Shown here: positions 1 to 64,000 of the stretch, piece by piece
Numbering within the stretch: the first letter of the stretch is position 1
Layout of the letters: the number at the start of each line of letters is the position of its first letter
Assembly: GCA_039798445.1 (NCBI GenBank)
Contig: JBDKFZ010000012.1
Location: 2,407 to 66,406 of the forward strand
Source of the DNA: Candidatus Parcubacteria bacterium
GTDB lineage: Bacteria > Patescibacteriota > Minisyncoccia > Phycocordibacterales > EsbW-18
Length of the DNA stretch: 64,000 nt
Direction of reading: 5' to 3'
Translations under genes and position numbers: made by a program
Notes under the pieces: generated by a model
Told to the model about the DNA's origin: nothing
The model's input: the letters and a program-made list of their open reading frames with translations, nothing else
The model's database searches: none

Positions 1-552
1 GATGATCGCAAGGTGCTTGCGTGAAAGACCTGAGACGAGCGTCATGCCGAGCCAGATACCAAACGCAACAATGGCACCACCAAAGTCTGGCTGAACAAAC
101 AGAAGAATAAAAAAGATGAATGCATACGCGCCCGAGACAAAAATGTGGCGAGCGTGAGCGATCTCGACGTGCCGACGTGAAAAATATTTGGCCAAGATGA
201 TGACAAGCGCGAGCTTTGCCGGGTCAGACGGCTGAATAAAGAACACGCCAAGGTCAAAGCGCGACATGGCACCCATGGTGATCGTTCCGAGACCAAAGAG
301 AAGCGCGAGCGAGACAACTGATGCGATGAAAATGGTGACGACCACCGGCGTTGTGCGGAGAAATCGCCAGTCGACGAGGCTCGCACCAAAGAACACCGCA
401 ATCGAAACCAAGAACCACACAAGCTGTTGCTGAAAGAAGCTATTCGACGGTCCAAATGAGTTCATCGTCACCAATCCCGCCATGACGAGCAGCCCAGCAG
501 CACCGAGCATGAGCCAGTTCACTGAGCGACTAAAAGATGCGAGCGGAGACAT
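1..552 (-). CDS. FtsW/RodA/SpoVE (SEDS) family cell-wall polymerase, N-terminal 184 aa; gene continues beyond window start
   Basis: Not in the ORF track (no stop in window). Reverse-complement translation from ATG at 552..550 gives MSPLASFSRSVNWLMLGAAGLLVMAGLVTMNSFG...DPAKLALVIILAKYFS...PDFGGAIVAFGIW, a multi-TM pattern typical of SEDS proteins. Confidence 0.6.
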   Translation of the reverse strand, partial: MSPLASFSRSVNWLMLGAAGLLVMAGLVTMNSFGPSNSFFQQQLVWFLVSIAVFFGASLVDWRFLRTTPVVVTIFIASVVSLALLFGLGTITMGAMSRFDLGVFFIQPSDPAKLALVIILAKYFSRRHVEIAHARHIFVSGAYAFIFFILLFVQPDFGGAIVAFGIWLGMTLVSGLSRKHLAII

Positions 553-555
553 GGT

Positions 556-1311
556 CTATCGGTCTGAAAATACAGGAATGATGTCGATCTGTGCCACGGA
601 ATCCGAGAACGGCTGCGGCCAGGTGAATACAACGCGCGTCTCAGCGAGCGCATCGAGTCCGTCGACGATGGTGCGCGATGCGTGGAGTGCATTGCCTTCG
701 ATGTCATAGAGGATCGCGACTGCGGCGAATTCCCCTACCGCATCGGTGGTATCGTTGTGCAAAATAGCAGTAACGGTCGGCTGCGTCGCCTCGTTCTCGA
801 TCTTCTCGTCGCGTACCGAAATATCGTATGGCAACTCATCTTGTCGGACCCATACCGGCTCACCGAGCGTGAATTCAGAACGGGTCGGGATGCGTGAGCC
901 TGTCTGCAAGCCGGTCTCAAAGATTGGTATCACACTCTTCGGTGGCAACGAGATGAGTCCCTTCTTTTCGTACACGAGCACGTTATCGGCTCCACGAAGC
1001 TTGAAGCTGTATGGAACATCAACAGCACCGACGGTGGCGTTTGGATTCTCGACAAGTGCGAGGGTGCTATAAACACCGGGGATCACATTAAAAAGACGGC
1101 TCCACTGTGTAAGTGCATCCGCCGCACTGAAGCTACAGATAATCGGACAGTTACCACCACAATCGACGCCATCCTCGAGCCCGTTCTGGATACCATCGGT
1201 ACACGTCGGTTCTTCATGAAAAAAGAAATACGTCGGCACACCAATGATAATCGCAAAGGCGACGATGAGACCCAAGAGATAGAGTGCGCGACGGCGGGAT
1301 GCCCAAGACAT
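556..1311 (-). CDS. hypothetical membrane-anchored protein, one N-terminal TM and a Cys-rich segment (CTDGIQNGLEDGVDCGGNCPIIC)
   Basis: The ORF track 556..1350 starts with TTG inside a repeat; the first ATG (MSWASRRRALYLLGLIVAFAIIIG) is at 1311. ATGA-type abutment to the downstream SEDS gene. Confidence 0.5.
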   Translation of the reverse strand: MSWASRRRALYLLGLIVAFAIIIGVPTYFFFHEEPTCTDGIQNGLEDGVDCGGNCPIICSFSAADALTQWSRLFNVIPGVYSTLALVENPNATVGAVDVPYSFKLRGADNVLVYEKKGLISLPPKSVIPIFETGLQTGSRIPTRSEFTLGEPVWVRQDELPYDISVRDEKIENEATQPTVTAILHNDTTDAVGEFAAVAILYDIEGNALHASRTIVDGLDALAETRVVFTWPQPFSDSVAQIDIIPVFSDR

Positions 1312-1358
1312 GGGTATAGTATACAGCAAGTAGCAATTGGCAATGAGCAATTAAGAAT

Positions 1359-1467
1359 GCGAAGCGACCTGTCCATCCAAGGAGCCTACGGAGCGCGACT
1401 GGCGCGAGTCGAGCGGCGAGCTAGCAAGCGAGACCGCGTGCTCCTTGGAGGGAACAGGGAGCGGAGC
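1359..1467 (+). repeat. GC-rich ~110-bp palindromic repeat element, copy B1 (second copy at 27681..27789, same orientation)
   Basis: Near-identical to 27681..27789 (differences at about 4 positions). Contains a perfect 10-bp inverted repeat tccaaggagc ... gctccttgga. Confidence 0.8.
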
Positions 1468-1505
1468 AAGAGAGCGAAGGTCAGTTAGATGAGTTTCGGG
1501 ATAAA

Positions 1506-1538
1506 GAAAAACCCCAACGATTTGTTGGGGTTTTTCTG
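1506..1538 (-). terminator. rho-independent terminator of the rRNA operon
   Basis: Hairpin ccccaac-gatttg-ttgggg followed by a T-run on the minus strand, immediately 3' of the 5S rRNA. Confidence 0.7.
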
Positions 1539-1552
1539 TTCAAGCTCCTTAA

Positions 1553-1659
<107 letters not shown>

Positions 1660-1723
1660 TTACGAAGCTCGAAATAATATCAATGAACACCGGAGACTGG
1701 CCATCTCCTAAAAAGAGATGGTG

Positions 1724-1797
1724 TGGTGGACCTAGGAGGATTCGAACCTCCGACCTCGTGAGTATCAGTCACGCGCTCTACGCTGAGCTATAGGTCC
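1724..1797 (-). tRNA. tRNA-Ile (anticodon GAT), CCA encoded
   Basis: Reverse complement GGACCTATAGCTCAGCGTAGAGCGCGTGACTGATACTCACGAGGTCGGAGGTTCGAATCCTCCTAGGTCCACCA folds as a cloverleaf: 7-bp acceptor, short D-loop, anticodon loop CTGATAC, T-loop TTCGAAT. Confidence 0.85.
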
Positions 1798-2110
1798 ACA
1801 TGAAAAACATTGTGAAGAACTACACGCGCGGGCGTCCGGAGGGCACGAAACCCTCTCTGATAAGAACGAGTTGCCTCGCTCCATCAGAACGTCCACCTAA
1901 GCCTTCCGGAGGATCCGGAAGTGTCTGACACTCTCGCGTCATGACTTGCCTTCGGAAACGACGGAGCGACCCGTGCGCAATGACCGGACCGTAGTCCGAC
2001 CAATCTTCGATGTTCATTGAATTGTGAAAGATCGTCCTGTGACGCCATTAACAACTTCATACTGTAGAGAATGAGAGAAACGTGGGGATTTTGTTTTGAT
2101 TTTCAGATTA

Positions 2111-5475
<3,365 letters not shown>

Positions 5476-5649
5476 AGGAAATCTAAAAACCTCTACATTA
5501 TCTTCCTACATTTCTTACCCTCCATAACTTGCGTCATGGAGGACTACAATCCACCCGATGCACTTTCGTACATCAGGCTTACCTGTTTTTCTTAATTCTC
5601 TACAGTATGAAATTGTCAACGTACATCAGCTCTCTCTTAAAAAACAAAT

Positions 5650-5668
5650 TCCGCCTCGCGGGCGGATT
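5650..5668 (-). terminator. hairpin plus T-run on the minus strand upstream of the 23S 5' end (insulator terminator or leader processing stem)
   Basis: tccgcc-tcgcg-ggcgga preceded by aaaacaaa on the plus strand, which is a U-run after the hairpin on the minus strand. Confidence 0.35.
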
Positions 5669-5934
5669 CCTGGGGTCGAGCACTTCCGTGCAAGGCCTTA
5701 GGGCATCCGCTGCGTCTTGGGAAGTGAATTCATAATCGAGAGTGAGGGCATTATATACGGCTCAAAATAAGGTGTCAACTCCGTCCCATGCTTTACCCGC
5801 CTCATATATTGGGTATTGGGGTAGGCTCCAAAAAAGGACAAAATATAAGGCTTTTTTGGAGGGTCAATTTGATAACCTGTGGAAAGCCTGGGGATTCACT
5901 CTATTTTCATTATCTGCCTGTACAATAGGGTCTT

Positions 5935-7389
5935 ATGAACGAAAAAATACCGCCCGTTGAAGCCTCTGTTGAAAGACCACCAAAAGCAAAAGAACTCTGG
6001 ATCTCAGCTTCTGAAACATTCCCCGAAGAAGAGCTTTCTCGCATGGTTCAGGAGCAAGAATTTACAACAACGGTCCGACTCGGTGACAGAACACCCAACA
6101 GTGAAGATCCAAAGGGTGCATATCATCCGGGACACTTTGTCGCCTTCCGCATCAAGCGTCCTGACGGTACATTCGCGCAGGATATACCGGTCGTCATCAC
6201 CGAAACACGACTAGAACAAATTGCCACGATGCCAGAAGAAGCACTTACGAACGATCCAGTTGACGGCGATACAAAAGAAAAACTAATCGTGCGTCTCGAA
6301 GGGGCATACAACAAAACAATCGCTCCCACCGACATCGTAACGATTGTTAATTTTGAAAATGCCGACGGTCTCGCCTCAGTCGAAGATCTTCTGCGTACAC
6401 ACGTACTCGCACGTGCCGAAGCGCCGCTCGACAATCCAAAGGATATAGAATTCGATTGCTACACTGTCCCCCTCATCGAACACGACTACCCAGCAAAAAC
6501 GCCGGTGATGTGGAACGCCGCGTACAAAGCATTCGGTATCGATGCTGGCAACATCATGCTTGTTGGTGATCCAACATCTGGCGAACACATTTTGTCCGCT
6601 CTCAAAAAGGATGAACACTACATCGGTGGAGGCGCGGGTGTCGGCTTCAAAGACGCAGTTGTAGAACACCTTGATGAGCTCGACGAAACAGCAATAGAAG
6701 CCGGCTCGGTCAATTTCATACTAAAAACCGAGGCGGGTCAGCTTCGCGGTTTTAACACAGACGGCCTTGGATTCGCTGAAGGCCTCGAAGATCTCTTCTC
6801 CCAGAACGATGAGTCTCTCACGGGAAAACGGATGATTATTCTTGGTTCCGGTGGGACAGGCAACGCTGTTGCTTCGGCACTCGCCGGCAAAGGCGCTCGA
6901 CTAACCATCATCAACCGCACTGTCGAGAAAGCGCAGCAGTTGGCCAAAAAGATGAACGAACGATATGGAGTAGACACCGCGACCGCAGACAGCGAGGACT
7001 CTATCGCTACGCATGTTCAAACAGCTGACGCCATCATTAACGTCTCAACAAAAGGATCAAAAGGCGCACTTGAGGGATATTCGGCACTTGCTCCCGCCTC
7101 TCTCCCTGCAAACCCAGAGAACCTCGAAGCAAATCTCAAGAGCGCGCAAGAGATTTTCGAGATGATTCCGAAAAATGCGATTGTCGCTGACGTAGTGCTT
7201 GCAGGAAAACCAACCCCCCTCATCGCTGAAGCACATGCACGCGGCCTTCGTACAATGGATGGGATACCGATGGTCATCAACCAAGGGGTCAAAGCTTTCA
7301 TGATCCTACATGGGGACGAGCTCGCCGAAAAAGGCTTCACCGAGGACGACGTAAAGAGAGTTATGAACGAGGCGGCCTCTCGAGCATAG
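5935..7389 (+). CDS. shikimate/quinate 5-dehydrogenase (AroE) family protein with a ~175-aa N-terminal extension of unknown function
   Basis: C-terminal 300 aa matches the AroE fold: substrate domain with GFNTDGLGF and catalytic Lys in GVGFKDAV, then a Rossmann segment ILGSGGTGNAVASALAGKGARLTIINRT. No recognisable domain in residues 1-175. Confidence 0.65.
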   Translation: MNEKIPPVEASVERPPKAKELWISASETFPEEELSRMVQEQEFTTTVRLGDRTPNSEDPKGAYHPGHFVAFRIKRPDGTFAQDIPVVITETRLEQIATMPEEALTNDPVDGDTKEKLIVRLEGAYNKTIAPTDIVTIVNFENADGLASVEDLLRTHVLARAEAPLDNPKDIEFDCYTVPLIEHDYPAKTPVMWNAAYKAFGIDAGNIMLVGDPTSGEHILSALKKDEHYIGGGAGVGFKDAVVEHLDELDETAIEAGSVNFILKTEAGQLRGFNTDGLGFAEGLEDLFSQNDESLTGKRMIILGSGGTGNAVASALAGKGARLTIINRTVEKAQQLAKKMNERYGVDTATADSEDSIATHVQTADAIINVSTKGSKGALEGYSALAPASLPANPENLEANLKSAQEIFEMIPKNAIVADVVLAGKPTPLIAEAHARGLRTMDGIPMVINQGVKAFMILHGDELAEKGFTEDDVKRVMNEAASRA

Positions 7390-7409
7390 GTAAAAATGAT
7401 TTTAGCAAC

Positions 7410-7444
7410 AACGAACTCCGCCCCAGACTGCGAGCGGAGTTCGT
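7410..7444. terminator. GC-rich 12-bp stem hairpin between the aroE-like stop and the convergent small ORF (weak U-run)
   Basis: aacgaactccgc-cccagactgcga-gcggagttcgtt. Confidence 0.4.
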
Positions 7445-7476
7445 TGCGCGCGTCGGTGGCGGAGTGATAGAGAAAG

Positions 7477-7683
7477 TTACATCACCTTGAGGAGGGTGAA
7501 TGCGACCTGTCCAGGCCGCGGTGATGGAGCGACGGAAACGACTCGCGCCACCCCGTAAAACTGAGCGAGCTCCCAGGAGACTTGGTCTCCTTCCTTGAGA
7601 TTCCACTCTTGAGGCACGTGTTCCACCACCTCCTCGTTGTGATCGAACTTCTGAAAATGGAGTAGACCAATTTCGATATTCAT
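7477..7683 (-). CDS. hypothetical small protein (68 aa)
   Basis: A GAGGAG Shine-Dalgarno sits 6 nt upstream of the ATG, and hairpin terminators flank both sides. No recognisable domain. Confidence 0.4.
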   Translation of the reverse strand: MNIEIGLLHFQKFDHNEEVVEHVPQEWNLKEGDQVSWELAQFYGVARVVSVAPSPRPGQVAFTLLKVM

Positions 7684-7752
7684 CGGCTTCTCCTCGGTAG
7701 GGTGTCCGTTGACGAGAGTATTCTCTCTTCAAACCTTTTGCAACTCCAAAAG

Positions 7753-7786
7753 AAAAACCTCCCCGAGATGGGGAGGTTTTTCTGAC
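7753..7786. terminator. bidirectional rho-independent terminator (downstream of the RRM gene)
   Basis: aaacctcccc-gagat-ggggaggttt flanked by A-runs and T-runs. Confidence 0.7.
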
Positions 7787-7804
7787 ACCGAGGTGTCCGG
7801 GATA

Positions 7805-8110
7805 TTACCAGCGGTTGCCGCTGTCGTATCCGCCGTTGTCGCGGCGAGGAGGACGCTCTGCCATTGGGCGAGCGACATTCACCGTGAGAGGACGACCATC
7901 GAAATCCTTCTCGTGGAACATTTCGATTGCCTTCTGTGCGTCTGCTTCAGACGACATCTGGACGAAACCGAAGCCTTTCGAGCGACCGGTCATCTTGTCC
8001 TTAATAATGGTTGCTGATGCAACCGCACCGGCCTGGCTAAAGTGGTCCGTGAGCGTCTGCTCAGTGGTACCGTAGCTCAAGTTTCCGACGTACAATTTTG
8101 CGTTATCCAT
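7805..8110 (-). CDS. RNA-binding protein with one RRM domain and a Gly/Arg-rich tail
   Basis: Contains RNP-2 KLYVGNLSY and RNP-1 RSKGFGFVQM. The first ATG giving MDNAKLYVGNL is at 8110; the ORF-track start at 8161 is probably an upstream extension. Confidence 0.8.
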   Translation of the reverse strand: MDNAKLYVGNLSYGTTEQTLTDHFSQAGAVASATIIKDKMTGRSKGFGFVQMSSEADAQKAIEMFHEKDFDGRPLTVNVARPMAERPPRRDNGGYDSGNRW

Positions 8111-8192
8111 ACTGCTTGTTATGTCCCATCCGCTTATCGCTTCAGGAGACCCTATAAACACTGACCAGAGTACCAGACTCTTGATAAAAAGT

Positions 8193-11100
8193 CTATAAAG
8201 TGCCCGCTTGGGTTTTTATAAGCTCCTGCAAGAGCTGTTTAAGGAGCTCTATGAGCTTGAGCTGGAGCTGTTCAAGTGGCGTCCCCGTGGCTGGTGGCAT
8301 TGTTTCTCCACTCCCACCTCCCCCGCTTCGTCGGTGTGAACCACTACTTCCACCATCATCTTCCTCGTCTTCAGCTGGTGGAGTTTCTTCTTCATTTATT
8401 TCTTCCCAAACAAAAACATCTGCAACCCCATTAGTATCTCCAATTACAAGGTTTGTGTTTGAAGAATAAAAGGAAACAACCGTGCCACCATCAGAAACAT
8501 CTGGATATGAAACAGATGCGCCACCATCCGCAATACCAACACCTTCTGTTATCAATAATTCAACATCCTCTTCTCTGTCGTAACGATATAAATGGAGATC
8601 TTCTCCGCCCTCATCATACGCCGTATAAAAAACATAACGCCCATCTGATGACACGGCCACACGACCGCTCACATATCCATTGCCTGTAACATAGTCATCA
8701 CCAATAAGTTCTGTTGTACCGAGAGTACGGTCTCGAAGAAAGACTGCTCCGCTTCCATTTACTTCATCAGCAGTTAGGTTTGTTGAATCAGACCAAAACA
8801 CAACGTAGCGGCCATCTTCGGAAATAGCTGGGGTTGTCGCCGAAGCGTCACCAGTCACTTCATCACTATCTACATCGACTTGTTCCGTTGTGTCACTTTC
8901 ACGGTCAAACAAAAATACGTTTGTAAGAGAGGTGTCATTATCAAACCGAACATACACAATATATCGGCCGTCGTTAGACAGTATTAGTTCATCCTCATTT
9001 GCATTCAAAAAATACTGATCCTCAGTATCAAAAGCAACTTCTCGGGTAATCGCTTCCATAGTTTGGTCGTAGACAAAAATATCAGTTTTTCCGTTAGTAT
9101 CCCCCACAACAAGATTGGTGGCCTGCGACGTGAACACAATGTAGCGACCATCCTCAGATAGTGCACTTCGTGCAGAATCACTATCTCCCTCTTCGCCTCC
9201 TTCGTTTTTACTTACAAATGTAAGTTCTTCTGTGTCACGATCATAGACAAAAACATTACTTACTCCAACCATATTCTCAGGAAGGAGAAGCCCTGAAGTT
9301 GAAAATAGAACAAAACGTCCATCGCCCGATATCTCTGGCTCCCCTGCATTTTCAACATTTTCTCCTCCCTCCCCATTCAAACTTACGCGCTTAACACTGT
9401 TAGCCTGTCGATCATAGACAAAAATATCGTATGTGCCATTGGTATCATCAGGAACCAAATTTGTTGCGACTGATTCGAAGACAACATAGCGGCCGTCGCT
9501 TGAAATTTTTGGATTTTGCGAAGTTCCGTCTCCCTCTTCTGCCCCATCACTTATACTTACTCGTTCAAAATCAAACGTTATTGCTGGAGCGGCTATGAAG
9601 TTCCATGTTGTTTCGTCTGCAATACCAGCAAAAAGATTTCCGGATTCATCTTCAATCGCAGTTGCGTCTATGTGGAAGTAGTAGTCCGTTTCATTCTCGA
9701 GTGTAACTGTTGGAAAAAGAGATACGAGTGTACTATCAACCGTCACAGCATCTCCATCAGTCACATCGAATGTCTCAACAACACTGTCATCACTTGTCTT
9801 AAATAAAGTGATATTGCCTGTTCCGGCAACGACGGTTTCACTAAAATATAAATCGAACTGAGAAATATCTATTGCGACACCCGTTTCGTCGTCTCCCGGA
9901 GTAAAGCCAACGGATGTTGGCACCGCATCTGACGTGAAATTCCATGTTGTTTCATCAGAGATACCCACAAAACCGTTCCCAACCAAATCTTCAACGGCCC
10001 CTATATCAATAAGGAAATAATACTCTGTTCCCAACTCAAGCGTCACCGATGGATCTATGACAAGCGTGTCTGTTCCCGAAAGAGAAACCAGTCCTCCTGC
10101 AATATCTATTGTCTCCACGACAGAATCATCGGATGCATCGTACAAAACAATATCCCCTGTTGATGTCGCAATGTCTTGTTCAAACGTAATAGAAAATGTC
10201 GCATCAAGACCAATTTCAATAGCACCGTCTGCTGGATCAAATGTCGTAATGTTTGGTATATCAGGATACATATACACGCGACCGTTGTTTACGTTCGCTA
10301 TCATAAAGGAACCATCTGCATCCAGTGCAACTGCGTTCCACCCCTTGTCGGTAGCCCCTGCAGGTTGTTGTTCTGTCCAATTCTCACCACTATCGTCCGA
10401 TGTATAGAGACGACCACTGCTCACAGCGGCTATCAAATGTGAGCCATCAGAATCGGATGCAACAGTGATCCATGACTTATTAACAGCCCCCGCAGGTTGA
10501 CGCTCTGTCCAATCTACCCCTCCGTTACTTGAAGTGTAGAGACGACCATTGCTCACGCTGGCTATCAAATTGGAACCATCGGCATCAGAGGCAACACCCC
10601 ACCACAATGTATCAACATCTCCCGCAGGTTGACGCTCTATCCAATCTACCCCTCCGTTACTTGAAGTGTAGAGACGTCCACCAAGTACGCCGGCTATCAA
10701 GTTAGAACCATCGGCATCAGAATCTACCGATCGCCATTCTCCGTTAACATCTCCCGCAGGTTGACGCTCTATCCAATCTACCCCTCCGTTACTTGAAGTG
10801 TAGAGACGACCATTGGTGGCTATCCCCGCAATAAGATTTGAGCCATCAGCGTCAGAAGCGGCATCCCACCATGATTTTGTGACATCGCCCGCAGGTTGAC
10901 GCTCTGTCCAACTTACCCCTCCGTCATCAGATGTATAGAGACGGCTGTTTTGACCTCCCACAATAAGGTTCGAACCGTCATCATCAGAATCCAAAGCTCT
11001 CCATGAGCCATCAAAATTCCCAATGGGCTGACGTTGCGTCCATGTGATCCCTCCATTACTTGATGTCCAAAGTCTTCCACCACCACCAGAAGCTCCAACA

Positions 11101-11267
11101 AAAAGGTTTGAACCATCGGCGTCTGACGCCGCAGCAGACCATCCGTAATTAGCCGCAAACCCTGTAGGGGTCACCTCCAGCCACGTGTCTGTCGCAAACA
11201 CCAAACTTGGCAATACAAGCGCAAGTATCAAAAAAGAAAAAGTGAGGAAAGAAAGTAGTTTTTTCAT
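8193..11267 (-). CDS. giant secreted surface protein P1 (1024 aa): signal peptide, BNR/Asp-box-like propeller, Big_5-like Ig domains, PD40/TolB-like repeats, shared C-terminal helix module (no peptidoglycan-binding domain)
   Basis: Signal peptide MKKLLSFLTFSFLILALVLPSLVFA. About 8 repeats of S-x-[DN]-G-G-[VI]-[DST]-W-x-ERQPAG, 3 Ig-like units ending ETTWNFT, and about 7 repeats of SxDGRYVVFxSxATNLVxxDTNGxxDIFVYD. Tail reads GSHRRSGGGGSG...LEQLQLKLIELLKQLLQELIKTQAGTL. Confidence 0.8.
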   Translation of the reverse strand: MKKLLSFLTFSFLILALVLPSLVFATDTWLEVTPTGFAANYGWSAAASDADGSNLFVGASGGGGRLWTSSNGGITWTQRQPIGNFDGSWRALDSDDDGSNLIVGGQNSRLYTSDDGGVSWTERQPAGDVTKSWWDAASDADGSNLIAGIATNGRLYTSSNGGVDWIERQPAGDVNGEWRSVDSDADGSNLIAGVLGGRLYTSSNGGVDWIERQPAGDVDTLWWGVASDADGSNLIASVSNGRLYTSSNGGVDWTERQPAGAVNKSWITVASDSDGSHLIAAVSSGRLYTSDDSGENWTEQQPAGATDKGWNAVALDADGSFMIANVNNGRVYMYPDIPNITTFDPADGAIEIGLDATFSITFEQDIATSTGDIVLYDASDDSVVETIDIAGGLVSLSGTDTLVIDPSVTLELGTEYYFLIDIGAVEDLVGNGFVGISDETTWNFTSDAVPTSVGFTPGDDETGVAIDISQFDLYFSETVVAGTGNITLFKTSDDSVVETFDVTDGDAVTVDSTLVSLFPTVTLENETDYYFHIDATAIEDESGNLFAGIADETTWNFIAAPAITFDFERVSISDGAEEGDGTSQNPKISSDGRYVVFESVATNLVPDDTNGTYDIFVYDRQANSVKRVSLNGEGGENVENAGEPEISGDGRFVLFSTSGLLLPENMVGVSNVFVYDRDTEELTFVSKNEGGEEGDSDSARSALSEDGRYIVFTSQATNLVVGDTNGKTDIFVYDQTMEAITREVAFDTEDQYFLNANEDELILSNDGRYIVYVRFDNDTSLTNVFLFDRESDTTEQVDVDSDEVTGDASATTPAISEDGRYVVFWSDSTNLTADEVNGSGAVFLRDRTLGTTELIGDDYVTGNGYVSGRVAVSSDGRYVFYTAYDEGGEDLHLYRYDREEDVELLITEGVGIADGGASVSYPDVSDGGTVVSFYSSNTNLVIGDTNGVADVFVWEEINEEETPPAEDEEDDGGSSGSHRRSGGGGSGETMPPATGTPLEQLQLKLIELLKQLLQELIKTQAGTL

Positions 11268-11299
11268 GCAGAAATTGGTACTGGGGGGGGCAATGAATC

Positions 11300-11310
11300 A
11301 GTATACCAAA
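11300..11310 (-). promoter_or_regulatory. extended -10 box TGGTATACT (minus strand) upstream of P1
   Basis: Plus strand reads agtataccaaa; on the coding strand this is tttGGTATACT, about 35 nt upstream of the ATG and directly downstream of the P2 terminator. Confidence 0.4.
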
Positions 11311-11314
11311 CAAA

Positions 11315-11333
11315 AACCGCCTATTGAGCGGTT
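11315..11333 (-). terminator. rho-independent terminator after P2
   Basis: aaccgc-ctattga-gcggtt followed by tttttgtttgg on the minus strand. Confidence 0.6.
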
Positions 11334-11372
11334 CTTGTGTCTTGGTTGCATCAGCCCCTGATATAGAAAGGC

Positions 11373-14096
11373 TTATCTCTGTGTCATCAATTCCTGCAAG
11401 AGCTGTTTAAGGAGGTCAATCAGCTTAAGTTGAAGCTGGATGAGAACGTTAGTGTCCCCATGGAATGACGGCGGGTTGCTGATAGGCTTCCGGTGGGAAC
11501 CGCTTCCGCTTCCCCCATTGTCATCGTCTTCGCCCTCTTCTTCCTCTTCCACTTCCTCTCCTACTTCAAGATCAAATGTCGCAGTGACACTCTGTGCCGC
11601 ACTCATCGTGACAACACATGTTCCCGTACCTGAACATCCACCTCCTGACCATCCTATGAAATCAGAACCATCTGCAGCAACCGCAGTAAGAGTCACCTCG
11701 GTATCTGCCGCATAGTCTTCTGTACAATCAACACCACAGTTGATACCCGATGGGGCTGACGTCACAGTTCCCGAACCCGTGCCATCTTTTGAGACGGTGA
11801 GCGTTTCGGTGCCACCTACACCAGTGTTAAAAAAGAACAACGTTGAGGTTCCACTGTTAATGTCGTAATTACCGACATACAACTCCGTGTCGTCCGCAGC
11901 CAAACCAAGACCGTACACATTCGCTGTACCCACAGGATCAAACGCCGTTGCCGTACCATCTGTTGTGTCGAACGCAGCGAGATAATCACGCGACGTACCA
12001 CTGTTCACATCCGCAAAATCTCCACCGGCATAGAGGAGCGCATCATCTGAAGAGAGTTCAAGCTTGAAGACTAGAGCGTCGGGAACTGGTATAAATGCTG
12101 TTATGAGTGAATTGTCAGACAAGTCGATTCCCAACAAATACGGTGCACTAATTGCTCCGTAGCTGGAGAATTCTCCTCCGACGTATACATCACCTGTTGA
12201 TGTTGAAACTGCCACCGTGTACGAAATGCCGTCAAAGTTTGGATTAAAACTTGTCGCCAACCCCGTAGTTACGTTGAGTTCTCCAAAATACCCCCGGGCT
12301 TCAGAACCAATGTCTGTGAAGTCTCCTACAACATAGAGTGTTGTCTCATCTGTAGAAAGCGCGGTTGAGTGTACGTGTTGTCCATTTCCAGTTACGGTCG
12401 CATCAAACGCAGAAACGAGGGAGCCGTCCGAGGTATCAAGTTTGGCCAAAGCCGTTCTACTTCCTCCACCAATAGTGGTGAACGAACCTCCGGCGTAGAT
12501 ACTTGTTTCATCCGGAGACAGCACAAACGTTCTTATAGTACCATCAGCGTTGGGATCAAACGCCGTTACGGTACCCGCACCGACAGTGGTAAATGCTCCG
12601 GCATTATTTCTTGCTGTTGCCGTTGCGTCGAACGATGTGAAGTCACCACCCATGTAGAGAGTTCCATCATCATCTGAAAGAGCGAGTGCCCGCACGGTGC
12701 TATCTGCATCTGGGTCAAATGCTGTTACAGTACCCGCACCAACGGTGGTGAATGCCCCCACATAGTTTCTAAATGTTGCTCCACCGTCGAACGTTCCAAA
12801 ATCACCTCCCATGTAGAGAGTTCCTCCGTCCGAGGAAAGTGCGAGTGCGAATACTGTCGCGCCCGCACTAGGATCAAAAGCCGTTACTGAACCGTCTGTT
12901 GTGTCGAATGCCGCCACGTAATCTCTTACTGTCCCGTTTTCAACGGAGTTAAACTGACCACCGGCATAGAGTGTTGATCCATCTGGAGATAGTGCAAGTG
13001 CGAACACTGTTGCGTTATCGATATCAGGGTCAAATGCAGAATCTAAAACACCAGACGACGTGATATGTGCAAGGCGTGGTTGTGTTGTTGTTCCAACGTT
13101 CGTAAAACTTCCACCGATATACCATCCCCCCTCACCATCTGGAACAGATGCGTATATTGTTGCCCCCGGACCTCCTAATGTTGAAACCTTTGGATACGCA
13201 ACTGATGCTTGTGTTACTTCATCAAACGGAACCCCTTCACCAGCAAGTGTTCTGAACTCAAGAAAGTTACCACCTACATACAACGTAGTGCCGTCCGAAG
13301 AGCGCGCAAGAACCTGCCCCGCAGCATCGAGAGCAGCATTAAAATTGGTTATATCACCGGTATCACTATCAAATTCGGCTATGTACTCTTGGGGCAAAAG
13401 CCCATTTACGGTCAAAAAATCCCCAGCAGCATACACCGTTGATTCATCTACTGACAATTTAATACTCCATACCGTACTATCAACATCTGGATTAAAGTCA
13501 GTTGCAACACCATCCACGGTCGTAAACCCGGCAATATAGTTTCGAGCCGTCCCGCTATTTACGTCAGTAAATGAACCCCCAGCAAAAAGCGTTGCGTCAT
13601 CAGAAGAAAGCGCTATCGTGTTTACCTCGCCGTTTGGATTTGGATTAAATGCTGTGGCATTACCTGTTGTTGTATCTATTGCTGCAAGGTTAAATCGCTC
13701 ACTTTCGAGACATGCGGCCTCAAACTCCCCGCCGATACACCAAAATGACCCTCCCATGTACAACGTAGAGCCGTCCGAAGAGAGTGCTAGAGATGTCACA
13801 CCCCCGTTAAGGTTCGGATCAAACCCTCCTATCAATGAACCGTCACTCACATCAAACGCCGCAAGATAGTTTCGTGCGGTTGAAAGAGGTTCCCCAACAG
13901 TCGGCGTGATTTGGGTAAAATTACCACCCACGTAGAGCGTGGTGCCATCAGAAACGACAGCGGCAATAGATCCATCGAATTCATACCTACTTTTCACTGC
14001 GTCCGGAATTGAATCAAGCGCAGGTGCGGCATGTACGAAAGAAGGCACCGATGTGAACACGAAGAGAAGCGCGATGAGAAAGAATAGTTTTTTCAT
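11373..14096 (-). CDS. giant secreted surface protein P2 (about 907 aa): signal peptide, about 16 delta-60-like ~50-aa propeller repeats, shared C-terminal SHRKP/helix module (no peptidoglycan-binding domain)
   Basis: Likely start MKKLFFLIALLFVFTSVPSFVHA at 14096 (ORF track starts at 14135). Repeats follow the pattern LALSxDGxTLYxGGxFTxVNGxxRNYxAAFDTxxGxxTAFxPNxN. Tail reads EEEEEGEDDDNGGSGSGSHRKPISNPPSFHGDTNVLIQLQLKLIDLLKQLLQELMTQR. Confidence 0.8.
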   Translation of the reverse strand: MKKLFFLIALLFVFTSVPSFVHAAPALDSIPDAVKSRYEFDGSIAAVVSDGTTLYVGGNFTQITPTVGEPLSTARNYLAAFDVSDGSLIGGFDPNLNGGVTSLALSSDGSTLYMGGSFWCIGGEFEAACLESERFNLAAIDTTTGNATAFNPNPNGEVNTIALSSDDATLFAGGSFTDVNSGTARNYIAGFTTVDGVATDFNPDVDSTVWSIKLSVDESTVYAAGDFLTVNGLLPQEYIAEFDSDTGDITNFNAALDAAGQVLARSSDGTTLYVGGNFLEFRTLAGEGVPFDEVTQASVAYPKVSTLGGPGATIYASVPDGEGGWYIGGSFTNVGTTTQPRLAHITSSGVLDSAFDPDIDNATVFALALSPDGSTLYAGGQFNSVENGTVRDYVAAFDTTDGSVTAFDPSAGATVFALALSSDGGTLYMGGDFGTFDGGATFRNYVGAFTTVGAGTVTAFDPDADSTVRALALSDDDGTLYMGGDFTSFDATATARNNAGAFTTVGAGTVTAFDPNADGTIRTFVLSPDETSIYAGGSFTTIGGGSRTALAKLDTSDGSLVSAFDATVTGNGQHVHSTALSTDETTLYVVGDFTDIGSEARGYFGELNVTTGLATSFNPNFDGISYTVAVSTSTGDVYVGGEFSSYGAISAPYLLGIDLSDNSLITAFIPVPDALVFKLELSSDDALLYAGGDFADVNSGTSRDYLAAFDTTDGTATAFDPVGTANVYGLGLAADDTELYVGNYDINSGTSTLFFFNTGVGGTETLTVSKDGTGSGTVTSAPSGINCGVDCTEDYAADTEVTLTAVAADGSDFIGWSGGGCSGTGTCVVTMSAAQSVTATFDLEVGEEVEEEEEGEDDDNGGSGSGSHRKPISNPPSFHGDTNVLIQLQLKLIDLLKQLLQELMTQR

Positions 14097-14126
14097 GAGA
14101 ATGATGAAGCTAAAAGAATGCCCAAA

Positions 14127-14138
14127 GTATAGCAAAAG
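14127..14138 (-). promoter_or_regulatory. extended -10-like box TGCTATACT upstream of P2
   Basis: Minus strand reads ttttGCTATACTttggg, about 25 nt upstream of ATG 14096, overlapping the P3 terminator T-run. Confidence 0.35.
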
Positions 14139-14159
14139 CCACGGATTCCCGTGGCTTTT
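14134..14159 (-). terminator. rho-independent terminator after P3
   Basis: aaaagccacgg-attc-ccgtggctttt. Confidence 0.65.
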
Positions 14160-14184
14160 GTGTGAATTGACTAGAATCTAATGT

Positions 14185-17100
14185 CTACAAACCGTTGATA
14201 TACGCCCTCGTCACTGGTCCGAAGTATCCAGCAGCTGGAGTGATACCGACAGATGCTTGGTATTCAGCAAGAGCTGCTTGGGTGAGAGGGCCGAAGAAGC
14301 CTGTTGCTCCAACTGCTGCAAGAGCTTGGGCTTGTGGTCCCTTGTTTTGAGCAATGAGGAAGAGTTGGAGTGCTGTTACGTCTGGTCCCTTACTATTGAG
14401 ATCGAGGTCGCGGGTGTAGATATCTGATGTGGTTGATGGGATGCCGAGAAGTGAAGCCAGTATCGCCTTGAGTTCTTCGATGCGGGCTTGGAGAGACTCG
14501 AGGAGAGTTGTGTCGTCACGGAACGACGGAGGATTGACGAGAGGCTTTCGGTGACTTCCGCTTCTGGTTTCCCCATCATCTTCAACTTCGTCCACGTCTT
14601 CTGAATCATAAATACCAAACCAACCAGACGATCCTCCTACATATAGTTCATCGCCATCAGGGTGAAGGGCCAACGCATACATGTAGTAGGCATCTGTGGG
14701 ATTGAAATCAAGAACACTGGCATTAGACGTCTGAATTGCAGCGAGATAATCACGCAACGCCCCTCCTTCAGAATTAAAACTTCCACCTGCATAGAGGACC
14801 TCATCGTCAGATGTGAGAGCGAGAGAATACACAGCACCGCCTTCCGCGAAATCTGGGTCAAAATCGAGAAGCCCAAGATCGGACGTTGAGAATGCTGCAA
14901 GACCAGCACGTGCACCACCCCCAGTTTCTAACACACGCAACACCCCTCCTCCTGCAAAGATATTTCCATTTACGGGACCACTGATGGTATATACATCGTA
15001 ACCAAAACTAGTATTAAGACGGGCACTGAATTCTGTGAGTGTTGCGTCACTCGTATTGAGTGCTACGAGACCGGCAACATTCTCACCACTTATGTTTGTA
15101 AAACCACCACCCGCATACAGAACGGACTCGTCAGAAGAAAGACTTAATGCATACACCGTAGAGTTGGCGTCGGGGGCAAAAGGCATTGCAAGACCGTCGT
15201 CTGTGTCGATTGCAGCAAGACGATAGCGCTCGCTTCCAAGACACACTTCCTCTTCGTCATCATACCCACCAACACAGTAGAAATCTCCTCCTGCAAACAA
15301 AACACTGTCATCATCCGAGAGTTCCAGTGAGTAGACGCTACTGTTCATATCAGGATTAAACGCAGTTGCAACGCTCGTTGTTTCTGTTGTATCAAGTGCT
15401 GCGAGATAGTTTCTATCCGCATTACATACTTCCAGACCCGAATCATATTCGACACAAGAGAAACTTCCTCCCACATACAATGTCAAATCATCAGAAGAAA
15501 GAGCAAGACTTGTGGCACCGTTATTTAGAGAGGGCGCAAAGTCTGTTGCAACTCCATCTGAGGTGTTGAATCCAGCGACGTGACCGCGATCTGTTGCGCC
15601 ATTAACTACTAGGAAGTTCCCCGCTGCGTAGAGTGTTGCCTCATCTGAACTTAGTTGAAGTGCGTATACGTCGCCATTCATGTCGGGATCAAAATTGGTC
15701 AGTGATCCATCACTCGTATCGAATGCGGCAAGACGATTTCTTGTTGTTGAGTTGATCGTTGTGAATTCTCCACCCGCGTAAAGCGTTTCTCCATCAGAAG
15801 AAAGTGCGAGGGCCCGAACTGTTCCCCCCTCAGAACCGAAGTCCGGCTCGAAGGTAGGATCGATAGTCATATCAGGAAGAATGTGTGCAATGCGCGAGTC
15901 CCATACTCCTCCATCTATACGGTTGAAGGACCCACCAGCATACCAACCACCGTTGCCGTCCGGGATAGATGCGTGGACTGTGCTTGCATTCGTCGAAAAA
16001 ATCGACTGTGAATCAACAAATGATCCTGTTGTGGCGTCAAAAATACCTCCCTCACCGATATTTATAAGGCCTGGTGTAAATTCAGTAAACTCACCTCCCG
16101 CATATAACGTCTCTCCGTCAGAGGAGAGTGTGAGGGCCCGAACCGTATCATCCGCTGGAAATTCTGTAGAAAGAAGGGTGGAACCGTCAGTGGTATCAAG
16201 TGCGACCAGTTTTTCTGTGAAGTCTCCACCAGCGTACAAACTGTTGCCATCAGACGAGAGTTTAAGTGCGCGAACCTCACCATCAAGTGAAGGAGTGAAC
16301 GCAATCTCCGCTCCTGTACCCGCGTCCATTTTTGCTACGTAATAAACGTCCCCGCCTACTCCCCATTCCTCAAAATCTCCACCGGCGTACACCGTTGAAC
16401 CATCAGAAGAGACAACAAGAGAATAAACCGTATATCCACCCCCCATATTGGGATTAAAATCCGTCATGACTCCATCAATTGTAGTGACCGCCGCAAGACT
16501 GTAACGATTACCTCCGATTCCATTTATTCCATTAAAAGCACCTCCAATATAGAGAGTCCCAGCATCTGGTGAGAGAGCGAGAGCATGCACCGACTGATCT
16601 ACTGAGACCACGTTTGGATTAAAATCAGTTAGTTCATACGTAGCAAGATCGATTGCAGCGACTTCACTTCGAGAAACACGATCTGCTTGTGTCATTGAAC
16701 CCCCTGCAAGCAACTGTCCATTCACAGAAGAAAGCGCGTAAACTGTACCATCGTAAAATCCACCACCAAAATCCTCTGCGGTCGCCGTGCCGTCAGAAAC
16801 TGCGAGTGCTGCGATTCTATTGCGTGTCGTTCCTCCATTAACCGCTGTAAATGACCCACCTGCGTAAAGTGTGGTCTCATCAGAAGAAAGTGCGAGTGAA
16901 TACACAAAACCAGCACCCACGTTTGGGTCAAATGCCTCTACAAGTGAGCCGTCGGTCGTATCAACTGCAGCAATTTTGTTACGTGTCGTGCCAGAATTAA
17001 CATCTGTAAACACTCCTCCTATATAGAGTGTCGAATCATCGTCTGAAAGAGCCATCGCAAGAATGTCATCATTAACATTTGGATCAAAGACAAGCTGACT

Positions 17101-17979
17101 TCCATCAGACGTGTCGAATGCAAAAAGCGCGTCATACCCATCACCTATCCCAAATTCCGTAGTACCACCCCCCACATACAATATGTCTCCGCCGGAAGAA
17201 AGGGCTAAAGAATTGGGGCGTGCAGGGAAAGTGATGTCCCCTCCAAAATCAACACCGGGAACAAGGGAGCCGTCTGTTGTATTAAGCGCGGCAAGACCAT
17301 ATGCAGATTGTCCATTAACCGAAACAAATGTTCCACCGACATACAATGTTTCTCCATCCGGAGAAAGCACAATCGCCTTAACAATATTGGTCAAGTTTGG
17401 ATTAAACGCTGTAAGTGTCCCATCTGATGTATTAATCGCTGCAAGACGATTTCGTGTCGTACCATTGATTTCAGAAAAATCACCTCCAACATAAAGTGTT
17501 TCACCGTCTGGTGAAAGAGCCAGGGCTAAAACCATATCTCCAAGAATAAATACGGGATCAAAATCGGTATCAATAGATCCATCAGAAAGCACGTGTGCAA
17601 GGGAGTAAAGGCTCTCTCCGTTTACTGTGTCAAAATCCCCACCGACATACCAGCCCCCAACCCCATCATCTGTAACAGCAAAAACTGTTTCTTCATCGCC
17701 TGGGGTCACTCTTTCAAATCTCGGGAACGTTTCCACTCGTTCTCCTGTTTCCTCAGTAAACAAAACTGCATTACCAACAATCTTCGAAACCTGAGAAAAA
17801 CTTCCGCCGAGATACAATGTGTCGCCATCAGTTACAACCACATTTATCTGATCACTAAACGTATACTTATTCTTTACTGCATCCAATGTTTCGGAGAGTG
17901 TTGGTGCTGCTTGCACAAAAAATGGTGCGATGACAAGCACAGCAAGGAGGGCGAAGATGGAACGATACAATGCCTTCAT
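14185..17979 (-). CDS. giant secreted surface protein P3 (about 1264 aa): signal peptide, about 22 delta-60-like propeller repeats, shared C-terminal linker module, C-terminal peptidoglycan-binding domain (PG_binding_1-like)
   Basis: Likely start MKALYRSIFALLAVLVIAPFFVQA at 17979 (ORF-track TTG at 18000). C-terminus reads DDGETRSGSHRKPLVNPPSFRDDTTLLESLQARIEELKAILASLLG then YTRDLDLNSKGPDVTALQLFLIAQNKGPQAQALAAVGATGFFGPLTQAALAEYQASVGITPAAGYFGPVTRAYINGL. Confidence 0.85.
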   Translation of the reverse strand: MKALYRSIFALLAVLVIAPFFVQAAPTLSETLDAVKNKYTFSDQINVVVTDGDTLYLGGSFSQVSKIVGNAVLFTEETGERVETFPRFERVTPGDEETVFAVTDDGVGGWYVGGDFDTVNGESLYSLAHVLSDGSIDTDFDPVFILGDMVLALALSPDGETLYVGGDFSEINGTTRNRLAAINTSDGTLTAFNPNLTNIVKAIVLSPDGETLYVGGTFVSVNGQSAYGLAALNTTDGSLVPGVDFGGDITFPARPNSLALSSGGDILYVGGGTTEFGIGDGYDALFAFDTSDGSQLVFDPNVNDDILAMALSDDDSTLYIGGVFTDVNSGTTRNKIAAVDTTDGSLVEAFDPNVGAGFVYSLALSSDETTLYAGGSFTAVNGGTTRNRIAALAVSDGTATAEDFGGGFYDGTVYALSSVNGQLLAGGSMTQADRVSRSEVAAIDLATYELTDFNPNVVSVDQSVHALALSPDAGTLYIGGAFNGINGIGGNRYSLAAVTTIDGVMTDFNPNMGGGYTVYSLVVSSDGSTVYAGGDFEEWGVGGDVYYVAKMDAGTGAEIAFTPSLDGEVRALKLSSDGNSLYAGGDFTEKLVALDTTDGSTLLSTEFPADDTVRALTLSSDGETLYAGGEFTEFTPGLINIGEGGIFDATTGSFVDSQSIFSTNASTVHASIPDGNGGWYAGGSFNRIDGGVWDSRIAHILPDMTIDPTFEPDFGSEGGTVRALALSSDGETLYAGGEFTTINSTTRNRLAAFDTSDGSLTNFDPDMNGDVYALQLSSDEATLYAAGNFLVVNGATDRGHVAGFNTSDGVATDFAPSLNNGATSLALSSDDLTLYVGGSFSCVEYDSGLEVCNADRNYLAALDTTETTSVATAFNPDMNSSVYSLELSDDDSVLFAGGDFYCVGGYDDEEEVCLGSERYRLAAIDTDDGLAMPFAPDANSTVYALSLSSDESVLYAGGGFTNISGENVAGLVALNTSDATLTEFSARLNTSFGYDVYTISGPVNGNIFAGGGVLRVLETGGGARAGLAAFSTSDLGLLDFDPDFAEGGAVYSLALTSDDEVLYAGGSFNSEGGALRDYLAAIQTSNASVLDFNPTDAYYMYALALHPDGDELYVGGSSGWFGIYDSEDVDEVEDDGETRSGSHRKPLVNPPSFRDDTTLLESLQARIEELKAILASLLGIPSTTSDIYTRDLDLNSKGPDVTALQLFLIAQNKGPQAQALAAVGATGFFGPLTQAALAEYQASVGITPAAGYFGPVTRAYINGL

Positions 17980-18007
17980 AGTTTCAGATGTTAATTTCAA
18001 TCCTCAA

Positions 18008-18020
18008 AGTATACCAAAAG
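18008..18020 (-). promoter_or_regulatory. extended -10 box TGGTATACT upstream of P3
   Basis: Minus strand reads cttttGGTATACTttgagg, about 30 nt upstream of ATG 17979. Confidence 0.4.
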
Positions 18021-18036
18021 CCACGGATCCCCATAG

Positions 18037-18064
18037 CAAAACCACCCCTGTTGGGGTGGTTTTG
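18037..18064 (-). terminator. rho-independent terminator after fusA
   Basis: aaaaccacccc-tgtt-ggggtggtttt. Confidence 0.7.
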
Positions 18065-18083
18065 GGCATCTTTTGAATTGAGA

Positions 18084-20231
18084 TTACTTTTTCCCTCGGG
18101 CCTCGACGACGGTCTTGGCGACGTTCTCAGGAACCACGGCGTAGTGGTCGAATTCCATGAGCATCGTACCGCGACCTTCGGTCATCGAACGGAGATCAGT
18201 GGTGTAACCAAACATCTCGGAGAGCGGAACCTGGGCCTTAACGACCTTGAGCTGTCCACGGTCTTCCATGCCTTCGATCTGACCACGCTTTCCTGAAAGG
18301 CTTCCGGTGATATCACCCATGAATTTTTCAGGAACGATGACTTCGACTTTCATAACAGGTTCGAGGAGAACAGGACGTGCTTTCTGTGCACCCTCTTGGA
18401 AGGCCATCGATGCAGCAATCTTGAACGCGATTTCAGATGAGTCGACATCGTGGTACGAACCATCGTAGAGCTCGACTGAGATGTTGACCATCTTGAAGCC
18501 GGCAGTAACACCGCGGTCGAGTGACTCGCGGATACCCTTTTCGACTGCAGGGATGAATTCCTGTGGAATGACACCACCCTTGATGTTGTTGATGAACTCG
18601 AATCCACCATCGCGCTTCGTGTTCTTTGGAAGATCTTCTTCGTTGACGGTGAGGTCCATCGGCTTGAGACGGAGTTTGACGTGACCGTACTGTCCCTTAC
18701 CACCAGTCTGCTTGATGTATTTGTTTTCGACTTCGGCAGTTCCCATGATGGTCTCACGGTATGCGACCTGTGGCTTACCGACGTTTGCTTCGACAGCAAA
18801 TTCGCGGCGCATGCGCTCAACGAGAACTTCGAGGTGAAGCTCACCCATGCCGGAGATGATGGTCTCGAGTGTTTCGGGATCACCCATGACGCGGAATGTT
18901 GGGTCTTCATCAGCAAGACGGCGGAGTGCCATACCGAGTTTCTCTTGGTCGGCCTTGGTCTTAGGTTCGATGCGGAGCGAGATGACCGGTTCAGGAACCT
19001 TGATTGGGTCGAGGATGATTGCGTGATCTTCGTCACAGAGTGTGTCAGATGTCTTTGTGTCTTTGAGACCGACGGCTGCCGCGATTTCTCCGGCGAAGAC
19101 CTTCTTCACTTCTTCACGGTCGTTGGCGTGCAAACGAACGATACGGCTCAAGCGCTCTTTGCTCTGTGTGCGGCTGTTGTAGATGTATGAACCTGCCTCA
19201 ACAGTACCTGAGTACACACGGAAGAAGGTGAGCTGTCCGACGAATGGGTCTGTTTGGACCTTGAACGCGAGCGATGCGAATGGCTCGTCGTCAGATGGGT
19301 TGCGGAAGACGTCCTCACCAGTGTTTGGGTCGATACCCTTTGTAGGTGGGATGTCGAGCGGTGATGGGAGGTAGTCGACGACGGCGTCGAGGACCAACTG
19401 AACACCCTTGTTCTTGAGAGCTGAACCAGTGAAGACCGGAACGATCTTGTTGGCGATAACCGCAACGCGGAGCGTTGCTTTGAGCTGTTCAAGAGAAGGT
19501 TCCTTACCATCGAGGTAGTCGCTCATGAGTGCTTCGTCTTCGCCGACAATTTTTTCGATGAGCTCGGCGCGGTACTTCTTTGCATCTGCCACGTACTTCT
19601 CAGGAATCTCTTCCTGGCGGAGCGTGTTACCCATGTTTCCTTCGAAGTAAACCGCCTTCATTGTGAGGAGATCGATGACACCCTCGTGGTTGTCTTCTTC
19701 GCCCATCGGGATCTGCATGCGGACCGCGAACTTTGTGAGACGGTCGAGAATCGATGCGTACGAGCGTTCGAATGATGCACCCGTTCGGTCGAGCTTGTTG
19801 ATGAAACAGATACGAGGAACCTTACCTTCATCGGCGTAGCGCCAGTTGGTTTCTGACTGAGGTTCAACACCGGCAACACCGTCGAAGACGACGACGGCAC
19901 CGTCGAGAACGCGGAGCGATCGCTTCACTTCGATGGTGAAGTCGATGTGTCCAGGGGTGTCGATGATATTGAAACGGTGCATGTGCGACTTGTCGGCACC
20001 TGCATACGTAGGATTCCAAAATGCGGTAACGGCAGCAGCAGTGATTGTGATACCACGCTCACGCTCCTGTTCCATCCAGTCCATGACCGTGTCACCTTCG
20101 TGCACTTCACCGATTTTGTGCGAAACACCGGTGTAGAAGAGGATGCGCTCTGATGTCGTCGTCTTTCCGGCGTCGATGTGCGCGACGATACCGAAGTTTC
20201 TCACCTTCTCCAATGGGTAATCACGGTTCAT
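18084..20231 (-). CDS. fusA: translation elongation factor G
   Basis: N-terminus [35 protein letters not shown]; full-length GTPase and EF-G domains (715 aa). Confidence 0.95.
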
Positions 20232-20284
20232 ATATGACTGGTAGCTAGAAGCTGTTGGCTAATATAGATAAATAGAGAAAAAAT

Positions 20285-20305
20285 GCCCTGTTTGGGCAAG
20301 GGCAC
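20285..20305 (-). terminator. hairpin with U-run in the rpsG-fusA intergenic region (candidate internal attenuator)
   Basis: gccct-gtttgggca-agggc followed on the minus strand by ttttttct. 155-nt spacer between rpsG and fusA. Confidence 0.4.
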
Positions 20306-20387
20306 TATAGCACGTAAGGGTTCTTTGACAATACGACAAACAGAAAAGCCCCTCGCGGGACTTTGATGTATCTCTCTGGAGGAAAGA

Positions 20388-20879
20388 TTATTTCTTCTGC
20401 GTTCGGCTGAAAGCGAAGTGAGCGAATGCCTTGTTGGCTTCTGCCATGCGGTGCACGGTTTCGCGCTTCTTCATTGCCTCCCCTTCTCCCTTGCTTGCAA
20501 GGATGAGCTCGTTGGCGAGACGTGTACCAAATGGAGCGCCTTTCTTTCCGCGAACGCCGCCGAGGATCCAGCGGAGTGAGAGTGCGAGCTGACGTTCAGG
20601 ACGAACTGGGAAAGGAACCTGGTAGTTAGCACCACCGACGCGGCGTGAGCGGACTTCCATAGTAGGAGCGACGTTCTGGATCGCAGTCTCAAGGAGCGCT
20701 GCTGGATCTTCGTTGCCTGCTGCCTTCATTGCTTCGAGCGCATCGTAGACGGCGCGCTGTGCAGTCGACTTCTTTCCGCCGATCATGACGTAGTTAACGA
20801 GCTTCGTAACAGTTACGGAGTCGTACTTGCGATCTTTGATCGCTGGGTGCTTCTGCTTTTCTTTGAGAGGACGTCGCAT
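20388..20879 (-). CDS. rpsG: 30S ribosomal protein S7
   Basis: MRRPLKEKQK...VYDALEAMKAAG...MEVRSRRVGGANYQVP...ANKAFAHF. Confidence 0.95.
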   Translation of the reverse strand: MRRPLKEKQKHPAIKDRKYDSVTVTKLVNYVMIGGKKSTAQRAVYDALEAMKAAGNEDPAALLETAIQNVAPTMEVRSRRVGGANYQVPFPVRPERQLALSLRWILGGVRGKKGAPFGTRLANELILASKGEGEAMKKRETVHRMAEANKAFAHFAFSRTQKK

Positions 20880-20888
20880 GAAAAATTA

Positions 20889-21305
20889 TTATGAAGTTGC
20901 CTTTGGCTTCTTGGTACCGTAGTGGCTGCGACCCTTGCGGCGCTTTTCGACACCTTCTGCGTCGAGACGACCACGAACGATTGTGTAACGAGCACCGATG
21001 TCTTTGACACGACCACCGCGGAGCATGACCACCGAGTGTTCCTGGAGCTTGTGTCCCATTCCTGGGATGTACGCGGTGACTTCGAGACCGTTGGTGAGGC
21101 GAACGCGGGCGATCTTGCGGATAGCCGAGTTAGGCTTCTTAGGAGTTGTTGTTTTGACCTGCGTACAAACACCACGCTTGAAAGGAGATGGGTAGGTCGA
21201 AGGACGGTTCGTGATGGTGTTAAAACCACGACGAAGGGCCGTCGTCTTTGATTTTGCGGCGACTTTCTTGCGGTTGCGGCGTACGAGCTGGTTAACGGTT
21301 GTCAT
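20889..21305 (-). CDS. rpsL: 30S ribosomal protein S12 (with a C-terminal basic extension)
   Basis: [14 protein letters not shown]...[43 protein letters not shown]. Confidence 0.95.
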
Positions 21306-21639
21306 TGGGTCAAAAAATCCGCGATTGCGGATAGAGGGAGAATACTATGAAAGTCGTTGGGATGCAAGACGGATTGGAGCTCCTCCATAAAGAACGGCCA
21401 CATGCGGAGTGCGCAGAGGTGGCCTGTGTGTCCTTTCGGACTGAACCCCGTTGTAGGGCTCTGGGTAAGTATCCTTTGTGATCCGGTACATCTTTGGTCT
21501 ACCGAACATTCGGCTTGGCGTCGCCGGACACGCCTCCGGATCATCTCGGCGCGGACGCAGTCCTCAGCTCTAAACGAGGAGACGCTTCATGTATACCTCA
21601 CCTCCTTCCAGGAGAGAACTTACACCTTGAGCTCCCACT

Positions 21640-22239
21640 CTACAAGTTGATGCCCGTCACGAGACTAAAGAGTCCCCTCACAATCGGACCCAAGACCGGC
21701 GAAAGAAAGATGACAAATATGACGACGAGAAAGAAACCGTACTTCTCGAGAAAGAAGCGTGCCTGCTGAGCTCTATATGGAAGAAGTGCAAAGAGAATCT
21801 TGGAGCCGTCGAGTGGTGGGATTGGCACGAGGTTAAAGACCGCGAGGCTGATGTTAACCAAGACGATAATCGCAAACACATCAAACATCGCCTGTGGCAC
21901 GGCCACAAATCGCATCGCAAGACCAAAGATGAGCATAAGCGCAAAGTTGGATGCGGGACCTGCGAGTGCGACGAGTGCTTCTCCCCAGACACCGTGGCGG
22001 AGATTGTAGGGGTTGTAGGGAACCGGCTTTGCCCATCCAAAGATGAATCCTCCCGAGATACTCGTGATGATTGGCAACAGAACCGAACCGATCGGATCGA
22101 TGTGTGGAATCGGGTTCAAGGTGAGCCGTCCGGCATAGCGGGCAGTCGGGTCACCGAGCCACTCTGCGACATAGCCGTGAGCAACCTCGTGGATGATGAT
22201 GGAGAGTATCAATATGACGATGCCAATGAGGGTTTCCAT
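21640..22239 (-). CDS. site-2 protease family (peptidase M50) small membrane metalloprotease
   Basis: HEVAH (HExxH) in TM1, the LNPIPHIDP motif, and the NLVPIPPLDGSKI motif (199 aa). Confidence 0.8.
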   Translation of the reverse strand: METLIGIVILILSIIIHEVAHGYVAEWLGDPTARYAGRLTLNPIPHIDPIGSVLLPIITSISGGFIFGWAKPVPYNPYNLRHGVWGEALVALAGPASNFALMLIFGLAMRFVAVPQAMFDVFAIIVLVNISLAVFNLVPIPPLDGSKILFALLPYRAQQARFFLEKYGFFLVVIFVIFLSPVLGPIVRGLFSLVTGINL

Positions 22240-22292
22240 GGGTATCTTGCGATATCGTATTCGTATGATATCATCATGGTCTCAATAAATGT

Positions 22293-22550
22293 ATGCCAAA
22301 AGTCTGTGTCGTAACAGGAAAGACGGGAATCATGGGCGGTCGCTACAGCAACCGTGTTCGTGCTACCCAGTTTAACCCCGGCGTAAAGCGCGGTAAGGTT
22401 CGTCGTAAGGCAAACCTCCAGAAGCGCCGTCTTTTCGTCCCTGAAACCGGCAAGACCGTCACGGTCACCATCTCGAACCGCGGCATGAAGACAGTCCGCA
22501 AGAACGGCGTTTACGCCACCCTCAAGAAAGCAGGCGTCATCAAGAAATAA
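22293..22550 (+). CDS. rpmB: 50S ribosomal protein L28
   Basis: MPKVCVVTGKTGIMGGRYSNRVRATQFNPG...RRLFVPETGKTVTVTISNRGMKTVRKNG; L28 family pattern. Confidence 0.8.
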   Translation: MPKVCVVTGKTGIMGGRYSNRVRATQFNPGVKRGKVRRKANLQKRRLFVPETGKTVTVTISNRGMKTVRKNGVYATLKKAGVIKK

Positions 22551-22573
22551 ACTCTCCTCCTCAAGCCCCGCTC

Positions 22574-22600
22574 ACCGCGGGGTTTGTTCTATCTCATAAA
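22574..22600. terminator. rho-independent terminator after rpmB (also downstream of the convergent MBL gene)
   Basis: ccccgc-tcac-cgcgggg followed by tttgttct. Confidence 0.65.
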
Positions 22601-23443
22601 CCGAAGCGTCTTCCCATCACTCTCAAAAACGATAGTCCCCTCTTCAAAGGTAGCGAGTATCGTCGTGCTTGCGGCGACCAGCCGAGCGACAACCTCCTCA
22701 TGCGGATGCCCGTACGAATTATCCTTCCCTGCTGAAATGATTGTGTAGTCGGGATCAACAGCATCAAGGAACTCTTGCGAGGTGGATGTCTTCGAGCCAT
22801 GGTGCCCTGCTTTGAGGATGTCACTCGTAAGATGAGACTCCATCGAGACGAGATGGGTTTCGGTCTCATCGGGCGCGTCGCCGGTAAGCATCACTTCGGT
22901 CTCGCCATAAACAAGTTGAGCGACAATCGATGCGCTGTTGGTCTCCGCTCCATCCATATCTTTGTCGGGATAGAGAATGCGGAGGTACGCTCCCCCACCC
23001 AAATCGATGACCTGACCTCGACGCGCTTCGTGATAGACAACGTCTCTTTCTTGAGCACGCATATCAGCATAGAAATCGTACCCTTCGGTATCGGCTTCAA
23101 GCCCAGGGTCGAGCACCACATCAATATCGTATTGCTCAAACACGTACGGCAATCCGCCAATGTGGTCTTTGTCTGGATGTGTCGCAATCACCACATCAAT
23201 CGAACGATCAAAGAACGGCATGACCGATGCAAGCTGAGCCAAAACATCTCGATCGATACCACCGTCGATGAGCACCTGACGCCCTGTTGGGCTTTGTATA
23301 AAAATAGAATCCCCTTGTCCGATATCAAGAAACGCGACCGTGAGTTTTTTCTCCGGCATGTCATACGCCATCCAAGCGAGTGCAACAGCGCTCGCGACAA
23401 TGAGATAGAGAACGACGAGCCGGAGCCAGTGCTTCATACGCAC
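22589..23443 (-). CDS. ComEC/Rec2-type metallo-beta-lactamase-fold protein (stand-alone MBL domain with N-terminal TM)
   Basis: DIGQGDSIFIQSP...VVIATHPDKDHIGGL...LKAGHHGSKTSTSQEFLDAV...YGHPH: MBL motifs as found in the C-terminal domain of ComEC. Confidence 0.75.
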   Translation of the reverse strand: MRMKHWLRLVVLYLIVASAVALAWMAYDMPEKKLTVAFLDIGQGDSIFIQSPTGRQVLIDGGIDRDVLAQLASVMPFFDRSIDVVIATHPDKDHIGGLPYVFEQYDIDVVLDPGLEADTEGYDFYADMRAQERDVVYHEARRGQVIDLGGGAYLRILYPDKDMDGAETNSASIVAQLVYGETEVMLTGDAPDETETHLVSMESHLTSDILKAGHHGSKTSTSQEFLDAVDPDYTIISAGKDNSYGHPHEEVVARLVAASTTILATFEEGTIVFESDGKTLRFMR

Positions 23444-23577
23444 AGTGTAACGTGGTGGAGATGAGATTGGGGTAAAAGAAAACGGCGCAGACGAGCTTTC
23501 TCAATCCCGAGGGATCGATAGGCTGTCTGCGCCGCAAGGCGTCAATCAGTAGAGAGGGCGGGTCAGTTGTCGGCGGA

Positions 23578-24486
23578 CTACTCCTTGTTCTCGGCAGTCG
23601 TCACCGTGATCTTCGTGGCGCCGGCGCGGGCCACTGAGACCTGCTGACCGAGCGATGCGAGCCCACGCGACTCGTAGACCTTCATGGCGGTCATCATGTC
23701 GATGGCCAATCGGGTCTGATCCTCGGGGGTCGGCACGAAGGACAGGAAGTTCAGGCGGACACCCTTATCCTCGAGACGCTTGTTGACCTCCTCGAGGAGT
23801 CGATCTTCGAACTCGGCTTGCGAGAAGTCGATGATGTCCTCCTTGATGAGCAGGCCGGTAACGACGTCGCGCAAACGCTTGTCGATGACGGTGTTCTCCG
23901 CCGACTCGTAAGCGCTCGACGAGTTGCTCTGATCCTGAGCGTCGCTGTTCTCCTTGCCGAGGTACTTGGCCTCGCCGATGAACTTCATCGCGTCGAAGAT
24001 GATGTACTCGTAGGGAATCTCGACGCCAGCGATGACGCGGTCCTTGAAACTCGTTTTGAACCGCGTCTCACCCTGCATGGGGTAGTCCGGCACCGTGACC
24101 TTGTAGGAACACGGGCCAATCATCGCGGGGAGGACCTTCCCAGGCTGCACGAGCTCCCAATCAACACCGCAGTCGCTGGTGACCAGCGTCTGCACGTTGG
24201 CGTGAGAACGTGCGCATCCGGAGGTACCGATCCCGCAGAGCGCGAGAACTAGGCCGACGCCGAGACCCGCACTTCGGGAAGGAACCTCTGCCCGAAGAAT
24301 GGCGCGGATGAGCTGGTAGCCACCCCACACCAACACGATGGGCCAGACGGCACCGAACAGGATGGTGAGGTAGATCGGCGCCGAGACGTAGTACTGCCCG
24401 ACGAAGAACGTCTGGAACCAGGACATCAGCAGACCGAGATCCCCCAACACCACCAGCGCGATGCTCAACCCTTTGAGAAATTTCAT
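23578..24486 (-). CDS. hypothetical membrane protein (4 TM N-terminal, then soluble domain), GC-rich island of about 67% GC
   Basis: 302-aa ORF. GC is far above neighbours (a sampled 60-nt stretch gave 40 G+C). Several other frames are open in the same region, so the coding frame is a judgement call. Confidence 0.5.
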   Translation of the reverse strand: MKFLKGLSIALVVLGDLGLLMSWFQTFFVGQYYVSAPIYLTILFGAVWPIVLVWGGYQLIRAILRAEVPSRSAGLGVGLVLALCGIGTSGCARSHANVQTLVTSDCGVDWELVQPGKVLPAMIGPCSYKVTVPDYPMQGETRFKTSFKDRVIAGVEIPYEYIIFDAMKFIGEAKYLGKENSDAQDQSNSSSAYESAENTVIDKRLRDVVTGLLIKEDIIDFSQAEFEDRLLEEVNKRLEDKGVRLNFLSFVPTPEDQTRLAIDMMTAMKVYESRGLASLGQQVSVARAGATKITVTTAENKE

Positions 24487-24695
24487 GTCTTCTCTCCCTT
24501 TTTTGACGAAGAACTACTATCGAGCAACAGGCCTGTGAACACATGTCACAAGTCCTATTGTTCTGAAGGTATTATAGCAGTTATAAAACATAAGTCAAGG
24601 TTTACAGGAGTTTTAAAAGTTACATAAAACAAAACACCCCGCACATTTCTGTGCAAGGCATTTTGACTTGTCCTCCGAAGCTCGAGCGAAGAGGA

Positions 24696-25277
24696 TTAGT
24701 TGAGTGCGTAGAAGGCAAATCGGATACGGCTGGTGACAGGGTCAGCGACCGTGTGAGCAGGCTCAAGACCAACTGCCCATGACGGCGTGTTCATGACGGA
24801 GATTGGAGAATAGAAGTGCATCACGTCTGACGAAAGCGGGTTGAGGTCGGCGTCAGCGTAATAGACAGAACGTGCGATTGAAACGGCACTATCCCATGAA
24901 GGGCTCGAGTCCTGGTAGCTCATCGAGACGTTGATCGAGTACTGCTTGTCTGTCGCATGCATACCAGAAAACTGGCCACGGGCGAGGACAACGTCTTCGT
25001 ATGAATCACCGCCGTATGCGCCTGACTCGACGCGGTTACGGATGACCCACGCAACGAGTTCCTGCTCGCTGGCCTTCTTGGTCTCAGAATAGATCGTTCG
25101 GGCGAACCAGAGGATCTCATCATCAACCTTGGAGAAACCGAGGACACTAATCGATGCAGCTTCAGCATGGTTGCTCAAAAGCGTGATGTTCGATGTGAAC
25201 GCAAGGGCTCCGAGGAGGGCACAAACGGCCGTCTTTGCGAAAAGCCTATAAAGGTTCTTGATTTTTGTATTTTGCAT
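24696..25277 (-). CDS. cell-wall hydrolase, SleB/CwlJ-like (Hydrolase_2), secreted
   Basis: WFARTIYSETKKASEQELVAWVIRNRVESGAYGGDSYEDVVLARGQFSG. Likely start at the internal Met (MQNTKIKNLYRLFAKTAVCALLGALAFTS signal peptide); the exact start coordinate is uncertain by a few nt. Confidence 0.7.
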   Translation of the reverse strand: MQNTKIKNLYRLFAKTAVCALLGALAFTSNITLLSNHAEAASISVLGFSKVDDEILWFARTIYSETKKASEQELVAWVIRNRVESGAYGGDSYEDVVLARGQFSGMHATDKQYSINVSMSYQDSSPSWDSAVSIARSVYYADADLNPLSSDVMHFYSPISVMNTPSWAVGLEPAHTVADPVTSRIRFAFYALN

Positions 25278-25486
25278 AGTGCCTTCCTCAACGAAAAAAG
25301 CCGCCCCGGAGGACGGCTCTTTCCGAAAAGAAAGATGCCTTATTATAGCAGGGCTACTTTTTTTGTCAATAGCACCCCACAAGAAGCTATTTTGGTCAAG
25401 TCTTGCAACCACCAGACAGCCTAATGGAGCCGTTTTATGGCCATGTTATACTTATTTTGCTTATAAGCCCCCTAAGACTATCTTTT

Positions 25487-26092
25487 ATGACAGCTACCCC
25501 CTACTCAGCCCGCCAGTTCACCCTTCCGGAGGTTTCCGGTATCTCTCCCAAGACATTTGAGACCCATATCAAGCTCTACGAAGGCTATGTAAAACAGGCC
25601 AATGTCGTTTTGGGCAAGATCGAGGAGTATTCCAAGGATTCTGAGGCAAATGCCTATGCCTTGGGTGAGCTCCAGCGACGCTTTGCCTTCGAATTCGATG
25701 GTATGCGAAACCACGAATACTACTTTGGCGCTCTTGAGGGTGGTCCAAAAGCCCTCCCCACAGACAGTGCTCTCGCCCAAGCAATCACCGAAACTTGGGG
25801 CAGCGTTGATGCCTTCATGGCCCGATTCAAGGCTATCGCCCTTACCCGCGGCATCGGCTGGGCGATGCTCTACCATGATCCAACCGCCAAGCGTCTTTTG
25901 ACCCAGTGGGTCGACGAACAGCACTTGGGCCACCTCACCGGCCTTTCCCCTATCGTCACCTTGGACATGTGGGAACACTCATATCTTTTGGATTACGCTC
26001 CTGCCGACAAGGCTAAATACGCTGCAGCATATCTCGATGCTCTCAACTGGGAGACGGTAGCTCAGTGGTACGAGGAAGCTTCGGCACAATAA
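25487..26092 (+). CDS. superoxide dismutase, Fe/Mn family
   Basis: DMWEHSYLLDY motif, FEFDGMRNHEYYF, GWAMLY. The ATG giving MTATPYSARQF is at 25487; the ORF track begins at an upstream TTG. Confidence 0.9.
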   Translation: MTATPYSARQFTLPEVSGISPKTFETHIKLYEGYVKQANVVLGKIEEYSKDSEANAYALGELQRRFAFEFDGMRNHEYYFGALEGGPKALPTDSALAQAITETWGSVDAFMARFKAIALTRGIGWAMLYHDPTAKRLLTQWVDEQHLGHLTGLSPIVTLDMWEHSYLLDYAPADKAKYAAAYLDALNWETVAQWYEEASAQ

Positions 26093-26201
26093 GTGGTCAC
26101 ACTTTCGCTGCGTGGTCCGTGTTTTGTCCTCGCAAGCTCGGAAAAACCCGGATCCACTTCGCTCTGCGCCATACATTTGGAGTTTTCTAATTGCCAATTG
26201 C
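26093..26201 (+). repeat. ~110-bp repeat element A1 (inverted copy A2 at 39437..39548)
   Basis: The reverse complement of 26093..26201 aligns to 39437..39548 with about 88% identity, including a shared terminal motif gcaattggcaatt. Fills the convergent sod / comEC intergenic region and abuts the comEC stop codon. Confidence 0.85.
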
Positions 26202-27641
26202 TTATTGCTTCTTACTGAATAGTACCCAGCATCCGATTACCACATACAGACCAACAAGCACCCACACGGACATCACTCCCACATCCACCAACATCGACGG
26301 AAAGCTGTCAGCGATTTTGACGATCCAAAAGACGTACGCACCCACTGCTTCGATGAGAATTGAAAATGGTAGAGCGACGAACGCGCCGAAGAATCCTGCA
26401 ACGCCTGCCGCCAATGAACCAATCATAAAAAGCGGCATCGTTGGGAGCACCACGAGATTTGCCGGGAGTGTGAGGAGATTCGTCATTCCCGATTGATATA
26501 AGAGGATAGGAGTCACGGCGGTCTGCGCGCCGAGCGTCGTTCCGAGCGTCTCGCGCAATCCGCCCGTCTCGGGAACCCACGTCAGATGTTTGGCATACAG
26601 CGGCGCGATAGAAACAAGCCCCCATGTGGCCAAGAAAGAGAGTTGGAACGATGGATCGTACAGAAGGATATATGGAACATGAAAAATCATGAGGCACCCC
26701 GCCAACATGAGCGAACGGGTCACGTTGTAGCGCCGCTTCACCACGCGCGCGAGCACAGTGAGCCCGGCCATAATGCCCGCACGGATAGCCGTTGATGAGG
26801 CTCCGGCGATCATGATGTAAACCACAATGCCGACAATGCTCCCCAACGAGCCGACAACTGTTGAAAAGGAGCTGAACATAGTGCGGACAAAGTCTCCCGC
26901 CATGGTGATGTTGTAGCCCGAGACCACGATGATGTGGATCAACCCCGCGATGCGGAATGCCTCCTCGTCATCTTGAGACAAAGCACCTTCAACACCAAGC
27001 ACAACACCCGAAGCTAACCCCGCCGAAGGTTCTGATACGCTTCGCTCGATGCTCTCAACGAACGAATGTTTTACTTTGATAAAGAACGCGCGGATTGGAT
27101 TTCCTTGGTCAGCTTCAATAAGCGTCGCGCTCCCCCGCTTGATCACATGGAATATCCCCTTTCGAGCCAAGAAGCTCGGATAATCGAACGTGCGTCCCAA
27201 ATCGGTTTCGAATGCTTCAGGTAATTCGAGCTTTCCTTCGACCATCACTTTGTCGCCATAGGAGAATATTGGATATGACGGAACAGAAACCGAGATGTCT
27301 TCCCTCCCCACATCAACCAGTATCTTCTGCCCTTTCGGACTCATCTGCGGGTCATCGCTGATGATGCCCTCGAGCGTTATTGACTCGCCGATGCGTTCTA
27401 TCACCATCGGATCGCCTGCAAAAAGCCGCGAATGGTACGAGCGGGCGATGCCAAGTCCAAAGCACATGAGAAATATCGCGATGCAGACGAGCGCTCTTTT
27501 CTCTGACCTGAACATCAAAATGGATGCGATGCCGACAAGCACGGCCTCGGCGCCATATTCCCAACCCACATCCCAAAGAAACTGAAGCGCTACACCCCCA
27601 AGGAATCCCCAGAATCCTGCATGAACAAAAGCAGAGCGCAT
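26202..27641 (-). CDS. comEC: competence protein ComEC/Rec2 membrane channel (N-terminal OB-like domain plus competence domain, no MBL domain)
   Basis: About 480 aa with many TM helices: LIHIIVVSGYNITMAG, FQLSFLATWGLVS. The ATG (MRSAFVHAGFWGFLGG) is at 27641; the ORF-track start 27689 is a TTG inside repeat B2. Confidence 0.8.
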   Translation of the reverse strand: MRSAFVHAGFWGFLGGVALQFLWDVGWEYGAEAVLVGIASILMFRSEKRALVCIAIFLMCFGLGIARSYHSRLFAGDPMVIERIGESITLEGIISDDPQMSPKGQKILVDVGREDISVSVPSYPIFSYGDKVMVEGKLELPEAFETDLGRTFDYPSFLARKGIFHVIKRGSATLIEADQGNPIRAFFIKVKHSFVESIERSVSEPSAGLASGVVLGVEGALSQDDEEAFRIAGLIHIIVVSGYNITMAGDFVRTMFSSFSTVVGSLGSIVGIVVYIMIAGASSTAIRAGIMAGLTVLARVVKRRYNVTRSLMLAGCLMIFHVPYILLYDPSFQLSFLATWGLVSIAPLYAKHLTWVPETGGLRETLGTTLGAQTAVTPILLYQSGMTNLLTLPANLVVLPTMPLFMIGSLAAGVAGFFGAFVALPFSILIEAVGAYVFWIVKIADSFPSMLVDVGVMSVWVLVGLYVVIGCWVLFSKKQ

Positions 27642-27680
27642 GGCATGACCATACGCTCTGACCCATGAAAAGAATTTAAA

Positions 27681-27789
27681 GCGAAGCAACCTGTCCCTCC
27701 AAGGAGCCTACGGAGCGCGACTGGCGCGAGTCGAGCGGCGAGCTAGCAAGCGAGACCGCGTGCTCCTTGGAGGGAGCAGGGAGCGGAGC
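27681..27789 (+). repeat. GC-rich ~110-bp palindromic repeat element, copy B2 (copy B1 at 1359..1467)
   Basis: Near-identical to B1. Lies between the mscL stop and the comEC start. Confidence 0.8.
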
Positions 27790-27790
27790 T

Positions 27791-28084
27791 TTACCCTTCC
27801 TTCTTCATATCCAACCTATCAAGCTTGAGGCCTTTGAAACCAAAGTAGATGACGGCTGCGATGATGAGGAAGTCGATAATCGATGCCACGAAGCTTCCGA
27901 GCAATACCGGTCCAATCATCATGTCCGCAAGTCCGCCGATGTTACCAAACAGCATTCCGATGAGAGGATTGATGACGTCAGTGACGAACGATGTAACGAC
28001 TTTTGATACTGCACCACCGAGGATAAAACCAATTGCCAATCCGATGACTCCCTGCTCTCTCACGAATTGTATGAATCCTGTCAT
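27791..28084 (-). CDS. mscL: large-conductance mechanosensitive channel
   Basis: MTGFIQFVREQGVIGLAIGFILGGAVSKVVTSFVTDVINPLIG... Confidence 0.9.
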   Translation of the reverse strand: MTGFIQFVREQGVIGLAIGFILGGAVSKVVTSFVTDVINPLIGMLFGNIGGLADMMIGPVLLGSFVASIIDFLIIAAVIYFGFKGLKLDRLDMKKEG

Positions 28085-28088
28085 AAAA

Positions 28089-28511
28089 TTATTTATTTAA
28101 ATGTTCATCCATCGCCTCGTTCGCAAGCTCATCGGCCGCACCATTCTCCTCACGCATCACATGAACGAATGAGATGCTTGGGAACTTGGCGATGAGCGTG
28201 CCAACTTTGGCAAATTGGAGTTTGAGTCCAGCGTCTTTTACTTTGTATTCTTTTCGAAGCTGTTTGATTACGAGCTCGCTGTCCATGCGGACTTCAACAT
28301 GATTCTCCTTTCTCCCCTCTTGTGGAGCAAGGGTGTCCAACTCGCCAAGCGCGCGGATGAGCGCTTCGTACTCGGCCTGATTGTTGGTTGTCTCACCGAT
28401 GTACGCTTTGCCCGTCTTGATGACAGCGCCATCCTGCTGAATAACAAAACCGATGCCCGACGGCCCCGGATTACCTCTCGCTCCCCCGTCTGTGTTTACG
28501 ATAAATTTCAT
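28089..28511 (-). CDS. rnhA: ribonuclease HI
   Basis: MKFIVNTDGGARGNPGPSGIGFVI...AEYEALIRAL...VHVMREENGAADELAN. ATG at 28511; the ORF track extends upstream to 28661 through GC-rich DNA. Confidence 0.85.
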   Translation of the reverse strand: MKFIVNTDGGARGNPGPSGIGFVIQQDGAVIKTGKAYIGETTNNQAEYEALIRALGELDTLAPQEGRKENHVEVRMDSELVIKQLRKEYKVKDAGLKLQFAKVGTLIAKFPSISFVHVMREENGAADELANEAMDEHLNK

Positions 28512-28519
28512 GTGCCATG

Positions 28520-28530
28520 AGTATACCAAA
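28520..28530 (-). promoter_or_regulatory. extended -10 box TGGTATACT about 8 nt upstream of the rnhA ATG (possible leaderless transcript)
   Basis: Minus strand reads tttGGTATACTcatggcacATG. Confidence 0.35.
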
Positions 28531-28578
28531 CGAAACCCGCCCGCCAGCCTCAAGTTGAGGGTGGCGGGACGGTGGGGT

Positions 28579-28881
28579 TCACGCGTGAAGCATGAATGTG
28601 TCGGTGGAGATCGACTTCTCCGGCGAAACGTAGTGGTACTGGGACTGCTTGAGCTTCCCACGTTTCACCAGCCGACTGAGCGCAGAATTGACTTCGAACG
28701 CTCTGATGAAATACGGCTTGTGCTCGAGCTCGTCGGGCCAGGAAGAGAACTTGACCCTCCGGACGATGCTGCGCCGATGGGTTCGCGAATCCTCGGCGGG
28801 CAAGTCACGAGGGGCGACGTCCATGACCAGGATCTCGACAGCCTTCCGTCGCTTCTCCAACCAGCGCTTGATGAAGTTCAT
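28579..28881 (-). CDS. hypothetical small basic protein (100 aa) in a GC-rich island
   Basis: ORF in roughly 60% GC DNA between rnhA and recJ. A 14-bp GC palindrome (cccgccagcctcaa g ttgagggtggcggg) lies just downstream. No domain recognised. Confidence 0.35.
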   Translation of the reverse strand: MNFIKRWLEKRRKAVEILVMDVAPRDLPAEDSRTHRRSIVRRVKFSSWPDELEHKPYFIRAFEVNSALSRLVKRGKLKQSQYHYVSPEKSISTDTFMLHA

Positions 28882-28938
28882 TGAAACCTCCGGAACAGGT
28901 GCCGACCATTCGGCGATTCTAGATATTGTATACGCCTT

Positions 28939-30591
28939 CTACGACAAAATATCAACGATACGCAATCTGATGCCTCGACGCTTTCCGAATGCATCTTCTT
29001 CGATATGTGCGAGAAGCGAGACCGTCTCCCCCGCTCTTACGCCCTTGAGCTTCTCCTCAGAAAAGAATTGGATCGCAGAAACAGCGCCATTATCACCCAA
29101 CGTAAGACGTGTGTGCTGTTTTTCTTTACCAAAAGGCTCTGCACCTGATACCAAACAATCTTTGAAAAGGAAGACCGGCTTCTTGTTGCCTGCACCAAAC
29201 GGTGCCATGCGCTGTACATCCATGTGCATCGTGTAATTCACATCAGAGAGTGCGAGTTCGGCATCGTGTTCAGGTATTTCTTCTTGTGCTATCGCAACAG
29301 CACGACCAAGCGCTTCGGAAAGCGATTCTTCGAGACGGACGATGTGCTGGACCGTCGTTGAAAATCCGCCCGAGTGTTTATGTCCGCCGTACTCAACAAA
29401 ACATTCTTTGGCTTCTGTCATGAGGAGCATGATGTCGACACCACCACCCGAACGACATGAGCCTTTGATCATTGTTGATTCGCCTTGGCCCCACACGAAT
29501 GCGGGGCGATTGTATGTTTCGGCGACCTTGGTGGCAGCGAGACCGAGCAGACCAGGACGCCAGTGTGTATTGCCGACGACGACCACTGACGGGATCTCTT
29601 CGCGCGAAGCGAGCATCGCATTAATTTCTTTTGTCATCGATGCAACAGCGCCTTTGCGGCTGTTGTTGACGCCCTCGAGATGTTCGGCAAGTAGGTCTGC
29701 TTCTTGCATCGTTGTTGCAGCAAGGAGTCGGAACGCGGCCTCGGGCTCGTCCATGCGCGATGCAGCGTTGATGCGCGGCGTGATGGTGAAAACCACATCA
29801 TCATCGGTGAGATATCGCTGACGGATTCGAGCACGATCACACAGTGCACGAATACCCGGACGCGGAGATTTGCGCAGCACCATGAGGCCGTAATGCGCGA
29901 GTGCGCGATTCTCACCAGTGAGCGCAACCATGTCGGAGAGCGTTGCAATGCCGACCATATCCAAAAGCCATTTTTCCCATCCAAATGGAATGTCGGCGAC
30001 GCGCGGGTCATTGTCGAAACGAAGCTGTGCGATCACCGCTTGGACGACTTTGTATGCAACACCGGCTCCACACAAAGATTTATTCGGATATTCATCTCCG
30101 ATCTTATTGGGATTCACGACGATACATTTTGGTGCGCCCTCCTCCCCCTCTTGGTGATGATCGATGACGATGACATCGATGCCTGCAGCCATGGCGCGAT
30201 CGATGCGAGTCGCGTCGCCCATTCCACAGTCAATAGTAATGAGAAGTTTCACGCCGTTGTCGATGCATTCGTCGACGACACGCTCGTTGAGACCGAATCC
30301 TTCGGTGTTGCGGTGTGGAATCGAGATGGAAAAATCCTTCGCTCCGAGCTTCGTGAGTGCGTCGTTCATCAAAACAGCTGAGGGGATTCCATCAGCGTCG
30401 AAATCGGTGAAGACTTTGATTTTCTCCCCTTCCCTCAGCGCTGTGATAATGCGCTCGACCACCTTGTCCATGTCAGACAAGAGCATCGGATCAAGGACAT
30501 GCTTTGCATAGTCAGGAAAAAGGAAGGTCTCGATGTCTTCCTCGGTGGTTATGCCCCGCAAAGCAAGGAGTTTTTTGAGCAGTTCGGTCAT
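28939..30591 (-). CDS. recJ: single-stranded-DNA-specific exonuclease RecJ
   Basis: DHH motifs DFDADGI, VIVIDHH, GGHKHSGGF. ATG (MTELLKKLLALRGI) at 30591. Confidence 0.9.
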   Translation of the reverse strand: MTELLKKLLALRGITTEEDIETFLFPDYAKHVLDPMLLSDMDKVVERIITALREGEKIKVFTDFDADGIPSAVLMNDALTKLGAKDFSISIPHRNTEGFGLNERVVDECIDNGVKLLITIDCGMGDATRIDRAMAAGIDVIVIDHHQEGEEGAPKCIVVNPNKIGDEYPNKSLCGAGVAYKVVQAVIAQLRFDNDPRVADIPFGWEKWLLDMVGIATLSDMVALTGENRALAHYGLMVLRKSPRPGIRALCDRARIRQRYLTDDDVVFTITPRINAASRMDEPEAAFRLLAATTMQEADLLAEHLEGVNNSRKGAVASMTKEINAMLASREEIPSVVVVGNTHWRPGLLGLAATKVAETYNRPAFVWGQGESTMIKGSCRSGGGVDIMLLMTEAKECFVEYGGHKHSGGFSTTVQHIVRLEESLSEALGRAVAIAQEEIPEHDAELALSDVNYTMHMDVQRMAPFGAGNKKPVFLFKDCLVSGAEPFGKEKQHTRLTLGDNGAVSAIQFFSEEKLKGVRAGETVSLLAHIEEDAFGKRRGIRLRIVDILS

Positions 30592-30620
30592 TGGGGTAGC
30601 GATACTATATACTATCAGCC

Positions 30621-31016
30621 ATGAATGACTGTATCTTCTGCAAAATAGCCTCAAAAGAGATCCCTGTTGACCTCGTCTATGAAGATGAACGTATTATCGC
30701 TTTTCTTGATATGAAGCCGATAAACCCCGGCCACACCCTCATTGTTCCCCGGGAGCACGTCGACCACTTCTTCGATATGTCATTACCTGTCTACCAGCAC
30801 GTATTTGATATGGCAAAAAAGATTGCTCCCAAACTAAAGGATGCCATGGGCTCAGCCCGAATAGGGGTTCTCATAGAAGGTCTTGATGTCCCACACGCCC
30901 ACGTGCATCTTATTCCGATAAATGGTGGAAGGGAGATAGACCACGAGCGGGCACGGATGGCCACACCCGAGGAGTTGAAAGAGACGACAGAGAAAATCAA
31001 ATCCGCTCTCCTATAA
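30621..31016 (+). CDS. HIT-family (histidine triad) protein
   Basis: CIFCKI..., VPHAHVHLIP histidine triad. Confidence 0.9.
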   Translation: MNDCIFCKIASKEIPVDLVYEDERIIAFLDMKPINPGHTLIVPREHVDHFFDMSLPVYQHVFDMAKKIAPKLKDAMGSARIGVLIEGLDVPHAHVHLIPINGGREIDHERARMATPEELKETTEKIKSALL

Positions 31017-31022
31017 AAACTA

Positions 31023-31052
31023 CGCCCCGCACGAATGTGCGGGGTTTGCTTC
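31023..31052 (+). terminator. rho-independent terminator after the HIT gene
   Basis: ccccgcacgaatgtgcgggg followed by tttgctt. Confidence 0.75.
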
Positions 31053-31068
31053 AGGGGAGCTGCGGAAA

Positions 31069-31407
31069 TCAGAGTCCTCCTTCGGCGTACGTGGAATCGT
31101 GAGTAGGAACCAGCTCGCAGAACATCTTCCCGAAGATCAGGATGCTGGTAGGAGGGAGCTCATCGCTCCACCACTCTGCCGCTTCCGTCTTCCCGACAGC
31201 ACGCAGAGCTTCCACCGCATCTCGGAGAAGAACACCGTAACCGTTCTGATTCTCCGGGGCGGGCTCACCACCGAACACCCCGAACTGAGGAGTAGTGGGG
31301 CCAGACTCCCCTACAGTGGGAAGAACGACACCGACCCAAGCCCTTCGGATCTCTTCCGGCGCTTGTCCAGCAGGCACTGAGATGATTTTAATCGCCATAG
31401 CGATCAC
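31069..31407 (-). CDS. hypothetical protein (112 aa) in a GC-rich island
   Basis: About 60% GC ORF between the HIT terminator and pgk. No recognisable domain. Confidence 0.4.
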   Translation of the reverse strand: MIAMAIKIISVPAGQAPEEIRRAWVGVVLPTVGESGPTTPQFGVFGGEPAPENQNGYGVLLRDAVEALRAVGKTEAAEWWSDELPPTSILIFGKMFCELVPTHDSTYAEGGL

Positions 31408-31448
31408 CTCCTTTCCGAGGTATTTCTAACACACCCATTGGTCAAACA

Positions 31449-32552
31449 CTAGGCTTCAAGCGCCGCCACCGCAGGAAGCGTTCCGTATGCAAAAAGATGG
31501 AGCATCGCACCACCGGCTTCTGAAACGAACGCAAATGCGCCGGTGGTGTCGATATCTTTGATGGATGCGAGTGTATCTCCCCCACCGATCACAACCTGCG
31601 CCTCACAATCCATGAGCATGTGCGCGAGCAGATGTGTTGATTCTCCGTATCCGCGTTCGTAATCGCCGAGCGGTCCGTTCCAGATGACTGTTTGTGCCTG
31701 CGCGATGAGCGCGCTGAGCTCGGCGAGGCTCTCAGTACCTGCGTCAACGATTGATTCATCTTTTTTCACCTCGGTGATGGGACCGACGCGCATGATGCCG
31801 TCGGGACCGATGATGCGTGCGTCGATTGGAAGTTTGATGCGCGCGTCGGCAGTGATGGCGTCCAAATCAGGGATGTTCTTCGATGCACTCACCGAGACAC
31901 CAATCTCCTCCCCTTTGTCTTCGAGCAACACGTTCGCAGAAACACCACCGGCGTACACGGTGTCGAATCGGTCAGTCATCTTGGCAATGAGTGGAAGCTT
32001 GGTCTCAGGCTTTGCTCCGCCGATGATTGCGAGTGACGGCGATGTAGGAGATGCAAACTTCGACAATCCCTCGTATTCGCGCTGGAACGAAAGACCCATA
32101 ACACTAGGCATAAGCTTGGGAACGCTCACGACTGAGGCATGTTCACGGTGAGCCGCCGTAAAATCATCATTCACATAGATATCTGCGAGCTCGGCGAGCT
32201 GTGCAGCAAATGCAGGATCGTTCTTCTCTTCTCCGGGATAACGACGGAGGTTTTCGGCAAGAACAACTTTGTCATTTCCTGTATATGAAAAAATGTCTTC
32301 GACAAAAACGACCGGTAGGTGTTTTGAAAGATAATCAGCGACCGGTTTGAGAGACGTGTCAGCGCCGTCCGAGTGGTGGCTCACCAAGATAATGCGTGCT
32401 CCGGCATTGATGAGAAAATCGATTGTCGAGACGCAGTCATCGATACGAACCGTATCGCGAATCGTTTCACCATCCATTGGCACGTTAAAAGGTGCTCGCA
32501 CGAGAACGCGCTTTCCTTTGATGTCACCAAGTGATGAGAGTCCTGAAGGCAT
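31449..32552 (-). CDS. pgk: phosphoglycerate kinase
   Basis: RAPFNVP, NLRRYPGEEKND, YVNDDFTAAHREHAS, and the C-terminal GGGD hinge. Confidence 0.9.
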   Translation of the reverse strand: MPSGLSSLGDIKGKRVLVRAPFNVPMDGETIRDTVRIDDCVSTIDFLINAGARIILVSHHSDGADTSLKPVADYLSKHLPVVFVEDIFSYTGNDKVVLAENLRRYPGEEKNDPAFAAQLAELADIYVNDDFTAAHREHASVVSVPKLMPSVMGLSFQREYEGLSKFASPTSPSLAIIGGAKPETKLPLIAKMTDRFDTVYAGGVSANVLLEDKGEEIGVSVSASKNIPDLDAITADARIKLPIDARIIGPDGIMRVGPITEVKKDESIVDAGTESLAELSALIAQAQTVIWNGPLGDYERGYGESTHLLAHMLMDCEAQVVIGGGDTLASIKDIDTTGAFAFVSEAGGAMLHLFAYGTLPAVAALEA

Positions 32553-32554
32553 AC

Positions 32555-33322
32555 CTATGCTTTATCGACTGACGCGATTATTGCCTTGAATTCTTTTGCA
32601 TCGACGCTCGCATGACCGACGAGGAATCCGTCGACGGTCCCCTCTTGCAAAAGCGACGCCGCGTTCTTTGATTCGACCGAACCGCCATAGAGCACACGGA
32701 CCGCTGTGCCCGGCTTTCGTCCGTACATGCTCACCAAGATTTTTTTAATAAAGAGCGTCGTCTCGTGAAGCGTCGACGGCGTCATCGCCTGATCGGCAGA
32801 CTTTCCGATTGCCCACACCGGCTCGTATGCAATAACGACCGACGCAAGCTTGGGACGCGTGATGCCTGTAAGCGATTCTCTAATCTGACTCTCAAGCGTC
32901 GTGAGGTAACCACCGCGCATGTCACGTTCGTTCTCACCAACGCAAACAACTGCGGTCAAACCGTGTTTGATGACGGTCTGCGCTTTGAGCGACACCAAGT
33001 GGCTCGTCTCCCCCGCTGCGCGCATCTCAGAGTGTCCGAGGATTACGTGCGACACACCAAGACTGCGGAGCGCGTACACGCTCGATGCACCGGTATGCTT
33101 TGGTTCTACATCCCAAAAAGCATCTTGTGCTCCAAGACGGATCGACGAAGAAACGTTTGATGCAAAAAGTCCGAGGAGAGGTGTTTGAGGACAAACAACA
33201 ACGTGCGTACGTCGTGCAGTACGAGCGGCGTTCTGACTGGCGCGGTAGAGTTCTTTCGCCTCTTTTGGAGAATCGATGTAAAGCTTCCAGTTACCGATGA
33301 CGAGTTTTTTGTTTTGGGCCAT
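32555..33322 (-). CDS. tpiA: triosephosphate isomerase
   Basis: MAQNKKLVIGNWKL, ILGHSEMR, AYEPVWAIGKS, YGGSV. ATG at 33322. Confidence 0.9.
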   Translation of the reverse strand: MAQNKKLVIGNWKLYIDSPKEAKELYRASQNAARTARRTHVVVCPQTPLLGLFASNVSSSIRLGAQDAFWDVEPKHTGASSVYALRSLGVSHVILGHSEMRAAGETSHLVSLKAQTVIKHGLTAVVCVGENERDMRGGYLTTLESQIRESLTGITRPKLASVVIAYEPVWAIGKSADQAMTPSTLHETTLFIKKILVSMYGRKPGTAVRVLYGGSVESKNAASLLQEGTVDGFLVGHASVDAKEFKAIIASVDKA

Positions 33323-33512
33323 ATAAAGAAAAGAGATGTCCCAATTGTAGCATGTGGCAACTTTCAACTTATTCCTTTTAAAATAAGGCTGGAGTGACTT
33401 TTAAGGGATGAAAAAACCTCGCATCCGCCGGTATGGCGAAGCGAGGCTCCCATCGAGACACCGATGGATGTGTTGGGCGGTATGCCCTCTGCAGACAGAG
33501 AACGTTTGGGCT

Positions 33513-34187
33513 TTAGAAGTGAGGGTCCATGTTGACCGGCAGGGTCCCGACGAAGCGCCACTCCTCTCCCCAAGATTCAGGGGAGCGACCCATATGAACG
33601 TACCAGTCATCCTTGTGGCAACAGCCGGCGAGGAAGCAGAAAACGCCCCCAACCTGCCACTGCGTGGCGTAATGTCGACCATCCCGGAAGAGAGGCTGGG
33701 ACGAAAATGCCTCCGCCAGGGCACGAGGATCGGGCGTGAGGCGGTTGGCACCATAAAGCTCGGCCACCTGAAGGGAACTGATGCGACCCTCCTGATAGTA
33801 CCCCGAGCTCGGCTCGATGATGCCGAGATCAACTTCTTCACCAAGACCCGTCGGAACGGCTTGGAGAACCTCGGGGTCGATGTGCTGGTGTCCCCCGATG
33901 GACTCGATGACTTCCCACGGAGCGAGACCACGATTGACCTGGATGTGCGATACGGTGGTGATGTCGCCACCCTCCACGTGCTTACGGACCACTGCCAGAA
34001 GCTCCGGAGTCAGGAGATCGGGTTGATGGTTCATAGCGTCCCGCAGTAAATCTGCGGGGAACCGCTCCGCCCGAACTGCAAGGTCAAGCCTTTCGAAGAG
34101 CTTCGCGATTTGAAAGCCACTTGCAATTTGAATACTCGGGGTCATCATCGTTCTCCTTTTGAGTGCTGTACCCAATATGGGATTCAT
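33513..34187 (-). CDS. hypothetical protein (224 aa) in a GC-rich island of about 58% GC
   Basis: Three long ORFs overlap here in different frames. The minus-strand frame has GC3-rich codons and a normal amino-acid composition, while the plus-strand ORF is Arg-rich like an antisense artifact. Confidence 0.45.
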   Translation of the reverse strand: MNPILGTALKRRTMMTPSIQIASGFQIAKLFERLDLAVRAERFPADLLRDAMNHQPDLLTPELLAVVRKHVEGGDITTVSHIQVNRGLAPWEVIESIGGHQHIDPEVLQAVPTGLGEEVDLGIIEPSSGYYQEGRISSLQVAELYGANRLTPDPRALAEAFSSQPLFRDGRHYATQWQVGGVFCFLAGCCHKDDWYVHMGRSPESWGEEWRFVGTLPVNMDPHF

Positions 34188-34293
34188 AGCTTCACCAGAA
34201 TGGTGAGTTGCTACTACGTAGTGCTCTTAAGATACATCCGCGTGCACTATGACAATTCTAGATGAATCTGTCAACAGATGATTTGATTCCCTC

Positions 34294-35709
34294 TTACTCA
34301 ACCTCTTCCCATTCAAGGAATGTAAACTCGTCCGATATTGTTGGTGTGAGTGGCGGTGGTGATGTAACAAGATCCGAGTCATAAATATTCACGCGGTTCT
34401 GGTATCCCGACACAACGTTCGAGCCCGATGTCCATTTGGTACCTTCACGCGCATTGGAGACGATCGTACCGTTCACGGTAAGCAAGGTGCGAAGATAGTT
34501 TGCACCTTCTGATGATGGATAGTAATTACGTCCGAAGTAACCATTTTGTGCGATGAAGATACCACTGAGGCTCATCGTGCTCGGAGAATTGAACGGAATG
34601 AGGATGGAACGGTCTGCAATGACGGTGAGACCATCGGCGCCGGTGTCGTCAGCATAGGTTATATTGCCGTTCAGGATGACGTCAGCGCGTGCGGAAGGGC
34701 TTATAATTTCATCTGCAGCGATAATCACTTTTTGATCGACGACTCCCTCAATCCACGTCTTTGCTTCGACAAAGATAACCGGACAATCCTCTGGAATAGT
34801 CACTGTCGTCTGACTTTGTGTGCTTGTAATCGTGTGATAGTCGCTGTGCCACTGTGTGCCAGTATCAACGTGCTGTGCATCCACAGCAGACGTGCCGGTT
34901 ACTCGCCATCGTGTGATGGTACCGTTGCCATTGAACCGTATACGCATACCGCGCTGGTCAGAATTGCTCGTCTCGTTGATATATAAACCTTGTGAGACAG
35001 CGAGTGCTTTGATCTGAGCAAGATCCGTCGTGATACCGGCAAAATCCACCTGCGGAAGCGGATACTGCCACAATGCACTCCCCGACCCTGAACCAAAGAC
35101 TCCCGTTGTCGTGGCGGTCGGACTGCACCCAAACGAACTTGTACATGACCATGTTGAGACAGCGCTCGTCACAAGCGAATCGTTGGTACCGTCCATACGA
35201 ATACCGCCGTTACTATGATAATTACCACTGATTTGACGATCGGAACCCGCCCACACGTTGCTGTTGATGATGTATGCATACGATGCAACCGACGGCCGTG
35301 CGTAGCGGGCATACACCGTCCGGCGCAGTGTTGGATCCTCATCCGTCCATCCTGTTGATGTGATTGAGATAGTGCTCGTCTGTCCACAGAATTCCTCACT
35401 ATCAACGTTGAGCTCAAACGTACCCACAACCCCGCTCTCCGGATCGCTATACGGAACCTGCTGTGGTCCGGGTTGTCCGGTTCCATTCGTAAGATCGTTC
35501 GGAAAATGCGCGAGACGCCATTTATAGTAATCAACACCCGCCTCTGCAATCTGAAGTGCACGCTCGCGAGTTTCTTTTTTTACTTGGCTCTTGGTCTGAA
35601 GAAAAACAAATCCCACAAGCCCACCAAGAATCGTGAGGAACACGGTGCCGAACACGACAACCGAGATAACGATGTATCCTCGATGCTTGGAGTGATCGGT
35701 CATACTCAC
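34294..35709 (-). CDS. PilX-like pilus assembly / minor pilin-associated protein (N-terminal hydrophobic anchor, Ser/Thr-rich ectodomain)
   Basis: N-terminus HRGYIVISVVVFGTVFLTILGGLVGFVF resembles PilX_N. ATGA overlap with the upstream prepilin gene suggests translational coupling within the pilus cluster. Confidence 0.5.
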   Translation of the reverse strand: MSMTDHSKHRGYIVISVVVFGTVFLTILGGLVGFVFLQTKSQVKKETRERALQIAEAGVDYYKWRLAHFPNDLTNGTGQPGPQQVPYSDPESGVVGTFELNVDSEEFCGQTSTISITSTGWTDEDPTLRRTVYARYARPSVASYAYIINSNVWAGSDRQISGNYHSNGGIRMDGTNDSLVTSAVSTWSCTSSFGCSPTATTTGVFGSGSGSALWQYPLPQVDFAGITTDLAQIKALAVSQGLYINETSNSDQRGMRIRFNGNGTITRWRVTGTSAVDAQHVDTGTQWHSDYHTITSTQSQTTVTIPEDCPVIFVEAKTWIEGVVDQKVIIAADEIISPSARADVILNGNITYADDTGADGLTVIADRSILIPFNSPSTMSLSGIFIAQNGYFGRNYYPSSEGANYLRTLLTVNGTIVSNAREGTKWTSGSNVVSGYQNRVNIYDSDLVTSPPPLTPTISDEFTFLEWEEVE

Positions 35710-36314
35710 AGATTGATTTTAAGGTTACGAATTGCAGCGCTCGAACGGAGCACATATTCGTTCGGCAACGTCTCAGGGTTCACATTGACGACGAGACTCA
35801 CCTTCACAAAGACCGCAGGAGTAACGTTCGTATACGACGTGAGTTCTGCACCCGCACTATTAAAGTATTCAAAAATGGGAACGTTCTGCTCGACATTGCG
35901 CACATTCTCCGAAACAACACTCACTATCCCATTCGCCTCATTGTAGACTGCAGGCGAACCAACAGGATTAGTGATGCTTTTCATAAACGATGTCCCGTCG
36001 AGATAGAAGCGAACAAGCTCGGCATCGTTATCCCTATCAAGGTCAGTATAGATTGCAACAGTTGTCGATCCGATTGTAATGATGGGATAGGCACCCGTCT
36101 CCGAATACCGCGCTTCGCGGATATCGCGAACCATCTGCTCGACACCACGACGTGCATTCTCGACTGCGATTGCTTGCTCCATCGCATATCTATTTCCGCG
36201 GTACAACATGACAATCGAGCTCACAACCGCCGTGCTGATAATCATGAAGATAGCGAGCGTGGTAATCGCCTCAATAAGCGTGAAGCCTCGACGATTGTTC
36301 GTTGTGAAATACAT
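35706..36314 (-). CDS. type IV prepilin-like protein (minor pilin / pseudopilin)
   Basis: Class III signal MYFTTNNRRG|FTLIEAITTLAIFMIISTAVV, with the conserved Gly, Phe+1 and Glu+5. Confidence 0.85.
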   Translation of the reverse strand: MYFTTNNRRGFTLIEAITTLAIFMIISTAVVSSIVMLYRGNRYAMEQAIAVENARRGVEQMVRDIREARYSETGAYPIITIGSTTVAIYTDLDRDNDAELVRFYLDGTSFMKSITNPVGSPAVYNEANGIVSVVSENVRNVEQNVPIFEYFNSAGAELTSYTNVTPAVFVKVSLVVNVNPETLPNEYVLRSSAAIRNLKINL

Positions 36315-36317
36315 ATT

Positions 36318-38141
36318 CTAAGGATTGAGGAGGACCGAATACGTTGTTGCTCCCGAAACCGAGAGCCCCGTGATGTTTTGTGTCGTAAATCCACTTGCCG
36401 ATACATCCAATGTGTATGAAGTTGCAGATAGACCACGGAAGAACGACTGTCCACATGCCGATGAGTCTATGGTTTCATCATACCCCGTTCTACTGAGACG
36501 CACTGATGCGTTTTCGAGCGGGACATTCTGGTCATTCGTGACATACACAAGAAGCGAGTGCGCAGTCGCAGGTGCAAAGATGAAATCAACAATCTGTGAG
36601 ATTGCTGGATTGAGCCCAAATGGCTGGAACGGACAAGCCTCAACAACCGAAAGGCTGCTTTCAGCGGATCCTTTGGTGATGAGGTAGGTGTCCCACTCGA
36701 CGTCTTCAATCGCAAGCGTTCCATCAACTCCGGTAGTGTGTGAATCGGTATATTTGTAGATAGGTGCACCTCCACCATCGGTGCCGATTGTCTTTGCTCC
36801 CTGCATCGTAAAGGTGGTTGTTGGACGTGGAATCGGACCCTCATCATAGGTAATCGTCCACGAACGAAGCGTTGGCGTAACCCATGGGTCACTGCTCTGC
36901 ACATCGCCGACCAGCGCAAGACTGGGATACTCAATAACCGACAAACCAGAAAGATCGACCGGTGATGAACTGAATCCCGAAGAATTGCCGGGAAGATCGC
37001 TGTCAGAAACCAGCACTGATGACGTCGCCGTTGTAGCGAGTAGCGAAACACGCACAGTCGTGCTTGCCATGGCAATCGCATCAAATGCCAACTCATGCCA
37101 TGTATTCAGATATACAGGAGCAACCGATGTGGCAGTCACAGAACCAGTAGAAAAATATGTTCCTGGGGCTCCCGCGAGCGTCACCTCCCCTCCCGACACA
37201 ACAACATCCTCTGCCTCCGCAACCAACGATGAATCAGCAAATGAGTCTGTCCACGTTGCGGAACGAGTCTCGTCAAATGAACGCAATGTGATGTCAGAAA
37301 GCTCGTCGATACGGAACGTTGAAGATGTGATGGTGTCCCCAATAACAGTGAGCGTCCCGGGCATAGGGTTCGGATTCGACGGCGAGGCCAGATAGGTGCG
37401 GTCTGTGCTGTGTCCGGCTTTCGTCGTTTCAATCTGATACGCAGTCGATGTTGGTGCACCAGGAAAATAAGCGACGCCGTCATTGCTCGAAAACGTGGAG
37501 ATGCTGATGTTCGGCGACACGACGGTATTCGTTATTGTTATCTCCGCATTGGATACCGGTGCACCTCCGGCATCAACAACATTCACCACAAGTGTTCCTC
37601 CCCCATCCAAAGTCTCAATGCCTTTTGGAACGACGTTAGTTATGAGCGACACATCGCGGTCGGTGCCACGGAATTGCCATGAGACGCTTACCTTGGCGAT
37701 TTTAAAATCTGCCTGAATCCCATTGGTATCAGAGGGCCCTGTACCGTCCGCAGCATGATCGATGAACTGAACAAATGTACGACGCGTGTAAACAATATTA
37801 TTGAGAGAAATGCTTTCTTCGGGTGGAATAGAACCTGCGGGAATGCCACCCAACACCGCGACGCTGTTGTACGGGAGACTTCGTATATATTCAATCTGTT
37901 CATTGGCGAGCGCAATCGCACCAGTCTTTGCCTTTCCCAATCCCACTGACACCACCGCAAGCCGGATGACACCAAAAAGACCGATGAAAATGAGCAACAT
38001 GAGCGCCGTACCGACCACTGCATCAATCAGAGTAGCCCCGCGCTGGGGCGTAGAAGCACGAAATCCGAATCTCGAAATCCGAAACAAATTCAAAGCTCGA
38101 AATCCTAAATCCAAAACAGGTTGTAAGTTCGTTTTGAACAT
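36318..38141 (-). CDS. large pilin-like protein (607 aa) with prepilin-type N-terminus and a Thr/Ser-rich ectodomain; candidate tip adhesin or major subunit
   Basis: ...QRG|ATLIDAVVGTALMLLIFIGLFGVI prepilin-like segment. The annotated ATG (38141) lies in the loop of a large palindromic repeat cluster, so the true start is uncertain. Confidence 0.65.
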   Translation of the reverse strand: MFKTNLQPVLDLGFRALNLFRISRFGFRASTPQRGATLIDAVVGTALMLLIFIGLFGVIRLAVVSVGLGKAKTGAIALANEQIEYIRSLPYNSVAVLGGIPAGSIPPEESISLNNIVYTRRTFVQFIDHAADGTGPSDTNGIQADFKIAKVSVSWQFRGTDRDVSLITNVVPKGIETLDGGGTLVVNVVDAGGAPVSNAEITITNTVVSPNISISTFSSNDGVAYFPGAPTSTAYQIETTKAGHSTDRTYLASPSNPNPMPGTLTVIGDTITSSTFRIDELSDITLRSFDETRSATWTDSFADSSLVAEAEDVVVSGGEVTLAGAPGTYFSTGSVTATSVAPVYLNTWHELAFDAIAMASTTVRVSLLATTATSSVLVSDSDLPGNSSGFSSSPVDLSGLSVIEYPSLALVGDVQSSDPWVTPTLRSWTITYDEGPIPRPTTTFTMQGAKTIGTDGGGAPIYKYTDSHTTGVDGTLAIEDVEWDTYLITKGSAESSLSVVEACPFQPFGLNPAISQIVDFIFAPATAHSLLVYVTNDQNVPLENASVRLSRTGYDETIDSSACGQSFFRGLSATSYTLDVSASGFTTQNITGLSVSGATTYSVLLNP

Positions 38142-38200
38142 TTGGATTTAGGGTTTAGTGCTTCTTTCGGATTTCGTGCTTCGTGCTTCGGATTTCATCC
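38037..38200. repeat. palindromic repeat cluster (direct and inverted copies of cgaaatccgaa, tandem cgtgctt x2) spanning the pilin start and the pilC stop
   Basis: gaagcacgaaatccgaatctcgaaatccgaaac ... ttggatttagggtttagtgcttctttcggatttcgtgcttcgtgcttcggatttc. Two ~55-nt arms, imperfectly complementary, around a ~26-nt loop that contains the pilin ATG. Confidence 0.7.
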
Positions 38201-38201
38201 C

Positions 38202-39410
38202 CTAGATACCGCTTGAGAGCGAATAAATCGGCGTAATCATGGAGACGGCAAAGAACCCGACCGCAGCACCAATGATGACCATGAGGAATGGTTCGATGAT
38301 CGTCGACATATCTTTTGTCTTCTGATCGACCTCACTCTCGAAGAAGACCGCAATTTGGAGAAGCATCGCCGGGAGCTTTCCAGTCTCTTCACCCACCGCT
38401 ATCATCTCGTTCACCATCGGTGGAAAGAGGCGCTCGTAGCGTGAAAAAACGGCTGAGACCGCTGCACCTTTCTGGATTTCTTGTTCGGCCTCAACAAATG
38501 CTTCTTTGTAATACGAGTTCTGGAGGACATCCCCCGTGATCGATATCGCAGCAACCATGTCGACTCCTGATGAAAGAAGTGACGAGAACGTGCGCGACAT
38601 ACGTGCCGCATTGGTTTCTTTAACCAAGTTGCCGATGATTGGCATGCGGAGCATGACGAACTCGAATCCCCGTTTGCCCCTGCGCGTACGCGAAAGCATG
38701 ATGGCCCCAACGACAAGAAGGATAAGCCCTGCGATAACCGCAATCGGATTTGCAGTGAGCAAATCACTCGATGAGATAACGAGCTGTGTCGTTGCGGGAA
38801 GTTTGACGTTGAGTTCAACGAACGTCGCAGTGAGCGTCGGAACGACGAACATAAGCATGAGGATACCAATGATAATCATCACCGAAAGGATGATGATTGG
38901 ATACATCATCGCGCCACGTATCTTCCGGCGCAGTGCGTAACTGCGATCCATTTGTTCGGCGACGATACGGAGCGAGTCACCGAGCTTACCAGATTCTTCA
39001 CCAGCACGGACCATCGATACAAAGAGCGGCGAGAAAGTCTCTGGAAACTTGGCAAGGGCTTCTGAAAGCGCCGAACCTTTTTCGACATATGCGCTCAGGG
39101 CAACGAGAATCTTCTTGAATTTCTTGCTCTTCGTCTGACGCTCCATAACGGTGAGCGCGCGAGAGAGTGCAAGGCCCGCGTCGACCATCGCCCCAAGGTT
39201 CTTGGCAAAAGTGATCTTGTCGGCGAGCTTTACACCACCAAATGAGATATTGAAACGCGAACCCACGCTTTCCTTATTAGACTCTTCAGCAGTGATGAGC
39301 GTCTTCCCTTCTGTTTTGAGATCGCGCGCAAGCGCGAATTGATCATCCGCTTCGCGGATCCCCTCTTCAACTTCGCCGCTTGATGCGACTGATTTATACG
39401 AGAACTTCAT
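38202..39410 (-). CDS. pilC: type IV pilus assembly platform protein PilC (GspF family, two T2SSF repeats)
   Basis: Three TM segments, duplicated F-domain signatures. ATG MKFSYKSVASSG at 39410; the ORF track starts at 39464. Confidence 0.9.
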   Translation of the reverse strand: MKFSYKSVASSGEVEEGIREADDQFALARDLKTEGKTLITAEESNKESVGSRFNISFGGVKLADKITFAKNLGAMVDAGLALSRALTVMERQTKSKKFKKILVALSAYVEKGSALSEALAKFPETFSPLFVSMVRAGEESGKLGDSLRIVAEQMDRSYALRRKIRGAMMYPIIILSVMIIIGILMLMFVVPTLTATFVELNVKLPATTQLVISSSDLLTANPIAVIAGLILLVVGAIMLSRTRRGKRGFEFVMLRMPIIGNLVKETNAARMSRTFSSLLSSGVDMVAAISITGDVLQNSYYKEAFVEAEQEIQKGAAVSAVFSRYERLFPPMVNEMIAVGEETGKLPAMLLQIAVFFESEVDQKTKDMSTIIEPFLMVIIGAAVGFFAVSMITPIYSLSSGI

Positions 39411-39436
39411 TACGAAAATTGTAGCACGAGAAGCTA

Positions 39437-39548
39437 TTAGCAATTGGCAATTAAAAAACTCCAAATGTATGGCGCAGAGCGGAGTGGATCCGGGTTTTTC
39501 CGAGCCTGCGAGGACAAAACGCGGACCACGCAGCGAAGGTCATACCGC
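39437..39548 (-). repeat. repeat element A2 (inverted copy of A1) in the pilB-pilC intergenic region
   Basis: Aligns to the reverse complement of 26093..26201. Begins with gcaattggcaatt and ends near ggaccacgcagcgaagg. Confidence 0.85.
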
Positions 39549-39555
39549 GAGGTCC

Positions 39556-41310
39556 TTATTCCGTAACCACACGCAATACCTCTTCGAGCGTTGTGATGCC
39601 TTGTGCTGCTTTGAACACGCCGTCTTCGAGCATCGTCATCATGCCTTCGCTCTTTCCCTGTGCTTCGATAGCATCTCCAGTCGCACCTTTCATAATGAGC
39701 TCTTTGATCGTTGGTGTGATGCGCAACACTTCGTGAATACCAATGCGCCCCTTGTACCCATCTTCAACATCAGAACCTCCCTTTGGGCGATAGAAAGTGA
39801 CATCATCCCATTTCGCTCCCGTCTTGATGATCTTTTCAGACACGAGAAAACCGAGCATGCGGTCGAGATCGACACTCTTCCCGAGCGTCGCAAGCTCCGC
39901 TTTTGAAAGCGTGTATTCTTCTTTCTTCTCTTTTGCGAGAACGCGCACAAGTCGCTGACCGATTATCACCTTGATCGTCGAGACCAAGAGGAAGGGTTCA
40001 ACGCTCATGTCGAGCATACGAGGAATGGCACCAGAAGCCGAGTTCGTGTGAAGCGTCGAGAGCACCAAGTGACCAGTGAGCGATGCGTTCACCGCGAGTG
40101 ATGCGGTCTCGGTGTCACGAATTTCACCCACCATGATGATGTCTGGGTCTTGGCGGACGAGCGAACGAAGACCATTGCCGAACGTCATCCCAATCTCGGG
40201 CTTCACCTGTGTCTGATTGATGCGTGGCATCTGATACTCAACCGGATCTTCAATGGTCGAGATGTTAACGTCCGGCGTGTTGAGGATATCGAGCACGGTG
40301 TAGAGCGTTGTTGTTTTACCCGAACCAGTTGGTCCTGTCGTGAGAATCATTCCTGTCGACTGTTTCGTCGCCCAGTGAATCGCCTCGAGGCCTTCGCCAT
40401 GAAAACCAAGTGATTCCAGTGTGTATCCTCCCCCACCTTCACGAAGCACACGCATAACGGTTTTCTCACCGTAGTATGTCGGCAATGTCGACACACGGAA
40501 GCTCACTTTCTCACCGTCGAGATCAATCTTGAATCGACCGTCTTGTGGTAAGCGCTTCTCATCAAGCTTGAGGCTCGAAAGCACTTTGATGCGCGCAACA
40601 ATGCCCGGCGCCGCCTGCTTGGGCAATGTCATCGCGTCGTGCAACAGACCGTCGATACGATAACGGACCAAAAGCTCGCGCTCCATCGGTTCGATGTGAA
40701 TGTCAGATGCACCTTGGACAACGGCGTGTTTGATAAGCGTGTCGACGATGCGGACAATCGGGAGATCCTCGGCCATCTTCTTGAGATCCTCACTCGACGC
40801 TTCGGAGCCATCACCTTCGGTAATTGCAACAAGCGATGCCGCCTCGGTGCTAATAATATCGCCGAATTCTGCCTTGAGGCTCTTTTGATATTGAAGAAGG
40901 GCACGCTTCACCGACTCGGCATCAGTAAGTCGCGGAAGGATCGAAAGACCAGTCTTCTTTTTGACGAAGTCGATTGCCTGCAAGTCGCCAACATCGAGCA
41001 TCGCGACTTCAAGGCCGTGCGAACTCTTGCCGTAGGCGACGATATTGTGCGTGCGAGCGATCGGTTCAGGGATGAGCGAGAGGACCGCGAACTCAACCTT
41101 CTGCTCTTTGAGATCGACGAATGGAATACCGATGACGTGTGCCTTGGCACGACGGACATCGTCTTCGGACAGCGCACCTTCGGAAACGAGCGCTTCTTCG
41201 AGCGTTGTGTCGTTTTTCTCCGCAGCTTTCTCGATATCAGCGAGCTTCGCTTCGGTTACGAGGCGTGCATCGATGAGAAATTGTTTGAACTGTTCGGTAT
41301 CAACGCGCAT
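39556..41310 (-). CDS. pilB: type IV pilus assembly ATPase PilB (GspE family)
   Basis: Walker A GPTGSGKTTT, Asp box, His box, and N-terminal GSPII-like domain. ATG MRVDTEQFKQF at 41310. Confidence 0.9.
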   Translation of the reverse strand: MRVDTEQFKQFLIDARLVTEAKLADIEKAAEKNDTTLEEALVSEGALSEDDVRRAKAHVIGIPFVDLKEQKVEFAVLSLIPEPIARTHNIVAYGKSSHGLEVAMLDVGDLQAIDFVKKKTGLSILPRLTDAESVKRALLQYQKSLKAEFGDIISTEAASLVAITEGDGSEASSEDLKKMAEDLPIVRIVDTLIKHAVVQGASDIHIEPMERELLVRYRIDGLLHDAMTLPKQAAPGIVARIKVLSSLKLDEKRLPQDGRFKIDLDGEKVSFRVSTLPTYYGEKTVMRVLREGGGGYTLESLGFHGEGLEAIHWATKQSTGMILTTGPTGSGKTTTLYTVLDILNTPDVNISTIEDPVEYQMPRINQTQVKPEIGMTFGNGLRSLVRQDPDIIMVGEIRDTETASLAVNASLTGHLVLSTLHTNSASGAIPRMLDMSVEPFLLVSTIKVIIGQRLVRVLAKEKKEEYTLSKAELATLGKSVDLDRMLGFLVSEKIIKTGAKWDDVTFYRPKGGSDVEDGYKGRIGIHEVLRITPTIKELIMKGATGDAIEAQGKSEGMMTMLEDGVFKAAQGITTLEEVLRVVTE

Positions 41311-41376
41311 ATCTTTGCGCTTTATTGTATCAGTTCTACAAAAAAGAGAACGTGAATAAAAACGAGATATGAAAAA

Positions 41377-41406
41377 GGCCTGTGCACCGTAGTGGTACAC
41401 AGAGCC
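41377..41406 (-). terminator. rho-independent terminator after the GC-rich hypothetical gene, upstream of pilB
   Basis: ggcctgtgcacc-gtagt-ggtacacagagcc followed by tttttcat on the minus strand. Confidence 0.55.
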
Positions 41407-41494
41407 TCCATCGTACAACCGATGGTGTGTTGGGCAGTAGTGCCCGAAACAAAGCGAGAACGTTCACGCGGGATGCAAGGGTCGGAGCCTCGTA

Positions 41495-41995
41495 CTACTC
41501 CGCGAGCACGCCGATCACCTCGTAGTCCAGGGACCAGCGGTGGCTGGGGTGTGCGTACCGAGCGCTCATCCGGCACACACCGGCAGCGGTCTTTCTGATC
41601 GTGAGCATCTGCGGTGCGTCATGTCTGTCGGGAATCGTCGGCATGACCACAGACGCGCAGTCCTCGCGATCGTCGCCAACGAGGGCTTCCTGTCCATGCG
41701 GGGCCGTTTCCGGCGGACAAATCGCCCGCCACCGTTCGAACATCTTCAGCAGTTCCGTCGTGGTCGGCCGCTCGGTGAAACCGAAGTCCTTGACCTGACA
41801 CCTTCCGAAAGTGACGAAACGCTTTGGCCCGGGGACGTACTGTCGGCTGCAGAGGACCTCCCTTGTGGTACGGTCGAGACGAACCCCCTTTGCTTCGAGA
41901 CGCGTGATGTGGTCAACGGGGTCAACCCCGCCGATTCTGAGCGTCATCCAGAAGACCAGCGGGTTCGCTACGTGTTGCGGTGCGGCGGTGCTCAT
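41495..41995 (-). CDS. hypothetical protein (166 aa) in a GC-rich island of about 60% GC
   Basis: ATG MSTAAPQHV at 41995 with AAGGAG 7 nt upstream. The plus-strand 351-aa ORF over the same DNA is antisense of this gene and of the neighbouring one, and is rejected. Confidence 0.5.
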   Translation of the reverse strand: MSTAAPQHVANPLVFWMTLRIGGVDPVDHITRLEAKGVRLDRTTREVLCSRQYVPGPKRFVTFGRCQVKDFGFTERPTTTELLKMFERWRAICPPETAPHGQEALVGDDREDCASVVMPTIPDRHDAPQMLTIRKTAAGVCRMSARYAHPSHRWSLDYEVIGVLAE

Positions 41996-42169
41996 GTGGC
42001 AATCTCCTTTTCCTACAGCGATAAAGTGGGTGGAATTCTCTACACGAGAATCACAGTCCACAGGGTACTTCTGTCAGCACAATGCTTTCTTGAAGCCCTT
42101 TTGTCAATCATTGTGATAAAAAAGAAAACCCGCCTCTTTCGAAGCGGGTTTCCCTATTCATCATCCTGT

Positions 42170-43036
42170 TTATCGAATCTCGTAGGTGATTGTCACCGAT
42201 GCCGAAATGCGATTCTCACCAGGAGTGATGGTTGGAGCGACCGGAGCAGCACCGTCGCTGTCCATCGCCATTTCCATCTTGGCGTACATCGGGTAGTAGC
42301 CACCACCGTTTTCGTTAAACGAAACGATACGGACCAAACGGACATCGAGATCATCGGCGAGCTGTTCTGCCTTCTCGCGTGCGTCTTCGATAGCTTCGTG
42401 GCGTGCGTCGCGCTGGAGTTCGTCTTCGTCATCAATCGTAAAGTTTGGACCGTAGATATCAGTGATGCCCTTTGCTGTAACACCAGCGATGAGCTCACCT
42501 GCCTTATCGGTGTCACGAATCTTTACCGAAATTGTCTGGTAAACGTCATAGCCAACCAAGACGCGGGTGTCACCACCGTCCCAAACTGGGTATGACACTG
42601 CCCTCATAGGCTCTGCCGAACCAGTAGAAGTTTCTCCTTCGTACATGACCGGCATGTCATAGACCGGCATGATACCTGCGTCACGATATTCATAACGAGG
42701 GTTTGCGCTGTAGTTTGTGGTTTTGATGTCCTTCTCATCAATTCCCTGTGCCTTGAGGTATTCGATTGCCGCATTCATTTTGATTGCTGCTGCTTCTTGA
42801 GCCTCAGGAAGCGTTGCCGCTTCTTCGTTGACGCTGAAGCTGATCTCGGCGATATCAGGAACAGCAAATACTTCGCCTTCACCGGTGACCGTGATGACGT
42901 TTCCACTCGGATACTGTGAGCCGATATACGGGTACTCGCGGAGCTTGCCGATGGCAAGAATACCAACGTAAACCGTGAGCACGATACCGAGCACATAGAG
43001 AGCTTTCATCGCTCGTTCTTTCATAAGTTGATCCAT
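42170..43036 (-). CDS. SIMPL-domain (DUF541) periplasmic/secreted protein
   Basis: N-terminal TM, then ITVTGEGEVFAVPDIAEISFSV and other SIMPL signature blocks. Confidence 0.75.
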   Translation of the reverse strand: MDQLMKERAMKALYVLGIVLTVYVGILAIGKLREYPYIGSQYPSGNVITVTGEGEVFAVPDIAEISFSVNEEAATLPEAQEAAAIKMNAAIEYLKAQGIDEKDIKTTNYSANPRYEYRDAGIMPVYDMPVMYEGETSTGSAEPMRAVSYPVWDGGDTRVLVGYDVYQTISVKIRDTDKAGELIAGVTAKGITDIYGPNFTIDDEDELQRDARHEAIEDAREKAEQLADDLDVRLVRIVSFNENGGGYYPMYAKMEMAMDSDGAAPVAPTITPGENRISASVTITYEIR

Positions 43037-43098
43037 ACAATAAATACTAAGTGATAATGGTAAGTTCGTTACCGCCCATTATATACCCCTGTGGATGT

Positions 43099-43131
43099 GT
43101 TTCGTTACAGTCGTGTATCATGTAACGAAAC
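43099..43131. promoter_or_regulatory. perfect 11-bp inverted repeat gtttcgttaca-N11-tgtaacgaaac upstream of the ECF sigma gene (candidate operator); a second small palindrome ggtaa-gttcg-ttacc lies at 43058..43072
   Basis: Seen directly in the sequence 19-50 nt upstream of the sigma-factor ATG. Confidence 0.45.
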
Positions 43132-43149
43132 AGGACCCCGACCATATAT

Positions 43150-43692
43150 ATGAGCCAGGACACAGAACGATTCCGCAGCCTCGTCGAACGCCTCAAAAAC
43201 GGCGACGAAGCTGCATTCAAAGAACTCTATGAAAGCCTCTCCGGTCGCGTGTTCTCATATATCATCCCGCGCGTCGGTGGACGCGACGAAGCACTCGATC
43301 TGCTCCAAGATGTCTTTCTCGATCTGTGGTCAGCACGTTTGCGGTTTTCATATGTAAACGACGCTTCGGTCTGGGGGTTCATCTTCTTGATTGCACGACG
43401 TAAACTCGCAGAGCACTACGGCAAGCGCCGTAGAGATTCCGAAATCAGTGAGCTCCCTCAAGAAGACCGCTACGACATGGATATCAATGCTCTCGGTGAT
43501 GTCCATGCAATCGAGCTCGGCATGAAAGATCTTTCAGAGAAAGACCGCGATGTGCTGACACTGCGATACTGGAGTGGGCTCTCATTTGCAGAGATTGCTG
43601 AAGCGAACGGAAAAACAGAGACTGCGGTACGAGTCCACCACCACCGAGCGCTCGCCAAGCTGGAAGCTATCCTCAAAAACCATGGAAACTAA
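43150..43692 (+). CDS. RNA polymerase sigma factor, ECF subfamily (sigma-70 regions 2 and 4)
   Basis: Region 2: RVFSYIIPRVGGRDEALDLLQDVFLDLW. Region 4: LTLRYWSGLSFAEIAEANGKTETAVRVHHHRALAKL. Confidence 0.85.
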   Translation: MSQDTERFRSLVERLKNGDEAAFKELYESLSGRVFSYIIPRVGGRDEALDLLQDVFLDLWSARLRFSYVNDASVWGFIFLIARRKLAEHYGKRRRDSEISELPQEDRYDMDINALGDVHAIELGMKDLSEKDRDVLTLRYWSGLSFAEIAEANGKTETAVRVHHHRALAKLEAILKNHGN

Positions 43693-44344
43693 CGACATGA
43701 AAAAGCTCGAGAATATCCGCATCCGCCCTCTCTCGAACGAGGAGCGTTCACGCGCGTGGAACAGCATTGCATCACGGCTTCCTTCGACACCGGTGCTCTC
43801 ACCTTTTGTATTCCCTATTCACAAAGTGGTCTCATTCGCAGCCGTTTTCATATTCCTCATCGGCACCGTCAGCGCCTCAGATAGCGCTCGCCCCGGACAA
43901 CTTCTTTTCCCTGTCGATATCGCCGTCGAACGAATTGAGTCGTCGCTCGACTCTTCATCTCAAGCAGATCATGCGCAAGAACGTCTCGCTGAATTCGATC
44001 AAACCGTGACAGTAAAGACTGATGACCAGGAAGTGCCGACAGCCGCACGAATGGAAAAGGCGGCGGCACCAATGGCGCCCATTAACCCTCGACCGTCGGA
44101 TGTTTTCTTAGAAGGAGAGCCTGCAAGTGAAGCGACAGATATGATGATGTTCTCAGTGGTACGTGATGGACCAGCACCGACTCCCCTTTCGGCTGAAACA
44201 GAGCAAACAATCACGACGACACGAGCAGCTCTCGAAGAGATTCTCAACAAAGCACTGATGAGTGATGACACCGAGACAGTCGTGGAGATTATGGCAACGA
44301 TTGATGAATTCGAAGCAAAGGTCCGAGTGATGCGCGGACAATAA
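43682..44344 (+). CDS. putative anti-sigma factor (single-TM membrane protein co-transcribed with the ECF sigma)
   Basis: Overlaps the sigma-gene stop. One TM (VVSFAAVFIFLIGTVSA). Start at 43682 (METND) or 43697 (MKKLEN); the ORF-track start 43574 is inside the sigma gene. Confidence 0.55.
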   Translation: METNDMKKLENIRIRPLSNEERSRAWNSIASRLPSTPVLSPFVFPIHKVVSFAAVFIFLIGTVSASDSARPGQLLFPVDIAVERIESSLDSSSQADHAQERLAEFDQTVTVKTDDQEVPTAARMEKAAAPMAPINPRPSDVFLEGEPASEATDMMMFSVVRDGPAPTPLSAETEQTITTTRAALEEILNKALMSDDTETVVEIMATIDEFEAKVRVMRGQ

Positions 44345-44351
44345 ACACTAC

Positions 44352-44440
44352 GCGGCCATCCTTCCTTGTTCCGCTGCGGAACTCGTCGCGCCCTTCGGCG
44401 ACTCCTCGGCAGTCCTCGCTCCACAGGAAGGACGGACCGC
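44352..44440 (+). other. GC-rich nested-hairpin element in the 3' region after the anti-sigma gene (candidate structured RNA)
   Basis: Outer inverted repeat gcggccatccttcc ... ggaaggacggaccgc encloses gttccgc/gcggaac and gtcgcgcc/ggcgac sub-hairpins. It is followed by a canonical terminator. Confidence 0.4.
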
Positions 44441-44458
44441 TTCGTTTATATCAAAAAC

Positions 44459-44480
44459 AAAACACCCTTTCGGGTGTTTT
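44459..44480. terminator. bidirectional rho-independent terminator
   Basis: aaaacaccc-tttc-gggtgtttt. Confidence 0.75.
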
Positions 44481-44503
44481 GCCTAATAGCCAATAGCTTC
44501 TAG

Positions 44504-45232
44504 CTATTTTGTAGCGACGAGGTGGAGCGTGATAGCAATCTTGTCATCGATGATTTTGTCACCGAGGTCTTCGAAGAAACTACCAGAACCGTAGCGGATA
44601 TCCCAGTTTGCACGGTTAAGGATGACTGATGCGTCGGCAATGATTCGCGTATCTGTCTCTGATTCGATCTTTGCAGGGAACGTGATGGTCTTCGTAATAC
44701 CTTTGATCGTGAGATCACCAGTAACCGTTCCGTTCGTTACGTTTTTGATAACGAAGTGAGCTGTTGGGTGTGCCTCGATTGAGAAGAAGTCTTCGGAACG
44801 AAGGTGGCCTTCGAGCTTGTCGACGCCAACCTTTGTGTTGCTCGACGTCATGACCTTCAACGAATTCATGTCGATAGTGAAATCACCCGATGTGATGTTG
44901 CCATTTGCAACCGTAAGGCTGCTGTCACCATTGAGCTTGAGTATGCCGGTGTCGACGTAACCCGGAACAAGTGGCTTGCTGCCCGTCCATGAAATGAGGC
45001 TCTCATCGGCTGAGAGTTTGTAGCTACCATTAACGAGATTACCTTGTGATGGACCAACTGCCGGAGTTGCAGGTGTCACCGCTGTCGTAATTGTTGTTTC
45101 CGTCGTAGTCGTCGCCGGAGTCGTCGTCGAAGTCTCAGTTGGAGCATCAACCTGGTTTGCTTTGAAGGCCCAGAGACCGAGCAGAATGACCACAACGGCA
45201 ATAAGGATGCCGTAAAGCGCCTTTTGATTCAT
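44504..45232 (-). CDS. YceI-like domain protein with N-terminal TM and Thr-rich linker
   Basis: LEGHLRSEDFFSIEAHPTAHFVIKNV and TGDLTIKGITKTITF match the YceI family pattern. Confidence 0.75.
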   Translation of the reverse strand: MNQKALYGILIAVVVILLGLWAFKANQVDAPTETSTTTPATTTTETTITTAVTPATPAVGPSQGNLVNGSYKLSADESLISWTGSKPLVPGYVDTGILKLNGDSSLTVANGNITSGDFTIDMNSLKVMTSSNTKVGVDKLEGHLRSEDFFSIEAHPTAHFVIKNVTNGTVTGDLTIKGITKTITFPAKIESETDTRIIADASVILNRANWDIRYGSGSFFEDLGDKIIDDKIAITLHLVATK

Positions 45233-45262
45233 ACAGATTTAAGTTAAAAACCTAGGAAAAGC

Positions 45263-45817
45263 TTACTTGATAACGTTTTCTACTATACCACCTTTTGAAA
45301 CACGCATTCCATAAGCCCACAATACAATGAGAAAGGCAAAAAGCGTCAGCGACATGACTGGGATGGTTATATACCCAAAGCCACTGACATACCCCTCGAG
45401 ACATGAAACCGCTCCCGGGGCACAGATATACGAGGAAGCCTGGATGGGAAGAATGACGACGTGGTAGATGGCGATAAGGAACCCAAAAATAGAGAGCCCA
45501 CCAACATAGGGAAAGACACCGCGGTCATTGCGGGCGACTGCAATAGTGAGAACAATGAGTTGAGCGATGATGAGCCAACGTTGATAGATACAAAGAACGC
45601 ACGGGGCGAATCCGAGGATCATCGAATAGAAGTAGCTTCCAAGAATAGAAGCGAGCACAACAACAAACATAGTGGCGAGCGCATGCCGACCAACCAAAAC
45701 TACCCATCGGTTGTCGCGTCGAAGAAAGAGACCAACGATTCCGACGATGACGGCGAGTTGCATGAGAAGAACTCCCCATATAATCAAACTACCGACAATG
45801 TTGGGTACTGCTTCCAT
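45263..45817 (-). CDS. disulfide bond formation protein B-like (DsbB/BdbC family)
   Basis: Four TM segments with Cys pairs APCVLCIYQRW and CAPGAVSC. Confidence 0.75.
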   Translation of the reverse strand: MEAVPNIVGSLIIWGVLLMQLAVIVGIVGLFLRRDNRWVVLVGRHALATMFVVVLASILGSYFYSMILGFAPCVLCIYQRWLIIAQLIVLTIAVARNDRGVFPYVGGLSIFGFLIAIYHVVILPIQASSYICAPGAVSCLEGYVSGFGYITIPVMSLTLFAFLIVLWAYGMRVSKGGIVENVIK

Positions 45818-45826
45818 GATGATTGG

Positions 45827-46564
45827 TTAGAAATAGTTTGGTGAGAGAATATCGCCGAATTCTGAAAGCGGGATGTTCGTCTTGAGGATACCAGCCGCAT
45901 ACGGAGCAACTTGATACTGATTGAAGTAGAACGTAATAGATGCGTCCCCGAGCGAGAATACCATATAGTTGCCCTCGTCTGCCTTGGTTCCAGCCTCGAA
46001 CATTTCTTGATTAAAAATCTGATTCGTTTCGAGGTCAGCTTTGAGACGTGGAACCACTGCCTGTGCAATACGCTCGAGATACGGTGCATCATCGATAAAC
46101 AAATCTTTGAGACGGAGGTCCTTGCCGGCATCGTCGTACATAAACGGTACAAGCGACGTGCCGCCGTGCGCTCCCCCAGTGAAGTTGTATTCCTGAACAA
46201 TCATGCCGGCGAGCGTTCCGGACGACCACACTTCCCCACTGATGAATTGCTCGTAGCGCATGTCGCGAGTGGTGAACCCAAGCATATCGAGGTCCTCGGC
46301 TGAAAAAGCGTCGGGGCCATACATCTCATCAAATTCGGCAATGCGCGCCTCTGTGTGTGCACGGACAGATTCGTTGAGAGTCACGTTTGGAGTAGCAGGA
46401 AGATCAACAACCACATGGTATGTCGTTGTCGTTGCTTCGTGTGTGAATGGAAGCGACTCCTCCTCAGGAGGTACGGCAACACCAGATCCTGCGAACTGAC
46501 TGTAGAGAAACCACGCAATTGCCCCCAAAACAAGCGCAAAGAAGATGTTTTTGAAAAAGCTCAT
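45827..46564 (-). CDS. DUF3298/DUF4163-domain (RsiV-like) secreted protein
   Basis: N-terminal TM. C-terminal ITFYFNQYQVAPYAAGILKTNIPL is typical of DUF3298. Confidence 0.65.
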   Translation of the reverse strand: MSFFKNIFFALVLGAIAWFLYSQFAGSGVAVPPEEESLPFTHEATTTTYHVVVDLPATPNVTLNESVRAHTEARIAEFDEMYGPDAFSAEDLDMLGFTTRDMRYEQFISGEVWSSGTLAGMIVQEYNFTGGAHGGTSLVPFMYDDAGKDLRLKDLFIDDAPYLERIAQAVVPRLKADLETNQIFNQEMFEAGTKADEGNYMVFSLGDASITFYFNQYQVAPYAAGILKTNIPLSEFGDILSPNYF

Positions 46565-46587
46565 GTGGTCTATTTTACCATAACAAG

Positions 46588-46609
46588 AACGCCCCTTTTG
46601 GGGGCGTTC
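46588..46609 (-). terminator. hairpin terminator after P4
   Basis: gaacgcccc-ttttg-ggggcgttc. Confidence 0.5.
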
Positions 46610-46637
46610 AAAAACGTATGGAATTCGTCTGATGTGA

Positions 46638-49600
46638 CTAAAGACTATTTACGTATGCCCTCGTTACCGGCCCAAAGAATCCTACAGCAGGAGTGATACC
46701 GACAGGTGCTTGGTATTCAGCCAAAGCTGCTTGTGTAAGAGGTCCAAAGAAGCCTGTGGCTCCGTTTGAGGCGAGCGATTGTGCTGCGGGTCCCTTGTTC
46801 TGTGTCATGAGGAAGAGCTGGAGCTGGAGGACATCGTCCCCTTGTGCACCGAGATCGAGGTCACGGGTGTAGAGGTTGGATGTTGTCGTTGGAGTGCCGA
46901 GGAATGCGAGCATTGCTGGTGACGGGGTGCCGCCTTGTGCGATGAATTGGGTAATGAGGGTGCGGAGAAGGGTGAGAAGGTCGGAGCTTCCGCCTGTTGT
47001 TCCTGAACCACCGCCGCGACGATGAGATGAGCTTCCTCCCCCGTCTTCTTCCTCTTCATCATCGGCTGGCGGGGTTTCTTCTTCAACAACCTCTTCCCAA
47101 ACGAAGACGTCCGTCGAACTATTTGTATCACCCGTAACAAGGTTTGTTGCGTCAGAAACAAAACCTATGATTAAACCGTCATTTGAAATTGCTGGGCTGT
47201 CTGAATATCCACTCCCATCAGAGTTCGACGAGCCCTCAGTTATGTACAGCAATGTGTCTGTTGTACGGTCATATCGATAGACACCCGCATAGTCCCCCTC
47301 TCCATCATCCGTAGTTTGACCGAACGCAACATAGCGACCATCGGCAGAAATGACAGGTGCGTAAGAGGAGTCAGCGTCATCATTTGTAATACGTTCCATC
47401 ACTCCTGTCTCCCTATCAAGCACGAATACATCTTGAACGCCCTCTGTATCATCAGAAACTAGATTGTCTGCGTTGGATGAAAACGCAACATAGCGACCAT
47501 CGGCAGAAATTGCCACACCTCCTCCCGCGATATCACTATTTCCCTCCTCGTCCAAGTCATTTTTATCAACCATCTCCACAGTATCCGCATCTCTGTCATA
47601 CACATACAGGTGGTTATATCCTTCAATGGCTTCCGGCACAAGCAGACCACTCGTACTAAAGGTCACAAAGTTCCCGTTGCCTGATATTCGGACGGCACCT
47701 TGAACGTTTTCTGTGTTTTCTCCTCCTTCATCATCAAGACTCACCCGTTCAATAGTATCGGTGTCACGATCGTAGACAAAAGCATCACTTCTGCTATTTG
47801 TATCATCCGTAACAAGGTTTGTCGCATCGGAGTAAAAAGCGACATAACGACCATCGTTAGAAAGAATAGGATCATATGAAGCCCCATCCCCTTCCTGACC
47901 AAGGTCATTGAGACTTACGCGCTCAACCGTATCAGTGTCACGATCGTACACAAAAACATCGAAGGTATCATTGGTGTCATCGGGGATAAGGTTCGTCGTA
48001 GCTGAACGAAAAGCTACATACCTACCGTCAGATGAGATGCTCGGGGTCTGTGAATTACTGTCTCCTTCCTCACCAAGGTCGCTCACACTTACCCGTTCAA
48101 TGGTGTCTAAATCACGATCGTAGACAAAGACATCGTCCCATCCGTTTGTGTCATCCGAAACAAGATTGGTTGCTCCTGAACTAAAGACGACATACCTGCC
48201 ATCTGTCGAAAGGGAAACATTGAATCCTGTGGAATCGCCCTCTTCACCTTCGTTGTTTACGTTCACACGTTCAAAATCAAGTGCGGGTGGTGCTGGAACA
48301 TCTTGTACCGTAAAGTTCCATGTTGTTTCGTCCGCAATTCCAACATACGAGTTACCAGTACCATCCACAAAAGCTCCCTCGTCAATTAGCAGGTAATACG
48401 CCGTGGCATATTCAAGATCGACGTCTTGATATATGTAGACGTTTTCATCCTCGGCCTCAAGAGCATCGGCATCCGTCACGTCAAAAGTGGCGACAGTGCT
48501 GTCATCAGAAACTTTTTTAAGGGTTATGTTTCCTGTTCCAACAACGACATCTTGATCAAAAACAATCGTTGGGGTACCTCCCGAAAAAACAGTTATCGAA
48601 ACGTCTTCAGCATCATCTGCGGGTGAAAACGTTTCGACCACAGGAGGTGCATCTGTCGTAAAACTCCACTGTGTTTCATCCGAAATCCCAACAAACGGAG
48701 CGCCCCCATCATCTTCGATTGCTCCTGTATCAATGAGCACGTAATATTCTGTTGCCTCTTCGAGATCCGCATCTAAATCAATCTCCAACGTTGTAGTATC
48801 GGAGAGCGTAGCTTTTGGACCGGCAACATCTACTGTTTCGACCAGACTATCGTCGCTTGCTTTGTGAATTGTTATATTTCCCGTTGTTGTCGCAATGTCT
48901 TTATTAAAAACAAGAGTGAGGTTTGTGCCTACAACAACCTCTCTGGCGTTGTCTGAAGGTGTAAAACTGTCTAATACAATTGGCTCTGGTGTTACATACA
49001 ACCCACCCTCGACAGTAGCAACAATAAGATTCGAGCCGTCGGCGTCTGAAGCAACAGCCTGCCAAGCATAGCTATTGACACCTCCCGGCTGTTCTTCAAA
49101 CCACGTATCTCCACCGTCGTCAGAAGAATGTAGACTTCCTCCATTTACCCCCGCAAGCAAATTTGTACCAGTATCATCGGAAGCAACTGACCCCCAACCT
49201 TCAGTCGGAAAACCTGTGGGTTGACGCTCCATCCAGTTTGCACCACCATCACTTGATGTATATACAAGAGTGTTTCCTCCGGCAACGATGAGATTCGAAC
49301 CATCGGCGTCGGAGGCAACCTTGTCCCAGTTTTTTTCGGTGTCACCGGCAGGTCGACGCTCTACCCATGTATCTCCTCCATCGTCGGAGACATAAATAAA
49401 CCCATTAAACGTACCGATAATGAGCACAGAACCATCCGCATCTGAATCAACAGATATGATATTTATCTGTGTCGAAGTTGCAGTATGTTCTTCCCATGTA
49501 TCTCCGCCGTCGAAAGACGTATAGATAGTACTAGTTGCGCTTGTAACAGCGGCGAGATTCGAGCCATCGGCGTCTGAAGCAATACCCGTCCAATATTCAA

Positions 49601-49970
49601 CTGCACCACTGCTTGGATCAAGTGCGCTCCACGTCTCTCCACTATCCTCTGATCTATAGAGAAGGCCTGAGGCCCCGCCCCCTACAAGTAAGTTGGTTCC
49701 AGTAGAGTCTGATTTGACACTACGTGCTCCGTTCCCTGATGGACCCACAAGGTGTTCGGCCCATATTCCCCCAAAGTCGTGTGAAATGAAAATACTATTT
49801 GTTGAATTTCCTGCAATAAGATTTGAACCGTCGGCGTCTGAGGCAACAGCTCTCCATGCAGTTGAGGCATCTGTAGTAAACCATTCGTGAGATGCAGCAA
49901 ACACCGGCGTCACTTGGAGGAGAAGTGCGACGGTTGCGAGAGTTGCAGCGAATTTGCGGAGTAGTTTCAT
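46638..49970 (-). CDS. giant secreted surface protein P4 (about 1110 aa): signal peptide, BNR/Asp-box-like propeller, Big_5-like Ig domains, PD40-like repeats, shared C-terminal module, peptidoglycan-binding domain
   Basis: Likely start MKLLRKFAATLATVALLLQVTPVFA at 49970. Tail EEEEDGGGSSSHRRGGGSG...LLTLLRTLITQFIAQGGTPSPAMLAFLG...YTRDLDLGAQGDDVLQLQLFLMTQNKGPAAQSLASNGATGFFGPLTQAALAEYQAPVGITPAVGFFGPVTRAYVNSL. Confidence 0.85.
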   Translation of the reverse strand: MKLLRKFAATLATVALLLQVTPVFAASHEWFTTDASTAWRAVASDADGSNLIAGNSTNSIFISHDFGGIWAEHLVGPSGNGARSVKSDSTGTNLLVGGGASGLLYRSEDSGETWSALDPSSGAVEYWTGIASDADGSNLAAVTSATSTIYTSFDGGDTWEEHTATSTQINIISVDSDADGSVLIIGTFNGFIYVSDDGGDTWVERRPAGDTEKNWDKVASDADGSNLIVAGGNTLVYTSSDGGANWMERQPTGFPTEGWGSVASDDTGTNLLAGVNGGSLHSSDDGGDTWFEEQPGGVNSYAWQAVASDADGSNLIVATVEGGLYVTPEPIVLDSFTPSDNAREVVVGTNLTLVFNKDIATTTGNITIHKASDDSLVETVDVAGPKATLSDTTTLEIDLDADLEEATEYYVLIDTGAIEDDGGAPFVGISDETQWSFTTDAPPVVETFSPADDAEDVSITVFSGGTPTIVFDQDVVVGTGNITLKKVSDDSTVATFDVTDADALEAEDENVYIYQDVDLEYATAYYLLIDEGAFVDGTGNSYVGIADETTWNFTVQDVPAPPALDFERVNVNNEGEEGDSTGFNVSLSTDGRYVVFSSGATNLVSDDTNGWDDVFVYDRDLDTIERVSVSDLGEEGDSNSQTPSISSDGRYVAFRSATTNLIPDDTNDTFDVFVYDRDTDTVERVSLNDLGQEGDGASYDPILSNDGRYVAFYSDATNLVTDDTNSRSDAFVYDRDTDTIERVSLDDEGGENTENVQGAVRISGNGNFVTFSTSGLLVPEAIEGYNHLYVYDRDADTVEMVDKNDLDEEGNSDIAGGGVAISADGRYVAFSSNADNLVSDDTEGVQDVFVLDRETGVMERITNDDADSSYAPVISADGRYVAFGQTTDDGEGDYAGVYRYDRTTDTLLYITEGSSNSDGSGYSDSPAISNDGLIIGFVSDATNLVTGDTNSSTDVFVWEEVVEEETPPADDEEEEDGGGSSSHRRGGGSGTTGGSSDLLTLLRTLITQFIAQGGTPSPAMLAFLGTPTTTSNLYTRDLDLGAQGDDVLQLQLFLMTQNKGPAAQSLASNGATGFFGPLTQAALAEYQAPVGITPAVGFFGPVTRAYVNSL

Positions 49971-49998
49971 GTAATGGGAGCTAAAAACAATATCAAAA

Positions 49999-50010
49999 GT
50001 ATACCAAAAA
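49999..50010 (-). promoter_or_regulatory. extended -10 box TGGTATACT upstream of P4
   Basis: Minus strand reads gggtttttGGTATACTtttgatatt, about 30 nt upstream of ATG 49970. Confidence 0.4.
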
Positions 50011-50043
50011 CCCCTCAACTCTTTGGTTTTTGGGGATTACTCT

Positions 50044-53000
50044 CTAGAGTCCATTAATATGCGCCCTCGTCACTGGTCCAAAGTACCCTGCTGCTGGGGT
50101 GATGCCGACAGATAGCTGGTATTCAGCAAGAGCCGCTTGGGTGAGAGGTCCAAAAAGGCCTGTGGCTCCAACGACTGCAAGTGCTTGAGCCTGTGGTCCT
50201 TTGTTTTGAGCGATGAGGAAGAGTTGGAGTGCTGTTACGTCAGAGCCTTCGCTGTTGATGTCGAGATCGCGGGTGTATGTGCCTCCTGTAGTTGCTGGAG
50301 CACCAAGGAATGCGAGCATCGCTGGTGATGGGGTGCCACCTTGTGCGATGAATTGGGTGATGAGGGAGCGGAGGAGAGCAAGAAGATCTTGTGATGTGCC
50401 GCCTGAAGCAGGAGCAACTCCACGTCCTCGGTGAGAAGAGCTGCTGCCTCCCCCACTGTCGCCGTTGTCGTCATCATCGTCATCGTCACCAGAAGGAATC
50501 TCGTCTTCAATCAGTGTGTAGATAGCCAGTCCACCCGTGAAGGCTCCGCCGGCATAGAGTTCAGACTGGTCTGGCGAAAGAATGAGAGTGTTAACAGAAC
50601 TATCGATATCATCCACAGAAGGGCTGAAATCGCTTACCTCACCCGTCGCACTATTTACACTAGCGATTCTGAGTCGATCCAAACCATCGATTTGAGTGAA
50701 GTCACCACCAACGTAAAGAGTTGATCCATCGGAACTCAAATCGAGCCCTCGCACAGTGCTGTCGGGGTTAGGAGCAAAAGCGGTGGCAATACTATCGGCA
50801 ATGGTAAACTCTGCGAGATAATTACGTGTGGCATCTCCCCCGTTTACATCTCCAAAGTCTCCACCGGCAAAAACGGTTGATTCATCAAGAGAGAGCTTGA
50901 GAGCCCTCACTGTGCCATCAACATCCGGATTGAATGCTGTTACTGCACCATCTGCAGTTGTAAATGATGCAAGACGGCTGCGAGAGGCGGCACCGTTGTT
51001 GACTGTCGTGAACGCTCCTCCGGCATAGAGAACTGATTCGTCTGCAGAAAGCTCGAGAGAATTCACTGTCGAGCTCATATTCGGGTTGAATGCCGTCACA
51101 ACACCGTCCACCGTTGTGAATGCAGCGATACGCCTGCGCGATGTGCCTCCATTCACCGTCTGGAAGCTTCCTCCTGCATAGAGGATGCTGTCATCAGAAG
51201 AGAGCTTGAGGGCGTTCACCGTGCTGGCCATATTCGGATTAAACGCTGTTACAACTCCGTCCACGGTCGTAAACGCAGCAAGACGGTTTCGAGTTGTTCC
51301 AAGACACCCCCCTTCACCATCAAATATCCCATTTACACAGATAAACGTCCCGCCAACATAGAGCGTTAGTCCATCAGAAGAGAGTGCCAGCGCATTAACG
51401 GTATTGTTTATATCTGGATCAAAAGGCAAAAGAGTGTACGACGAGAGATCAATTGCGGCTACGTTATGACGAGTAGAAGCACCCGCCGCGGTGAAACTAC
51501 CACCGATATAAACGACACCATCCGCGACATCCGCCGCAGCCACACCTCCGTTCAGAGCAGGATCAAAATCTGTAACATTACTTGTAGCTAAATCAAACTC
51601 AGCAAATCCAGCTCGAGGTATATCACCATTCACCGTAGTCAGCTCTCCTACCGCATACAGCGTCAAACCATCCGAAGAAAAATCCATTCCACTTACTCTC
51701 CCTCCAGTAATATCAGGATCGAAATCAGTAGCGATACTAGTTGTTACATCAACAGCCGCAACTCCATTTCGGATTGTCCCCCCATTCACATCTCCAAACG
51801 TACCTCCAACATAAAGCGTCTCTCCATCAGGAGAAAGGAGAAGAGAGTACACACTGCCGTTAACGTTGGGGTCAAAATCAGTAGCGATACCCGTTGTAGC
51901 ATCAACAGCTGCGACACCGTTCCGCTCGACATATTCTGAAAGACTAAATGATCCACCGATATACAGTGCTGTACCATCTACGGCAATCTCAGAAATTCCT
52001 GAGTTTGAACCTGTAAAACCCGGGTCAAAATCAGTGACTAACGATGTTGTCGTATCAAACGCCGCGATACCAAGTCGCTCAACGTCATCATTTACCATGC
52101 TTATATTTCCTCCGACATACACCAGAGAACCGTCTTCCGAAAGGGCAATACTTGTTACAGAGTCGAACTCACTAATACCGGCGTCAAAACTCGTTACCGT
52201 TCCTGTCGTTGCATCGAATGCAGCAAGACGATTGCGTGTAGTTCCGCCATTCACTGTACTGAAATACCCTCCCGCATACACCACCGATCCATCTACGGCT
52301 ATTTCGTTAATCGTATCATTAACATTGGGGTTGAAAGCAGTTACCTCTCCTGTCGTTGCATCAAACGATGCAAATCTGTTGCGTGTTGTGTCTCCATTCA
52401 CTTCAGTAAAATCTCCGCTGATGTATACGACTGAACCTGCGAGCACCATACTACTACCAGCTTGGAATGAGTCTCCAAGATCTGGATCAAAAGAAGTCGC
52501 AACGCTGGTATCTGTGTCAAAAGCCGCTGCTCCATGTCGAGTCGTTGCTCCGTTTACCGTCTGGAAGTTTCCTGTCACGTACAAAGTTCCATCATCGGGA
52601 GAAAGTGCAATAGCATTAGCGCCCCCTTCTATGTTTGGATCAAAGTCTGTAGCAACACCTGTTTCTGTGTAGAAAGCGGCAACTTTATTTCGAGTGGTTG
52701 CGCCCCCGTTAACCGTAGAGAAGTATCCTCCCGCGTACAAAATCTCTCCATCCGAAGAAAGCGCCAATGAAATCACTGAGCTATCCAAATCTGGATCAAA
52801 GTTGGGGTCGACAGTGCCATCTGCGAGTATGTGGGCTAGACGATTACGCGCGGTGTTTTGAGCGGTCAAATTTGTAAAGTTTCCTCCGACATACCAACCG
52901 CCGTCTCCATCAGAAACAGCGACCGCCGGGTTGCCCCCATTGACTGTCGGCAACAAACTTTTTTGTTCGGCAGTCGTATCAAAAATGAATTCTTGAGCAT

Positions 53001-55470
53001 ACGTATAATTGTTTACTGAGGTCATGTTTGGTCCTCCCATGTACACCACACCATCGTCATACGCCAATGCCACACCGGCACTTGAATTAGGTGCTGGGTC
53101 AAAATCCAAGACCTCCGAGGTATCAGTATCAAATGCGGCAACGCGTCTACGTGGATACGCCCCGACATTACTGATGGAGCCAGAGATAAAGAGGATTGTA
53201 TCGTCTGGTGACAATACTAAGGCACGCACGGCACCGTCTGGGTCAGGTATGTCAAAATCTGTTGCCACGCCCGTCTCTGTGTCAAACGCGGCGACACCGC
53301 CACGCGAGACTTCTTCATTGTTTACATAACTAAAACCTCCACCTGCATAGAGAATAGAACCATCAGAAGAAAGAACGAGAGATTCAACGGTGGCATTTAC
53401 ATTCGGGTCAAAACCTTCATCAACAGTTCCCAGGCTCGTGATATGCGCAATATTATTGCGATCTGTTCCTCCAACAGATGTAAACGTTCCTCCGATATAC
53501 CAACCACCATCTCCATCAGAAACAACTACTGAAACTTGTCCTTCTACTTCGGGAAAAGTACTAACCGCTGCCTGTGTTGTTTCGTCAAATGGTATACCAC
53601 CACCCGTTGTGCCTCCACCCACAGCAAAGTCAAAGTTTCCACCAACGTAGAGTGTTGTGCCGTCAGTAACAACGGCGTTTATTGGTCCGTCAAATGAAAC
53701 TCGATTCTTAAGTTCATCAAGAACAGCATCTGGTGGTGGTGCAGCTTGGGTCGTAAAATTCCACGTTGTTTCATCTGCAATTCCTCCATACGCGTTTCCG
53801 TTTTCATCTTCGAGCGCTCCCGCATCGATGGTGAAGTAATACTCCGTTCCATATTCAAGGGCTCCCGTTTCCGGATATAGGTAGACAGTACTACCCCCAG
53901 CCTCTACAGCATCTCCGTCCGTAACATCAAAGGTTTCAACCGTACTATCATCAGAAACCTTTTTAAGAGTTATGTTTCCACTTCCTACAACCATGCTCTG
54001 ATTAAACTCGATAGTAACGTTCTCCTCTGCAAGAAATTCTATTGCAATATTTTCTGCATCATTTGCAGGTGAAAAACTGACAACAACAGGGGCTGTGTCG
54101 GTCGTAAAACTCCATGCCGTTGGATCAGAAATACCTGCAAATGCGTTACCGACAAGGTCTTCAATCGCACCTGCATCTATAAGAACGTAATACCCAGTCG
54201 CTACGTCTAATATCGTAGTGGGATCAATCGTGAGATCTGTACCAGAAACCGTTACCTTGGGACCAGCTACATCTATTGTTTCAATAAGCGAATCATCGCT
54301 TGTTTTATATAGCTCAATAGAACCCGTTGAAGTGGCAATGTCTTCGTTAAAAGTAATCGAGAAGGTTCCATCAACGGCAACTTCTGTTGCTTCGTCTGTG
54401 GGGTCAAACGATAGAACAAAAGGGCCCGTGTTGTCAGGAGCTAAAAAGAAAGCACCGTAACTAGCAAAAGCGATATGGGTTCCATCGGCGTCGGAAGCAG
54501 CGAAGCTTGCTGAGACTTGTCTGTTTCCTCCAGGATTCTCTTCTAACCACGTTTCACCGCTATCCTCGGAAGAAAAAAATCTTGGGGAACCACCATCGTT
54601 GCCGTATACAAACAAATTTGATCCACTTGCATCTGATGTGCCCGCTCCCCAATATACGCCAACATCCCCTGCTGGCTGACGTTCTGTCCAATCCACCCCT
54701 CCGTTTGAAGATGTATAAATACGTCCACTACCACCTGCACCCACAATAAGATTAGATCCATCGGCGTCTGAGGCAGCTATGTTCCATGCTTTACCAACAT
54801 CTCCCGCCGGCTGACGTTCTGTCCAATTGGCACCGCTGTCGCTTGATGTATATACACGACCAGAACCAATATAAGCATCAGCAAAAGTATCAACAACAAG
54901 AAGATTTGAACCATCTGCGTCCGAGGCAACAACATTCCAATCCCTATCAACATCCCCTGCTGGCTGACGTTCTGTCCAATCAACTCCTCCGTTTGAAGAT
55001 GTATAAAGACGTCTACCGCCCGCAGCTACAATAAGATTAGAGCCATCCGCATCTGAGGCAGCAGCGCGCCAGTAGTTGTCAATATCACCCGCTGGCTGAC
55101 GTTCTGTCCAATCAACTCCTCCGTTTGAAGATGTATAAAGACGACCAGAGTACACGCCCGCAACTAAATTGGAACCGTCGGCATCTGATGCTACCGGCCT
55201 CCATTGCTGGTCCTGAGCCCCACCCGGCTGACGTGCTGTCCAATTGGCACCGCTGTCGTCTGATACGTAGATATATCCCGAGCCATCAGCAAGAATGAGA
55301 TTCGATCCGTCGGCGTCTAATGCAACACCGTTAAAAGCGATCTGGTCGTTAGTAGCCGCGCCTGTCGGTCGAGGCTCACCCCACGTGTGTTCTGCAGCAA
55401 ACACTGGCGTCACCTGAAAGACCAGGCTGAGAATTGCGAAGGCGGCGACGCATTTGCGTAGGAGTTTCAT
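50044..55470 (-). CDS. giant secreted surface protein P5 (1808 aa): signal peptide, BNR-like propeller, Big_5-like Ig domains, about 25 delta-60-like repeats, shared C-terminal module, peptidoglycan-binding domain (mosaic of both subfamilies)
   Basis: MKLLRKCVAAFAILSLVFQVTPVFA signal. N-terminus like P4, central repeats like P2/P3. Tail DDDDDDDNGDSGGGSSSSHRGRG...LLALLRSLITQFIAQGGTPSPAMLAFLG...PGBD. Confidence 0.85.
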   Translation of the reverse strand: MKLLRKCVAAFAILSLVFQVTPVFAAEHTWGEPRPTGAATNDQIAFNGVALDADGSNLILADGSGYIYVSDDSGANWTARQPGGAQDQQWRPVASDADGSNLVAGVYSGRLYTSSNGGVDWTERQPAGDIDNYWRAAASDADGSNLIVAAGGRRLYTSSNGGVDWTERQPAGDVDRDWNVVASDADGSNLLVVDTFADAYIGSGRVYTSSDSGANWTERQPAGDVGKAWNIAASDADGSNLIVGAGGSGRIYTSSNGGVDWTERQPAGDVGVYWGAGTSDASGSNLFVYGNDGGSPRFFSSEDSGETWLEENPGGNRQVSASFAASDADGTHIAFASYGAFFLAPDNTGPFVLSFDPTDEATEVAVDGTFSITFNEDIATSTGSIELYKTSDDSLIETIDVAGPKVTVSGTDLTIDPTTILDVATGYYVLIDAGAIEDLVGNAFAGISDPTAWSFTTDTAPVVVSFSPANDAENIAIEFLAEENVTIEFNQSMVVGSGNITLKKVSDDSTVETFDVTDGDAVEAGGSTVYLYPETGALEYGTEYYFTIDAGALEDENGNAYGGIADETTWNFTTQAAPPPDAVLDELKNRVSFDGPINAVVTDGTTLYVGGNFDFAVGGGTTGGGIPFDETTQAAVSTFPEVEGQVSVVVSDGDGGWYIGGTFTSVGGTDRNNIAHITSLGTVDEGFDPNVNATVESLVLSSDGSILYAGGGFSYVNNEEVSRGGVAAFDTETGVATDFDIPDPDGAVRALVLSPDDTILFISGSISNVGAYPRRRVAAFDTDTSEVLDFDPAPNSSAGVALAYDDGVVYMGGPNMTSVNNYTYAQEFIFDTTAEQKSLLPTVNGGNPAVAVSDGDGGWYVGGNFTNLTAQNTARNRLAHILADGTVDPNFDPDLDSSVISLALSSDGEILYAGGYFSTVNGGATTRNKVAAFYTETGVATDFDPNIEGGANAIALSPDDGTLYVTGNFQTVNGATTRHGAAAFDTDTSVATSFDPDLGDSFQAGSSMVLAGSVVYISGDFTEVNGDTTRNRFASFDATTGEVTAFNPNVNDTINEIAVDGSVVYAGGYFSTVNGGTTRNRLAAFDATTGTVTSFDAGISEFDSVTSIALSEDGSLVYVGGNISMVNDDVERLGIAAFDTTTSLVTDFDPGFTGSNSGISEIAVDGTALYIGGSFSLSEYVERNGVAAVDATTGIATDFDPNVNGSVYSLLLSPDGETLYVGGTFGDVNGGTIRNGVAAVDVTTSIATDFDPDITGGRVSGMDFSSDGLTLYAVGELTTVNGDIPRAGFAEFDLATSNVTDFDPALNGGVAAADVADGVVYIGGSFTAAGASTRHNVAAIDLSSYTLLPFDPDINNTVNALALSSDGLTLYVGGTFICVNGIFDGEGGCLGTTRNRLAAFTTVDGVVTAFNPNMASTVNALKLSSDDSILYAGGSFQTVNGGTSRRRIAAFTTVDGVVTAFNPNMSSTVNSLELSADESVLYAGGAFTTVNNGAASRSRLASFTTADGAVTAFNPDVDGTVRALKLSLDESTVFAGGDFGDVNGGDATRNYLAEFTIADSIATAFAPNPDSTVRGLDLSSDGSTLYVGGDFTQIDGLDRLRIASVNSATGEVSDFSPSVDDIDSSVNTLILSPDQSELYAGGAFTGGLAIYTLIEDEIPSGDDDDDDDNGDSGGGSSSSHRGRGVAPASGGTSQDLLALLRSLITQFIAQGGTPSPAMLAFLGAPATTGGTYTRDLDINSEGSDVTALQLFLIAQNKGPQAQALAVVGATGLFGPLTQAALAEYQLSVGITPAAGYFGPVTRAHINGL

Positions 55471-55501
55471 AAAATAAATGGAGGTTAATTACAATATCAA
55501 A

Positions 55502-55515
55502 AGTATACCAAAAAA
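55502..55515 (-). promoter_or_regulatory. extended -10 box TGGTATACT upstream of P5
   Basis: Minus strand reads gggttttttGGTATACTtttgatattg, about 32 nt upstream of ATG 55470. Confidence 0.4.
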
Positions 55516-55547
55516 CCCTCGACTGTCTGAGTTTTTTGGGGATTCTG

Positions 55548-57587
55548 TTAGAGAGTATTGAAATGCCCTCGTGTTACTGGTCCAAAATAGCCTGTTGCTG
55601 GGAAAATACCCACAGATGCTTGGAATTCAGCAAGAGCTGCTTGTGTAAGAGATCCAAAGAAGCCTGTTGCTCCGTTTGCTGCCAGTGCTTGAGCCTGCGG
55701 GCCCTTCTTTTGCTGTATAAGAGCTGCTTGAAGAGCGGTAACGTCTGAACCTGAAGAACCAATATCAAGATCACGGGTATATGTACCTGTTGTTGGTGTA
55801 GTCGTAGGAAGTGTCGATACATCGAGTGCAAGAACAGTGAGCATACCCTGCGAAGGCACCCCGCCGAGGAGGATGTACTGCGAAATAAGATCTTTGAGCT
55901 TGATGATAATCGTTTGATATGTGCTTCCTCCAATGTGAGGCGGCGCTGTCTGACCGTCTTCAGACGAGGTATCGCTTTTTCTACTGCTACTTCCTCCACC
56001 ACCACCGCCACCTCCCCCACCACTATCTTCTTCCTCTTCTTCCTCACAGGCTGAAGTCGTCACTGTTCGGTGGGAACCATATGAAAGCCCTCCTAGCACA
56101 TTCGATGCCCACGCCTTGAAGTGGTACGTCGTCTCACACTCAAGAGAAGAGAGCGTCGTAGAAAAGGTTCCCGTCGAAAAAGTGCCTTCTTCGGTCGTCG
56201 TCGCCCCATACGAGACCGACAGACCATAGGCAAATCCACGGAGGTTCGGATCTTGGCCACCCGTCGTAGCGATATTGCCGTTGAGCGTCACTTCGGTCTG
56301 TCCGATCCCCGATGCGGGGACCGTTATCACACCGGGAGCATCGGCTTCGGGCACATCTTCGAGTTCGACGGTAATGGTTCCCGTACCCGCAGTAGAAAGC
56401 CACCAATCATCCATCACCTCAATCACAAGCTCGAATGATGGGTTCGTTTCAAAATCGATGGCTTCTTCAGTGTTGACGCTAATGGCCCCCGTGTCCGCAT
56501 CGATTGCGAATGCACTATCTGTGTTACCCGAGAGAATGGAGTACGTTAGGGTGTTCCCGCCCAATGCGTCAGTTGCTGTTGTTGTCCCCACAAATGTTCC
56601 ATTGGCACTGTTCTCCATGAGGGAGAACGTCTCATCGGTAACTTCTGGTGTCTCGTTGAACACATCAAAACAGGAAAGATCATACGTAGACATCTGATAC
56701 CCGCCATCATTACCAAGCGTGGCAATTGAGCTGTTGATCGCATCTATATACGCTCCGTAGAAAGGACCGTAGCCAACTCCTGTTACCGTGAGCGCGAGAA
56801 TCGGCTGATTATTGATGAAGAAAAAACCCGGCTGTCCGGAATCCCCGTTGACTTGCGCTTCATAGAAATCAAAGCGGGTCGACGGTGCGTCGGGAGTAAA
56901 GTGATTAAAGTACACATGCTCATTAGCTAAACCTATTGCATAATTAATTTCCTGAATGCTTGCTTTTGCCTCCTGATCAAACAAGAGGAATGGGAACTGT
57001 GGTTCTGAAAGATAACGATCCAACTCCAATTTCGAAATCGCAGGATAAAAAGCTATCGAAGGTGGGACGTCAGAATCAAGCACACCGAGCTGTACATCTT
57101 CTCCTGCATCGGGCTGAAACACCACTGACATCTGCGCTTGAAGCGTACGCGTTGCAACAGAGTTATCATCCGCAACAAAAACAACGGTTGATCCGTTAGT
57201 TATTGGAAAATGTTTTGCAAAAACAATGTGACGAGGAGAAATAAGAACCCCAGCACGTCTAAAGTCCAAGTTGGAGTTCCATGGAGACGCACCTGACAAA
57301 TCCAGTGGAGCATCTCCCTCCGTTATCCATGCCGTTGAGCTTCGTGTCCACGGGTCTGTCGCATTTCCTCTGGTTGAGAAGATTTTCTTGGTGCTGTCGT
57401 TGGCTGTCAGACCATCAATACGATAATCGACCTCATGGTTCAGTTCTGCGACAAGATCCGTCGAAAAAAGATCTTCACAACTTGAAGGCACAAATACCTC
57501 AGCAAAAATGACATGTGGAACAAGGAAACCACTCAGCGCGATCGTGCCCACAAGGAGTCTTTGTGCCTTTAAAAAGAAGGTGGGCAT
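55548..57587 (-). CDS. secreted surface protein P6 (679 aa): signal peptide, trypsin-like serine-peptidase domain, cadherin-like/Ig-like region, poly-Gly linker, peptidoglycan-binding domain
   Basis: His in VLISPRHIVFAKHF, Asp in DVQLGVLDSDV, Ser in VNGDSGQPGF (a GDSGxP motif). Tail EEEEEDSGGGGGGGGGGSSSRKSD...IIIKLKDLISQYILLGGVPSQGMLTVLA...YTRDLDIGSSGSDVTALQAALIQQKKGPQAQALAANGATGFFGSLTQAALAEFQASVGIFPATGYFGPVTRGHFNTL. Confidence 0.7.
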   Translation of the reverse strand: MPTFFLKAQRLLVGTIALSGFLVPHVIFAEVFVPSSCEDLFSTDLVAELNHEVDYRIDGLTANDSTKKIFSTRGNATDPWTRSSTAWITEGDAPLDLSGASPWNSNLDFRRAGVLISPRHIVFAKHFPITNGSTVVFVADDNSVATRTLQAQMSVVFQPDAGEDVQLGVLDSDVPPSIAFYPAISKLELDRYLSEPQFPFLLFDQEAKASIQEINYAIGLANEHVYFNHFTPDAPSTRFDFYEAQVNGDSGQPGFFFINNQPILALTVTGVGYGPFYGAYIDAINSSIATLGNDGGYQMSTYDLSCFDVFNETPEVTDETFSLMENSANGTFVGTTTATDALGGNTLTYSILSGNTDSAFAIDADTGAISVNTEEAIDFETNPSFELVIEVMDDWWLSTAGTGTITVELEDVPEADAPGVITVPASGIGQTEVTLNGNIATTGGQDPNLRGFAYGLSVSYGATTTEEGTFSTGTFSTTLSSLECETTYHFKAWASNVLGGLSYGSHRTVTTSACEEEEEEDSGGGGGGGGGGSSSRKSDTSSEDGQTAPPHIGGSTYQTIIIKLKDLISQYILLGGVPSQGMLTVLALDVSTLPTTTPTTGTYTRDLDIGSSGSDVTALQAALIQQKKGPQAQALAANGATGFFGSLTQAALAEFQASVGIFPATGYFGPVTRGHFNTL

Positions 57588-57602
57588 GACTTCAGAGCCC
57601 TC

Positions 57603-57614
57603 AGTATAGCAAAA
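57603..57614 (-). promoter_or_regulatory. extended -10-like box TGCTATACT upstream of P6
   Basis: Minus strand reads ggttttGCTATACTgagggc, 18 nt upstream of ATG 57587, directly after the P7 terminator hairpin. Confidence 0.35.
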
Positions 57615-57634
57615 CCACGGATTTCCGTGGTTTT
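57611..57634 (-). terminator. rho-independent terminator after P7
   Basis: aaaaccacgg-atttc-cgtggtttt. Confidence 0.65.
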
Positions 57635-57658
57635 GTGAGGATTGGTCGAAGCCAACGT

Positions 57659-60310
57659 CTACAACCCGTTCACGTACGCTCTCGTTACCGGCCCAAAGAA
57701 TCCTACGGCAGGTGTGATGCCGACAGATGCTTGGTATTCAACCAAAGCTGCTTGTGTCAGTGGTCCAAAAAAGCCCGTGGCACCGTTTGCTGCGAGTGAT
57801 TGTGCTGCAGGGCCTTTGTTTTGTGCGATGAGGAAGAGTTGGAGTTGGAGGACGTCGTCACCTTGTGAGCCAATGTCGAGATCACGGGTGTAAAGGTTAG
57901 ATGTTGTTGGAGTGCCGAGGAATGCGAGCATCGCTGGTGACGGGGTGCCGCCTTGTGCGATGAACTCTACAATTAAACTCCTCAATGTTTCAAAGAGATC
58001 GGTGTCCTCGCGGAATGACGGCGGGTTACTGATGGGTTTTCGATGGGTGCTACCTCCCCCACCACCGCCGCCGCTGTTATCGTCATCTGGCTCTTCCTCA
58101 TCTTCAACACCTTCGTCCCACACAAACACATCACGATCATCATTTGTATCGCTTTCAACAAGATCAGTTGCGTCTGAAGCAAAGGCGACAACATGACCGT
58201 CTCCTGAAACAGAACCTCCATTTCCACCGACGAGTGAATTCTCTGTTATGTGAAGAAGTGTATCTGATTCTCTATCGTAACGGAAAATGTTGTTCGTCTG
58301 TCCCTCTCCACCATCTGTAGATCTTGTAAAAACAACATACCGCCCATCTGAAGAAATGCTCGGTTTACCGGTGCTCTCCTCATCATCGTCAATCAATCGA
58401 TCAATAGTGTCGGTGTCGCGATCATAGACAAAAACTCCCCATTTGGTACTGGTGTCTCCTGAAACAAGATTTGTGGCATCAGAGGCAAAAGCTATATAAC
58501 GCCCATCAGATGAGAGAGCAATTTCCTGTCTCGCGTCGTTGTTTCCTTCCACCCCTTCGTCTGACACGCTCACACGTTCGATGGTTTCTCCCACACGATC
58601 GTACACAAACACATCATTCCTACCGTTCGTGTCGTCCACAACAAGGTCCGTAGAAGCTGAGACAAGAACGACATGTGTGCCATCTTTCGAGATTACCCCG
58701 AGGCGAGATTGCCCATCAGATCCCGACGTGATGTTGGTTTCTGTGTCGAGCTCTCGATCGTGGAGAATGATGTCATATCTCCCATCGCTATCTAGGCGTT
58801 GCGTATAGACCACATAGCGTCCATCATCAGAAATAGATGGCGACTCAAAGGAGTCTCCAGACACCCCATCTGTATTTACCTGTTCAATACTACCGAGCGT
58901 CCTGTCATAGAGAAAAATGTCGACTGAACCAGATATGTTGTCCGTTAAGTTCTCCGCAGCTGACGAAAAAACAACATACCTACCGTCTGAAGAAATATAC
59001 GGACTGATCGAGTGTCCATCCCCTTCTTCTCCTGCTATATTCGCACTCGCGAGTTCGATGGTATCCGTATCGCGATCGTAGACGAAGATATCCCGGCTGT
59101 CATTGGTATCTTCCAAAACAAGATTCGTAGCGTCTGACTCAAAGACGATATACCTACCATCTTCAGAAAGCTGTGGGGGTAGGTTCGCCGAGTCACCGTC
59201 CGCCTCCTCCCCCTCATCGTTTACACTCACGCGCTCAAATTCAAACGTTGGGGGTGGTAGCGTTGTAAAATTCCATGTCGTTTCGTCAGCGATACCCGTA
59301 AATCCAACGATTGCTGTGCTATCGATGGTAAAATAATAATCCGTACTCCTCTCCAAATCGACTGCTGGATGCAATGTCAACGTAGCGTTAGAAATAGTGA
59401 CCTCCTCTTCGACGCTCACATCAAACGTATCTACAACGCTGTCATCACTCGCTTTGTAGAGAGTTATATTCCCTGTTCCACCATAAATATTCTTATCAAA
59501 TTCTATTGTATAACTATCTAAAACAATCGAGACACCTGTTTCACCATCGGCAGGATTAAGCGTCACAATCGCTGGGGCGGCCTCCGTGGTGAAATTCCAT
59601 GTTGTTTCGTCAGTGATGCCGGCGAAAGGAACTATCGCACCCACATCAATGAGAATGTAGTATTCCGTTGCTGGTTCAAAGAGATCTAGGCGTGAAAAAT
59701 ACACTCCTTGATTTTCTACTGTCACCTCTTCGTCATTAGTTATGTCCCACGTTTCAACAATACTGTCATCGCTCGCTTTATAAAGCGTTATATTGCCCGT
59801 GTCCGTGTAAACCAGCCCATCAAAATAAATAGAAACGGGATCCTCCGGATTCAAGGAAGCATCTATCGCATCGTCCCCTGGTGAAAGTGAGTCGATTCCG
59901 CGTGGTGTATCATATGCATCTGTTGTAAAGCTCCAAGTCGTTTCGTCAGAAATACCTGCAAAGTCAACTATTGCCCCTGCGTCGATTTGAAAATAATATT
60001 CTGTACTCGTTGCAAGATCAGTATCGATGAGTACATAGACAACCACTCCAGAAAAATTTGCCTCCTCAGGGTCAGTGACATCGAGCGTCTCGACTACGCT
60101 ATCATCGCTCGCTTTGTAGAGCGTTATGTTTCCTGTTCCCGCAACTATTGCTTCATCAAAAATAAGATAATATGCCTGTTGGTCATTGAATATTGTCGTA
60201 TTAACTGCATCATCTTCAGGAGACAGGTTTGTTACTACGGCCGCCTGCGCAAAAAGGGGCAGGCAAGCCGAAATAAGAAAAAGAAACGACGCTAGGAGGA
60301 ATCTCCTCAT
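57659..60310 (-). CDS. giant secreted surface protein P7 (883 aa): signal peptide, about 4 Big_5-like Ig domains, about 7 PD40-like repeats, shared C-terminal module, peptidoglycan-binding domain
   Basis: MRRFLLASFLFLISACLPLFAQA signal, Ig units ending ETTWSFTT / ETTWNFTT. Tail GGGGGGGSTHRKPISNPPSFREDTDLFETLRSLIVEFIAQGGTPSPAMLAFLG...YTRDLDIGSQGDDVLQLQLFLIAQNKGPAAQSLAANGATGFFGPLTQAALVEYQASVGITPAVGFFGPVTRAYVNGL. Confidence 0.85.
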   Translation of the reverse strand: MRRFLLASFLFLISACLPLFAQAAVVTNLSPEDDAVNTTIFNDQQAYYLIFDEAIVAGTGNITLYKASDDSVVETLDVTDPEEANFSGVVVYVLIDTDLATSTEYYFQIDAGAIVDFAGISDETTWSFTTDAYDTPRGIDSLSPGDDAIDASLNPEDPVSIYFDGLVYTDTGNITLYKASDDSIVETWDITNDEEVTVENQGVYFSRLDLFEPATEYYILIDVGAIVPFAGITDETTWNFTTEAAPAIVTLNPADGETGVSIVLDSYTIEFDKNIYGGTGNITLYKASDDSVVDTFDVSVEEEVTISNATLTLHPAVDLERSTDYYFTIDSTAIVGFTGIADETTWNFTTLPPPTFEFERVSVNDEGEEADGDSANLPPQLSEDGRYIVFESDATNLVLEDTNDSRDIFVYDRDTDTIELASANIAGEEGDGHSISPYISSDGRYVVFSSAAENLTDNISGSVDIFLYDRTLGSIEQVNTDGVSGDSFESPSISDDGRYVVYTQRLDSDGRYDIILHDRELDTETNITSGSDGQSRLGVISKDGTHVVLVSASTDLVVDDTNGRNDVFVYDRVGETIERVSVSDEGVEGNNDARQEIALSSDGRYIAFASDATNLVSGDTSTKWGVFVYDRDTDTIDRLIDDDEESTGKPSISSDGRYVVFTRSTDGGEGQTNNIFRYDRESDTLLHITENSLVGGNGGSVSGDGHVVAFASDATDLVESDTNDDRDVFVWDEGVEDEEEPDDDNSGGGGGGGSTHRKPISNPPSFREDTDLFETLRSLIVEFIAQGGTPSPAMLAFLGTPTTSNLYTRDLDIGSQGDDVLQLQLFLIAQNKGPAAQSLAANGATGFFGPLTQAALVEYQASVGITPAVGFFGPVTRAYVNGL

Positions 60311-60317
60311 GATTTTA

Positions 60318-60325
60318 GTATATCA
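60318..60325 (-). promoter_or_regulatory. -10 box TATACT 6 nt upstream of the P7 ATG (possible leaderless mRNA)
   Basis: Minus strand reads ctgaTATACTaaaatcATG. Confidence 0.3.
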
Positions 60326-60389
60326 GACCCGCTATTTGGGGCGATTACATTGCCCCCAATCATAATACCGGCACCATTGCTGTAGCTTT

Positions 60390-60698
60390 TTGAGGGGCAT
60401 ATACTTGGTTCATATGGATCAGAAGAAAGCTCTAACAATGGATGTGCTCAAAGCCCTGGTTGTAGTTATATCCGGAGCCGCACTCGTCTCGCACTACAGC
60501 GCTTCAAATCCTTCGAGCGCGTTATCAAACGAGCCGCGCCCCGAAATCGTTCGTCAGGGCGAACAACTCGGTACGCCCCGATCTTTTGTCTGTGCGAAAG
60601 ATTCTTTGGCTCAGGACGAGAATGATGTTTTGGCGATGGAATACAGCAATACAAAAACAGTGGACTGCATGTTCGTAGGCTGTGGAGGTATCTTCTAG
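60390..60698 (+). CDS. hypothetical small secreted Cys-containing protein (low confidence)
   Basis: 102-aa ORF with a signal-like segment MDVLKALVVVISGAALVSHYSA. Converges on and overlaps the next gene by 4 nt. No domain. Confidence 0.3.
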   Translation: MRGIYLVHMDQKKALTMDVLKALVVVISGAALVSHYSASNPSSALSNEPRPEIVRQGEQLGTPRSFVCAKDSLAQDENDVLAMEYSNTKTVDCMFVGCGGIF

Positions 60699-62089
60699 TT
60701 AACAATAGACTCTAAGAACTCTTTTTGATTTATAAAAGAGTCTTTTATCTCTTTTTCTGAGTACCCCGCCTTCTGCAATTCACTCAATCGTAGAAACGGG
60801 AATCGTACCTGCATCGCCATCAGTTCTTTCTCCGTCATCATGTAGGTGAGTGTGTCGTCTATCCTCCAAACAGACTGCGCATACGGCATGTAGAGCAACG
60901 AATACGCAGACCTCGTTGTGTGTAAGAATCCCGGAGAGATGACGAAATTGCTCTCTACTCGTTGAGACATCTCTAAGATGTCAGTGAACAGAGCCACGGA
61001 ATTGAGCGCCGGAGCGATTACACCAAACTGATTTTCCATGAGGCTTTCATATTCTGCGGATGTCGTAGCGATGTCGTGTGTATCGAGAAAATCAAGGGTC
61101 ATTATCCTGGGATAAAACGTCAGGTTGGTGCATTCATACGTAACGGCCTCTGGCTGACTATAAAAAGGAAGTCCCCTTTCCCTCAATCGCACACTGATGA
61201 GATCCCTGTCTGTTGGTGACAAAATACGAAAATAGCTTTCATCAACCAACTTCGGGATGAATACTCTTTTATCATCAATGGAGCCGTAAACGGCATAGAG
61301 CGAATGTGGCGAACCTCTCCAACAGGAAGAGGGAGCGAGATACGGCCCACTCACCTCTTGTTCTATTCGTATAAAAGGTAGATTCTCTCGAATCGTTTTA
61401 CTATTCGTATCTGTATCGTCTACTTTCTGGACTTCGCGCGATAGATCATCGCGATTTCGAACAATCTCTCGAATATCACAACCTCTATTCTCCAGGAGAC
61501 ACTTTTTACGTCGTGCTATCTCCTCTTTGAGTGTGAGGCCGTTCTTATATATCTTCTCGAAATCTTTTTGGACGATCTCCTCGGATGTCCCGCTCTCGAT
61601 GAAGAAATAATAGCGAGGATCCGCTGTTGGGGCTTGCGCTTCTATCTTTGCAAATGCATCCAAGGTCGAAGAAGCTGATTCGATGTAGGCATCTGCGGCT
61701 TCTTCATATGTATCCAAGAGCCCTTTTGCCTTGTTTGAGTCCGGGTCATGAAAAAAATCTTCCGTCAGCACAGCTATCTCCGGAAGTGCGCTCAAGAATC
61801 TGCTTGGAAAAAGTTCGTACTCTCTGAGAATTCCCACGTACTCAGAGAACCTTTTGTCTTTTCTGTTCTCTATAGTCCCAATGACGGTGTCGCGTAGTCT
61901 CTTTTCTGAAAAAGCTATCTCGTCTACAGCACCTCCGAAATCATCGTCCATGAAGGGCGAATACAGGAGCGGGTCTTCTTTGGTTATTTTCTCAAAAGCT
62001 TCCAGCCCTGGAGCGGTTTTGTGAGCAGATGAGAACCAGACTACGCCACCGACGATTACAAGAAATGCGACGATGATGGTATTTCTCAT
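60695..62089 (-). CDS. hypothetical protein with N-terminal TM anchor (464 aa)
   Basis: MRNTIIVAFLVIVGGVVWFSS anchor, then a large soluble domain with no recognisable motif. ATGA overlap with the upstream ligase gene. Confidence 0.6.
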   Translation of the reverse strand: MRNTIIVAFLVIVGGVVWFSSAHKTAPGLEAFEKITKEDPLLYSPFMDDDFGGAVDEIAFSEKRLRDTVIGTIENRKDKRFSEYVGILREYELFPSRFLSALPEIAVLTEDFFHDPDSNKAKGLLDTYEEAADAYIESASSTLDAFAKIEAQAPTADPRYYFFIESGTSEEIVQKDFEKIYKNGLTLKEEIARRKKCLLENRGCDIREIVRNRDDLSREVQKVDDTDTNSKTIRENLPFIRIEQEVSGPYLAPSSCWRGSPHSLYAVYGSIDDKRVFIPKLVDESYFRILSPTDRDLISVRLRERGLPFYSQPEAVTYECTNLTFYPRIMTLDFLDTHDIATTSAEYESLMENQFGVIAPALNSVALFTDILEMSQRVESNFVISPGFLHTTRSAYSLLYMPYAQSVWRIDDTLTYMMTEKELMAMQVRFPFLRLSELQKAGYSEKEIKDSFINQKEFLESIVN

Positions 62090-63387
62090 ATCTCTGCGAG
62101 CATTATCTTGGCGACCGCTTTTCCCGAAACCGAAGAAAGCTCCGCAAAACGTACTTCGAGCGGATTAAAGAGCCCTGTCAGAACAGCTTCTTTGAGATTC
62201 ATAGATGGGGACACTCTAAAGTACTCCATGAATTCGGACCGTATCTTTTCTTTGAGGCTCTCAGTTGCTTGGACATTCTGATTTACCATGACCGTAAGCT
62301 CCATAGAGATTTTCGGTTTGTTGTCGAGATATTCTTCTTTCATCCTGACCTCGAAATGCGGCGTAAGGAACTCCTTGAGCCTCAGTAAAGGGGTTTCTAT
62401 CATGTCTCTCCTGATCTCAAAGCCGCCAGCTTTGACGAAATCATTGAACATCCTTCCCTTTACCAAAAGCAGTGGCTCTTTGTTGTCACACTCACACTGT
62501 TTATCCACAAAACATGCGCGGTCTCCCGTTCTATATCGAATCAGGGGTGTGGCGAGATTTGTAAAATCCGTGACCACCAATTCGCCATCCTGACCGTCTG
62601 GCACGTGCTTCCCTGTCTCTGGATCCAATATCTCAAGAAAGAAATGCTCGTTCATCGGATGAAGAAGAATCTCATCATGCGCACGGGCCAACATAGGACA
62701 TTGAATAGCGCACTTCCCTATCTCACCTGAACCGTAGAGCGTAAAGACTTCTTGGTCCGGATAGAGCGACTGTATGTATTCTTTCTTCGAAGGTGTGACG
62801 AGCTCTCCGGTTAATCTGATGTATTTCAACGTAGCGAGAAGCGAAGGATCATTCTCCAGATATTTTTTAAGCACAATCATCATCGTGGGGGTGCTGAGAA
62901 TCGTCCGTATCTTCGCTCGCGCGGCCAGCGAGATGGTGGCGGGTAGATTATGTATGTCACCGATCATCGACATGCGGTTTATCAAAAAGGTGTAGTACAT
63001 GATTGAGCTCGCTCGTAGCGGGCCAAAGAGGATGAGCATCCTTCCAAAATCTCCCGTCTCTAAATCTTTCCTTACCGCTTTCGAGGATGGTGTGTTGTAT
63101 GTCACCATCGGCTTGTTCGAGGTGGTGCCCGAAGTCGCCGACATCGTGACAACATCTTCTTCTGGCACAAAAAGGAGATTCTCATGCCCAAAATCTAAAA
63201 GCTCCTCTTTTGTTGTTAGGGGAATCTTTTCGATATCCTCGAACGAATTAAAGCCGGCGCTGGGGTCGAACCCTGCCGCGGTGAACTTGTCGAGATAAAA
63301 ACTGCTGTGTTTATTCTCAAAAACAAACTTCAACAACTCCTTCCAATCCCCTATACCCAGTGTCTTTTTCATACTGTATAAAAACAC
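62086..63387 (-). CDS. adenylate-forming enzyme of the phenylacetate-CoA ligase / coenzyme F390 synthetase (PaaK/CapK-like) family
   Basis: SATSGTTSNKP (AMP-binding P-loop-like motif) and RYRTGD near the C-terminal domain; 433 aa. Confidence 0.7.
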   Translation of the reverse strand: MFLYSMKKTLGIGDWKELLKFVFENKHSSFYLDKFTAAGFDPSAGFNSFEDIEKIPLTTKEELLDFGHENLLFVPEEDVVTMSATSGTTSNKPMVTYNTPSSKAVRKDLETGDFGRMLILFGPLRASSIMYYTFLINRMSMIGDIHNLPATISLAARAKIRTILSTPTMMIVLKKYLENDPSLLATLKYIRLTGELVTPSKKEYIQSLYPDQEVFTLYGSGEIGKCAIQCPMLARAHDEILLHPMNEHFFLEILDPETGKHVPDGQDGELVVTDFTNLATPLIRYRTGDRACFVDKQCECDNKEPLLLVKGRMFNDFVKAGGFEIRRDMIETPLLRLKEFLTPHFEVRMKEEYLDNKPKISMELTVMVNQNVQATESLKEKIRSEFMEYFRVSPSMNLKEAVLTGLFNPLEVRFAELSSVSGKAVAKIMLAEI

Positions 63388-63441
63388 CTTATCACACCGT
63401 TGCGGTGACTGCTTGTCCGCCTATCGGCTCCTCCTAATATA

Positions 63442-63472
63442 AAACAACCCCGCATAATGCGGGGTTGTTTTA
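63442..63472. terminator. bidirectional rho-independent terminator
   Basis: aaaacaaccccgcat-aatgcggggttgtttt. Confidence 0.75.
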
Positions 63473-63484
63473 TAACCAGAAGTC

Positions 63485-64000
63485 CTAGTCGAGCTCGCTA
63501 TCGATATCATCCAAAACATCATTGAGTTCATCGATGATGTCGATGACTTCATCCCAATCTTCGTCGTCGAAAGCATCTTCTGCGTCGTCGAGAAGGTCGT
63601 TCGCTTCATCGAGAAGGTCTTCTGCGTCGTCGACATTGTCTCCATCATCTTCAGCTTCGCTAATGTCATCTTCCGCGCTATTGATATCGTCCTCTGCCTC
63701 ATCGATTGCATCTTGAGCATCTTCTTCGTCTGCATCACTGCTGTCATTACTGTCACCGTCAACCTCATCTTGAGCATCGTCGGCGCTATTGCGAGCCTCG
63801 TCTGCATAATCAGTAGCCTCGGCATAATCACCATTGAGGAATGCACGGAATGCATCAAAGATGCTTTCGTTTGCCTCATCGATCATGTCTTCTGCATCAC
63901 CGGTATCTTCATCGTCATCTTCAGCACTATTGAACTCCTTCTCGGCATCTTCAATCGATTCAATAGCGGCCTTGAGACGAGTGCGGGCGTCCTTCTCCGC
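63485..64000 (-). CDS. extremely acidic repeat protein (C-terminal 171 aa in window; gene continues beyond window end)
   Basis: ...DEANESIFDAFRAFLNGDYAEATDYADEARNSADDAQDEVDGDSNDSSDADEEDAQDAIDEAEDDINSAEDDISEAEDDGDNVDDAEDLL...IDSELD*. The frame stays open upstream of the first Met to position 64000. The alternative M/T/K-rich frame (63421..63879) is rejected. Confidence 0.6.
   Translation of the reverse strand, partial: AEKDARTRLKAAIESIEDAEKEFNSAEDDDEDTGDAEDMIDEANESIFDAFRAFLNGDYAEATDYADEARNSADDAQDEVDGDSNDSSDADEEDAQDAIDEAEDDINSAEDDISEAEDDGDNVDDAEDLLDEANDLLDDAEDAFDDEDWDEVIDIIDELNDVLDDIDSELD

Follow-up and report, generated by a model that had tools for sequence, protein, structure and literature searches.

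A shared C-terminal cassette in secreted proteins of Patescibacteria as a candidate non-covalent cell-wall tether

Seven secreted proteins and their C-terminal cassette

Translation of the window, which is the whole 64 kb stretch of DNA analysed (64,000 nucleotides, from an uncultured Patescibacteria genome), revealed seven large proteins, P1 to P7, with a C-terminal cassette in common. All seven were encoded by minus-strand ORFs, each with a signal-peptide-like N-terminus, and their size ranged from 679 to 1808 amino acids (aa), for which the label "giant" in the preliminary description was generous. The cassette consisted of an acidic run, a glycine/serine hinge, a Ser-His-Arg-Lys/Arg motif, a helix and, usually, a peptidoglycan-binding domain (PGBD), in this order. 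The passengers ahead of the cassette included propellers, Ig-like (Big_5) and cadherin domains, and a protease. The ORFs, the cassettes and the parts of the P7 cassette were located in the window as follows.

8193-11267, minus strand: P1 ORF
11373-14135, minus strand: P2 ORF
14185-18000, minus strand: P3 ORF
46638-50018, minus strand: P4 ORF
50044-55470, minus strand: P5 ORF
55548-57587, minus strand: P6 ORF
57659-60310, minus strand: P7 ORF
8196-8417, minus strand: P1 truncated cassette with acidic run, GGSSGSHRR (8328-8339), Gly/Ser, helix LQLKLIELLKQLLQEL and stop, without PGBD
11376-11576, minus strand: P2 truncated cassette with acidic run, GSGSGSHRK (11487-11498), variant-A peptide, helix LQLKLIDLLKQLLQEL and stop, without PGBD
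14188-14634, minus strand: P3 cassette of variant A with SHRK at 14545-14556, one long helix LLESLQARIEELKAILASLLG and PGBD at 14188-14418
46641-47105, minus strand: P4 cassette of variant B (motif followed by Gly/Ser) with SHRR at 47016-47027, a hairpin and PGBD at 46641-46871
50047-50514, minus strand: P5 cassette with SHRG(RG) at 50425-50436, a hairpin and PGBD at 50047-50277
55551-56066, minus strand: P6 cassette with Gly10-SSS-RK at 55977-55988 (no His), a divergent hairpin and PGBD at 55551-55781
57662-58126, minus strand: P7 cassette of 155 aa with acidic run, Gly/Ser run, THRK, variant-A peptide, helical hairpin and PGBD (from translation, alignments and AF2)
58076-58117, minus strand: P7 acidic run DEGVEDEEEPDDDN (AF2 pLDDT ~42)
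58049-58075, minus strand: P7 Gly/Ser hinge, SGGGGGGGS
58037-58048, minus strand: P7 T-H-R-K motif, its Arg being the nearly invariant column R29 of a 14-sequence alignment
58001-58036, minus strand: P7 variant-A peptide PISNPPSFREDT
57920-58003, minus strand: P7 helical hairpin, DLFETLRSLIVEFIAQ-GGTP-SPAMLAFLG (AF2 helices 42-57 and 64-69, pLDDT 70-76)
57662-57892, minus strand: P7 PGBD, PG_binding_1-like, 77 aa (Pfam 18.6 bits, AF2 and Foldseek)

The seven C-terminal strings quoted in the preliminary description agreed exactly with the translated C-termini, and the region 57659-58080 does cover the P7 module, with THRK inside it at 58037-58048. A PGBD after the helix, which had been ascribed to all seven proteins, could be confirmed for P3 to P7; in P1 and P2 the protein stops immediately behind the Leu-rich helix, leaving no room for a downstream PGBD. 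The orthologue of P2 in a related MAG (P0036 / L002) has the PGBD. When the PGBD-less tail of P2 was used as the query, no candidate sharing the required words was found in the searched index, so that within it relatives of the helix-only ending were not detectable. Look-up of the exact P7 product returned no record. The variant-A peptide, a conserved stretch of 12 residues (PISNPPSF[RH]xDT), is also present in P2, P3, P0001 and P0036, and weaker forms occur in P0069 and P0050.

The peptidoglycan-binding domain and the helix

Comparison with the Pfam model PG_binding_1 (PF01471), which has a gathering score of 23 bits, placed P6 above the cut-off with 28.0 bits and P3 (21.4 bits), P5 (21.0 bits) and P7 (18.6 bits) below it, while the PGBD of P4 was not listed at E<=0.01. 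The five PGBDs are mutually 69-91% identical, with 74% identity between P7 and P6; they therefore belong to one family, the sub-threshold members included. In the AF2 model, the PGBD of P7 was composed of three helices (pLDDT ~90) and had the small helical-bundle fold of known PG-binding domains. The top Foldseek matches were the N-terminal domains of SleC and SleB and the AP3 endolysin (9h68, 6tci, 5nm7), and alignment to 6tci, the SleB N-terminal domain, gave a TM of 0.67 on the target, an rmsd of 2.9 and a prob of 0.93. The Foldseek E-values of the P7 model were weak (0.13-0.9), probably in part because half of the query consisted of low-confidence linker.

The PF01471 domains of SleB, SleC and phage endolysins such as that of Burkholderia AP3 share the domain family and the fold, and non-covalent peptidoglycan targeting is presumed for them as for the cassette. 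Unlike in these hydrolases, the domain here forms the very C-terminus of large proteins with adhesin-like or protease passengers, behind the conserved acid/Gly/SHR[KR] spacer and a Leu-rich helix or hairpin. The cassette also differs in being essentially confined to Patescibacteria, and in that two paralogues keep the spacer and the helix without the domain.

The helix between motif and PGBD had been described as amphipathic, which found weak support here. AF2 did predict helices with a pLDDT of 70-76; the hydrophobic moment, on the other hand, exceeded that of shuffled sequences only for the P1 helix (p ~0.014), the remaining helices giving p values of 0.14-0.30. Residues 1-40, the linker, had a pLDDT of ~40 and are predicted to be disordered, although this low confidence is weak evidence for disorder since the AF2 input alignment was shallow (14 sequences).

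Variation and conservation of the SHR[KR] motif

The S-H-R-[KR] tetrad had been called invariant, which did not hold: P7 carries THRK, P5 carries SHRG and P6 carries SSRK without His. The second basic residue is Arg in P1 and P4 (SHRR) and is replaced by Gly in P5. Across the 14-sequence alignment, Arg was the only nearly invariant residue of the linker, and the residue following it could be K, R or G. Other forms found among the relatives were SYRK and SFRK, and in one sub-lineage Arg was replaced by Asn or Gln (SHNKP, GHQKP) with the conserved Lys-Pro remaining.

When all six frames of the 64 kb window were scanned for a Gly/Ser run followed by the basic pattern, only the cassette linkers and one site inside a propeller of P5 were returned; six linkers fitted the strict pattern, and GETRSGSHRK of P3 escaped it. 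Among relatives, the motif was present in 20 of 126 pre-PGBD linkers, against an expectation of 0.55 +/- 0.76 by composition-preserving shuffling (500 shuffles, maximum 4), which represents an approximately 36-fold enrichment, and in 2 of 513 control windows taken elsewhere in the same proteins. It lies 120-143 residues before the C-terminus, and in 24 of 25 cases the PGBD followed at a distance of 44-66 residues. Matches to the motif in proteins without a PGBD, sought in the 49 related loci, were all spurious and out of frame. The motif is kept across representatives of 50%-identity clusters and in several Patescibacteria lineages, in which the flanking linker residues are not conserved. The module thus proved to be a real, conserved cassette, as had been claimed, and homologues in other Patescibacteria MAGs, where a search had been proposed, retain the motif; the absence from related genomes that had been named as a ground for refutation was thus not observed.

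These data bear on whether the linker could be a functionless low-complexity spacer, in which the motif, itself free of selection, would merely descend from the common ancestor of a cassette that was duplicated and shuffled. The linker disorder predicted by AF2 agrees with such a spacer, as does the variable length of the Gly run (G3-G10 in the window, G11 in the L001 orthologue). Moreover, 13 of 33 diverged full cassettes, or about one third, are without the motif, which indicates that it is not essential for anchoring, and the sub-modules of the paralogues form a mosaic with incongruent phylogenies, which indicates shuffling. Nevertheless, the persistence of the motif between varying flanks, the enrichment over shuffled sequences, the constrained distance to the PGBD and the well-diverged synonymous sites between paralogues make the functionless spacer quite unlikely.

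The motif codons differ among the paralogues (TCACACCGACGA, TCCCACCGGAAG, AGTCACCGAAAG, TCTCATCGTCGC and others), and just 50-65% of the codons are identical at residues that are identical between paralogues. This points to purifying selection and not to a DNA element or to recent gene conversion, the latter being rejected on the codon identity; the motif is selected at the protein level. A DNA-level feature, such as a purine-rich tract, slippery Gly codons or a recombination hotspot, might have driven the exchange of cassettes and left the peptide as a by-product, as the incongruent sub-module phylogenies and the purine fraction of the linkers (0.59-0.76, compared to a gene mean of 0.50-0.54) would allow. 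However, purine richness follows automatically from the codons for Asp, Glu, Gly, Ser (AGY), Arg and Lys, the tracts are interrupted, and the differing motif codons leave no conserved nucleotide word. The DNA-level element was rejected on these grounds and is considered extremely improbable. SHR[KR] would best be read as a short linear motif, specific to the lineage, where the acidic and basic stretches of the linker meet.

Distribution and portability of the cassette

Profile search yielded 15,710 relatives, 296 of them at E<1e-30. Patescibacteria or unclassified MAGs accounted for 45 of the 49 genome loci, and the four weakest loci came from Clostridiales, Thermoleophilaceae and a cyanobacterium; the distribution of the cassette is thus restricted essentially to Patescibacteria. 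In many relatives the helix and the PGBD stand straight after the N-terminal signal peptide with the passenger downstream, and the acid/Gly/basic motif is absent. This arrangement indicates that helix and PGBD together are portable and represent the anchor, the motif being a feature of the junction in proteins with the cassette at the C-terminus.

Comparison with sorting and ligation signals

A resemblance to LPXTG or PEP-CTERM cassettes had been suggested. Like LPXTG/sortase, PEP-CTERM/exosortase and GlyGly-CTERM/rhombosortase signals, the cassette forms the C-terminal region of secreted surface proteins, occurs in many paralogues with different passengers, follows a low-complexity region and contains basic residues. 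In contrast to these signals, it lacks a signature pentapeptide or tripeptide, a transmembrane helix at the C-terminus and a basic tail at the end, and its motif lies ~130 residues from the end with a folded domain after it. The resemblance was therefore not borne out: the motif, at 120-143 residues from the C-terminus, precedes a folded domain, and a terminal hydrophobic segment with a basic tail is absent. The C-termini read ...GPVTRAYVNGL, or ...LLQELMTQR in P1 and P2, without LPXTG, a terminal hydrophobic helix or a basic tail, and a terminal TM helix was absent from all seven. NCBIfam sorting models matched neither the full proteins nor the isolated modules at E<=10, in agreement with the earlier statement that the module fits no curated sorting signal. 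Known sorting signals of the LPXTG and the PEP-CTERM, GlyGly-CTERM or PGF-CTERM type were rejected on the basis of the internal motif, the missing terminal TM helix and the lack of an NCBIfam match. A co-occurring sortase or protease gene had also been suggested as a check; no sortase, YkuD or dedicated protease gene was present among the Pfam-scanned genes of the 64 kb window, and no sortase or protease was co-located at the P0165 and P0005 loci.

A true sorting or ligation signal, by which a sortase-like, L,D-transpeptidase-like or other transpeptidase attaches the passenger covalently to peptidoglycan, is considered very improbable. The C-terminus of Braun's lipoprotein (Lpp) is Tyr-Arg-Lys, and the [HYF]-R-[KR] forms (SYRK, SFRK, SHRK) are superficially like it. 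Lpp-type attachment by an L,D-transpeptidase, however, uses a free C-terminal Lys (..YRK-COOH), whereas the motif here is internal and Lys is not conserved, the position being Arg in P1 and P4 and Gly in P5. Sortases are common in CPR genomes (PMC6744442), which counts for ligation; against it stand the C-termini, the silent NCBIfam models and the window without sortase or YkuD gene described above, and a covalent anchor would leave the downstream PGBD redundant.

The P6 protease domain and the question of processing

The preliminary description had assigned a trypsin-like domain to P6. It could be located outside the cassette from AF2, Foldseek and a family alignment.

56652-57500, minus strand: P6 N-terminal chymotrypsin-fold serine-protease-like domain

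No Pfam family, Trypsin and Trypsin_2 included, and no PDB sequence matched this domain at E<=10, so that fold comparison was needed to detect it; it is a divergent family without a Pfam model. AF2 modelled a double beta-barrel of the chymotrypsin fold (pLDDT 93.7, pTM 0.91), and Foldseek returned 755 PDB matches at E<=0.001, with factor IXa, factor D, plasminogen, chymotrypsin and trypsin at the top (prob 1.00). H97, D135 and D220-S221-G222 were invariant in the 38 sequences of the family, and P6 contains the GDSGQP motif. In the hhalign alignment, H97 was paired with trypsin His57 and D135 with the Asp102 region. Fold and intact His/Asp/Ser triad thus agree with the assignment where Pfam was silent, and proteolytic processing may be possible. 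In ungapped register with GDSG, the position of trypsin Asp189 would be occupied by Ala, with Glu one position earlier, and Arg/Lys specificity is therefore not indicated for P6. PF01471 was found in none of the 50 listed relatives of the domain (precomputed Pfam domains), and some of these are non-Patescibacteria (Pseudohongiellaceae, Leptolyngbyaceae), so that protease family and cassette are not linked.

The motif may alternatively be a processing or shedding site, at which a wall-associated serine protease would cut after Arg (SHR\|K, SHR\|R, SHR\|G) and free the passenger while helix and PGBD stay in the wall. A P6-type trypsin-fold enzyme with the same anchor could be the protease, and the linker peptides GGGSTHRKPISNPPSF, GGGSTHRKPISNPPSFREDT and GGSSSHRRGGGSG its putative substrates. 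The nearly invariant Arg followed by a varying residue (K/R/G) is as expected of a P1 position, and the site lies in a segment predicted to be disordered and accessible. The P6 gene, in addition, adjoins those of P5 and P7, its product combines the chymotrypsin fold and the invariant triad with the cassette, and an orthologue with the same linker occurs in the closest MAG (L001). Trypsin-type or kexin/furin dibasic sites likewise present an exposed Arg-[Arg/Lys] in a flexible segment between two functional parts, and a trypsin-fold paralogue encoded near the cassette proteins recalls the processing of secreted proproteins. Unlike kexin/furin systems, no convertase (S8) gene was seen here, and Lys-Pro follows in variant A. 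Several lineages replace Arg by Asn or Gln and keep His-x-Lys-Pro (SHNKP, GHQKP), and a Lys-Pro bond is a poor trypsin-type site. Together with Ala at the putative Asp189 position, a protease family that is independent of the cassette and the lack of a co-located protease at the two other loci examined (P0165, P0005), this makes cleavage after Arg an unlikely reading. It is similarly doubtful that [ST]-His-Arg-[Lys/Arg] and the variant-A stretch KP[IL]xNPPxF[HR]xDT form a Patescibacteria-specific hinge site at which an envelope enzyme, P6 being a candidate, cleaves or transfers the passenger. Such a site would represent a novel signal for the processing or maturation of surface proteins in episymbionts, and P1 and P2, with motif and helix and no PGBD, would be variants that associate via the helix without direct wall binding.

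A non-covalent wall tether as the most likely explanation

The most likely role of the cassette is that of a non-covalent cell-wall tether and not of a classical sorting signal. On balance, it probably supplies the junction and the anchoring end of a portable module for non-covalent wall display in Patescibacteria (Paceibacteria-type) surface proteins. The proteins would be exported by Sec via the N-terminal signal peptide, and we infer that the cassette binds the wall through the C-terminal PG_binding_1 domain, which follows the Leu-rich helix or helical hairpin. The disordered spacer may act as a charge-segregated tether with an electrostatic role, in which the acidic block would be oriented outward, followed by the Gly/Ser hinge and by the basic [ST]-H-R-[KR] patch and the Ser/Thr/Pro/Gly stretch beside the wall. 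Such a tether would keep the adhesin-like passenger (propellers, Big_5, cadherin, protease) off the wall, and SHR[KR] may be recognised by a wall polymer, a partner or an enzyme.

Some features do not follow from this explanation. A purely electrostatic tether needs neither the fixed [ST]-His-Arg order directly behind the Gly/Ser run nor the variant-A peptide PISNPPSF[RH]xDT, and from the sequence both look like a specific recognition site for a putative partner. P1 and P2 retain the motif and the helix without a PGBD, so that the cassette cannot anchor there by PG binding alone.

The same logic can be seen in the non-covalent display modules of Gram-positive bacteria (LysM, SLH, CWB2, GW and choline-binding repeats), in which a passenger exported by Sec is joined through a low-complexity spacer near the wall to a wall-binding module at the C-terminus (PMC5817068). 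The cassette differs from these in its binding domain and in its charge-segregated spacer with a fixed short motif. No description of the motif or the cassette was found in the full-text literature searched, the coverage of which was limited and does not prove absence.

Significance for Patescibacteria

Patescibacteria (CPR) are mostly uncultured episymbionts, the surface proteins of which presumably mediate host contact, and to our knowledge the means by which these proteins are held on the envelope are poorly known. If the linker were a mere spacer, the cassette would provide a useful annotation and no new mechanism. The cassette appears to be a common way to display very different passengers in Paceibacteria-type genomes; in the profile search, ~300 cluster representatives lay at E<1e-30, and weaker matches numbered in the thousands. 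The motif, at a fixed position in a variable tether, would offer a mutable handle on anchoring versus shedding, and in CPR metagenomes it may allow surface-displayed proteins to be recognised by a simple sequence signature.

Surface-protein genes and their genomic setting

The seven large secreted-type proteins P1–P7 have signal-peptide-like N-termini, and all seven ORFs lie on the minus strand in two clusters:

8193–18000, minus strand, surface-protein cluster 1 (P1–P3)
46638–60310, minus strand, surface-protein cluster 2 (P4–P7)

Their passengers were BNR/sortilin-like and PD40 propellers plus Big_5 in P1, P4 and P7, and Rax2/DUF5122 propellers in P2, P3 and P5; that of P6 includes a cadherin domain. 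The nearest relatives of the genome in a species-level genome collection were uncultured Patescibacteria/Paceibacteria-type MAGs, the best-matching of which (JAUPUE01, 'erpe_2018 ... bin.85') showed 72% identity across the module.

The window also encodes ribosomal proteins, EF-G, type IV pilus proteins, ComEC, DsbB and similar, together with a 23S-tRNA(Ile)-5S cluster, in which the 23S and 5S genes flank tRNA-Ile(GAT) and no 16S gene adjoins the 23S. In the region 1552–5475 (minus strand), the 23S rRNA match covered 3364 nt against a 2925-nt model, indicating insertion(s) of about 440 nt. A type IV pilus gene cluster (35706–41418, minus strand), situated between both surface-protein clusters, contains a PilB-like ATPase, a PilC-like platform protein, a pilin bearing an N-methylation motif and a CarboxypepD_reg protein of 607 aa. 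Directly downstream of P1 is the gene of a small bacterial RRM_1 protein (7805–8161, minus strand; Pfam E 8.6e-23), and a shikimate-dehydrogenase-like protein (5935–7389, plus strand) has some 180 additional N-terminal residues without a Pfam match.

Architecture of the C-terminal cassette

The cassette shared by P1–P7 consists of an acidic run, a Gly/Ser run, an SHR[KR]-type motif and a helix or hairpin, usually followed by a peptidoglycan-binding domain (PGBD). The motifs were located as follows:

8328–8339, minus strand, SHRR of P1
11487–11498, minus strand, SHRK of P2
14545–14556, minus strand, SHRK of P3
47016–47027, minus strand, SHRR of P4
50425–50436, minus strand, SHRG of P5
55977–55988, minus strand, SSRK of P6
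58037–58048, minus strand, THRK of P7

Each peptide string quoted in the preliminary description could be found exactly in P1–P7, and the coordinates 57659–58080 correspond to the C-terminal end of P7. The tetrad had been described as invariant, which does not hold given SHRG in P5, SSRK in P6 and THRK in P7; in a 14-sequence alignment including homologues, conservation of at least 90% was confined to the Arg and one helix Leu. The order of motif, helix and PGBD, proposed for all seven proteins, applies to P3–P7, but P1 and P2 end straight after the Leu-rich helix LQLKLIxLLKQLLQEL without a PGBD; at most about 30–105 nt separate their stops from the next genes. The tails of P1 (8196–8417, minus strand) and P2 (11376–11576, minus strand) keep the acidic/Gly/SHR motif and the common Leu-rich helix. 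Database relatives of this helix-only tail were sought and none were found; in a related MAG, however, P2 has an orthologue (P0036, locus L002, 1458 aa) that does carry a PGBD.

An AlphaFold2 model of the P7 cassette, built on a shallow 14-sequence alignment, gave a pLDDT of ~40 for residues 1–40 (acidic run, Gly/Ser run, THRK and PISNPPSFRED), 70–76 for helix 42–57, a GGTP turn and a short following helix (64–69), and ~90 for the three-helix domain. SleC, SleB and a phage endolysin supplied the solved structures nearest this domain, in each case with their PG-binding domain. P6 scored above the cut-off of Pfam PG_binding_1, with P3, P5 and P7 just under it, and the five PGBDs of the window are mutually 69–91% identical.

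The peptide directly after the motif occurs as variant A, KP[IL]xNPPSF[RH]xDT (P2, P3, P7), or as the Gly/Ser-rich variant B (P1, P4, P5, P6). The helix is a hairpin in P4–P7, a single long helix in P3 and a short tail helix in P1 and P2, while the PGBDs pair P3 with P5 (91% identical) and P4 with P7 (90% identical). As these groupings are incongruent, they indicate recombination among paralogues in shaping the sub-modules, as in the mosaic cassettes of P3 (14188–14634), P4 (46641–47105), P5 (50047–50514) and P7 (57662–58126), all on the minus strand. Motif codons are unlike one another among the paralogues, and residues identical across the cassette share identical codons in only 50–65%, so that the conservation is at the protein level and old. 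The former ruled out a nucleotide element as the source of the motif and the latter ruled out recent gene conversion; with codons so diverged, exchanges between paralogues were not recent.

Conservation of the motif among relatives

A six-frame scan of the whole window revealed a Gly/Ser run plus basic pair only in cassette linkers, except for one propeller-blade site in P5; this strict pattern catches six linkers, GETRSGSHRK of P3 falling outside it. When 1.84 billion cluster representatives were searched exhaustively with the profile, 15,710 relatives emerged (296 at E<1e-30). The best 150 of these and the first 15 homologues included 126 proteins in which 100 residues or more precede the first PGBD, and 20 of the 126 pre-PGBD linkers carried the pattern, compared to 0.55 ± 0.76 (maximum 4) in 500 composition-preserving shuffles and 2/513 windows of 100 residues taken elsewhere in these proteins. 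The motif is kept in homologues from other Patescibacteria genomes, on which its reading as a signal had been made to depend.

Among 33 picked relatives whose profile match started at or before profile position 26, and thus included the linker, [GST]-[HYF]-[RNQ]-[KRG] was present in 15; this or the Gly/Ser run plus basic pair was present in 20, and neither in 13. The Arg-anchored consensus was [DE]n-(N/D)-G3-10-[GS]-S-H-R-[RK]-[SP], variable past +3, with some columns, the His not among them, fixed by the selection pattern. In 24 of 25 cases, 44–66 residues separated the motif from the PGBD downstream and 120–143 from the C-terminus. Six-frame ORFs of 49 related loci, 253,000 residues in all, showed the motif with its acidic/helix context in PGBD proteins only.

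Small secreted proteins (~270 aa) of one family end in this same cassette, its motif reading SYRK, SFRK, SRRR or SHRR. In many other Paceibacteria proteins, a Leu/Gln-rich helix and PGBD are N-terminal, right behind the signal peptide, with a passenger of 500–1100 residues downstream; the same anchor is thus used at either protein end. Such proteins of 660–1300 aa were seen in loci L008, L011, L015, L016, L020, L026, L029, L030, L035 and L039 (~3700–4300 in each). Since they lack the acid/Gly/basic motif, their post-PGBD linker being Thr/Gly/Pro-rich or acidic, it is the helix and PGBD that form the portable anchor, whereas the acid/Gly/SHR[KR] element is part of the junction when the cassette is C-terminal.

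Another recurrent element ahead of the PGBD follows the basic residues in P0041, P0079, P0087, P0106, P0121, P0141 and P0146 and in loci L012 and L013: GGS-V-x-x-R-[VI]-x-N-L-x-x-x-G-(K/N)-x-x-x-A..., short and helix-turn-helix-like, which seems to replace the LLxLLRxLIxQFIAQGG hairpin. Many of the closest PGBD relatives (P0027–P0032, P0037, P0040 and others) are M23-type peptidases (GNTGNA..HLHFEI) in which the same subtype of PGBD occurs twice, with a similar 'FLxxAxxxGVxLPPxI' helix ahead of it.

Sorting and processing as possible alternative functions

The preliminary description had likened the cassette to LPXTG or PEP-CTERM sorting signals while matching it to none. The lack of a match was borne out: NCBIfam models matched neither the full proteins nor the isolated modules at E<=10. 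The likeness was not, because unlike LPXTG, PEP-CTERM, GlyGly-CTERM and similar signals the cassette ends without a signature peptide, a transmembrane helix or a basic tail. Sortase, exosortase and rhombosortase genes were absent among the genes of the 64 kb window scanned with Pfam, and with a folded wall-binding domain following the motif, a covalent anchor would be redundant. On these grounds the sorting-signal identity was dropped.

The trypsin-like domain ascribed to P6 could be substantiated by AlphaFold2 and Foldseek:

56652–57500, minus strand, serine-protease-like N-terminal domain of P6 (residues 30–312; P6 at 55548–57587)

This region matched nothing in Pfam or PDB sequences; its model (pLDDT 93.7) has a chymotrypsin fold and matched trypsin-family proteases with a Foldseek probability of 1.00. 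In hhalign, the trypsin His57 and Asp102 regions paired with H97 and D135, and His, Asp and Asp-Ser-Gly are invariant in the family. In other phyla, relatives of the domain have dockerin or cadherin domains, and none has a PGBD.

With such a protease co-anchored, the motif might be a processing signal specific to Patescibacteria and perhaps recognised by P6, a reading that we consider unlikely. The sole nearly invariant residue of the motif is an Arg within a hinge predicted to be exposed and probably disordered, and the residue after it varies (K/R/G), as would be expected if the Arg were a protease P1 position. However, several lineages replace the Arg and keep His-x-Lys-Pro (SHNKP, GHQKP); trypsin-type enzymes cut Lys-Pro bonds poorly. 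In P6, the residue in register with trypsin Asp189 appears to be Ala, which gives no indication of Arg/Lys specificity. The protease family is also not tied to the cassette, as none of the 50 relatives listed, some from other phyla, has PF01471 among precomputed Pfam domains, and in the two further loci inspected no protease adjoined the genes with the cassette.

Proposed role of the cassette

On balance, we lean slightly towards the cassette being a non-covalent cell-wall anchor with a flexible, charge-segregated tether. P1–P7 would be exported by Sec, as their N-termini suggest, and the C-terminal PG_binding_1 domain, assigned by homology and fold, would bind peptidoglycan non-covalently. 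The helix or hairpin ahead of it may extend the anchor or mediate oligomerisation; through their helix, P1 and P2 might conceivably stay associated with, or piggy-back on, anchored paralogues. By its composition the spacer would serve as the tether, ordered from a distal acidic block through a Gly/Ser hinge and a basic SHR[KR] patch to a wall-proximal Ser/Thr/Pro stretch.

PG_binding_1 and C-terminal non-covalent wall anchors are already well known. For the acid/Gly/SHR[KR] junction motif with its constrained spacing to the anchor, which is widespread in Patescibacteria, curated models and the searchable literature yielded no description. The fixed Ser-His-Arg order and the 12-residue variant-A peptide point to a putative specific partner.
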